The position numbers and the translations under genes were made by a program. Positions 1 through 42,754 of a stretch of 42,754 bases of DNA are shown piece after piece; positions within the stretch are counted from its first letter, which is position 1; each line of letters opens with the position of its first letter. The notes below the pieces were generated by a model. The model saw only the letters and a list, made by a program, of their open reading frames with translations. It did not search any database and was not told the origin of the DNA. The DNA is from an uncultured Acidobacteriaceae bacterium (GTDB lineage: Bacteria > Acidobacteriota > Terriglobia > Terriglobales > Acidobacteriaceae). The stretch covers positions 1 through 42,754 of the forward strand of contig CAXTUV010000001.1 of the NCBI GenBank assembly GCA_964247445.1, read 5' to 3'.

Positions 1-1
1 C

Positions 2-493
2 CTCGCGCTCCTGCTCGTTTGCGGCCTGCGCCGGGCCGAGCTGGTGCGCCTCGACCTGGCAGATGTCCAGCAGCGGGACGCCCGCTGGGTGATCCCCGAC
101 CTGCTTGGCAAGGGCGGCCGGCTGCGCCTGGTCACCGTCCCGGCCGGGGTCAAGGCCCGCATCGACCTCTGGACCCGCGCCGCGGCGCTTACCGAAGGCC
201 GGCTGTTTCGGCCCGTGACCAAGAGCGGCCACCGGATCGGATCGGCCATCCGGGACGAGAAAGCCGTCTGGCGGCTGGTTGCGCGCTACGCGCGCGAGAC
301 CGAGCTCGGCAAGCTCGCCCCGCACGACCTCCGGCGCACCTGCGCCAAGCTGTGCAGAAAAGCAGGGGGAGATTTGGAACAGATCCAGCTGCTGCTTGGG
401 CATGCGTCCGTGCAGACGACGGAGCGCTACCTGGGAACAGAGCAGAACCTCGCCTCGGCGGTGAACGATGGATTGGGATTGGACCTGGGATGA
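2..493 (+). CDS. Tyrosine recombinase/integrase, C-terminal catalytic part (5' end outside window)
   Basis: The frame is open from base 2 (LALLLVCGLRRAEL). It has box I Arg (GLRRAE), GKGGR, HDLRRT, LLGHAS and the catalytic Tyr in TTERY. Confidence 0.92.
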   Translation, partial: LALLLVCGLRRAELVRLDLADVQQRDARWVIPDLLGKGGRLRLVTVPAGVKARIDLWTRAAALTEGRLFRPVTKSGHRIGSAIRDEKAVWRLVARYARETELGKLAPHDLRRTCAKLCRKAGGDLEQIQLLLGHASVQTTERYLGTEQNLASAVNDGLGLDLG

Positions 494-618
494 ACAAAGA
501 CGGGCCTAGGGAGCGGCTCGGCTGCGAGCTCCTGTCGCCTTCTAGCGAAGCTCACGCCGCTTGTGCGAAGACTTGACGGTCGCCCCGTCGCTGTTCTGCC
601 CTAGGATGGGGTGTGGGG

Positions 619-1638
619 ATGTCAGGAGAGCTCGACCAGGCAGAAAGTACTTCGGAGTTACTGGCGGCGTTACGCGGACTCATTCAAGGAGCGCGCCAAC
701 ATGCGCTGCGTGCCGTCGATTTCATTCAGGTGCAGACCTATTGGGAGATCGGCCGGCATATTGTCGAGTTTGAGCAGGGCGGAGCAGCGCGAGCGGAGTA
801 CGGCACCCGTCTTCTGCCCATCCTGGCACGTTCGCTCACCTCGGAGTTTGGACGAGGCTTCGATGTCTCAAATTTGCGCCACATGCGCATGTTCTTCCAG
901 CTGTTTCCAATTCGCGACGCACTGCGTCGCGAATTGAGTTGGACGCACTACCGGACATTGCTCCGAGTGGAGACTGACTCGGCTCGCCGCTGGTACATGG
1001 AGGAGGCGGCGCGTCAGAGCTGGTCCACCCGGGCTATGGAACGACAGATTGGCACTCTTTATTACGAGCGGCTCCTGTCCAGCCAAGATCGAGCTGCGGT
1101 CGAGCAGGAGGCGGGCGAGAGAATTACAGATGTTCAAACGCCTCGCGATTTTGTGCGGGATCCAGTGATGCTTGAGTTTCTGGGCCTACCAGGAGCGGGC
1201 AAGTTGCTGGAGGCGGACCTTGAGAAGGCGCTGCTCGACAACCTCCAGGCGTTTCTTCTAGAGCTTGGCCGAGGCTTCGCCTTCGTGGCACGGCAGCACA
1301 GGATCAGCACCGATTCTAAGGATTTCTACATCGACCTGGTTTTTTATAACTACCTACTTAAGTGTTTCGTGCTGATCGACCTGAAGTCCGGTGAGCTCAC
1401 CCATCAGGATATCGGTCAGATGGACATGTACGTCCGCATGGTTGATGCATTGAAGCGAGCGCCGGATGATAATCCCACAGTGGGCATCGTCCTTTGCACC
1501 CAAAAGGACGCTTCAGTTGTACGCTATTCCGTCCTTCATGAAAGCGAGCAGCTTTTTGCCAGCCGGTACAGATTGGTACTCCCATCCGAAGATGAATTGC
1601 GGGCTGAACTAGAGCGTGAACGAAAGGAGCTTTTCTAG
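619..1638 (+). CDS. DUF1016/YhcG-family PD-(D/E)XK nuclease-domain protein
   Basis: Motifs YWEIGRHIVEFEQGG, LSWTHYR, WSTR, FLLELGRGFAFVARQ, IDLVFYN, IDLK and GQMDMY are typical of YhcG. ATG at 619. Confidence 0.92.
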   Translation: MSGELDQAESTSELLAALRGLIQGARQHALRAVDFIQVQTYWEIGRHIVEFEQGGAARAEYGTRLLPILARSLTSEFGRGFDVSNLRHMRMFFQLFPIRDALRRELSWTHYRTLLRVETDSARRWYMEEAARQSWSTRAMERQIGTLYYERLLSSQDRAAVEQEAGERITDVQTPRDFVRDPVMLEFLGLPGAGKLLEADLEKALLDNLQAFLLELGRGFAFVARQHRISTDSKDFYIDLVFYNYLLKCFVLIDLKSGELTHQDIGQMDMYVRMVDALKRAPDDNPTVGIVLCTQKDASVVRYSVLHESEQLFASRYRLVLPSEDELRAELERERKELF

Positions 1639-1836
1639 AGCAGGGCTGGGTTGTGGACAGGAGACCCTTCACTAGGGATACTGCATGTTCAATCCTTTTC
1701 TTATGCAACTTATCCAACATGGCGAGATGAAGCCAAGCATTCCAGAGAAGCCGCAGCTTGATCACTCATACAAGTTGATCAGATGTGATGAAGCGGTAAG
1801 CCAGATTCAAAGTTTAAGTGACACTGACGCGAAAGC

Positions 1837-1863
1837 CTGCTTGCGGCAGCAACCTGCAAGCAG
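1837..1863 (-). terminator. Possible terminator hairpin after the MscS gene
   Basis: 8-bp stem CTGCTTGC...GCAAGCAG just past the stop at 1868. The U-tract is weak. Confidence 0.3.
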
Positions 1864-1867
1864 ATGC

Positions 1868-3898
1868 CTAGGTTTTCACAACGGCCCGCACAACAGGGGT
1901 GCCTTCGACAGCCTGCGAGATCGTCTGATTCGTTTTAAGCGCGCCCATGATCTTTTGCACGATGATCTCATCCGTTTCCGAGGCTTTTTCAAGCTTTACG
2001 GGGTAGAGAACGACGTACTGCATGCCGTCGGTAAGCTGGAGACGCGTTTCCACGCGAGGTGCCTTGATGGCTGTGTCGATCCAACCTTCGACCTGACGAT
2101 GCTGCGTCTCAATTTCCTGCCGGTACCCGGCATAGATGTCGGCGACAATGGCGCGGATGACGTCCAGGGCCGGCCCGTAGTCGGCCGCAGGCTTGAGATT
2201 CAAGGCGATCTCATGCCACGCGTACCCCGTACCCGGCAGCTGCTTGTAGAGCGGGGTGCCGGTCTGGAAAAGGACTGAGTTTGCGAAAACCGCCACACGC
2301 CCCGTGGGGTGCAGCTCCGTACCGCTGCCCGTCAGCTCAAGGAGGTAGAAGCGTACTAGGCCGACTTCGACCACCTCGCCCGTGACCCCGGCCACGGTGA
2401 CGCGGTCCCCAACACGGATGCCGTATCTACCGACGATGAAGAAGTAGGCGGCGACGGACAGAAGAATGGTTTGTAATCCGACCGCGATGCCCGCCGTAAT
2501 GAAGCCGGCAAAGGTGGCAAGCGAGCTGAACTGGGTGACAAACCCTAGGACAAGAACAAGGCCGCCGAGGAAGCCAACGGTCAGCCTGCGAATGAGAAGG
2601 ATTTGCCGCCGCCGCCGGACGTCCTTGACATAGCGTGTGGCGGCCTGCCGCCACACGGCACCCAAGCCCAAGATGATGCCGAGAGCGAGCGCGATGCCCG
2701 CGATGCGCAGCAGGAGCGCATGCAGGATGCTCGACTTTTCAGCGTCGACGCTGGCGCGCCAGGACAGCAGGGTTCCTTCAGCCTGCTCGACGGCGAGGAT
2801 TTCTTGGCTGAGCGGAATGGCGACATCGGAAAGGGTCGTAAAGGCGCTCGTGAGATCGCTGTACCTTTTGGATTTTGCGGCAAGTTCGGCGGGGGAGGAG
2901 CCGGTGTCCTCCTGGATGCCCTGCGTGGCCGCAAGCGTACTTACAAGTACTTTCGAGAGCGGCTGACGCAGTGCTTCCGCCTGCTCTTCGATCACATGGA
3001 GCTCCCGCGCGCGCTGCTCTATGGCGTTGCCTGCGGCTATGAGCTGGAACAGGATCGTTGTTTGATTGCTGACGCCCGCGTCGCGAAACGAACCGATGCT
3101 CTCGACGGTGCCGGCAATCGGCTTGTAATTGGCGCTGACGAGCTCCGGCGCGGAATGCTGTAGCTGATTGATCTCACCCTGTAGACCTGCGGCTCCACCC
3201 GTCGACGAAGTGACCACCTTTTGGAGTGCGGAAAGGATGGCGGTGTAGAGCTTGAGCTGGCCCTCGACGTCTCCTTTCTGGTCTTTGAGAGCGCCGCGTC
3301 GCGCTGGCTTCGCGGTGCGAATTTGCTGCTCAAGGGTAGTGTCCTGAGCTTCAAAGTCACTGATCTTGGCTGCCACGGCTCGCAGACGATCATTCACCTT
3401 GCCGGCTTCCGCGGACTCCTGGCCCGCGATTACACCTTTTGCCGATGGAATGCGGGCGAAAAAGCTTGCCTGTCCACGGGCTGCTTGGAAGGCGAGCTGG
3501 CCGATGCGGACGGCTTCGCCCTGCATCTGCTGGGCATAGAGCACATCGCTCGGTTCGCCCACTTTCTGTACAGGACTGACCGCCATGCGGAAATAGCGAA
3601 TCACCTCAGACAGATGGACGCGGATCAGCCGGCCTTCCGTTTGGGTATCGATGCCCTGAATTAGCCCGGGCGGAAAAGGAGCGGGCAGTCCGGCCAGTTT
3701 CGTCGCAGTAGTTTGCGAGGGTGCCGTGGGCTGGCCGGGAACAGAGCCGTCCGACGCTTGTGGAGAGGCGTCGGCGAGCGGCGTCGAGATCAGTTTGGTT
3801 TGGGCCGAAGCTGGAAGAGCAATGGATATGAGCGCTAAGCTCGCACAACCTACACAGGCCGGCGCAGCGAAGAATTGGACGAGGAGAGGTGTCCGCAA
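1868..3898 (-). CDS. MscS-family mechanosensitive channel with long N-terminal periplasmic coiled coil
   Basis: Signal peptide (ALPASAQ), long helical region, three TM segments, then AGIAVGLQ..L, IRVGDRVTVAGVTGEVVEVGL and FANS (MscS core). Confidence 0.88.
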   Translation of the reverse strand: MRTPLLVQFFAAPACVGCASLALISIALPASAQTKLISTPLADASPQASDGSVPGQPTAPSQTTATKLAGLPAPFPPGLIQGIDTQTEGRLIRVHLSEVIRYFRMAVSPVQKVGEPSDVLYAQQMQGEAVRIGQLAFQAARGQASFFARIPSAKGVIAGQESAEAGKVNDRLRAVAAKISDFEAQDTTLEQQIRTAKPARRGALKDQKGDVEGQLKLYTAILSALQKVVTSSTGGAAGLQGEINQLQHSAPELVSANYKPIAGTVESIGSFRDAGVSNQTTILFQLIAAGNAIEQRARELHVIEEQAEALRQPLSKVLVSTLAATQGIQEDTGSSPAELAAKSKRYSDLTSAFTTLSDVAIPLSQEILAVEQAEGTLLSWRASVDAEKSSILHALLLRIAGIALALGIILGLGAVWRQAATRYVKDVRRRRQILLIRRLTVGFLGGLVLVLGFVTQFSSLATFAGFITAGIAVGLQTILLSVAAYFFIVGRYGIRVGDRVTVAGVTGEVVEVGLVRFYLLELTGSGTELHPTGRVAVFANSVLFQTGTPLYKQLPGTGYAWHEIALNLKPAADYGPALDVIRAIVADIYAGYRQEIETQHRQVEGWIDTAIKAPRVETRLQLTDGMQYVVLYPVKLEKASETDEIIVQKIMGALKTNQTISQAVEGTPVVRAVVKT

Positions 3899-4056
3899 AG
3901 GAATCCTTTCGTGTGCAAGCAGCTTCCATCATGCCGCACAGCTTGCAGCCAGCTATGCTGTCGAAACTTCAAACTGGATTCGAAGCCGATCGGCAAGAAG
4001 TGCATTCTCCGCCGATCGGCACATTCATCGCAGTAGGCAGGGCCAGTTCCAGGGCG

Positions 4057-5082
4057 CTAGAGGATCCTGAACGGCGACGGTTGCGGTTCTATCGAGGGAA
4101 CGGGTCGGAAGCCCTCGCGCAGCCGCTTCCAGCTCTTGCCCAACCGATCCGAAGCTAAAAAGACGTGCCCGGCCGTGAGCGGACCGGCAAGCTTGTAGCG
4201 GCCTACCGCCGCCAAGCCCATCGAAGCAATGCACCCGCACCGGCCGCAGTCTGGGTCGCCGCCGAACTGGCAAGGTGTAATCCGGGTGCGGAGGTCAGCT
4301 GAAATCGTTTCCGTGGTTCTCGCGAAGATGCACTCCTCGGGGCTGCGCGGAGGCGAGGCGATCTCATCGATCACGGCATCCGGCATGTCGAGCACCGGGT
4401 ATTTGCGCCGGAGCCGGCGCAGCTCCTCGATTACCGCCGCGCGCTGCCCGGCGGTGAGTATCTCCGGGTCCTCGGCTCCGCGCTGGGGTGTGAAGAGGCT
4501 GAACCATACCTTGGCGATCTGCGGCCGCTGGCTCCAGAAGCTGAGGAAGTCATCGAGATAGCCGGGCCTGTCCGCGATCTGCGCCGTGACGGTGCAGTGG
4601 ATGGTGACCCGCGCGTCACGGATGCTCTTGAGGATGCGCTCGTAGGTGGCAGGCTTGCGCCGGGCGTCGTGCTCCGGCTGCAAGCCGTCGACCGACACCA
4701 CCACGTTCAGCTTCCGGAAATCCCGCCAGTGGCTTGGAATGACTCGGAATGCGCTTGTGACCACCTGCGTGTGGATGCCCCTGCTCTCGATCTCGGGCAG
4801 GAGCTGGTCCAGCTCGCGGTGGCGCACCAGCGGGTCGCCGCCGACCAGCGATACGTGGAGGGGCTTATGTTCGTCGATCACGCCCAGAACGCGGCGGACC
4901 AGCTCGGCTCCCTTGAAATCGGACAACTGCCGCAGCAGGGTGCCGCCTCCGAGGTGAGCGGCGTCGAAGGCGTAGCAGCCCGGGCAGCGCAGCGGGCACT
5001 CCTTGGTGATTTCAATGGACAGCGAGGGGGCGCGACCGGCCAGGATCGCAGCCCACGCGTGCAGCACTTCGAACTTCTTCAT
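4057..5082 (-). CDS. Radical SAM protein with C-terminal Cys cluster (twitch/SPASM-like)
   Basis: CPLRCPGC (CxxxCxxC), GGDPL, VSVDG and HDARR; C-terminal C..CQFGGDPDCGRCGC. ATG at 5082 with GGAG RBS. Confidence 0.9.
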   Translation of the reverse strand: MKKFEVLHAWAAILAGRAPSLSIEITKECPLRCPGCYAFDAAHLGGGTLLRQLSDFKGAELVRRVLGVIDEHKPLHVSLVGGDPLVRHRELDQLLPEIESRGIHTQVVTSAFRVIPSHWRDFRKLNVVVSVDGLQPEHDARRKPATYERILKSIRDARVTIHCTVTAQIADRPGYLDDFLSFWSQRPQIAKVWFSLFTPQRGAEDPEILTAGQRAAVIEELRRLRRKYPVLDMPDAVIDEIASPPRSPEECIFARTTETISADLRTRITPCQFGGDPDCGRCGCIASMGLAAVGRYKLAGPLTAGHVFLASDRLGKSWKRLREGFRPVPSIEPQPSPFRIL

Positions 5083-5175
5083 GATTTCTCCCGGGCAGCC
5101 ATGGGCTGCCCGCGGCGACAAGGGATCGCGTACCGGGCTGGAAGGCCCGGCAGTCGGCGTGTCGGCGGAAGGAGA

Positions 5176-5574
5176 TCAGATACGGAGGGGCGTGGCGCAA
5201 GCTTCAAGGGCGAGAGCCTGCTTCGGAGGGGCCCAAACCGGCAGGTCGCTCAGCAAGGCGCTGAGCGGCATACGCCCGGCTTGCCAAGCCTCGCGGGGCT
5301 TCCACACCGGCTCGCCAAGCAGCCGGTCGATCCTCTTGCGGCCCCATACGGCGGTGAGAAGGACCAGACATAACAGGGCAAGAACAACGAAAAAGGAAAG
5401 CTCGAAATCCTGTCCGCCGCGCGGAAAGTTGTCAAGCTCGACAAGGCTCTCGGTGACGGGAGACACCAGAGTGAGCAGCGCGGCCAGCGCAATCAGCAGC
5501 CGGCTCAGGACCTTGCACCAGTGCAGCGGCCGGTCGATGCACTGCTTGTTGCGTTGCGCTTGCGTTGCTCTCAC
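5176..5574 (-). CDS. Small two-TM membrane protein (GGQDFE loop, C-terminal PLRI); possible leader peptide
   Basis: Two hydrophobic helices flank DNFPRGGQDFE. It lies directly upstream of, and co-oriented with, the radical SAM gene. Start uncertain (GTG 5574). Confidence 0.6.
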   Translation of the reverse strand: MRATQAQRNKQCIDRPLHWCKVLSRLLIALAALLTLVSPVTESLVELDNFPRGGQDFELSFFVVLALLCLVLLTAVWGRKRIDRLLGEPVWKPREAWQAGRMPLSALLSDLPVWAPPKQALALEACATPLRI

Positions 5575-5856
5575 CTGATCGGAGTTTACGCTTTGGATAC
5601 CCGGCAAGGGAAAGTCTGGGTTGCCGATTAGGTAGCAGATCCTCTCTGACACCCAGTTCTCCACGCTTTGACCTAAACCTTCCGGTTTACAGATTCTGCT
5701 TCCTTGAAAGATGGAAGCTTCGGCCCATCTTCTTGAGCATTCCGAATCACGGGTCATGCTCTAGGCTCAGATTGATAGGAACAGCATGCAGGAAGTTCTG
5801 GTCAGAACAGCCCAAGCCAAGGTGAAGCTGAATCTCTGGAGGAAGCGCAGCCTGAA

Positions 5857-6509
5857 CGAACCGGCTTTCCAGCTCTTCAGCGGTGCGACCCCGCAGCTCG
5901 CCCACGGCGGCCACACCCAACTGCCGGAGCCGCTCCTCGGTGACCCTGCCCACGCCCGGGATGCGCCCCACGGGTAAAGGATCGAGAAAGGTCTCCACCT
6001 CGCTTGGCTGGATCACGAACAGCCCGTCCGGCTTGCGCCAGTCGGACGCTATCCTGGTCAGGAATTTGTTCGGGGCTACGCCGGCGGAGGCAGTCAGCCC
6101 GAGCTCCTCCCGGATCGCGCGCCGGACGGCTTGAGCGACGCGGGTGGCGGTGGGCAGGCCGGTCTTGTTCTCGGTTACGTCTAGGTAGGCCTCGTCAAGC
6201 GAGAGCGGCTCAATCAGGCTCGGTATGCCTGAGCAGGATGGCACGCACCTGGCGCGAGACGGCCTTGTAGCGGGGGAAGTCGGGAGCGAGGAAGGCCGCC
6301 TCGGGGCAGAGCCGCTCGGCCCGCAGCGCGGGCATGGCGGAGCGCACGCCGAAGCGCCTGGCCTCGTAGGAAGCCGCGCAAACGACGGAGCGGGGGCCGC
6401 GGTGCGCGACCACCACAGGCCTGCCGCGCAGCCCAGGGGCGTCGCGCTGCTCGACAGAGGCGTAGAAGGCGTCCATGTCGATGTGCACGATCTTGCGCGC
6501 GGGCTCCAT
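5857..6509 (-). pseudogene. dinB: DNA polymerase IV (Y-family) pseudogene, frameshifted and 3'-truncated
   Basis: [23 protein letters not shown]...[16 protein letters not shown] is in one frame. [15 protein letters not shown]...[24 protein letters not shown] is in another, with a +1 shift near 6217-6220. Similarity stops at about 5857, before the little-finger domain. Confidence 0.92.
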
Positions 6510-6565
6510 AGCGCGATTTTGCCGCTTTTGAGGGCAGGTCGCCCCTCCCAGAGCCGTCCAGCACG

Positions 6566-6752
6566 CCCAAAGGTATGCCTGAGAGGCATACCTTTGGGAA
6601 GGGCAGACTTACCTTATAGGCATACCCCTTTGCAACGGTGCCCAGCCCGGAAGCGCCATGTTTAGTCAGTAATTTCAGCCTTAAGCGCTTATGGACCGCC
6701 GCAAGGAGCAGCAGGCCGGCTTCCGAAACTTGCCTGGAAGGCATACCTTTGG
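6566..6752. promoter_or_regulatory. Perfect 15-bp inverted repeat plus additional AGGCATACC half-sites (putative protein-binding array)
   Basis: CCCAAAGGTATGCCT-gag-AGGCATACCTTTGGG at 6566-6598, AGGCATACC at 6618-6626 and AGGCATACCTTTGG at 6739-6752. Confidence 0.6.
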
Positions 6753-7071
6753 CCGGTAAGGCACCCGGTAAAAACGGGGATGGACCGTGCAACCGTAACC
6801 AGGCCGGCGCTTCGGAAGCGAAGCAGTATCTCGTACGGCTGGCTGACTCATCGCCAAGAGAAAGCGTAGATCCTAGGCCGGAAGCACCGGCACCTCGGCA
6901 CCTCGCTTCGCCCACCGTGGCTCTAAGTTCACATAAGAATAAAACTGGGCAGGGAAGTGAACACTCGGAGGCGCGCAAGTTCCGCACCGAGCGAAGGTTT
7001 ATATTTTTTGAAATCAGCGTTTCAGTGAGTACAAGGCCGGGAAAGAGCCTCAAGAGGTATAACAGTGACAC

Positions 7072-7353
7072 ATGCGCTTCGATTTCGATCCTGAGAAGAG
7101 CAGGCAGCTCAGAGCGAATCCCAAGCGAGGTGTCGGCTTTGAGGAAGCGCAGGCGCTCTTTGCATCGGTCCACATCACCGACCGGCGTTCAGACGATCCC
7201 GTGCAGTTCCGCGCTATCGGCTGGGTGGGTGGAACGCTGTACAGCGTGATCTATGAAGTGCGGCAGGACGAGGACGGCGAGTTCCACCACCTCGTGACTT
7301 TGTGGAAGGCAACGAATGAGGAAAGGAGCATGTATGCCGAAAATGTCGACTGA
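7072..7353 (+). CDS. brnT: BrnT-family ribonuclease toxin
   Basis: MRFDFDPEKS..LRANPKRGVGFEEAQALF, RAIGWV, VIYEVR and VTLWKATNEER. A TATAAC -10-like box at 7058-7063 suggests a near-leaderless transcript. Confidence 0.85.
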   Translation: MRFDFDPEKSRQLRANPKRGVGFEEAQALFASVHITDRRSDDPVQFRAIGWVGGTLYSVIYEVRQDEDGEFHHLVTLWKATNEERSMYAENVD

Positions 7354-7606
7354 ACCAGTGGGCGCTGAACAGATCGCCGAAATGGCGGATGAGGGCAAGG
7401 ACATTTCAGCGCACTTCACCAACCAGTTCACGGTTGTTCGGCCGGTCCAGCGGGTCAATGTGGACTTCACCGCACCGATGCTCAAGGAGCTGGATCGCGA
7501 AGCAGAAACGCTCAACATCAGCCGTCAAGCGGTCATCAAGACCATGCTCCGCGAAGCTCTCGATCGGCGTTACCTCGCGCAGCAGGCTCGCCAAAGCAGA
7601 GCATAA
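7334..7606 (+). CDS. BrnA/CopG-type ribbon-helix-helix antitoxin
   Basis: Overlaps the toxin stop and has an AGGAG RBS. RHH signature QRVNVDF..PML.ELDREA..LNISRQAVIK. Confidence 0.82.
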   Translation: MPKMSTEPVGAEQIAEMADEGKDISAHFTNQFTVVRPVQRVNVDFTAPMLKELDREAETLNISRQAVIKTMLREALDRRYLAQQARQSRA

Positions 7607-8134
7607 GATTGCTGCTGAAAAGCTCCGCCCAAAAAGGGATGAACGCGAGGTTTAATTCTGACAGTGGCTTGTGAACGCTTTACGGCCAGTTTGCGCCAGC
7701 AATTTGCAGGTGCTGCAAGAACGCTCATGAACGGTCGTTTGTGAAGGGCTGAAAAGAGCGCCACGATAACGAAAGCGACTTACGGCGAAAGGACTACAAG
7801 GAGGGATAAAGGTCGGCGCTCCTCCTGCTTTCGTTCAAGAATGCAATCGGGCCGGTTTACCCCGGCAGATGTCCTGTTTGGCGAACCGGCACCTCTGTGC
7901 TAAAACCGTGTCTATGGCAGACGCCCTCTTCTCCTGTTGTTTGTGTTGTTGCCGCTGACGCGTTTTCCCGCGTACACGCAACTACTGAGAGAGGTTCCTG
8001 TCCCCGCAGCTTTAACGGCTGAAGCATCCTAAGTCCACTTTGCTTCTGTCCGACCTGGAACACTTCTCTTGGATCTGCGCGCACGCCTGGGCTGCTTTCG
8101 GCAGCATGGAAGGTGAACCGCATCTGGAGTTCCC

Positions 8135-10708
8135 GTGAAATGGTCTGCACTCGCAATCAGCGTCGTCTTTGGCTTTTCCAGCCTTGCCGCACCCAGCGCG
8201 CGCATTTCGTCACCGAATGAAGCGTTCGGCTTCCCGCTCGGCGCGGACCGCAAGCTCGCCGACTGGGGACAGCTGGTCGGCTATTTCCGCACACTTGGGC
8301 AGGAGAGCGACCGCATCCGTTTTGAGGAGCTGGGTAAGACCACCGAAGGCCGCCCGTATATAGCGCTTACGATTTCCGCGCCTGAGAACCTGGCGCACCT
8401 TGACGAGTACAAGAGCATCACGAAGCGCCTTTCAGACGCGCGCGCAACCACCCCCGACGAAGCCGCCAAGCTCATCGCGCGCGGCAAGACGATTGTGGTC
8501 GTCACCTGCAACATTCACTCGACCGAGATCGCGAGCTCGCAGTCAGCCGCAGCGTTCGCGTACAAGCTGGCCACCGCCGACGACCCGGACACACAGCGCA
8601 TCCTCCAAAACGTCATCATCGTTCTGGTGCCTTCGCTCAACCCCGACGGCCAACAGCTGGTCGTGGACTGGTACAAGAAATACCTGGGTACGCCCTACGA
8701 GGGATCAAGCCCGGTGGTGCTGTATCACAAGTACGTAGGGCACGACGACAACCGCGACTGGTACGGCTTCACGCAGGTGGAAACGCGGCTGCTGGTCGAC
8801 AAGGTACTGAACGGCTACCACCCGCAGGCGTTATACGACCTGCACCAGATGGGTGCGTACGGCCCGCGCATGTACATGCCGCCTTGGGTCGACCCGATCG
8901 ACCCCAATGTGGACCCGCTGCTCCAGCAGTCCATGAATGCGCTCGGCTCGTCCATGGCGCTTGACGTGGCGCGGAGCGGACAGCAAGGCGTGCTGATCCA
9001 CGGCGTATACGACCTGTGGTCGCCGGGACGCTGCTACATGTGCTACCACGACACGCTGCGGGTTCTGACCGAGTCGGCGAGCGCCAACCTGGCCACGCCG
9101 GCCGAAATCCCGTTCGAGAAACTCGATAAGGGCATCGGCTACGACGCCAAGGTCGCGGCGTGGAACTTCCCAAACCCCTGGCTGGGCGGCACCTGGCGCA
9201 TGGGTGACATCGTGCGCGACCAGGAAGCGGCGTTTGAGTCCTTCACCCGCTCCGCCGCGCTCGACCGCGAAAAGTATCTCCGCGACTACTACACCGTGGC
9301 GCAGCACCAGATCGCGCCCAAGGACGCGCCGTACGCCTATGTGATCCCATCCGGGCAGACGGACCCCGCCGTGGAAGCGCGGCTCGTGAACATCTTGCGC
9401 GAAGGCGAGATCGAGGTCGGGCAGGCGACTGCGGAGTTCGAGGCCGGCGGAGAGCGCTTTCCGGCAGGCAGCTATGTTGTGCCCATCGCGCAGCCGTTCG
9501 GCGCATGGGCCAAAACGCTGCTCGAAATCCAGCACTACCCGGACCTGCGCGAGTATCCGGGCGGCCCGCCGCAGCGCCCCTATGACGTTACCGCGCAAAC
9601 GCTGCCGTTGTTGTTCGGCCTGCGCGCGGTGGAGGTCAAAGACCGGTTCACGGCCGCTACCGTGCCGGTGGGGCAGGCCGCGCTGCCGCCTACGGCCATT
9701 CCTGCCCGTGCGCCGTTCGGCTATCTGATTAACGACCGCTCCAACAGCAGCTTGTACGCGCTGTGGGCGCTTACCGGCGAGGGTGTGCGCGCCTACCGGC
9801 TTACAGGCGGCGGCCAAGCGCCAGGCACCATCTTCCTGCCGCAGCAGCCGGGGCTTGCGGGCAAGCTACAAGCGCTGACGGTGAAGTTTCCGCTTGCGCT
9901 GAGCGCAGCGGCAGCTGCTCCGTCCGGCACGGCGTTGGAGGTCAAGCAGCCGCGCATGGGTCTTTACCAGAGCTGGGTAGCCTCGCTCGATGAGGGTTGG
10001 ACGCGCTGGATTTTCGACCAGAACAGCATCCCGTACACACGGCTGGTGGATGCGGAAATACGCAAGGGCGACCTCCGGAGCCGGTTCGACGTGATCGTGC
10101 TGCCCGACAACGCGCCCGCCGCCATTACCAGCGGCCGGGTCGGTAGGGGCGAGGACGAGGGCGGCCCGAAAGTCCCGCCTGAGTTCACAGGCGGATTGGG
10201 CCCGGACGGACTCGCGGCGCTCGACGCGTTCGCCAAAGCCGGCGGTACGATCGTGACGCTGAACCGTGCATCCGGTGTGTACGCAAAGAAAGACGGCCCG
10301 GTCGCGAATGCCTTGGACGGCGTACCGCCCAAGCAGTTTTACATCCCCGGTTCCATCCTCGAGGTAAAGGTCGACCCGAGCGACCCCGTATGTTTCGGCG
10401 CTCCCGCCAAGCTCCCGATCTTCTTCGAGATGAGCCCGGCATTCACGGTGTCGGGCGCGGCGCAGGCCCCGGCTTCGTACACGAGCGACAATCCGCTCTT
10501 GAGCGGCTGGATCCTGGGCGGCGCGAAGCTCAACGGGGAGGCTGCGATCGCGGAAGAGCCGCTCGGCGCGGGCCGGATCATCCTGTTCGGCTTCAGGCCG
10601 CAGTACCGCGCGCAATCGGAGGGTACCTACAAGTTGTTCCTCAACGCGCTGCTGCTTGCGAGTTCCACCAAAGCAAACCTGCCGCAGGCCGCGAGTGCGC
10701 GGCGCTGA
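8135..10708 (+). CDS. Secreted M14 zinc carboxypeptidase with C-terminal glutamine-amidotransferase-like domain
   Basis: Signal peptide, GKTTEGRP, IHSTE (HxxE), PSLNPDG, DDNRD, DLHQM and LTES. C-terminal DEGWTRW and FGFRPQYR. Confidence 0.9.
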   Translation: MKWSALAISVVFGFSSLAAPSARISSPNEAFGFPLGADRKLADWGQLVGYFRTLGQESDRIRFEELGKTTEGRPYIALTISAPENLAHLDEYKSITKRLSDARATTPDEAAKLIARGKTIVVVTCNIHSTEIASSQSAAAFAYKLATADDPDTQRILQNVIIVLVPSLNPDGQQLVVDWYKKYLGTPYEGSSPVVLYHKYVGHDDNRDWYGFTQVETRLLVDKVLNGYHPQALYDLHQMGAYGPRMYMPPWVDPIDPNVDPLLQQSMNALGSSMALDVARSGQQGVLIHGVYDLWSPGRCYMCYHDTLRVLTESASANLATPAEIPFEKLDKGIGYDAKVAAWNFPNPWLGGTWRMGDIVRDQEAAFESFTRSAALDREKYLRDYYTVAQHQIAPKDAPYAYVIPSGQTDPAVEARLVNILREGEIEVGQATAEFEAGGERFPAGSYVVPIAQPFGAWAKTLLEIQHYPDLREYPGGPPQRPYDVTAQTLPLLFGLRAVEVKDRFTAATVPVGQAALPPTAIPARAPFGYLINDRSNSSLYALWALTGEGVRAYRLTGGGQAPGTIFLPQQPGLAGKLQALTVKFPLALSAAAAAPSGTALEVKQPRMGLYQSWVASLDEGWTRWIFDQNSIPYTRLVDAEIRKGDLRSRFDVIVLPDNAPAAITSGRVGRGEDEGGPKVPPEFTGGLGPDGLAALDAFAKAGGTIVTLNRASGVYAKKDGPVANALDGVPPKQFYIPGSILEVKVDPSDPVCFGAPAKLPIFFEMSPAFTVSGAAQAPASYTSDNPLLSGWILGGAKLNGEAAIAEEPLGAGRIILFGFRPQYRAQSEGTYKLFLNALLLASSTKANLPQAASARR

Positions 10709-10733
10709 CCCCTCACTCCCACTGGAGGCACAC

Positions 10734-13700
10734 TTGCGAACTCGTCACTCCTTCCTTGTCGCCGCGGCCCTTTCCGCTTCCGTCGGCAGCGCGCCCGCGT
10801 GGGGGCAAGCGCAGATTAGCGGCAGCCTGCGCGGCACGATCGCCGATGCCGCCGGCGCGGCCATCCCGAACGCGACGGTACACCTCGTCAATCCCGGAGA
10901 CAGCTCGGACAGGCCCACGCCGGCGAACGGGCAAGGGCAGTTCACTCTGACCAACGTGCAGCCCGGCACCTACACCGTCCGGGTAGAAGCGCCGGGCTTC
11001 GCCACGCAGGTTTTCAGCAACATCGAGTTCATACTGAATCAGGTACGCAAGCTGAACGTAACGCTCCAACCGGGCGAGGTAAGCCAGCAAGTCGAGGTGA
11101 CCGGCGACACGGCCAGCCTGACCACGCTCGATACCAGCGTCGGATCGCTGATCGATCAGCAGCGCATCCAGGCACTGCCCTTAAATGGGCGCGACTTCCA
11201 GAACCTGATCTTCCTCTCCGCAGGCACCACCCGCGACGCGGGCAGCACCGGCCAGGGCTCGGCGACTGCATCGGGCGGAGCGCGCCCGACCGATAACAAC
11301 TTCCTAATCGACGGCGGCGACTCGAACGACCCGCGCGTTCCATCCGGCTCCGCGGGCAATATCGGCAACTCCACCAGCAGTGTGCCCATCGATGCCATCC
11401 GGGAGTTCACGGTCATCACCTCAAGCCCCACCGCGCAATTCGGACGCTCTTCCGGCTCAGTCGTCAACGTGGTCACGCGCTCTGGTGTCAACGATCTTCA
11501 CTTCACCCTTTGGGAGTTCGCCCGGAACAAGGCCCTGAACACCCGCAACTTCTTCAACCCGGTCGGCTTCAAGTCGCCCTTCAACGAAAACCAGTTCGGC
11601 GGCTGGGGCGGCGGCAAGCTGCGGCGCGACAAGCTTTTCCTTTCGGCGGCTTACGAGGGGTTTCGGCAGCGCTCCACCACGCCGACCAACGTGCAGGTGC
11701 CGACGACGCAGTTTATTGATGCGCTCACGCAGCCGCTCACGCAGGCGCTGTTCCGGGGAGCCTACCCTGCGGTCAACGGCCCGGCTTTCGACCCGACCAA
11801 CCCCGCAACCTGGCAGGGTTCGCTCAACCGCAACATCGCGAACAACGTCGACGCGGACACGGGCTTTGTCCGGCTCGACCAGAACTTTTCCGAGAAGAAC
11901 CAGGCATTCGCGACGCTCAGCATCGTGGACGCCGTACCCGCCGCCGCGCTGAACGGCGGCAACCTGCCCGGCGATGGGGTGGGCCAAACAGGCCGTGATT
12001 ACCATGCAGTGGTCCAGGACACGTACATTCTTTCGCCGCACCTGCTCAATACCGCGCGCGTGAGCCTCCAGCGTACCCCGACCGCTTACAAGTATGAGGA
12101 CCCGCTCGCAGGGCTTGTCGCCGCGGGTGCGCTGCGGCCGGCCGGGCCGAACGCGGGCACGCCATTCTCGCCCAATGTCGCCGACCCGAACGGCATTCCG
12201 ACCATCGCATTTCTGTCGGGCCGGTTCAACACGATCGGCGTCGCGAACAACTTTCCTCAAGGCCGCACGGAAGACGTGCTCACTTATCAGAACTCCATTG
12301 ACTGGGAGCGCGGCCGGCACGACATCAAAGCCGGATTCCAGCTGGCGCGGGTGTATGACAATACGATCTTCAGCAACAACTTGCGGCCGTCTGATTCCGT
12401 GCTCGACTCGGTGGCCGCCCCGGCGGCGAACGGGCTTACCGCGGCGCAAGCCACGGCGCAGGCTGAGTTTGCGAACATCAATGCGCTTGCACTCAACACG
12501 CAGCAGCAGTCCTTCTACAACTCCGGCTCCTCCGAGCGCGGCTACCGACTCACGGAGCAGGGCTACTTCGTGCAGGACACCTGGCGCGCGACCGACCGCA
12601 TTACGCTTGATCTGGGCTTGCGGTACGAGATCTACAACCCATTCAACGAAACGCGCGGCCTGTTGTCGAACGCCTACGTGTTGGGCGCAAACGGCAGGCC
12701 GGAGGCTTGCACGCACTTGCCCTACGACGCCGGGCTCGCGGGGGCCGCGGTCGTCAATCCTACTCAGTACGGCATCGGCAGCTACTGCACCAAGTACAAC
12801 AATCTCGCGCCGCGCATCGGGATCGCTTGGGACGCAAAGGGCAATGGGCAAACGGTGGTGCGCGCCGGGTACGGCATCTATTACGACCGGGTGTTCGGCA
12901 ATATCTACGGCAACTCGCGCTTCAATCCGCCTTTTACTGTGTCGACTACGCTGGCGGGCGGCAATTACACCGGACAGACCGCCTCATCCGCCGTCAATCC
13001 GACGAACGCATACAGCTTGACCACGATTGACCCGGGCCTCCGCAACCCGCTCACCGAGGGCTACAACCTGGCTGTTTCGCAGCAGCTGGACAACAATACG
13101 GTGCTGACCCTGACCTATGTGGGCGCTGCCGGTTCACGCCTGCTCGCAACGCAGCAGCCCAACCTGGGGGCGAGCTTCGCGAACGGCTTTCGCCCGTCGA
13201 ACGGCGGCCCTGGTACGCGCTCGCAGACTGATATCACGGACGGCGTGATCCGTGCGCCGTTCGCTGACTTCACGCACCGCGTCTCGATCGCGGGCTCGAG
13301 CTACAACGCGTTCCTGGCCGATGCGCGGCGCAGGCTCGCGAACGGCTTGACGGTGGAAGGCGCGTATACCTGGAGCCACAGCCGCGACGACCTTTCAGAC
13401 GACGTCACCGGTTCAAACGACTCATCGACGCCGCAAGCTACGCTTGAGAACCTGCTGGCTCCGCTGATGGCGGCAGGCAGCTCCTGCCCTGGAGCCGCCG
13501 GAACGCCTTCCGCCGCCTCGCGGCTACAAGCGGCGGTGATCTGCGCCACCGGCAATCCCCAGCTTTCCGCGGCGCAGGCCGAGGGTATTTTTGTGCAGAA
13601 CTACCTGCGCTACGCGCCTATCCAGTACAACTATGGCGATTCGTCCTACGACCTGCGCCAGCGTTTCGCGGGCAGCGTGATCTACGCGCTGCCGTTCGGC

Positions 13701-14240
13701 CGCAATGCTCATTTCCTTGCCGCACTGCCCTCGGCCGCGGACCACGCCGTAAGCGGTTGGTCGGTCAGCTCCATCGTGGACACGCAGACCGGCACTCCGT
13801 TTATCCCGGTCAGCGGTTCGGACGCGAATAAAGACGGCAACACAAACGACCGCACGGTCGCGGTCGGCAACCTGGGGGCAAAGAGCGGGCACTTGGTGAA
13901 GAGCTTCGGCGGCCCCGTCCCTGTCGTGACCTACTTCAACAACCAAGCGGCGCAAAGCGTGGGTGACGGCGTCGTGGATCCGCGGCAGCGGTTGGAGCGC
14001 GGCACCCTGCGGCAGCCCGGCATCACTAACTGGGACTTCCAGGCCGTAAAGGCGACTAAGCTCACCGAGCAGCTCAACCTCCGCTTTTCCGCCGACTTCT
14101 TCAACATCCTGAATCACACCAACTTCAATCCTCTGACCACCAGCATTACAAGCGCGACCTATGGGCAGTCGCTGTCGCAGCGCTTGCTGGGGCAAACCGA
14201 GGCGCGCCAGATACAGTTCGGCCTCAAGCTGGAGTACTGA
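10734..14240 (+). CDS. TonB-dependent receptor (Oar-like) with N-terminal carboxypeptidase-regulatory-like domain
   Basis: GGAGG RBS with TTG start at 10734 and a signal peptide. Motifs PGTYTVRVEAPGF, LPLNGRDF, NNFLIDG, DAIREF, FGRSSG, QDTWR, LGLRYE, APRIGIAWD and terminal RQIQFGLKLEY. Confidence 0.93.
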   Translation: MRTRHSFLVAAALSASVGSAPAWGQAQISGSLRGTIADAAGAAIPNATVHLVNPGDSSDRPTPANGQGQFTLTNVQPGTYTVRVEAPGFATQVFSNIEFILNQVRKLNVTLQPGEVSQQVEVTGDTASLTTLDTSVGSLIDQQRIQALPLNGRDFQNLIFLSAGTTRDAGSTGQGSATASGGARPTDNNFLIDGGDSNDPRVPSGSAGNIGNSTSSVPIDAIREFTVITSSPTAQFGRSSGSVVNVVTRSGVNDLHFTLWEFARNKALNTRNFFNPVGFKSPFNENQFGGWGGGKLRRDKLFLSAAYEGFRQRSTTPTNVQVPTTQFIDALTQPLTQALFRGAYPAVNGPAFDPTNPATWQGSLNRNIANNVDADTGFVRLDQNFSEKNQAFATLSIVDAVPAAALNGGNLPGDGVGQTGRDYHAVVQDTYILSPHLLNTARVSLQRTPTAYKYEDPLAGLVAAGALRPAGPNAGTPFSPNVADPNGIPTIAFLSGRFNTIGVANNFPQGRTEDVLTYQNSIDWERGRHDIKAGFQLARVYDNTIFSNNLRPSDSVLDSVAAPAANGLTAAQATAQAEFANINALALNTQQQSFYNSGSSERGYRLTEQGYFVQDTWRATDRITLDLGLRYEIYNPFNETRGLLSNAYVLGANGRPEACTHLPYDAGLAGAAVVNPTQYGIGSYCTKYNNLAPRIGIAWDAKGNGQTVVRAGYGIYYDRVFGNIYGNSRFNPPFTVSTTLAGGNYTGQTASSAVNPTNAYSLTTIDPGLRNPLTEGYNLAVSQQLDNNTVLTLTYVGAAGSRLLATQQPNLGASFANGFRPSNGGPGTRSQTDITDGVIRAPFADFTHRVSIAGSSYNAFLADARRRLANGLTVEGAYTWSHSRDDLSDDVTGSNDSSTPQATLENLLAPLMAAGSSCPGAAGTPSAASRLQAAVICATGNPQLSAAQAEGIFVQNYLRYAPIQYNYGDSSYDLRQRFAGSVIYALPFGRNAHFLAALPSAADHAVSGWSVSSIVDTQTGTPFIPVSGSDANKDGNTNDRTVAVGNLGAKSGHLVKSFGGPVPVVTYFNNQAAQSVGDGVVDPRQRLERGTLRQPGITNWDFQAVKATKLTEQLNLRFSADFFNILNHTNFNPLTTSITSATYGQSLSQRLLGQTEARQIQFGLKLEY

Positions 14241-14262
14241 TCCTCGCTCTGGAGAAATGAAT

Positions 14263-16248
14263 ATGCAGACGCACCGACGGCTTGCCGGCCTTCTCTTTCT
14301 CGCCGCTTTCTCGGCTGAAGCGCAGCGCGGCTCCTTGACGCTGGATGACCTACTCGCGGCCAAGCCCATCACGGAAAGCGCCGTTTCTCCGGACGGCGCG
14401 CGAGTCGCGTTCACGCGCGAAGGGCAGATCTACACCATGCCGCTGACGGGCGGCTGGCCCGCGGAGCTGACCGCCGGCGGCACTCCGAAAAGCGCGATCA
14501 ACTGGTCGCCGGACGGCAAGTCTGTCGCATTCGCGAGCCGCGGCAGCATTTGGACCGTTCCGGCTGTCGGCGGCGAACCCCGGCGCTTGACCAATGCCGT
14601 GCCCGCCGCGACCGGCGACCCCAGGGAGGCCGCCGACCGCGGGCCGCAATGGTCGCCCAAAGGCGGCTGGCTCTTGTTCGCCACGGGCCGGCGCGGGCAC
14701 AACAGCCTGATGACCGTGCGGGAAGACGGCGAGGCGGAAAGCTTTGTCGCCGACCCGCGCGAAGGCGACGCGGACGAGGGCGTGTGGTCGCCGGACGGCG
14801 CGGCGGTGGCTTACGTGCTGCGCACGCGCGAGCACTTCAGCGGCGAAATCCGGGTACAGGCGGTGGACCCGCGTTCCGGGCAGCCTGAGGGCGCGGCAGT
14901 GACGGTGTACACGGCACCAGTGGATGCCGGCGGAAGCTGGGCGGTGCGCGGGTTAAAGTGGACGCCGGACGGCAAGCACCTCGCGGCTGTGCTACAGACT
15001 TCCGGCTGGGACCACATCTACCTGCTTGACCCCCGAGCGGGTGCCGCGCCGCAAGTCCTGACCGGCGGGGAAAGCGAGGACGAAGCGCCCGAGTTCTCGC
15101 CGGACGGTCGCTCTGTCGCCTTTGTTTCGAACAGAAACGAGGACGGCGGCTCGCCCGAGCAGCGCCGGGTGTGGGTGCAAACCCTGGGCGGAGGCGCGCC
15201 GCGCCTGCTGGCCGCGCAGGATATGCCGGGCGTGGACGCCGACCCGCGATGGACCCCGGACGGCAAGGCGGTGCTTTTCCGGCGTGAGTCGCCGCTGCAC
15301 CCGGCCGACCTGTACACGGCGGAAGCCACGGGCGGCGCGGCGCGAGCCCTTACCCACACCCTGCCCGGCAGCTACGAGGGCGCGCTCCAAGTGCCGGAGC
15401 GCGTGAGCTGGAAGGGCGGCAACGGCTTGCCCGTGGACGGCCTCCTGTACACCGCGCGGCATGGCAAGCCGGGCGTACCCCCGCCGGCGGTGCTTTGGGT
15501 CCACGGCGGCCCGGAAGGGCAGGATCTGTTCCGCCTGGATCTGTGGGCGCAGTACCTGGCCGACGCGGGTTTCACGGTTCTGGAGCCGAACTACCGCGGC
15601 TCTATCGGGTACGGCGAGCACTTCCGCAACCTAAACGTGCGCGACAGCAACGGCGGCGAGGTGGACGATGTCGCGGCGGGAGCGCAGTACCTAGTCGACC
15701 GCAAGCTGGCCGACCCCAAACGGTTGGCTATCGGCGGCGGCTCGCACGGCGGCACCATGACGGCGTACATGGTCGTCCATTACCCGCGATTGTTCGCGGC
15801 GGCGATTGAAGGCTACGGCGTGGTGGACCGCGCGTTGTTCGTGGAGCGTACCAACCCGAACTCAGCTATCCGTTGGCAGATGAAGATGGGCGGCTCGCCG
15901 ACGGAAGCGCCCGAGGCGTACGCAAAGGCCGACGTGCTGCTCCAAGTGGACAAGGTGCAAACCCCCGTGCTGATTCTCCACGGCGAAAACGACCCGCAAG
16001 TACCGCCGGCTGAGTCCGCCGCCTTCGCCAGGGCGCTTGCCGCGCACGGCAAAACTTTCTTCTACTACACCTACCCCGGCGAGCTGCACGGCTTCAGCAA
16101 GCCGGACCACCGCCTGGACGCTTGGGGCAAGGAGCGTGCATTCCTGGACCATTACATCGCCCCGAAGGAAGGCACCACAAACACCGAAATAACCACTGTG
16201 CCTTTTCCTAAGTCAGCGCCGGGCGTGGCGGACGCGCCCACGCCTTAA
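14263..16248 (+). CDS. S9 prolyl-oligopeptidase-family peptidase with PD40/TolB-like beta-propeller
   Basis: Signal peptide and repeated W/FSPDG units. VHGGP, NYRGS.GYG, nucleophile GGSHGG, HGEND and GELHGF give a Ser-Asp-His triad. Confidence 0.93.
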   Translation: MQTHRRLAGLLFLAAFSAEAQRGSLTLDDLLAAKPITESAVSPDGARVAFTREGQIYTMPLTGGWPAELTAGGTPKSAINWSPDGKSVAFASRGSIWTVPAVGGEPRRLTNAVPAATGDPREAADRGPQWSPKGGWLLFATGRRGHNSLMTVREDGEAESFVADPREGDADEGVWSPDGAAVAYVLRTREHFSGEIRVQAVDPRSGQPEGAAVTVYTAPVDAGGSWAVRGLKWTPDGKHLAAVLQTSGWDHIYLLDPRAGAAPQVLTGGESEDEAPEFSPDGRSVAFVSNRNEDGGSPEQRRVWVQTLGGGAPRLLAAQDMPGVDADPRWTPDGKAVLFRRESPLHPADLYTAEATGGAARALTHTLPGSYEGALQVPERVSWKGGNGLPVDGLLYTARHGKPGVPPPAVLWVHGGPEGQDLFRLDLWAQYLADAGFTVLEPNYRGSIGYGEHFRNLNVRDSNGGEVDDVAAGAQYLVDRKLADPKRLAIGGGSHGGTMTAYMVVHYPRLFAAAIEGYGVVDRALFVERTNPNSAIRWQMKMGGSPTEAPEAYAKADVLLQVDKVQTPVLILHGENDPQVPPAESAAFARALAAHGKTFFYYTYPGELHGFSKPDHRLDAWGKERAFLDHYIAPKEGTTNTEITTVPFPKSAPGVADAPTP

Positions 16249-16273
16249 TAGACGCGAGTAGAATTGACGGCTG

Positions 16274-16310
16274 CCTGCCCAACGCTCGCATAAATGCGAC
16301 GGTGGGCAGG
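16274..16310 (+). terminator. Stem-loop downstream of the S9 peptidase gene
   Basis: CCTGCCCA..TCGCAT-aa-ATGCGA..TGGGCAGG followed by T-rich sequence. Confidence 0.45.
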
Positions 16311-16499
16311 TCATGTTTCTCTATTTTGGATTTGTGCCAGGCCGGTATCGGTATTCAAGACGCTGTCGATGCTGACCAGTGCTGAACTAAAGAAGATGAC
16401 ACCGTCCGAAACGGTCGCTTATGAGGAGGCATTACCTCGATTCCGAGAGTCGGTCTATGATGCAGCGAGCTTTCATCTAGGCCTGACGGAAGGTGCACG

Positions 16500-17741
16500 A
16501 TGATCGAGATACTCGACCGCAGCCGCACAGAAGGGCTTGGTCAATGCGATGCAGCGGCTGAAAAAAGCGGCTCAGCACCCTCGACGCGCCTGATCTCTAT
16601 CGATGCTTTGCGAGGCCTCTGCGTGGCCGGGATGGTCTTGGTGAACTTCCCGACCGATTGGGTCTTGCGCTACCACCAGCTCGCACATGCTGACTGGGAC
16701 GGCGCAACGGCAACGGACATGATCTTCCCGTTGTTCCTGTTCCTTTCGGGCTTCTCGATGGTGTACTCCTTCGCTTCGCGAAGCAAGCGGGGCGCATCCC
16801 GAGGCAAACTGGTGCGGCACGTGGTCGCGCGCAGCTCGACGCTCCTTTGCCTCGGGCTCTTTTTGAACGCGCTCCCCTCGTTCGACCTGCACACGCTGCA
16901 TGTCTTCGGCGTGCTGCAGCGCATCGCGCTGTGTTATCTGCTGGGCGGCCTTTTTGTGCTTGGAACCGGGAAGTACGAGAACAGATTCGAACTAAGAGTC
17001 CTTCCTACCGTGATGCTGATGCTTCTGGTGCTTGTGGGGGTATGGGCGGCGGTGCGCTTTGTGCAGGTACCTGGGTATGGAGCCTGGAGGTTTGATCACG
17101 ACGGCAATCTGGGAGCGGTCATAGACCGCGCGCTCTTCGGCAATCGGCACCTTTCCGACTGGGGCGGTCCCAAGCGCATGTGGGACGCGGACGGGCTGCT
17201 GTCCTGCATCAGCGCTGTTCCAAACCTGCTTCTGGGCGCATTGGCGGCAAAGTGGGTTCGGAGCCGCAGAGCGTCCAGAACGGCTGTCTTATGGATGGTG
17301 CTGATGGCCGCGGCTCTGATCGGAGCCGCGTTCGCGCTCAATTCATACCTGGTGATCAACCGCAAGCTTTGGACAGACAGCTTCACAGTTCTCAGCGGTG
17401 GGGTCAGCCTCGGCGTCTTCGCGTTGACGCATCTTTGGCTGGATCAGGGCAGCGAGCGAGGCAAGCAGAAGCGCGGCAAGTGGTTGATGCCGGCGATGGT
17501 GTACGGTTCAAACGCCATTTTGGGGTATGTCATCTACGTGCTGCTGCTTGTGCTTCAAGGCGTGTTCCGGCTGCCTGGAGCACACCCGCCGGCGAACTGG
17601 CTTCCAGGCCGGGCGTACGCGGCGCTATGCCGATGGATCAACCCCTACAATACGTCGCTTTTGTACGGCCTGGTCGCTGTCGCCGTCGTCCTGGGGCTGC
17701 TCTGGATCCCTTACCGGAGAAACATCTTTCTTAAGCTCTAA
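16500..17741 (+). CDS. HGSNAT/NagX-like (DUF5009) multi-pass membrane acyltransferase
   Basis: RLISIDALRG...MVLVN, HADWDG.T.TDMIFPLFLF, GVLQRIALCY, D.DGLLS, INRKLWT.SF and GSNAI; about 11 TM segments. Confidence 0.88.
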   Translation: MIEILDRSRTEGLGQCDAAAEKSGSAPSTRLISIDALRGLCVAGMVLVNFPTDWVLRYHQLAHADWDGATATDMIFPLFLFLSGFSMVYSFASRSKRGASRGKLVRHVVARSSTLLCLGLFLNALPSFDLHTLHVFGVLQRIALCYLLGGLFVLGTGKYENRFELRVLPTVMLMLLVLVGVWAAVRFVQVPGYGAWRFDHDGNLGAVIDRALFGNRHLSDWGGPKRMWDADGLLSCISAVPNLLLGALAAKWVRSRRASRTAVLWMVLMAAALIGAAFALNSYLVINRKLWTDSFTVLSGGVSLGVFALTHLWLDQGSERGKQKRGKWLMPAMVYGSNAILGYVIYVLLLVLQGVFRLPGAHPPANWLPGRAYAALCRWINPYNTSLLYGLVAVAVVLGLLWIPYRRNIFLKL

Positions 17742-17970
17742 GAAAAGAAGCCAGCTTTTCCGGCTTGCTGTCAGGTAAGCCGGTTCGAGATCTGATGGAA
17801 ATACTTGCTTGGACGAGTTGAGGTCCAAGCTCGTTTGAACAGCTCCTTATCAGGCCCAGCGTGTACATGCACCTTGAGCAGTCCTATTTATCCGTGCTGT
17901 GCCGGCAAAAACAGTCGTTTGTGACGCTCTAAGTTTTTGGCCTGCTTCCGAGGCCTGCCATCACACAAGC

Positions 17971-19203
17971 ATGTCTGAAACCCACCAAGAACCGCGACGC
18001 GCTCTCACTGCGCATGAAGAGATCTACTGGCTGCTGAACGACAACATGCCGATCCACCCGGTGCTCGCGGCCCATGTTCACGGGCCTACAGAAATAGGTG
18101 CATGGCCCGGAGCCCTCGCGCAATTGCAGAAGCGCCATCCCTTGCTTTCCGTCAGCATCGAGGAACCCGCGGGCTCCAGGAGGCGCTTTGAACAGCAAAG
18201 CGGCATCGCCGTCCCGCTCCGGATCGTGCCGCTTGCCGACGGGCTGCGGTGGGAAGCCGAGCTGGAACGAGAGCTGGCATTGCCCTTCGTCGCCGGCCAA
18301 GCGCCGCTGCTCCGGGCCGTACTGCTTCACCGGCCTGAGCGCTTCATCCTCATCCTTGCCGCTTCCCACTCCGTTGCCGACGGCGTTTCACTGTCATACC
18401 TGGTGCGCGATCTGCTGCAAGCCATGGCGGGCGAAGCACTCGACCTGCTGCCGTTTCCCCGGTCGGAAGAGGATCTGCTCGGTCTTGCGCCGGTGCCTTA
18501 TAAAGACGTAGAGCCTAAGCAGGGCTCCGCTGAAGAATCGGCATATGCCGGCAAGGCACCGCAGGTCAAAAGCCTGCTGCTCAGTCAGGATCTGACGCAG
18601 GCCGTGCGGTCTTCGGCGCGCACGAACGGGGCCACCGTGCACGGCGCTCTTTCCGCTGCCTTCGCCTTGGCAATGCGGCGGCAGGCTCCCGAGTTCGACA
18701 GCAAGCCGGTCCGCTTCATTTCACCGGTCAATGTCCGGCCGATGCTGGGCGTTGAGGACGAGTGCGGAATGTACTTTACCTCCCCTCAACACTCGTTCGG
18801 CCCCGAGTCTCCCCGCTCGTTTTGGGACATAGCCCGCACCGCGCGCCAAGCGGTTGCCGAGGGCTCCACGCGCGAAGCGGTTCTGGCTGCCGCGGAGGCG
18901 ATGCGCGGCATGGTGGCCGGCGGGCTGACCCGGGCCGGCGCGGCCGCGATGCTGGAAGGCCCGTTTGCCGAGGAAGTGCTGCTCACCAACCTTGGTCCGA
19001 TCCCGTACGCACCGGTCTTCGGTCCGCTCCGGCTTGAGTCGCTCTGGCCCGGGGTGCTCGCCGGGCTTCCCGATACCCAAACCGTGGGCGCGGCCTCGAC
19101 AAATGACACCATGAGCCTCCTGCTGACGAGCTACCGCCCGATCCTGCGCTTGCTCGAAGCAGCGGAAGAAATCCTTGCCGTGGAATGCGCAGGCAACTAC
19201 TGA
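17971..19203 (+). CDS. Stand-alone condensation-domain / PapA5-like CoA-dependent acyltransferase
   Basis: RHPLL, PLLRAVL, active-site HSVADG (HxxxDG), ATVHGALSAA, SPVNVR and LTNLG. Confidence 0.85.
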   Translation: MSETHQEPRRALTAHEEIYWLLNDNMPIHPVLAAHVHGPTEIGAWPGALAQLQKRHPLLSVSIEEPAGSRRRFEQQSGIAVPLRIVPLADGLRWEAELERELALPFVAGQAPLLRAVLLHRPERFILILAASHSVADGVSLSYLVRDLLQAMAGEALDLLPFPRSEEDLLGLAPVPYKDVEPKQGSAEESAYAGKAPQVKSLLLSQDLTQAVRSSARTNGATVHGALSAAFALAMRRQAPEFDSKPVRFISPVNVRPMLGVEDECGMYFTSPQHSFGPESPRSFWDIARTARQAVAEGSTREAVLAAAEAMRGMVAGGLTRAGAAAMLEGPFAEEVLLTNLGPIPYAPVFGPLRLESLWPGVLAGLPDTQTVGAASTNDTMSLLLTSYRPILRLLEAAEEILAVECAGNY

Positions 19204-19468
19204 GGGGATGCTTGCGCCATAGCTGGATTGGGAGAGCACGCACATGGCTGCTTACCCGCCTCAAACGGATCGATGGCGTTGAAAAACTCGGGATCGGTCT
19301 TGCAGGGCGACATTTTGGAGGGTATCTCAGGTCAACGGCTTGCTGCCGATCGCTCCTAGGGCATCCTGACACTTCGCTTTTCGGCAATTTGGCTTAAACA
19401 GAGGTTCAACACCATTGGATCGTTTGTGATTACTGGCAATTACTGACAAAAGCTCGTCCATAAAGAGG

Positions 19469-19768
19469 CTATACATGCCTGACAAACTGTTTAGCTAGTA
19501 CAGCTGAGTTGTGCTCGCTTGTGTCGAGTCGGAGCTGTTTGAGGGATGCATAGTCAGGATCACGGTAGAAAGCCTCTGCTTCCGCATGGGAGGGAAACTC
19601 GATGACTATAGCGCCTGTTTGAGATTCGCCTTCAAGAGGCGACACCCCAAGATCAGCAGCGAGCAGCTTTCCTTGGTGCTTCTGCAAGAGGGGCAGAACT
19701 GCTTTACCGTAAGAGGCAAAGCCCTCAGCATCCAGTACGGACAGTGCGAAAATCATGTAAACAGGCAT
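19469..19768 (-). CDS. DUF1330 domain protein
   Basis: MPVYMIF, Y...V.PLL.KH.GK.LA, LEG and VIEFPS..EAEAFY.DPDY. AGGAG RBS. Confidence 0.85.
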   Translation of the reverse strand: MPVYMIFALSVLDAEGFASYGKAVLPLLQKHQGKLLAADLGVSPLEGESQTGAIVIEFPSHAEAEAFYRDPDYASLKQLRLDTSEHNSAVLAKQFVRHV

Positions 19769-19920
19769 CAAGATCTCCTTGTCGCGGCAGCTACTACGTT
19801 GAAATCCGTTACCCTGCTTGCGTTGTCGTAGCTTTAGCAAACATTCGGTTGTGGTGAGTCAATTTCCGCTGAATATCTGCCTAGAATTATCGATCATCTA
19901 CACCCAGATGAACGCCAGTG

Positions 19921-20649
19921 CTACCAGCCGTACGCGCCGTCCTTGTGGAAGAAGCCTGCGGTCGGGCCGTCCTCACCCACCTGCGCATATTCTAGGATTG
20001 CGATGGCTCCATCTGCTGCCGTACCTGGACCAATGTGGTTGTTCAGGTCCGTGGCAACGTAACCCGGACTAACCGAGTTGACCTTCACCTTGGTTTCCCG
20101 CAGCTCCCACGCGAGGTTCACTGTGAACATGTTCAACGCTGCCTTTGACGCGTTGTAACCGAGCGACTTCACACCGTAGAAGGGCGAACTAGGGTCAGTG
20201 TTGATTTCGAGAGAACCGAGGCCGCTGGACACGTTCACGATGCGGGCCGCGGGCGCTGCCTTCAGCAGTGGCAACAGTGGTTGCGTGAACTCCACCGTGC
20301 CAAAGAAGTTGGTGTCAAAAATGCGCTTCATGGCACTGACGGAGGCCCTACTGGCAGGCCCGTCGGCTCCTGTGGCAGCAATGCCGGCGTTGTTTACCAA
20401 CACATCCAAGTAGCCGTATTCACTCCCAATCTTCTCGGCGAGCGCAGTGGCGGTTTCCCGCGCTCTCTCCAGGTCGGCTTGTACATATTGCACGTCCAGT
20501 TCCTCGGCCCGGAGTTTCTGCGCGGCTTCTTCGCCACGGGCGGCATCACGTGCGCCTAGCAGAACCGTAAAGCCTGCTTTACCAAGCGCCCGTGAAACCT
20601 CGAAGCCGATACCTTTATTCGCGCCCGTCACCAACACTACCTTCGCCAT
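19921..20649 (-). CDS. SDR oxidoreductase (carbonyl-reductase-like)
   Basis: TGANKGIG, NNAG, NVSS, YNASK and PGYVATD. Confidence 0.92.
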   Translation of the reverse strand: MAKVVLVTGANKGIGFEVSRALGKAGFTVLLGARDAARGEEAAQKLRAEELDVQYVQADLERARETATALAEKIGSEYGYLDVLVNNAGIAATGADGPASRASVSAMKRIFDTNFFGTVEFTQPLLPLLKAAPAARIVNVSSGLGSLEINTDPSSPFYGVKSLGYNASKAALNMFTVNLAWELRETKVKVNSVSPGYVATDLNNHIGPGTAADGAIAILEYAQVGEDGPTAGFFHKDGAYGW

Positions 20650-20703
20650 GCCCTATCTCCTGTGCGCTCGGCTGGATTTTTACAGTGACCGAAGTTCCAG
20701 TCA

Positions 20704-21534
20704 TTAGGGAGTGCGATCCGTGCTCAGCGTTACTTCCTTCATGGATTCCAAGGCCTGCAAGCGCTGCTGCAGCACCCCACGTATGAGCGTGTACGTATCA
20801 CTCCCGAGCGAAAGGCGAAGCGGCGCGGGTGTCAGGTCCACAGAGGCGATCATCGCAGCAACTACCTTGGTGGCATCTCCGGGGATAGGGAAGGCGTTGT
20901 CTCTGACGGCCTGCCGCACATCGCCCACAGGTGTGCTTTCATAGACCTCCATTGTGGGAGGGCTGATCATGCCTGCGGCAAAATTCGTTCCGGTCGCGCC
21001 CGGCTCCACGATGGTGCACTCAATGCCGAACGGAGCCACTTCTTGCGCAAGCGACTCCACAAAGCCTTCGATGCCCCACTTTGTTGCGTGATAGAGGCTA
21101 AACGACGGGAAAGCAAACTGACCGCCTGTTGAGGACACTTGCAGAACACGTCCGCCACCTTGAGCTCGAAGGTGAGGCAATGCCGCGCGTATCACTTGGA
21201 TGGAACCGATCAGGTTGGTGTCGATCTGGTGACGAATTTGTTCGTCTGTCACTTCTTCCGCCGCACCGAACAGTCCATACCCCGCGTTGCTGACAACTAC
21301 GTCGATTCGCCCGAAGTGTTGGAACGCTCTATCAACAGCAGATCTGATTGCAGGTGTGTCTGTGACATCGAGATTGGTGAGCCACAGGGAGTCGCCGTGC
21401 TTGGCTTTAAGGTCACCAAGCTGTTCAGGCTTCCTGGCGGTCCCTGCGACCCGGTCGCCACGTTTCAATGCTTGTTGCGTCAGGGCTCGTCCGAGCCCTG
21501 TGTTTACTCCCGTGATGAACCACGTCTTCGGCAT
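20704..21534 (-). CDS. SDR oxidoreductase
   Basis: WFITGVNTGLG, SNAGYG, YHATKW and VEPG. Confidence 0.92.
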   Translation of the reverse strand: MPKTWFITGVNTGLGRALTQQALKRGDRVAGTARKPEQLGDLKAKHGDSLWLTNLDVTDTPAIRSAVDRAFQHFGRIDVVVSNAGYGLFGAAEEVTDEQIRHQIDTNLIGSIQVIRAALPHLRAQGGGRVLQVSSTGGQFAFPSFSLYHATKWGIEGFVESLAQEVAPFGIECTIVEPGATGTNFAAGMISPPTMEVYESTPVGDVRQAVRDNAFPIPGDATKVVAAMIASVDLTPAPLRLSLGSDTYTLIRGVLQQRLQALESMKEVTLSTDRTP

Positions 21535-21576
21535 CGAGCTTCACATCACCCTTCTTTGCAAACTTATGACACACCT

Positions 21577-22434
21577 TTACGGAAGCCTTTCTAGCCAAGC
21601 AGATATCTGCTGACCGATGAGGTCAGGATGATCTTCCTGGACGTAGTGAGAGCCAGCGCCAAGAGCGACCGATTTCGTGTTTTTCAGGTGCGCCCTGAGC
21701 CATTTCGCCCGTTGAATTGGAATCAGCGCCCCAGGGTCTGCCCAGAAAAAGAGCTTCGGTATGTCAGTTTCGAGCAGCCATGCTTCATACGCCTGTGCCA
21801 TGGCCCACGTGTCGGCTGGCGCGCCTGCAAACGGAAGCGCGTTTGGAAATTGGTAGACCGGTTCTCGCGAGGCTGGTTCTAAGAATGGCTTGCGGTACGC
21901 ATCCATTTCTTCCGGCGTGAGTTTGCGCACGATGGATGCAGGCAAAACTTCTTCGATAAAGCGGTTCTCGTCGATGAGCAACTTCCGTCCCTGATCGGAC
22001 CGGAAAGCCTGAAAGATCTCGCGCCCTGGCGAGGCGACATCAAGCCATGTAGGGATTGACAGAATGAACTCCATGAGAGCGAGTCCGCGCACCCGTTCCT
22101 GGTGACGCCGGGCCCAATCCAAGCCGAGTGCTGAACCCCAGTCGTGCAGAACAAGCACCAGGCGGTCCAGACCGAGCGCTTCGATAAACGCTTCAAAGTA
22201 CCGGGCTTGGTCCTCGACCCGATACGCGATGTCCGGTTTGTCCGATGCTCCCATCCCGATCAGGTCAGCTGCGATGCAGCGAGCTTTGGGGGCAACGTGA
22301 GGGATGATATTGCGCCACAGATACGAAGATGTCGGGTTCCCATGCTGAAACAGCACAACTGGACCCTTGCCTGCTTCAACATAGGCCATCTCAGAGCCAA
22401 GGACACTTACCTGCTTCAAGTCACTTTGAATCAC
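21577..22434 (-). CDS. dhaA: Haloalkane dehalogenase (HLD-II, DhaA/LinB-like)
   Basis: HGNPTSSYLWRNIIP, DLIGMGASDKP, nucleophile LHDWGS, acid ALME and catalytic His in HYVQED. Confidence 0.88.
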   Translation of the reverse strand: MIQSDLKQVSVLGSEMAYVEAGKGPVVLFQHGNPTSSYLWRNIIPHVAPKARCIAADLIGMGASDKPDIAYRVEDQARYFEAFIEALGLDRLVLVLHDWGSALGLDWARRHQERVRGLALMEFILSIPTWLDVASPGREIFQAFRSDQGRKLLIDENRFIEEVLPASIVRKLTPEEMDAYRKPFLEPASREPVYQFPNALPFAGAPADTWAMAQAYEAWLLETDIPKLFFWADPGALIPIQRAKWLRAHLKNTKSVALGAGSHYVQEDHPDLIGQQISAWLERLP

Positions 22435-22470
22435 TGGTTCTCCTTTGACCGTAGCCTGGCCTCACACCCG

Positions 22471-22527
22471 ATCTCTTATACGCACGAGCGTATTTGCTGC
22501 TGAATCTCTTATACGCACAAACGTATT
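22471..22527. promoter_or_regulatory. Tandem TetR operator pair between divergent dhaA and tetR
   Basis: 24-bp direct repeat ATCTCTTATACGCAC(GAG/AAA)CGTATT at 22471-22494 and 22504-22527. Each copy contains the palindrome ATACG-N6-CGTAT. The second overlaps TATTAT (22524-22529), 6 nt before the tetR ATG. Confidence 0.75.
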
Positions 22528-22535
22528 ATGTGTCT

Positions 22536-23162
22536 ATGGGACGGCCTTCCTTTTACGAACAGCTCATCTCTTCCGGTGTGGAAACGATCTATCGGCGTGG
22601 TTTCGCCACGGTCGGCGTCCGAGAGCTTACGGCCACAGCCGGCGTGGCGCAGGGGTCTTTCACAAACCATTTTGCTTCCAAGGATGACTTTGGGGCTGCT
22701 GTTGTGGATCGCTACTCCCTGCAAATCCAGGAGCGTCTCCGGCAAATACTTCACGATCGAAGTCGTCCGCCGCTAGCACGTCTACGCGGCTATTTCGAAA
22801 GCATCTTCCAGGAACTTGCGAAGCACGATTGGCGATATGGCTGCCTCGCGGGCAACATGGCCCTTGAAGCTGCCGAGCACAGTGAACTTATCCGCAAGCG
22901 CGTGGCAGTCTACATCCATGAGGTTGAGATGGCGTTCGCCGAAGTGCTTAAGGAAGCAACCCAGAGCGGTGCCCTGCTCCCAGGCATTAAGGCGCAGGAG
23001 ACCGCCGCCGCGCTTCACGAAGCATGGCAAGGTGCAATGCTTCGCATGAAAGTAGATCGTTCGCCTGCGCCGCTCGAACGCTTTCTGAACATTACGTTTC
23101 CCGCGCTGCTACAACTTCCGTCAGGCAATCCTAAGAAAATTGCGCACGATAAGCGGGCCTGA
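22536..23162 (+). CDS. TetR-family regulator (NemR/TetR_C_13-like)
   Basis: MGRP, GF..VGVRELT..AGVAQGSFTNHFASKDDF HTH, GCLAGN and WQGAMLRMK. Confidence 0.92.
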   Translation: MGRPSFYEQLISSGVETIYRRGFATVGVRELTATAGVAQGSFTNHFASKDDFGAAVVDRYSLQIQERLRQILHDRSRPPLARLRGYFESIFQELAKHDWRYGCLAGNMALEAAEHSELIRKRVAVYIHEVEMAFAEVLKEATQSGALLPGIKAQETAAALHEAWQGAMLRMKVDRSPAPLERFLNITFPALLQLPSGNPKKIAHDKRA

Positions 23163-23648
23163 TCGGGGCGGTGATCCTGAATGATGAGCAGTGTGAAGAA
23201 TTTACATTGGAATCATCGTGCTACACCGATATTTGGGGGGGATGCTTGCAAGAACTACATTCTAACGCAAGTAACGGAAGACGCGCTTCTCGTCAGTAAT
23301 GACGGATATTTTCACTGAGGTATACCCATGCGGACGCTGCAAATGTGACATGTTTACGTCGCTCTAGGGTCAGCTTTCGCCTGGCTTCGACGAAGACTCG
23401 CCTGAAGCCACCCTTTCAGCTTCCGTGGAGGTTGATTGCTCTCAAGAGGCATGGAAGTGGCGCGCTCAGAAGGGTACCTTGGCTGGCTTCTCGGCCGGGA
23501 CGGGATGTAAGCCCATGACCAATAGGTAATCTAACAAGCAAAGCCAGCCGAAAAGGTAACCGGCAGTCATTCGGCATCAATAATATTTGGCCGGCATCCT
23601 TAATCCGAAATGACGGCCAGAAGTCGAAAGCCGGCATCCGTAGCAGGC

Positions 23649-23858
23649 ATGTTCTTTCGCCGGCAAACGAGCGAGCTCTTGGAGCGTCTGCGGAAAGGCC
23701 ACCTTGTCGGCGGTACGATCTCCCACCGCGATGAGCAAGGCGTCTGGACGGAGATGACCTGGGTCGACGGACGATTCTGCACGCAGGAAGAGCTGGTTGC
23801 CCTAGACCGGGAAGATCGCCAAACGGCGGAACCGGCTTGGAACGCCGCGGAGAGATGA
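23649..23858 (+). CDS. Small hypothetical protein
   Basis: Protein-like composition and GC3 bias; convergent with the kinase gene. Confidence 0.4.
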   Translation: MFFRRQTSELLERLRKGHLVGGTISHRDEQGVWTEMTWVDGRFCTQEELVALDREDRQTAEPAWNAAER

Positions 23859-23865
23859 AGTAGGC

Positions 23866-25863
23866 TTACTGCGCCCAGGATTCGCCGGCGGTACCGGCTA
23901 CCTCGGTGGGCAGCCACAAGCGGAACACAGTTCCGTGCTTCCGCCCCGTGCTGCTCCTGAACGCGAGCCGCCCCTTGTGCTTGTGAACGATGCGGTTGGA
24001 AATCCAAAGACTCAACCCGGTGCCGCCGATGCCCTTTGTCGAGTAGAACGCCTCGAAGATGCGTGGCTTGGCTTCCCGCCCGATGCCCATGCCATCGTCC
24101 GCGACGGTGATGACGACGCCCTGCCGCGAGCAGCGCCACTCCGTTCCGGGGCGGCTGCGGATCGTCAGGACCCCTCCGTTGCGCATGGCGCTGAACGCAT
24201 TGCCCACCAGATTGTTCAGCACCTGCCGGATGTCGCCCTCGAAGGCCGTGAACACCGCGCCACCCGCGTCCTCCAATTTCACTGTGATGGAGGACGCCGG
24301 CAGCCGGGTGCTGTAGAGGTCCAAAACATCGCGCACCAGCGCGTCAGCGCGGATCGGCGTCGGGTTCAGCGGCGAGCGATGGAAGCGCAGCGTTTGCGCG
24401 GTGATGTGGCTCACCCGCGCCAGCTCGCGGTCCGCCAGCTCCAGATGGTCTCGGCTCGACTGCGGAAGCTCGGGGCTGTTGCGGACGATATAGAGCAAAT
24501 TAGTGACTGCTTCGAGCGGATTGTTGATCTCGTGCGAGATGGTGGAGGCGAGGCGGCCCACGGCCGCCAGCTTTTCCGACTGCAGCAGCACTTCCTCGGC
24601 CAGCTTGCGGTCGGTGATGTCGTGGTTGATGCCGACGACGGAGACGACCTTGCCTTGCGCGTTGCGCAGCGGCTTGCCGGCGGTCGACACCCAGTGCAGG
24701 CTTCCGTCGGGCCAGTAGGCCCGGAACTCATGGCGGTACTCTTCGCCGGTGCGCAAAGCGGACGCGACCACCTGCCCGAGCGCCTCACGGTCGGACTCGG
24801 GCAAGAGCGCGAAGAACTGGAGCGAGGACGCGACCTCGGAAGGGTGCCTGCCGAGAACCTGCCCTTCCCAGACAACCGCGTCGTGCTCCACGTTCCAATC
24901 AAAAGTGGCCGCTCCGGACACCCTCTGAGCCAAGGCGAGCCGCTCCGCTGTTCTTGCCAGGTCCGCCGCGAGCGACTCCTCGCGGGTGACATCCTCGCAA
25001 ATGCCCGACATCCAAACGCTTTTGTCCGCGCGGGGCGTGACCTTGGCGCGCACGTGGACCCAGCGGGTGAATTCGCCGGCGCGGACGCGGTACTTGGCGT
25101 CAAAGGGAGCACCTGCCGCACTGGCGGCAAGCTCTTCCCGGACGCGGGCGCGGTCCTCCTCCGCAATGGCGGCCAGCCACACCTCCACCGGGCCTTCCGG
25201 CGCGTCCAGCCCGAACAGGGCGGCCATCCGCGCATCGCCGCCGACGGTGTCGCGGCCCGGGTCGTAATACCAAGCCGCGAGCCCGGCGGCGTCCATGGCG
25301 GTTTGCAGCTCTTCCCGGCTCTGCTCAGCCGCTTTCTGCGCTTTTGTCGCTTCACCGGCCAGCTCCACGTTTTCGACCAGCAGCACGCGGCGGTCCAGAA
25401 GGATGGCTGCCTGCCGCGCCAGGGCTTCGAGAGCCGAAACCTGCTGCTCGGACAAGGTGCGCGGCTCCTTGTCGATGACGCAAACCGTGCCGAGCGCGTA
25501 CCCGCCCGCCGCAATGATCGGCGCGCCCGCGTAGAACCTGACCTTCGGGTCGCCTACGACAAAGGCGTTGAACTTGAATCGAGGGTCCTGACGAGTATCT
25601 GGGACGACAAGGATCTGCCCGGTTTCGAGCGTGTGCGCGCAGAAGCTGGCCTCGCGCGAGGTTTCTCGCGCGCCCAAGCCTTTTTCCGCCTTGAACCATT
25701 GCCGGTCGCCGGACACCAAGGAAACCAGCGAGATCGGGACGCCGCAGATGGCCGCGGCCACCTCGGTCAGATCGTCGAAGCTCTGCTCCGGGGCGGTGTC
25801 GAGGATCTTGTAGCTTTCGAGCGCCGCGAGGCGAGCGGTTTCCAGTGTGGAGCGTGCCGGCAC
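23866..25863 (-). CDS. Cytoplasmic GAF-PAS-PAS sensor histidine kinase
   Basis: GAF (RLAAL..Y.ILDT, SFCAH, RFYAGAP), two PAS/PAC domains (DITDRK), H-box SHEINNPL, N-box QVLNNLVGNA, DDGMGI and GTGL.LWIS. Confidence 0.95.
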   Translation of the reverse strand: MPARSTLETARLAALESYKILDTAPEQSFDDLTEVAAAICGVPISLVSLVSGDRQWFKAEKGLGARETSREASFCAHTLETGQILVVPDTRQDPRFKFNAFVVGDPKVRFYAGAPIIAAGGYALGTVCVIDKEPRTLSEQQVSALEALARQAAILLDRRVLLVENVELAGEATKAQKAAEQSREELQTAMDAAGLAAWYYDPGRDTVGGDARMAALFGLDAPEGPVEVWLAAIAEEDRARVREELAASAAGAPFDAKYRVRAGEFTRWVHVRAKVTPRADKSVWMSGICEDVTREESLAADLARTAERLALAQRVSGAATFDWNVEHDAVVWEGQVLGRHPSEVASSLQFFALLPESDREALGQVVASALRTGEEYRHEFRAYWPDGSLHWVSTAGKPLRNAQGKVVSVVGINHDITDRKLAEEVLLQSEKLAAVGRLASTISHEINNPLEAVTNLLYIVRNSPELPQSSRDHLELADRELARVSHITAQTLRFHRSPLNPTPIRADALVRDVLDLYSTRLPASSITVKLEDAGGAVFTAFEGDIRQVLNNLVGNAFSAMRNGGVLTIRSRPGTEWRCSRQGVVITVADDGMGIGREAKPRIFEAFYSTKGIGGTGLSLWISNRIVHKHKGRLAFRSSTGRKHGTVFRLWLPTEVAGTAGESWAQ

Positions 25864-26007
25864 GAAAGCTATTCTGCCATAAGGAACTTAGCGGCTGATC
25901 AGCGGCAGTTCTGCCTGTCGCGTCCTTGACACAGGCAGTGCGTTTCCGGCGGGCGGATTGCTCCAGCCGAGCCGCGCCCGCAGTGTTCCTCTCCGGTGCT
26001 CAAGCTG

Positions 26008-26771
26008 CTACGCGGCTGTTTTGCAGGGCAGGTAAATGCGGATGGCCGTGCCGCTTCTACCCGGCTTGCGGCAGGTGCGGAGCCGGATCGTGCCCTGATG
26101 ATCCGTAATGATGCGCTTGGAAATCCAGAGCCCCAGGCCCGAGCCCTGCGGCTTGCCGATCGCGTGCGCCTCGAAGAGCCTGCTTTCCAAGTGCTCCGGG
26201 ATGCCGGGCCCATCGTCGGCGACAAGCAGGTGAATGCAGTCCGAGCACCGGCGAACCCGGATGTGGATGTGTGCCCCTTGCCGTGCTTCCGCCAAAGCCT
26301 CAGCCGCGTTTAGGACGAGGTTCGAAAGCACTTGGAGCAGCTCGCTGCCGACAGCCTCGCACACCGCCCGGGCCGGGCCGCGCCGGTGCAGCTCGATGCC
26401 GGCGGTTTGAAGGCGTCCGGCGTGCAGCTTGCCGACCGAGTCAACAAGCGCGGCCACATCGACCTGCGCGGCTGCCCGCTGCTCGCGGTGGAAGGCGAGC
26501 GAGGGCCGCGTGACCGCGGTCAGCACCGCGACCTGCTCTTGCAGCAGCCCGAGGTACTCGCGGGCGGGCGCGGTCAGCAATTCCTGCCCGATCAGGTAGG
26601 CAAGGTTGGTGACGGCCTCAAGCGGGTTATTTACCTCATGCATGACGGCCGCCGCATGACGGCCGCCGCATGGCGGTTGGCCGCCGAAAGCCTTTCGCAC
26701 TCTTGCACCGCTGCTTCTAGCTTGTGGACGCGCTCCTCCAGCAGCTCGTAGGTGGGCTTGTCCGCTTCCAT
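26008..26771 (-). pseudogene. Sensor-less HisKA-HATPase histidine kinase, frameshifted by a 14-bp tandem duplication
   Basis: ATG at 26771 with GAGG RBS gives MEADKPTYELLEERVHKLEAAVQECERLSAANRHAAAVM. The repeat CATGACGGCCGCCG x2 (26641-26668) shifts the frame before HEVNNPLEAVTNL...QVLSNLVLNA...DDGPGI...GSGLGLWIS. Confidence 0.85.
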
Positions 26772-26963
26772 GGGCTGACCTCAACCTTTTCTGATGCAGA
26801 ATGGTTCGCCTTCTAACATTCACCGCTTCTACAGGCCTGTTGCGCTAAAGTACAGGTCTCCGCTGACTCATTGGTAATGAGAACGCTGGACAAACTAAGT
26901 GATGCTGAGGATGCTAAGTAGAAGGTCGGCTCCGGCCGATAAGAAAATCAGAGGAGATTGACC

Positions 26964-27194
26964 ATGGCTGAGTTTCACGCGCAGCTGCTCACCATCGAAG
27001 GCATGGAACAGGATGGCGGGGTTCGCGGGGTCACGCACGCGCTCGGACTTGTGCCGGGCGTCCGCGTCGCCTCAGTTAGTCCGGGTGCAGCCAAGGTGCT
27101 TGCCGAGCCTGCCTGCGAAGGGCCGATCCGTGACGCGCTCGCCTCGGCCGGATTCGCGCTTGCCGCCGCCGAGCCCGAAGCTGTCCGGTCCTGA
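26964..27194 (+). CDS. HMA/CopZ-fold small protein lacking the CxxC motif
   Basis: LTIEGM-EQDGG-VRGVTHALGLVPGVRVASVSPGAAKV...IRDAL.SAGF follows the HMA pattern. GAGGAG RBS. Confidence 0.7.
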   Translation: MAEFHAQLLTIEGMEQDGGVRGVTHALGLVPGVRVASVSPGAAKVLAEPACEGPIRDALASAGFALAAAEPEAVRS

Positions 27195-27221
27195 ACAGGG
27201 CCGATACCCGTCTTGCTGCGT

Positions 27222-27617
27222 CTACTGCTTGGGCGGCACCACGGCCTCCTTAGCAGTCTTCGAGAGCCGGAACTTGACGGTCGTCTTGGCCGGGATCTGG
27301 ATCGGCTCACCCGTGGCCGGGTTGCGGCCTAAGCGGCCCGCCCGCTCGGCCCGGACCAGCTTGCCCAGGCCCGGCACCGTGAACTCGCCCGCTTCCCGGG
27401 TCTGCGCGGTTGCGGTTTCGGCCAGCAAATCCAGAAATACGCCGACCTGCTTGGGAGCTATTTCCATGCGCTCGGCGAGCAAGCGGATCAGCTGCCCCTT
27501 GGTCATCTTCGGCGCGGCCGGAGCTTGCTCAACCTTGGAAGCCCTGCCCGGAGCCGCCTTCTTTGCTCCGGCCTTCGTCGGAGCTGCCTCTTTTGCTGCC
27601 GTTTTCTTTGCTGCCAT
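27222..27617 (-). CDS. HU-family DNA-binding protein with Lys/Ala-rich N-terminal extension
   Basis: MTKGQLI, FTVPGLGKL, R.GRNPATGEPIQIPAK and VKFR. Preceded by AAKKTAAKEAAPTKAGAKKAAP. Confidence 0.92.
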   Translation of the reverse strand: MAAKKTAAKEAAPTKAGAKKAAPGRASKVEQAPAAPKMTKGQLIRLLAERMEIAPKQVGVFLDLLAETATAQTREAGEFTVPGLGKLVRAERAGRLGRNPATGEPIQIPAKTTVKFRLSKTAKEAVVPPKQ

Positions 27618-27740
27618 CCAATCCCCCGTTCTCCCGCCGCTGCTCTGTCCCTCATACGCCGTCGCGCGGCTAAGAACACTCAGCATAGCCGCCCGCATGC
27701 GTAGGCAGTCGGCTTGCCTTCGGCGCGGGAAGCCGCGCTC

Positions 27741-27932
27741 TTAATCAGGTCCGCAGCTGTGCTGCTGCAAGCTGCGGCTCAGCTCGTTGACCAGCACCGT
27801 GGCGGCAGCCCGCTCGGCGGCCAGCTGCCTGCGCGCCGCCGGGTCTGCCGCAGAGCGTCCGTACAGCCGTGCTTCGGCTTGCATGGCACGCGCACGCTCC
27901 TCGTTCAGGGCTCGGCACACCGGGCAGGGCAT
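27741..27932 (-). CDS. Small CxxC...HxC helical-hairpin hypothetical protein
   Basis: MPCPVC, a helical Ala/Arg-rich middle and QQHSC at the end. Confidence 0.55.
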   Translation of the reverse strand: MPCPVCRALNEERARAMQAEARLYGRSAADPAARRQLAAERAAATVLVNELSRSLQQHSCGPD

Positions 27933-27951
27933 GCCGCAGTGTAGCTTCCCG

Positions 27952-28227
27952 TCAGTGCGCCTGCCCGAGGGCGAAGCGAAGCATCCTGCCGACCGCCCAG
28001 AGCCGGGACGGCGGGGCTTGCGCCGGTTCTTCACGAACAGCTGCCCGGGCCAGCTCCGGCGCGGCACCCATCAAACCGGAGCGGGCCAGGGCCGCTTCGT
28101 CCCGGCAGACAGGCGACGGGCAGATCCCGTGACACAGCAAGGCCGCGGGCAGGCGCTCGTTGCAGGCCGCGCACGGCTGGAGGCGCGGGCCGAATCCCAA
28201 GCGGAAGCGCAGGGCTCGTGTGCTCAT
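27952..28227 (-). CDS. Small Cys-rich hypothetical protein
   Basis: CAAC...CHGICPSPVC; co-oriented with the neighbouring small ORF. Confidence 0.45.
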   Translation of the reverse strand: MSTRALRFRLGFGPRLQPCAACNERLPAALLCHGICPSPVCRDEAALARSGLMGAAPELARAAVREEPAQAPPSRLWAVGRMLRFALGQAH

Positions 28228-28325
28228 CAAAGCTACCTTGGCAAGCCCGCAGCTGGCCGTCAACGGTACCGAAGTACCCGGAACTGTTTCCATGCGCTCT
28301 CGGCGGCCCTAAGCTCAGGGGGGAG

Positions 28326-28754
28326 ATGGAAACAACAAGGGAAACCAATGCCCGGCGTCAGCGCGAGTTCCGCGCCCGCATCCGGGCCAGGATAGCGGCC
28401 GACCCAGCCCTCAAGCTCTGCCCGCATTGCGGCGGCCCGCATCCAGGCGGCGCGTCCCGCTCCTGCCCGGCCTGCCGTGAACGGGCGCGCACGGCTGCCA
28501 GGCGCAAAAGCGCGGCCGGGCTATGCCCGGACTGCGGACGGCCCAAAACGGACGGTACGAAGCTGTGCTGCGCCGCCTGCCGGGCCAAACGGACCCAAAC
28601 GACGGCAAGGGTGAAGGCTGCAAACAAGGCGGCCGGGCTGTGCGCATGCGGTAGATCTCTCGATCCCGGCTGCGCATCCGTGCGCTGCGCCTACTGCCGC
28701 GCCTACCACAAGCAGCGCAAGCAGAACCAAAACAGCAGGCAGTTGAAAGCTTGA
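28326..28754 (+). CDS. Basic protein with three tandem zinc-ribbon repeats
   Basis: KLCPHCG..CPAC, GLCPDCG..CCAAC and GLCACG..CAYC, separated by Arg/Lys-rich helices. GGGAG RBS. Confidence 0.7.
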   Translation: METTRETNARRQREFRARIRARIAADPALKLCPHCGGPHPGGASRSCPACRERARTAARRKSAAGLCPDCGRPKTDGTKLCCAACRAKRTQTTARVKAANKAAGLCACGRSLDPGCASVRCAYCRAYHKQRKQNQNSRQLKA

Positions 28755-29020
28755 TTTCGGGACGGCTTATGCGTGTCTCTGCCGCTGTTTTCTTAATGAG
28801 AACAAGCTGACCAGAAGCTCTCTCAAAAATGTTCGTTTTTGCAAGAGCTACCTTCACGGCGAGAATAGCGCCTGAATGCGGACCAAACCGGTGCGCCATC
28901 ACATCGACCAGTTCTCCGGCAACCCGTTGTTCATGGGACGGTTGAAGCCTCAAGCAAGCCCTTCTCCTGAGTCGGATAAGGGACAGAAGCCCTGCCTGGC
29001 TGTGCATCACGCTGTAATGG

Positions 29021-29413
29021 ATGGAAAGCCGTGTCGATCCAGGACAGGAACCGCTTTGGGCTGAAGTTGCGCAGGGCGAGCCGGATGAGCAGGCTCGGGA
29101 GCACTTCCTCGCCTTGTCCGCCCTTTACGACTGTTGGCGCACCACGGTTGAGGAACGGATGCGGCTTGCGGCGGCGCTTCAGGCCTGCCGTCTGCTCGAC
29201 CCCTGTTACCTCGGCAGCCCCGCGAGGCCACATCACCGGGCCGCCCGTGTGAAAAGGGAACTGACACGTATTGCGGCGGCGGTGGAGGCTCCCCATTGCG
29301 GGCTTCATGCCGGGAGCCGGGCCAAGCGCCGATGTTCGGTTTGCCGCGCCATGGTGCACCCGTCCGCCTGGCCGGAGCATGCCGAGCACTGCTTTCATGT
29401 GTGCACACCTTAA
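29021..29413 (+). CDS. Hypothetical protein with C-terminal Cys/His cluster
   Basis: Helical N-terminus, then CGLH...CSVC...HAEHCFHVC. Confidence 0.45.
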   Translation: MESRVDPGQEPLWAEVAQGEPDEQAREHFLALSALYDCWRTTVEERMRLAAALQACRLLDPCYLGSPARPHHRAARVKRELTRIAAAVEAPHCGLHAGSRAKRRCSVCRAMVHPSAWPEHAEHCFHVCTP

Positions 29414-29559
29414 GCCGCGAATCAGACAGACACAGGTCCTGCCCTGTTGGTTGAATCAATCTTGGGGGGTTGAACATGCACGTCCGGCAAGGCGGTGTAC
29501 AGGTTGCGCGGGCTGGAAAACAATGCGGCGAAGTCGCGGTCGCTTTTTCAAAAGCGAAC

Positions 29560-29751
29560 ATGATTAAAATACAAGTCACGCTGTTCCACGCGGAAGGAGC
29601 CTGCACACTTTTCGAGGGCCGGCCGGAGGAGTGCCCGCCGCTGCCGCGCCCGGGCGACCGCATCCTGCTCGCGGAGCATAGCGTGCAAGTGGAAGGGGTA
29701 CAGCACAGCTATCGCGAACCTGGCTTCGTGGAGGTTCAGCTGCTCGCTTAA
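29560..29751 (+). CDS. Small beta-rich hypothetical protein
   Basis: PLPRPGDRI...VQVEGVQHSY...VEVQL resembles a small beta-barrel pattern. Confidence 0.5.
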   Translation: MIKIQVTLFHAEGACTLFEGRPEECPPLPRPGDRILLAEHSVQVEGVQHSYREPGFVEVQLLA

Positions 29752-29776
29752 AAATAGTGATTTCTACAACGGAAAG

Positions 29777-30505
29777 CTAGCTCAAGACTTCCCGCGCATC
29801 GGGCAGAGCCCGGCTGTACAGCTCGGCATGGAGCTGCCGGGTGATTGGGTAGCAGTCGCAGGCTGCTGTTTCAAGGTCCTCCCGGCTCAGAATTCTCACG
29901 CGGCCCCGCTGGTACTCGATTAGCCCACTGCGCTGGAGCGTGCCCGCGACCACAGTCACCGTAGTGCGGCGCGCACCGAGCATTTCGGCCAGGAACTCCT
30001 GCGTCAGCGGCAGCACGTCCTCGCCCGTGCGGTCCGCCGCGGTCAGAAGCCAGCGCGCTAGCCGCTCCTCGGCTTCGTGCAGCCGGTTGCACCCCGCTGT
30101 CTGGCTGACGGCCAGCGTATGCTCCTGCACGAACTCGAGCAGGCGCGCCCGCACGTCCCCTCGCTCCTCAAAGGCTTGCTGGAGGTCCGCGAGGCGGATG
30201 CGGAGCGCGGCACCTTCAAGCTGCATGAAGCAGTCGGTGGACACGCGCGCCGGGCCGAGCAGGTGCACGGCTCCGACGACGCCCTCGCGTCCGATCAGCC
30301 CGACCTCAGCGATGCCGCCGTCGGGCATCGCGGTCACGACCGAGGCGATGCCCGAGGTTGGAAAGTAGGCATGGGTGAGCGGCTGCTGAGAGCGGTAAAG
30401 TATGGTGCGGACGGGCAGGGGTACGGCGGTAGAGCGTTCGGTGAGCCAGGCGCGGCTCTGGGGAGAAAGGGAAGACAAGAAGCGGTTTTCCTGCGGAGCG
30501 GGCAT
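29777..30505 (-). CDS. Crp/Fnr-family transcriptional regulator
   Basis: NRFLSSL, AYFPTSG, EVGLIGREG, CNRLH..EERLARWLL, LTQEFLAEMLGARRTTVT HTH and ACDCY. Confidence 0.93.
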   Translation of the reverse strand: MPAPQENRFLSSLSPQSRAWLTERSTAVPLPVRTILYRSQQPLTHAYFPTSGIASVVTAMPDGGIAEVGLIGREGVVGAVHLLGPARVSTDCFMQLEGAALRIRLADLQQAFEERGDVRARLLEFVQEHTLAVSQTAGCNRLHEAEERLARWLLTAADRTGEDVLPLTQEFLAEMLGARRTTVTVVAGTLQRSGLIEYQRGRVRILSREDLETAACDCYPITRQLHAELYSRALPDAREVLS

Positions 30506-30726
30506 GAGAGAGGTCCTTTGCTTCAGTTCGCAAAGGACCTCCGCTTGGGAAAAGCTCGGTGAAGGGTCGCGTCTCTGATCAGAGCGCCGGGGTTGTAAAC
30601 CCGCCGTAGTCACACCCTACCAACAGGCGGGCGCTTCTTGTGTACGGTATTGGGCAGAGCGGGCAAGTAAGCGCAAAATACCTTTTGAGAATCCGGGCTG
30701 GACCGCGCCCGTCAAATACCCGCACG

Positions 30727-31089
30727 ATGAAACCGCTTGTTCTCCAATACGGCCATGAAGCGCGCCTGCTCGACACTCGGGGCTGGGTGCTCGAAAGCGC
30801 GGGCTTCGCGGTGCGGAGCGCGGCCGACCGGGCGGAAGCGTGCCGGGTGCTCGCCGCCGAGCCGATCGCCGCCCTGATCCTCTGCCACACGCTTTCCTTC
30901 GCGGAGCGGGAGGAGATACTGGCCGCAGCGCACGCCCGCAAGCCTAGCCTCCGGAGTGTAATCCTCAATGCAAACGGCTCCGGGCACGCCGGCGACGGCT
31001 CGGACCTGGTGCTGCGCAACCTGGCCGGAGCCGGGGCACTGATCGGCGCGGTGCGCCAGGCGGCGCAGCAGGTCGTGCAGCCCGCCTAG
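30727..31089 (+). CDS. Atypical single-domain receiver (pseudo-response regulator)
   Basis: The REC (beta/alpha)5 pattern is recognisable (LL.TR..VLESAGFAV), but the acidic pair is replaced by YGH and the phospho-Asp position reads ILCHT. Confidence 0.7.
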   Translation: MKPLVLQYGHEARLLDTRGWVLESAGFAVRSAADRAEACRVLAAEPIAALILCHTLSFAEREEILAAAHARKPSLRSVILNANGSGHAGDGSDLVLRNLAGAGALIGAVRQAAQQVVQPA

Positions 31090-31303
31090 CTTTCGCGCCC
31101 CCACGTTTCCACCCGAGATTTCGGTAACGTGGAGCAGTCGGGGGTAAGCAGTCCGGTACATCCGCGCCCTCGGTCAAATGAAAGCAGCTCCGTCTCCAGC
31201 CGGAGCCGCGTCAGGAGCATCCCACGACATCGGGAAATCTTCTCCTGCTTGGAAGTGCCTTCCGGGCGTTCCTTTCAGGGCGGCGAAGCCGGAAAGGGCG
31301 TTC

Positions 31304-31525
31304 ATGGAGGAATTTACTAGCTCCGCGGAGCTGCGGGCGCAGCTCGCGGGCGCGCTGGAAGCGTTGCGCGGGGCCGCGACTCCGCTCGAAGCGCTCGGCT
31401 ACCTTGTTTACCTGACCGGCGAAAGTGCGGAAGAGCCCGAGGAAGTTCGCAAGTACATCGATCTTGCGGAAGAGCAGCTGGCAGTACTGCGCCGGATACT
31501 CGGCCCGGCTTTCAACCTTGCTTAA
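31304..31525 (+). CDS. Stand-alone HisKA/DHp-like helical hairpin lacking the phospho-His
   Basis: RGAATPLEALGYLVYL...VRKYIDLAEEQLAVL aligns with HEINNPLEAVTNLLYI...DHLELADRELARV of the local kinases. Confidence 0.65.
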   Translation: MEEFTSSAELRAQLAGALEALRGAATPLEALGYLVYLTGESAEEPEEVRKYIDLAEEQLAVLRRILGPAFNLA

Positions 31526-31718
31526 TTAGCTCATCCTGCCGATGGTCTTGGTTGCTGCTCCGCTGTCTGCAACGACCGAGTGTTGAAAACTCAGGGCTGA
31601 TCTTGGCGGGCCACATCCCGGAGGATGTTTTAGGTCAACGGCTTGCCGGGACAGGCAGGGTGGGCCTTCCAAGGAGAAGGGCCGCGGGCAAGGCAAGCGC
31701 CGGCTCCGCGCCGGACAT

Positions 31719-31964
31719 CTACTTCCCCTCCAGGTACGTTCCCTCTAGGTGCATTCCTTCCAGGAGCCGTTCGATTTGAGCGACGGTTCCCCGATGCAGG
31801 CGCTTGATCTTCTCCGTCAAGCGAGCCAACGCGAGTTCTTCCTCTTTCAAGAGCTGGCCCCACAGCGCACGGTTTTGCAGCCGCTCCCACATTTCGAGCT
31901 CTCCGGGGGAAAGATAGCGGGTCGGGTCGGCTTCGACATTTCCTTCACGATAGGGTGTCGCCAC
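31719..31964 (-). CDS. Small helical hypothetical protein
   Basis: GGAGG RBS with GTG start; amphipathic helical sequence. Confidence 0.5.
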   Translation of the reverse strand: MATPYREGNVEADPTRYLSPGELEMWERLQNRALWGQLLKEEELALARLTEKIKRLHRGTVAQIERLLEGMHLEGTYLEGK

Positions 31965-32129
31965 GATGGCCTCCTGCCCCACCACCCTACCCCATCCGGC
32001 ACGGAACATAAAAGGGGTTATGTGTAGTCGGCACCATCGTAATCTTGGCAGAAGCGAGCGTTTTGTTTATTTCGTTTTTAGTGTCCAACCTTGTATAGGG
32101 GTGTACTGGCATCCGCCTGGAGGTTTCCC

Positions 32130-32597
32130 TTGGCTACCGCGACGATCGATACGCTTTCCATCTCGAACGAGCACGAAGACCGGCAGCAGATCGAGGACCT
32201 GCATCGACTGCTGCAACGTGAAGGACGGGCTCGGCTAGTCGGACCTGGAAACGAACCCGCAATCGAACTGCCGGAAGCGGTATACGCGCTGTTGCTGAAG
32301 ATTCTCGACGATATACGGCACGGGAACGCCATTTCGCTTGTGCCGGTGACTCAGGACCTGACCACCCAAGAAGCAGCCGAGCTGCTCGGCGTTTCCCGCC
32401 CCTATTTCGTGAAGCTGCTCGAAGCCGGCGAACTGATGTTCCACTCTACCGGAACGCATCGCCGCGTGTACCTCAAAGATTTGCTGGCCTATAAGGAGCA
32501 GCGCGACCGTGGCCGCCGCAGCGCACTCGACCAGATGGCAGCTGAAGCCGATGCTGCCGGGCTTTACGATCAGGTGTTGCTGCCTTCTGAATCGTGA
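32130..32597 (+). CDS. Excisionase-family HTH DNA-binding protein (putative antitoxin)
   Basis: IELPE, LTTQEAAELLGVSRPYFVKLLEAGEL, GTHRRV.LKDLLAYK and GLY. GGAGG RBS with TTG start. Confidence 0.88.
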   Translation: MATATIDTLSISNEHEDRQQIEDLHRLLQREGRARLVGPGNEPAIELPEAVYALLLKILDDIRHGNAISLVPVTQDLTTQEAAELLGVSRPYFVKLLEAGELMFHSTGTHRRVYLKDLLAYKEQRDRGRRSALDQMAAEADAAGLYDQVLLPSES

Positions 32598-33160
32598 CCT
32601 CCGGCTACCAAGCGGTTCTCGACGCGTGTGTTCTCGTCAATGCGGCGCTCCGTGACACGCTGCTTCGTGTTGCGGAGCCACCGCGCCTTTATCTGCCTCG
32701 CTGGTCGGCTGCCATTATGGACGAGCTCACGAGAACGCTCGAAGGCAAGCTCGGCCTTTCTGAAGCGCAAACCGCGCATCTCGTCGGCCAGCTACGTGAG
32801 CACTTCGGGGATTGCTGGGTCGAAGGCTACGAGCCGCTTATCCCTGCGATGCGCAATCACCCGAAAGATCGCCACGTGCTCGCGGCTGCCGTGCGCACCG
32901 GCGCGCAAACCATCGTGATCTTCAACCTGCGCGATTTCAAGGCCGAAGCGCTTGCCCCTTGGGACGTAGAGGCGCAAAGCCCGGACCAGTTTCTGGTCCA
33001 TCAGTTCCATCTCAACCCGGCCGTGGTGTCAGCCAAGGTGCGCGAACAGGCCGAAGAGCGCGGCGGCCTGGAACGGCTGCTCGCAATTCATCAAAGAACG
33101 GTTCCCGGCTTTGCGGGATGGATCCGGCAGTACATCGAAAACGAAAGCGCTGAAAGATGA
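32594..33160 (+). CDS. PIN-domain (VapC-like) ribonuclease
   Basis: AVLDACVL, LRDTLL, PRWS..IMDE, HPKDRHVLAAAV, IV.FNLRDF and PDQFL. GTGA overlap with the upstream HTH gene. Confidence 0.9.
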   Translation: MTSGYQAVLDACVLVNAALRDTLLRVAEPPRLYLPRWSAAIMDELTRTLEGKLGLSEAQTAHLVGQLREHFGDCWVEGYEPLIPAMRNHPKDRHVLAAAVRTGAQTIVIFNLRDFKAEALAPWDVEAQSPDQFLVHQFHLNPAVVSAKVREQAEERGGLERLLAIHQRTVPGFAGWIRQYIENESAER

Positions 33161-33876
33161 GTTACTTCATTGCCGGTGTACTCATCCTGGGCCTCACCTT
33201 TCTTCTGCTTCGGAAAAGAGTCTCCGGCTCTGCATCGCCAAGGCGGCAGGCCTGGTCCGCGACTACTGTTCAGCAGGATGGCCGAAGTCCTCAAGCCGCG
33301 CACTCAGGTATCGCTCTTCCAGCAACAAGGGAAATGCTTGCCGAAGAGGAGTCCGCCATGCGGGAAACATTTGCTCTGCTCGAGAGCCGCATGAACGCCT
33401 CCGGAGTATTTGTGCCGGAAAAGATCTCCGTGCTCTTGAGTCTTCTGCGCACAGCTTCGCAACCCTTTTCTCGCGTCAACACGAGCGTCGCCTTCCAAGG
33501 CGACACCGTTTTGACCGTCGCTGAAAAGAAAGCTCTCAACTTGAACACACGGATGAGATACACCAGGGAATACCTCGCCTTCTTTCTTCCTGAAAGGCTA
33601 GCCGGCCTTGAGCCCAAGAGCTTACTGTCCGACATGCATCTGGCTGCTTTTCACGAAGTACGGAACAGAAGGGAGCTTGCAAAGCTCAAGCGTTCCGGCC
33701 TAATTCGGCGCGTGGGCATTCTTGCCTGCGACGACGGACGCGATTGCACCCAGGTCCGAAGCGTCCGGAGAACGTTTGCCCTCGATGAAGCGCCCGCCTT
33801 GCCGCTTCCTGGCTGCGATGCCCCGTATTGCCGGTGCCTTTATACGCCCATCGTGGACGCTGATCGCCGCAGATAA
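33157..33876 (+). CDS. Membrane-anchored hypothetical protein with C-terminal Cys motif
   Basis: N-terminal TM helix followed by RKR; C-terminal ACDDGRDC...PALPLPGCDAPYCRCLY. ATGA overlap with the PIN gene. Confidence 0.7.
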   Translation: MSYFIAGVLILGLTFLLLRKRVSGSASPRRQAWSATTVQQDGRSPQAAHSGIALPATREMLAEEESAMRETFALLESRMNASGVFVPEKISVLLSLLRTASQPFSRVNTSVAFQGDTVLTVAEKKALNLNTRMRYTREYLAFFLPERLAGLEPKSLLSDMHLAAFHEVRNRRELAKLKRSGLIRRVGILACDDGRDCTQVRSVRRTFALDEAPALPLPGCDAPYCRCLYTPIVDADRRR

Positions 33877-34072
33877 AGGACATTATCATGTGTAAAAGAG
33901 ATCAGGGCTTCGCCTTCCGAAGCGCGGCATCCGCTACTTGCCCGGCACTTTCCGGTCGTCGTGTGCGGCCGCTGGCTGTTTCAGCCTCTTTTCGCTGAAA
34001 TCAAAATATAAAAGAGGTCTATGTATTGCTCGGCAATACTTGGTTTATCAGGCAGAATCCGCCCGCTTGTTT

Positions 34073-34121
34073 CGTCGTCGCCGGATCGCCCGCCATGGTG
34101 TACAGGTACTCGGCCGTCACC
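34073..34121 (-). repeat. 49-bp copy of RHS core sequence (orphan rhs remnant)
   Basis: 46/49 identical to 35690-35738. Encodes VTAEYLYTMAGDPATT versus VTAEYLYTMAGELATT. Confidence 0.85.
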
Positions 34122-34136
34122 ACATAGATTAGGAGG

Positions 34137-34709
34137 CTAATCCGTTATCGCAAGAAATGTTCCTGGTAAAGTAAACTCTTCCAGCCCGAAGATAAGTTCT
34201 CCCGCGCGCGAGTTGTTTATGGCGACTTCAATTGAACAAGGGAACTCCGCGGTTGCGGATATTACAAGTCTTTGACTAAAATCCGGGCTGGAAAGACTTA
34301 TAGCTTTAGCTGATCTCAGCGCCCCTAGATCCCCATAACTGCTGCCTTCCGGATCGCGATATAAAAGTATTCTGCGTTTCGGCTTTAGCAAATCCGTCAG
34401 CCCTAATGCTTTTACAGTTTCAACGTAGTCGATTGCGCTCCATCTATCTGAACCGGTTTCGCGAGGTGGCCAAGCCGGTACACCTTGCTTGTCAAGCCAA
34501 TAGCCATCCGCCTCAAATGAATCCAGGTCGAGGTAGAAGGTTTCTTCGCCACTAACAAGATCAACCCCTTTAGCCACAATCTTGACATTTCCCTTGTCTG
34601 TTACAAAGGCCATGTCAGGGCAGAAGCTTTTACGCTTGAAGGGAAGCGCCGGAGCATGAATGATGTTGCTGAATGCCAGCCGATTGATGAGTGCTTCAGG
34701 ATCTTTCAT
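34137..34709 (-). CDS. Putative immunity protein for the RHS toxin
   Basis: TAATG stop/start overlap with the RHS gene and clearly lower GC than the RHS core. Confidence 0.7.
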   Translation of the reverse strand: MKDPEALINRLAFSNIIHAPALPFKRKSFCPDMAFVTDKGNVKIVAKGVDLVSGEETFYLDLDSFEADGYWLDKQGVPAWPPRETGSDRWSAIDYVETVKALGLTDLLKPKRRILLYRDPEGSSYGDLGALRSAKAISLSSPDFSQRLVISATAEFPCSIEVAINNSRAGELIFGLEEFTLPGTFLAITD

Positions 34710-37700
34710 TAAGGGTCCGATCTTGGAACATGGTTATTTGCATCCTGGTCGTTGAAGTGTACGGTTTCTCCGTTCGGCTTAGGCCCTCGATTAGGCAAGT
34801 CTACTCTTGCAGTTCCGTCTGGATATAAGCGGAGTCTGCTGCCGTCATCGGAGACCTGATGTCCAGTTTTTGGATCGGTCGCCACATTCTGTCCTGCTGT
34901 TTGGTCAGCAAACGTGTCTCTCGCCGCGTCATGACCTCCCGGCAAATCTGTGTTCGTCCTTGTTCCAGCCTCTCTCGGATTATTGCCCACGAGAGGGCGC
35001 GCCAGGGTGGGTTCTGTAGCTACTGGTGTATCCGCCTCGCTCTGCCCGTCGCCAGCGGTCAGAGCCTGCCCGACCGCGCTTGCGGCTGCGCCGATCCGCG
35101 ACGCATCCTCGTTGAGAACCTGGCCTAGGGTGGAAACGAAATCCCGAATATCCAGGGCGATCTGCCCAGCCTGCTGTTGCGTGATCTGCTGCTGCGGGAA
35201 AAAGAGCGGCAGCGGACCCAGCGGAGCCGGAACTGCCGCCTGATGCCCGTCCCGGTCCACGCGGCTGATGGGGTTGTTGCCCACGTAGCTGTACAGGTTC
35301 AGCGTTTGCGGGTCCATCAGGTCCGCGTATGGCACCGGCTCGGGGCTTTCGCTCCAATCCGGGCTCATGAACCGGCTCAGGACCGAGTCGAAATAGCGCG
35401 CGTCGAAGTAGTCGTTGTTGGTTTCCTGGTCGCGCAGCTTGTCGGTGAAGTGGGTTTCCGTGTAGTCGTAGCCCGGGTTGCAGACCTGCCCGTCGCCGAA
35501 GGGACCGCTCATGCAGCTCTCGACGTAGTTGCCCTGCGTGTCCCCGTTCGCCTCCAGTGTGCCCACTTGGTTCACCAGCCGGAACTCGGTCCGCACCCCG
35601 CCCGGGCCCGCTGCGCCGATCCAGTCGCCCCAGTGCGTGCCACCGTTGTCGCGCAGCACGGTTCGGACCAGGTTGCCCGACGCGTCCACCGTCGTCGCCA
35701 GCTCGCCCGCCATGGTGTACAGGTATTCGGCCGTCACCGCGCCCCCGGTCACCGTCGCCACGCGCCGGCCTTCCGGGTCGTATTTGTATGCCACCCCCTG
35801 GTCCGTCACCGCCGCAATCCGGTTTTCCGCGTCCCAGGTGTAGTTGTGCAGCCCGTCCGAAAGCATGTTGCCGGCCGAGTCATAGGCCGTGCCCGGATTT
35901 GACGCCCTATTCTGGACCGTCGGCATGTATGCCCACTGGTAATTCGTACCCAGCAGCACCATGTGCGCGGTCTGGTTGCCCCACGGGTCGTACTGGTAAT
36001 CCTCCGTGTAGGGCGGCAGGCTCGCGTGCATGACCCGGTTCAGCTTGTCATACATGTAGGTGATGCTGCCCTGGGCCGAGTCGTCCGTTTCCATCACATT
36101 GCCGGCCGCGTCGTAGTTCCAGTGGTCGGCCAGCACCGTGTAGCCGCTCAGGTTGATGGAGGTGCGGTCCGTCATGCGGTTGCGCTTGTCGTAGCCCGAC
36201 ACCTGCCCATACTGCTGGCCGAGCTCAACCGTGGAAACCTTGCCGAAGGGCGTGTAGTTGAGCGTCGAAAGGACGAACTGCGGATGCGCCGCGTCGGCCA
36301 CGTCGGATTGGGCGCTGAACAGCTGCGACGCCGGGTTGTAGCTGAACGTCAGGCCGCCGTAGTAGTAGCCGCCGGGCGATGCCGCGTTGCGGGCCGCGTC
36401 CAGACCTCGGTCGGCGAAGGCCACGTTGCCGCCCAGGTCGTAGGAGGCATGTAGGTCGTAGTGGTCCGTGCCGCAGGTCGAGGGCGTGCAGGTCGATTTC
36501 AGCGTCGTGCGGCCGAGCGGGTCATACCCGTACACCACGGTCGAGCTGCCGTTAGTCGCGTAGGATAGCCGTCCGATGAGGTTGGCCTGCTGCACGCCGG
36601 TCCACTTGGGCGAAGCCTGGTCGATGAAGTTCCAGCCCTGAATCGGGGTGTCGTAGGTGTAGGCGACGGCCGGCGTGCCGGACGGATCGTTTGCGTAGCT
36701 CTTGCCTGTGACCCGGTTCAGCTTGTCGTAGGTGTAAGTGGTCACCACGCCGCGCGCGTCGGTGCGGGTGCGGACGTTGCCGTTGCCGTCGTAGGTGTAG
36801 CCGATCGTACCCGCTTCCGGGTTGGTGGAGGAAGTCAGCCGCGAAAGCGCGTCGTAGCTGAAGCCGCGCTGCCGGTCGCAGGCCGCGCCGCTTGCCGCCG
36901 CGCCGCTTGCCGAAAGGCAGCTGCTTGTGTTGCTGCCGCTCAAGCTGCCGAGCTGGTCCGCCTTGCGCAGATTGTCGAACCCGTCATAGGCGTAGTCGGT
37001 TTCGCTCGCGAGCGCTCCCGAGGCCGCGTCCGGCTCAATGACCGTGGTCAGCCGCCCGAGCGAGTCCGTGGTGCGCTGGGTGTGGTTGTTGAGTTCGTCG
37101 TACGCGTCGGCGGTCGCCCCTTGGAACGCGGCATGGGTGGCGTTGCCGTCCGGGAATTGCGTGTTGGTAACGCGGTCCAGGGCGTCGTAGGTATACGCGG
37201 TCAGGTCGCTTGTGGGCGAGCCCCGGTAGGGGTTGCTCACGCTCGCCACCCGGCCCACACCGTCGTACTGCGTGTCCACCGCGGTCGCGCCGCCAGGGTC
37301 GCTTTGGAGAACGGTTTGGCTTTTGCGCCCCAGCCCGTCAAGCACGGTTTGGGTGACCAGTGGCCCCGGATTGCCGGAAGCGGACAGGAGCTTGGTCATG
37401 GTGACCGTATTCGGCGCGCCGTCCGCATAGGCGACCTGCGTTTGTCCGCCGTCGGCGTAGTTCGTCTGGGTCGTCCGGCCCAGCGCGTCGTAGCCGTAGG
37501 CGGTCGCCGCGCCGTTCGCGTCGGTTTCGGTCGCTTTCAAACCACTGCACGATTTGTAGGTGAAGGTGGTCGACGCGCCGTTCGGCATCGTTACCTTGGT
37601 CAGATAAGCGCCCGTATTCGTCGCGGGAGCGCACGCCTGGTCGGTCCACGCATCGGCGTAGGAAAGAGCCGTCGTGTTGCCGTTGCCGTCCGTGATGGAA

Positions 37701-39424
37701 GACGGGTAGCCGTTGGTGTACGGCCCGTAGCCGGTGTTCTGCGTCTGCCCGTCGCTGCCCGCGCGGCTGACGCTCGTTGTGTTGCCGGCTCCGTCATAGC
37801 CGTAGGTCGCCTTGACGCTCGCCCCGTACACTTTGTCGGTGGTCGTACGCGTGTCCACCCGGTCGAGCGTGTGCGGGTTCGCGAACGAGGACTCCGGCTT
37901 CCAGTTCGTGGCCGCGGCGCGGATCCACGCGCCCCCGAAATCGTAGGTGTCGGCTTCCGTTACGTTGTCCAGCGACACGGTTTGCGTCGACCCGCCTGTC
38001 TGGAGGGCGTAGCTTTCCCCATAGGCGTACTGGACGTAGCTGGACAACGGAGACGCCGCGTCGTTGTAAGTCGTCGTGACTTTTTGCGGGAAGCTCAGTT
38101 CCGTGAAGTGCGGTGCCGAAGTGTAATCGGTATGCGTGGTGCGCAGGGCCTTGCCGCTTGCATCCTTCAGCACGACATCGGTTTCAAGCGGCGATTGGCT
38201 CACCGTGCCGTTCACCGTGAAGGTGTGAACCATCTGCCGGCCGCTCGGGTCGGCGACCGTCATGGTCTGGTTGTAGGCCGAGGTTGTGTCCGCTCCGCCC
38301 GCGAAGTAGTTGGACACTGAAGGCGTGTAGGTGGTTTTGTCTTCCTGGGAGCACTGGCCGCTTGAAGACCGGCACTCGTACTTGTTGGCGACCTGGAACA
38401 TATCGGAGCTGCACTCGACGTACCCCATGTCAAGCGGCTCGTTATAGTCGTTCCATTCGTAGCGGGTGTATCCACCGGCGGGGTAGGTGATCTTGGTCAG
38501 GTGCTTCGCGGCGTCGAAAACCACTTGAAAGACGCGCGTGTGGCCGGCGGCGTCCGCAGCGGGCAAAGTCAGGGTCTGCGTGTAGGTTTGCGTGGTGGGT
38601 GCGATCGGAGGCGAGTTGCCGTCCGGGGATACCGTGGGCGTGTGATACGGAGAGGTCTCTGTGCCTCCGTTCCACCTGCACTCCGTATTGGGGAACGTCA
38701 TGGCGGTGGAGCTTGCCGGACCCGATGCGAGCCCGCTCAGCGTGATGACCCGCTGGTCGGCGGCGCTTGTCGAATTGGAATCGTTGTAGGCGATCGAATC
38801 GCCCGGTTGGCCGTCCGCTGTTTGCCCGAGGTGGAACGTGATCTGGCGGCCCAAGGTGTCGGTCAAGGTCGCCGTGGATACTCCCACTGTCGGGCTCACC
38901 TCGTTGACGCTTACCGTGTTGCCGTTCACATCCACCATGCGCATGGTGCGGCTGTCCCAGTTCGCCTCGACCTGATTGCCTGAACCGGTAGCTCCCGGCG
39001 GGATGTTGGCGTATATGTCCTTATAGGTCGTGAAGTGGTACTGCGTTCCGTTCTTCGCGTACACGACGATGTCGCTTGGGTTGTTCGTGTCCAGCTTGTA
39101 GAAGGAGCCGTCCGTCGCGTCGGAAACCTGGATGATGCCGTAGCCGCGGATTTTGTTCTGGCTGCAGGAAGACGAGTTCGTGAACGTGTGGGGCGTCCCG
39201 CTCCAGTCGCTGAAGGTCCAGTTGGTTACGCAAAACACATGGATATTCTCTTCGGGTCCCTCGGGACCGTTTTGAGGAATCGCACCCGTGTATTCGGTGC
39301 TGTTCCGCAAGCGGGGAAGATTTACGGCCACCAGGGGAGCGTTCGGGCCTGCGAAGACTTCGTTGTAGGCGAACGTATCGACCGGAACGGGATAGCCGTC
39401 GCCCGTGTTGACCGACCCTCCCAC
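34709..39424 (-). CDS. RHS/YD-repeat polymorphic toxin (5' end disrupted)
   Basis: Many YD repeats (YGYDALGR, YTYDALDR, YTYDGNGN). Core FTDKLRDQET.NDYFDARYF..RFMSPD..NLYSYVGNNPISRVDRDG, followed by a ~178-aa variable tip. Confidence 0.93.
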   Translation of the reverse strand: MGGSVNTGDGYPVPVDTFAYNEVFAGPNAPLVAVNLPRLRNSTEYTGAIPQNGPEGPEENIHVFCVTNWTFSDWSGTPHTFTNSSSCSQNKIRGYGIIQVSDATDGSFYKLDTNNPSDIVVYAKNGTQYHFTTYKDIYANIPPGATGSGNQVEANWDSRTMRMVDVNGNTVSVNEVSPTVGVSTATLTDTLGRQITFHLGQTADGQPGDSIAYNDSNSTSAADQRVITLSGLASGPASSTAMTFPNTECRWNGGTETSPYHTPTVSPDGNSPPIAPTTQTYTQTLTLPAADAAGHTRVFQVVFDAAKHLTKITYPAGGYTRYEWNDYNEPLDMGYVECSSDMFQVANKYECRSSSGQCSQEDKTTYTPSVSNYFAGGADTTSAYNQTMTVADPSGRQMVHTFTVNGTVSQSPLETDVVLKDASGKALRTTHTDYTSAPHFTELSFPQKVTTTYNDAASPLSSYVQYAYGESYALQTGGSTQTVSLDNVTEADTYDFGGAWIRAAATNWKPESSFANPHTLDRVDTRTTTDKVYGASVKATYGYDGAGNTTSVSRAGSDGQTQNTGYGPYTNGYPSSITDGNGNTTALSYADAWTDQACAPATNTGAYLTKVTMPNGASTTFTYKSCSGLKATETDANGAATAYGYDALGRTTQTNYADGGQTQVAYADGAPNTVTMTKLLSASGNPGPLVTQTVLDGLGRKSQTVLQSDPGGATAVDTQYDGVGRVASVSNPYRGSPTSDLTAYTYDALDRVTNTQFPDGNATHAAFQGATADAYDELNNHTQRTTDSLGRLTTVIEPDAASGALASETDYAYDGFDNLRKADQLGSLSGSNTSSCLSASGAAASGAACDRQRGFSYDALSRLTSSTNPEAGTIGYTYDGNGNVRTRTDARGVVTTYTYDKLNRVTGKSYANDPSGTPAVAYTYDTPIQGWNFIDQASPKWTGVQQANLIGRLSYATNGSSTVVYGYDPLGRTTLKSTCTPSTCGTDHYDLHASYDLGGNVAFADRGLDAARNAASPGGYYYGGLTFSYNPASQLFSAQSDVADAAHPQFVLSTLNYTPFGKVSTVELGQQYGQVSGYDKRNRMTDRTSINLSGYTVLADHWNYDAAGNVMETDDSAQGSITYMYDKLNRVMHASLPPYTEDYQYDPWGNQTAHMVLLGTNYQWAYMPTVQNRASNPGTAYDSAGNMLSDGLHNYTWDAENRIAAVTDQGVAYKYDPEGRRVATVTGGAVTAEYLYTMAGELATTVDASGNLVRTVLRDNGGTHWGDWIGAAGPGGVRTEFRLVNQVGTLEANGDTQGNYVESCMSGPFGDGQVCNPGYDYTETHFTDKLRDQETNNDYFDARYFDSVLSRFMSPDWSESPEPVPYADLMDPQTLNLYSYVGNNPISRVDRDGHQAAVPAPLGPLPLFFPQQQITQQQAGQIALDIRDFVSTLGQVLNEDASRIGAAASAVGQALTAGDGQSEADTPVATEPTLARPLVGNNPREAGTRTNTDLPGGHDAARDTFADQTAGQNVATDPKTGHQVSDDGSRLRLYPDGTARVDLPNRGPKPNGETVHFNDQDANNHVPRSDP

Positions 39425-39436
39425 GGATTTTTTTTT

Positions 39437-39645
39437 TTAATTGTGCAGGTAGTTGATGTAGTATTTGTTTATGTTCGGCAGCGTCCAGCCGCCGCGCTGC
39501 GGGATCTGGAGCAGAGGAATGAACAGGTGCAGCGCTCCGTTGGCCAGCGTCACCTGCTCGTTCGTGCCTTCCGTGGCGGCCTGCGGCAAAATCCCGATCG
39601 GTGAAATGGTGTTGGGACGGTTGTCCGGGACCACGGGATCGGGAA
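39437..39645 (-). pseudogene. Detached N-terminal segment of the RHS gene
   Basis: GILPQAATEGTNEQVTLANGALHLFIPLLQIPQRGG resembles RHS N-terminal 'V.L.NG.L...IPL...RG' segments. It is in frame with the RHS ORF, separated by one TAA. Confidence 0.65.
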
Positions 39646-41109
39646 CCCGAGCACCACCGGGTTGCCGTACTTGCGGTTCTCGGTCACAGCGGTGTGGAGC
39701 TGCGGGAGCTTGTTCAGGCTCGCCAGCTCGTCGAGCACGAACCAGACCGGCTTCGCCTGATTCCGGCAGGGCTCCATCATGCGCAGGATCAGCAAGTCGA
39801 GCCACGCCGAATGGAGCGGCAGTACCCGCTCCCGCGCCGACGGCCGCGAAGCGAGAAACACCCACCGGGTCCGCTGGAAGCGCCACTCGCCCGTGACGAA
39901 CTTCTGCCGTGTCCCGTCCTTCTCGGGCAGCAAATCGAGCGAGTCGGCGATCATGTTCAAGCTCGCCAGCACCCCGGCTCGCTGCGGCCCGGCCTTCGCG
40001 TCAAGGTACGCGGCCTGGGGCGTCCCTTGACGCCTCCCGTCGATCTCCTCCGGGTTCGCCATCCACCCCAGCAGCTCGGCGGCCGACGGCCGGCTCCTGA
40101 GCAATCGTGAGAGCACCCGGCGCGGCGCGTCCGTGAAAAAGCCATGCTCATGCTCGCGCTCCGGCAGCATCGCGGCGGCGATCGCCTCCGCGTTTTCAGG
40201 CTGGAACAGCTCCTCCCGGAGATCCCAGTACGGGCACCGCTCGTCAAGCGGATTGAGCAGCAGGTCGCCCCGCTCGGGCCGGTAGAACTCTTGGGTGAAC
40301 TCGCCCGCCGGGTCGTACACCACGGCCGCCTCGCCCCGGCGCTCGACCTCGGCGAGTATCTGCCGGATGGCGTTCGACTTGCCGCTTCCCGTGTCGCCCA
40401 TCAGCAAGATGTGGCTGGATTCCAGCTTGCGCGGAATGCAGAAATTCGCCCCCGGCAGCCCCCATTTGCCCCGCAACCGGAGCCGGATGTCGTCGCCTTT
40501 CCGGCCCCGATTCCATCTCCAAGCCGACACCAACTCCGGGCCCTTGGTCCTCCGGCCGTGCCGCTCTTCGCCTTTCGACCGCCGCCCGGCCGCGAGCGCG
40601 AGCAGCAGCACCGCTGCCAATCCGAAGGCAGGCGTGGCCAGCATCCGCGCTGGCCTTTCCCCGTCGAAGAAGTCCCTCTGGACCGCAGCCGCGTAAAGCG
40701 CCGGGCGCTCGGCTGCCTTCACGATTTCAAGCCCCGCCCAGCCCTCGGCCCGCGCCTCGGAGGACAACTCCAGCGGCAGCTCCGGCCGGCCGGGAGTCTC
40801 GGCTCGAACTACGTCCGGCTCGCGCGCGAGCTCGGGGCTGCGCCCCGGCGCGGTCTTGTACACCCACGTAACGGGAAAACTCCGATCCCGGCCCGCACCC
40901 TGGCTATGGGCCGCTGCCCGCTCCAACTCCCCGCTCATCGCCGCCGCCATGTAGGGGGCGATGTACTGCTTTTGCAGCGGGTTCAACGTGAGCATGAACC
41001 AGCCGGAGAACAAAAGCGCGAGCGCGAAGGGGAGGACAAAGAGCAGCGGCACGAGAAGCAAAAGCCATGGGAACCCGCTGCCCGGAAACCGCATCGGATG
41101 CGCCGTCAC
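39641..41109 (-). pseudogene. Type IV coupling protein (TrwB/TraD-like), 3'-truncated
   Basis: N-terminal TM helices, Walker A HILLMGDTGSGKS, VYDP..EF, LNPLDERCP.W and Walker B WFVLDELASL.KL. Similarity ends abruptly after ENRKYGNPVVLGF. Confidence 0.85.
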
Positions 41110-41510
41110 TTCGCCTCCGGACGCGCCGCCGCAAGCCCGTGAAGAATCTCCTCGGCCTTCCCGTGCTTCACCGCGTCGGCGTGCCGGGCGATCTTACGCA
41201 CGGTCTCCTCGGACAGGTCGGAAGCCGCCGCGATCAGGTTCTGGGTGAGCGAGCGCAGGGCCAAAAGCTCGGCCAGCAGCACCGGGTCGGGCGGCGGTTG
41301 CTTGCCCGGCGCGGGCCTTCTCAAATGCGCGAGCGCCGCGTCGCGCAGCCACTCGGCGCAGGTCTTGCCCGCGCCCTCGGCGGCTCGCTCGACGGCTTCC
41401 ATTTCTGGCTTCGGCAGCCGGGTCGCGATGGTTTTGCCGCGCGCGGACGGCTTCAGTTCCGGGGTTGCGGACGGAGCGAGAAGCGGGGCGGGAACGCGGG
41501 AAAGGCTCAT
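41106..41510 (-). CDS. Ribbon-helix-helix relaxosome accessory protein (TrwA/MobC-like)
   Basis: KTIATRL...E..AVERAA...GKTCAEWLRDAAL RHH and LLAELLALRSL..NL. Overlaps the T4CP start. Confidence 0.78.
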   Translation of the reverse strand: MSLSRVPAPLLAPSATPELKPSARGKTIATRLPKPEMEAVERAAEGAGKTCAEWLRDAALAHLRRPAPGKQPPPDPVLLAELLALRSLTQNLIAAASDLSEETVRKIARHADAVKHGKAEEILHGLAAARPEAK

Positions 41511-41585
41511 CGGATGCGGGGCTCTGCGTGAAGGGAAACGGTAAGGGAAATGCGCGCGGGCGGTCAACTTTCTGCGGTATACAAC

Positions 41586-41786
41586 TGTTTACCTTGGTAA
41601 ACACGGGTAAACCGGAGCAGCTAAGTTACTGATTTCAGATACTCCGCTTCGGGCTTCCCGCGTTTCCAGGCGGGAACCGCCCGGTTTATACCTGTTTACC
41701 AAGATTCCAATTGGAATCTTTGGAGGGCTAAGTTGCTGTTTCCACTAGGGTTCCTATTGGAACCTTCCGGTACACAGGCGTTTACC
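41586..41786. promoter_or_regulatory. Candidate oriT / relaxosome-binding region
   Basis: TGTTTACC-tt-GGTAAACA (41586-41603); further GGTAAAC/GTTTACC at 41606, 41694 and 41780; perfect palindrome AAGATTCCAATTGGAATCTT (41701-41720); GGTTCC-tatt-GGAACC (41749-41764). All lie upstream of RHH-T4CP. Confidence 0.55.
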
Positions 41787-42134
41787 CATCGGGGATGGCG
41801 TGTCAGAGCTTCTTCCGCTGCGCAGCAGCGCGAGTTTGCTCTTCGCACTGCAACGGAACTGCACGGGAACAAGCACCACTCCGCGCTCGGCTCGTGCGCG
41901 CAACGTGCATGCTGCCGCTGCGCTCGGGATGCTGCGACGCGCACAACGCGCCTCGGTTCGCAAGCAAGATGCCGCGCGGTTTTCGCTCCACGGCGCGCAC
42001 GATCTCCGCTTCCCTCGCCGCTCGCTTCCGCACCGGCTCTCAGTCCCAAAATGGGAATCGCAGCGGCGGAAACGTACTCGGCCTTGCTCGGCGCGATGCT
42101 CGCTGCGCATCTCTTTTGTTTAACGGAGGCTCCC

Positions 42135-42335
42135 ATGTATCAGCCGCATGCCGCGTCGTTCCTGCCGCACATCAAGCACGTTCGCCACACCCCCGAAGGC
42201 CTGCTTGTCGAGTTCGATCAGGGCTCGACCTTCCTCTACCAGACCAGCTTCCTGTGGGACATGCGCGACTTCGAGGGCGATGTCCCGGTGGATGTCGCGC
42301 GCGGCCTGGCTTCCCCTTCGCCGACCATTCACTAG
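42135..42335 (+). CDS. Small hypothetical protein
   Basis: GGAGG RBS; EGLLVEFDQGSTFLYQTSFLWDMR beta-hairpin/helix pattern. Confidence 0.6.
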   Translation: MYQPHAASFLPHIKHVRHTPEGLLVEFDQGSTFLYQTSFLWDMRDFEGDVPVDVARGLASPSPTIH

Positions 42336-42661
42336 ACAGCGGCAAGCTTGCCTCGCATGAGATCGGCGCGCACACAGCGGTGCCGGTGGTACGCTTCAGC
42401 TCTGCACCGCAATGCTGCTTGAACACATGCTTGCAGTGCGTTTCCGGGAGATTGCGAATGACTCTTTAGCGGTGTGCGCCGCCGCTCTGTCTTGCAGTCA
42501 AACTTCACAAAACAGAGCGGCACAGCACTCATGTTGTGCGCTCTTTATGGATACGCTGAGCGCTGTTCCGGCAGAGGCACCGTGCCATCAAAGATGCCGC
42601 AAGCTTCTCCCAAACCTACTCAGATCCTGAACACAACACCATCTCAGCTCGCAACTTTGCC

Positions 42662-42754
42662 CTACTCCGCCCGCAGCGCGTCGACGGGGTTGACCGAGGC
42701 GGCGCGCCGGGCGGGCAGCGCGCTTGCCGCCAGCGCCGACGCGCCGAGCACCAG
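42662..42754 (-). CDS. C-terminus of a MacB/FtsX-type ABC permease (ADOP-like); 5' part outside window
   Basis: The reverse strand reads LVLGASALAASALPARRAASVNPVDALRAE*, the canonical PARRA..V.P..ALR.E terminus. Confidence 0.88.
   Translation of the reverse strand: MVLGASALAASALPARRAASVNPVDALRAE

What the first reader, a model, noticed from the sequence alone, without database searches (positions are those of the whole stretch)
31304..31525. 73-aa stand-alone DHp mimic with His replaced by Arg
RGAATPLEALGYLVYLTGESAEEPEEVRKYIDLAEEQLAVLRRIL aligns along both helices with HEINNPLEAVTNLLYIVRNSPELPQSSRDHLELADRELARVSHIT (kinase at 23866) and HEVNNPLEAVTNLAYLIGQE..AREYLGLLQEQVAVL (kinase at 26008). 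Arg occupies the phospho-His position. The ORF has its own ATG, stops right after helix 2, and no HATPase remnant follows. Inference: a dominant-negative kinase inhibitor or receiver decoy, analogous to a microprotein.
Basis: partly seen in the sequence, partly recalled or inferred. Interest (0 to 1): 0.72.

Follow-up and report, generated by a model that had tools for sequence, protein, structure and literature searches.

The report
His-less kinase stub docking a pseudo-receiver
This 73-residue bacterial protein is a histidine kinase cut down to its two docking helices, without the phosphate-carrying histidine or the ATP-using domain, and it is predicted to bind the neighbouring receiver protein that also lacks its phosphate site, so the pair would likely signal by binding rather than by passing phosphate.

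Summary
The ORF is real, and its similarity to a kinase dimerisation hairpin (DHp) holds. Its closest relatives are not the two window kinases (38%) but a sensorless ~250-aa kinase subfamily (up to 58%). In that subfamily 17 of 25 loci sit beside a Crp-like gene and/or an aspartate-less receiver, against 0 of 37 long kinases. The ORF fills the kinase slot of that module here. A 17-codon in-frame deletion, not a simple His-to-Arg change, most likely removed the histidine. No ATPase remnant follows. It looks selected: 20 of 21 conserved core positions are kept versus 1 of 10 around them, and 7 of 10 strain differences are silent. Other stand-alone, mostly His-less hairpins exist (one trio has dN/dS about 0.1). 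A dimer model docks on the adjacent pseudo-receiver (0.69, best control 0.01), but such complexes are textbook. Best reading: a non-catalytic docking protein that sequesters the pseudo-receiver (0.42). Rivals: relic, minimal phosphatase, dominant-negative subunit. Against: 0 of 30 receiver-first loci had such a stub, and no close orthologue was found. The scan noted similar His-less stubs on other DNA, with no sequence look-alike of this one.

The parts
31304..31525 (+). 73-aa His-less, ATPase-less DHp hairpin protein (the finding)
31304..31369 (+). codons 1-22: remnant of the N-terminal coiled coil of the sensorless kinase subfamily, ending in EALR; the 17-codon deletion junction lies at about its end
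   Evidence: 20.2 bits at His-17 vs -13.7 at His register; net 51-nt gap against the DNA profile
31370..31381 (+). codons 23-26 (GAAT): degenerate rest of the H-box; acidic H+1 lost, Thr at H+4
31382..31498 (+). codons 27-65: conserved DHp core (dimer core and receiver-docking face)
   Evidence: 20 of 21 conserved columns kept; predicted interface residues 25-40, 54, 58
31526..31551 (+). weak, out-of-frame DNA trace of the DHp-ATPase linker after the stop; no ATPase remnant beyond it
30727..31089 (+). 120-aa single-domain pseudo-receiver: Cys at the phospho-Asp position (ILCHTL), acidic pair and Lys also lost; predicted partner
29777..30505 (-). Crp-family regulator, divergent from the receiver; third member of the conserved module
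26008..26771 (-). sensorless-type kinase 4.5 kb away, frameshifted by a tandem 14-nt duplication at 26645-26672 (context; not shown to be part of the module)

Best explanation
The ORF is a sensorless histidine kinase reduced to its two-helix hairpin, with the histidine box and ATPase domain gone, that likely homodimerises and is predicted to bind the aspartate-less receiver encoded just upstream, so it would act by sequestering that receiver rather than by phosphotransfer. Shown by sequence analysis: its origin from the sensorless kinase subfamily, the 17-codon deletion, the missing ATPase domain, its position in the kinase slot of the Crp/pseudo-receiver/kinase module, and the selective retention of the core. 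Predicted: the hairpin fold and the docking on the receiver's first helix. Inferred only: in intact modules the pseudo-receiver cannot take phosphate and so acts as a binding regulator or competitor on the kinase's docking site. The stub would titrate it and so change the activity of related HE-x-N-N-P kinases or of the receiver's own target. Expression, binding and the output are untested.
For: Origin: 26 of the 37 hits in 1.84 billion representatives are whole or truncated kinases of the sensorless type and 7 are short DHp-only proteins. Residues 8-22 fit the kinases' N-terminal coil at His-17 (shuffle p 0.0006). Synteny: receiver and/or Crp gene within 1.4 kb of 17 of 25 sensorless kinases, 6 of 12 other short DHp genes and 0 of 37 long kinases; all 11 receivers beside sensorless kinases lie upstream on the same strand, as here. 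L060 is a second DHp-only gene in the same slot. Selection: 20 of 21 conserved core columns kept versus 1 of 10 in the H-box rest and tail. 7 of 10 differences in other runs' contigs are silent, one of them TAA to TAG (p 0.005-0.014). An orthologous trio of another short clade has dN/dS 0.07-0.13 over 46 codons. Complex model: score 0.69, best of 3 controls 0.01; that mark was reached by 116 of 157 solved complexes and 2 of 215 mismatched pairs, counts that hold only roughly here; runs agree in at least 85% of contacts, partner pLDDT at least 82. The invariant or near-invariant residues of both families lie in that interface: E29, L34, L37 of the stub and L14, R18 of the receiver.
Against: Kinase-receiver complexes are solved, so the model may pass from memory; it shows likeness, not binding. 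Starting from the receiver, 0 of 30 new loci had a short DHp within about 1.5 kb and only 3 had a kinase, so the receiver usually stands without a DHp neighbour. 6 of 12 short DHp genes have neither neighbour. No close orthologue outside near-identical strains: 1 protein (itself); only G030 had a short-frame match at E<0.01 among 60 relatives. The docking-face residues are also common in the long kinases, so they do not name the partner. The window's receiver lacks a proline that is nearly invariant in its family, and the kinase at 26008 is frameshifted, so this region may be decaying. Most strain differences come from contigs of depth 2-3 from one study. Core and tail boundaries were drawn after seeing the data.
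Confidence: 0.42

Rival explanations
1. Relic: the ORF is the surviving open piece of a dead sensorless kinase and has no function.
For: It sits in the kinase slot and shows two lesions, a deletion and a stop followed by a frame-shifted linker trace. Truncated or frameshifted sensorless kinases are common among the hits (L066, L071) and one lies in this window. The module receiver was found in only 3 of 36 genus relatives with this query. No close orthologue.
Against: Decay is not uniform: 20 of 21 core columns kept versus 1 of 10 beside them (one-sided Fisher p about 5e-6, computed by hand, boundaries post hoc). 7 of 10 strain differences are silent, no indel falls in the ORF, and the two 1-nt deletions in the 1061-nt stretch fall outside it. 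A contig of a more diverged strain bridges the deletion junction without a gap (record 9). The core scores 85 bits on the kinase profile, the highest of 25 short proteins.
Confidence: 0.2
2. Minimal phosphatase or decoy for ordinary, phosphorylatable receivers of the genome's HE-x-N-N-P kinases: it docks them and helps remove, or blocks, their phosphate.
For: It lost the His and the acidic H+1 residue but has Thr at H+4. In HisKA kinases H+1 is needed only for kinase activity and Thr/Asn at H+4 only for phosphatase activity (PMC3510030, abstract). The genome has four long kinases of this class.
Against: Thr or Asn stands at H+4 in only 10 of 25 short proteins. The adjacent receiver cannot be phosphorylated at the usual site. 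No canonical receiver was identified or modelled as partner. Isolated DHp domains are weak phosphatases without the ATPase domain (recalled, no call).
Confidence: 0.18
3. Dominant-negative subunit: it forms four-helix heterodimers with full-length kinases and blocks their autophosphorylation, like a microProtein.
For: The dimer-core residues and part of the N-terminal coil are kept. Kinase heterodimers that inhibit signalling are known (RetS-GacS; PMC12189002, passages). A kinase cut after its DHp changed signalling in a DHp-dependent, His-independent way (ChrS; PMC9491836, passages).
Against: No intact kinase of the parent subfamily was found in this 85%-complete genome, and the long kinases are only about 38% identical and form a separate branch (99/93 support; window kinases not in that tree). 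In the ChrS study the truncated form gave no significant two-hybrid heterodimer signal. The heterodimer was not modelled here.
Confidence: 0.15

Closest known systems
DivL-DivK of Caulobacter (PMC4211667; abstract, section headings and section 10 read)
   Same: A kinase-derived DHp without the phospho-His (Tyr550 there) that binds a single-domain receiver through the normal docking face.
   Different: DivL is a large protein with PAS and ATPase-like domains and reads phosphorylated DivK. This one is a bare 73-aa hairpin, and its predicted partner has Cys in place of the phospho-Asp.
'HisKA, no HATPase' / possible incomplete histidine kinases (P2CS class; PMC5847659 section 7 read)
   Same: DHp without an ATPase domain, proposed to act in signalling.
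   Different: Those carry N-terminal sensor domains and a conserved His. This has neither and scores no Pfam HisKA hit.
Aspartate-less receivers / pseudo-receivers, including 26 Cys-ALRs (PMC4395418 and PMC12632262, passages read)
   Same: The neighbour is such a receiver. Binding of pseudo-receivers to kinases as competitors is named there as a hypothesis.
   Different: The passages seen describe no LCH[ST]L family beside Crp genes and sensorless kinases, and no His-less DHp partner. Their supplementary sequence tables were not seen and may list members.
ChrS pseudokinase of Corynebacterium glutamicum (PMC9491836, passages) and RetS-GacS-PA1611 (PMC12189002, passages)
   Same: Non-catalytic use of a DHp; regulation by binding and sequestration.
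   Different: Those are membrane kinases, laboratory-evolved or full-length, not free-standing natural mini-proteins.
Spo0B / ChpT dimeric phosphotransferases (recalled)
   Same: DHp-type four-helix bundle that docks receivers without kinase activity.
   Different: They need the His. It is absent here and in 22 of 25 short proteins aligned.

Membership tests
HisKA histidine kinase | H-box with phospho-accepting His and acidic H+1 | tested here: not met
   R-G-A-A-T-P in place of H-E-I-x-N-P
HisKA histidine kinase | HATPase_c domain | tested here: not met
   none in the ORF or six frames downstream
HisKA histidine kinase | DHp helical hairpin homologous to kinase DHp | tested here: met
   E 1.8e-10 to a kinase fragment in 1.84 billion; hairpin model; fold search gave no match at E<=0.001, only weak kinase rows
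Spo0B/ChpT-type phosphotransferase | conserved phospho-accepting His | tested here: not met
   His at the site in 3 of 25 short proteins, none in this protein
DivL-type pseudokinase | His lost, receiver-docking face kept | tested here: met
   (prediction only)
DivL-type pseudokinase | sensor and ATPase-like domains; binds a phosphorylated receiver | tested here: not met
   73 aa only; neighbour lacks the phospho-Asp
'HisKA, no HATPase' incomplete kinases | sensor domains plus DHp with conserved His, no ATPase | tested here: not met
   ATPase absent (met), but no sensor domain and no His
microProtein-type dominant-negative inhibitor | small protein made of only the dimerisation domain of a larger relative | tested here: met
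microProtein-type dominant-negative inhibitor | heterodimerises with and inhibits the larger relative | not tested
Aspartate-less (pseudo-) receiver, for the neighbour 30727-31089 | receiver fold with the phospho-Asp replaced | tested here: met
   profile matches solved receivers (best E 1.2e-6); Cys aligns with the phospho-Asp, YG with the acidic pair, Gly with the Lys; Atlas receiver clusters at 0.97-0.98

The most novel reading that the evidence does not exclude
Acidobacteria carry an undescribed Crp / pseudo-receiver / sensorless-kinase module in which the kinase has been pared down, probably more than once, to 55-100-aa His-less hairpins. These form a phosphate-free 'pseudo two-component' pair with Cys-His pseudo-receivers and act by partner switching: the stub soaks up the pseudo-receiver that otherwise gates kinases or the Crp regulator. 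This ORF would be a recent case whose making is still legible, with the start and coil kept, the His-box excised in frame, and the ATPase dropped.
Probability: 0.3. Interest if true: 0.8.

Novelty: new variant of a known kind. Interest (0 to 1): 0.58.

Why it matters
If the binding is real, both halves of a two-component pair have lost their phosphate chemistry but kept the interface. That would give a minimal, soluble test system for a question the pseudo-receiver review calls open: how pseudo-receivers are controlled and whether they compete for kinase docking sites (PMC12632262, passages). It also flags a family of small proteins and a three-gene module that the Pfam and NCBIfam scans here did not recognise in this ORF, in a phylum abundant in soil (recalled). 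If it is a relic, the undescribed module remains of interest but this ORF does not.

Tried and rejected
Word-index search at similar length found only the protein itself; at longer lengths nothing scored (weak evidence). ESM Atlas hits for the ORF were all under 0.9, so leads only. PDB sequence search with the family profile gave no real match; Foldseek gave none at E<=0.001. The genome-wide search with the 25-row short profile was swamped by full kinases and scored only 19 candidates per genome, so it is no census. The scan of genome contigs with the single protein returned one full-length sensorless kinase and covered 25 of 64 parts; the metagenome scan returned one locus. The tree of 87 rows by 44 columns cannot settle one versus several origins: the short proteins need 3 changes, but starred branches force only 1; the one-clade test could not be run. 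The profile comparison is circular (the query is in both alignments) and is not used. No RNA holder was listed. No sigma-70-like promoter was found in 30400-32100, and terminator-like sites were near the shuffle level. 'His replaced by Arg by point change' was considered. CAC to CGC is one change and 'ALE' fits both registers, so it is not excluded, but it needs three amino-acid changes in codons 20-22 against one for the deletion reading, and a 17-codon deletion is needed either way. The longer start at 31178 was rejected on homology, not on expression data.

Full report
Observation. The ORF at 31304-31525 (+) encodes 73 aa and ends in TAA. In a six-frame search of the own genome (51,040 segments) its best non-self hits are the DHp regions of the kinases at 26008 and 23866 (E 0.008 and 0.025; 38% identity each). 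It has no Pfam hit at E<=0.1 and no NCBIfam hit. AlphaFold2 on a 25-row alignment predicts two long helices, 7-40 and 45-71, mean pLDDT 90.3. Foldseek found no match at E<=0.001; several kinase DHp structures are among the weak rows. Atlas clusters of the neighbouring receiver are mostly Acidobacteriota and a 47%-identical kinase comes from a Granulicella MAG, so Acidobacteriota is an inference.

Nearest relatives. A full HMMER scan of 1.84 billion representatives gave 37 hits at E<=0.001. Read one by one these are the protein itself, 3 repetitive chance hits, 26 whole or truncated kinases of one subfamily and 7 short DHp-only proteins. The subfamily is a kinase of about 250 aa with no sensor domain: a short N-terminal coil, LALExMHEIxNPLEAL, and an intact ATPase domain. 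In a tree of the 44-column core the long sensor kinases form a separate branch (99/93); this protein and the other short ones fall outside it, with the sensorless kinases (few columns, many open forks; the window kinases were not in the tree).

How the His was lost. Residues 8-22 match the sensorless kinases' N-terminal coil with Arg22 at His-17 (20.2 bits), not at the His (-13.7 bits); 5000 shuffles, best register allowed, gave p 0.0006 (profile of 22 kinases; segment chosen after seeing the alignment). A DNA profile gives the same net 51-nt gap, although the first segment alone is weak (E 0.44). So 17 codons were deleted in frame. The breakpoint is ambiguous because 'ALE' fits both sides. 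Placing it after EALR costs one amino-acid change, against three for a His-to-Arg reading, so the His codon itself was most likely deleted. Only 1 of the 20 short proteins long enough to score shows this shifted coil (next best 0.4 bits), so this lesion seems particular to this gene. After the stop, weak similarity to the linker runs to 31551 out of frame; no ATPase remnant was found in 27001-34700 at protein level.

Genomic slot. Upstream lie a single-domain receiver (30727-31089, +) and a divergent Crp-family gene (29777-30505, -). The receiver family aligns to solved receivers with Cys at the phospho-Asp, YG at the acidic pair and Gly at the Lys, so it is a pseudo-receiver. All 11 receivers were upstream on the same strand and 11 of 12 loci with Crp had a divergent upstream copy, the order seen in the window. 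The ORF therefore occupies the kinase slot. L060 shows a second DHp-only gene, with Arg at the His site and its full coil, in the same order. The link is one-way: of 30 new loci found from the receiver (31 examined, one dropped because it built the profile; the own-genome locus and one unpublished locus left out), 13 had Crp, 1 a sensorless kinase, 2 a long kinase and none a short DHp at 12 bits or more.

A family of stubs. A profile of 9 short proteins found 30 proteins of 54-127 aa, 24 of them new, none with an ATPase domain; many are near-alleles. Genome searches added stand-alone copies, two of them in tandem in L059. In the 25 aligned proteins the His site holds Arg 8, Asp 5, His 3, Ala 3, Gln 2 and Glu, Lys, Asn, Leu once each. 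Arg is thus not a fixed feature. E29, L34, L37, V48 and Y51 are invariant or nearly so. One versus several origins is unresolved.

Selection. Of the columns conserved in at least 70% of 22 sensorless kinases, this protein keeps 20 of 21 in the core (His+5 to +43) but 1 of 10 in the rest of the H-box and the tail (Fisher p about 5e-6 by hand, boundaries post hoc; the Asn-to-Thr change at H+4 is counted as changed although functionally conservative). Contigs of four other runs show 10 differences in the ORF: 6 synonymous, TAA to TAG, and 3 conservative missense changes (p 0.005-0.014 for 7 or more silent). Seven of them are seen in both of two low-depth samples of one study, one in only one of those, one in a deep contig and one in a depth-2 contig. 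No indel falls in the ORF; two fall outside it. Three orthologues of another short clade give dN/dS 0.11, 0.07 and 0.13; that speaks for the family, not for this copy.

Predicted complex. Two copies of the stub plus the receiver scored 0.69, best of 3 controls 0.01. The mark was reached by 116 of 157 solved complexes and 2 of 215 mismatched pairs (counts hold only roughly here); runs agree in at least 85% of contacts and partner pLDDT is at least 82. The contacts join stub residues 25-40 to receiver residues 11-24 and 97-103, the usual kinase-receiver geometry (as in the DivL model, PMC4211667 section 10). Because like complexes are solved, this shows likeness and may come from memory; no specificity control against canonical receivers or kinases was run.

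Mechanism. I commit to a non-catalytic docking protein that sequesters the adjacent pseudo-receiver (0.42). Taken together a functional, phosphotransfer-free role has about 0.75.

Comparison and novelty. It works most like DivL but fails DivL, Spo0B/ChpT and 'HisKA, no HATPase' membership on tested features. Eight searches of the held library listed no description of this module or of natural His-less DHp mini-proteins paired with pseudo-receivers; subscription journals are mostly missing. Seen: PMC4211667 (abstract, headings, section 10), PMC5847659 (passages, section 7), PMC3510030 (abstract), passages of PMC9491836, PMC12189002, PMC4395418, PMC12632262 and bioRxiv 10.64898/2026.02.27.708494. 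No supplements were seen; the ALR and pseudo-receiver tables could list the receiver family. The scan's own notes hold no sequence look-alike of this protein but several unchecked reports of similar stubs in other genomes. Verdict: a new variant of a known kind (pseudokinase-type docking protein), interest 0.58.

Noticed in passing
window 26008-26771 (-): Sensorless-type kinase whose true start is near 26771; a tandem 14-nt duplication at 26645-26672 shifts the frame just before the H-box. One run's contig, possibly the source sample, has the same letters.
   Followed up: partly
L022-L040, L064-L071, L102: Conserved, apparently undescribed module: Crp-like gene, Cys-His pseudo-receiver, sensorless kinase with intact H-box and ATPase, sometimes a second Crp subtype downstream. 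The kinase's phospho-acceptor is unknown.
   Followed up: partly
window 28837-32023: In run X1 one contig carries this segment at about 99% identity but continues unlike the window on both sides, so the module occurs in another context or the flanks are insertions.
   Followed up: no
window 32091-41567: Excisionase-like HTH plus PIN pair, an RHS protein with a downstream opposite-end partner gene, a type IV coupling protein and a NikA/RHH gene: looks like an integrated mobile element; no tRNA gene in the window.
   Followed up: no
window 31719-32009 (-): Helical-looking ORF of 81-96 aa convergent with the finding; no Pfam hit and no homologue in the genome or fetched loci.
   Followed up: partly
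L059:3676-4163 (-): Two short His-less DHp genes in tandem.
   Followed up: no
L061, L092, L060: Short DHp genes lie near ferritin-like and four-helix proteins, dehydrogenases and Crp genes that resemble general-stress loci (labels recalled, not scanned).
   Followed up: no
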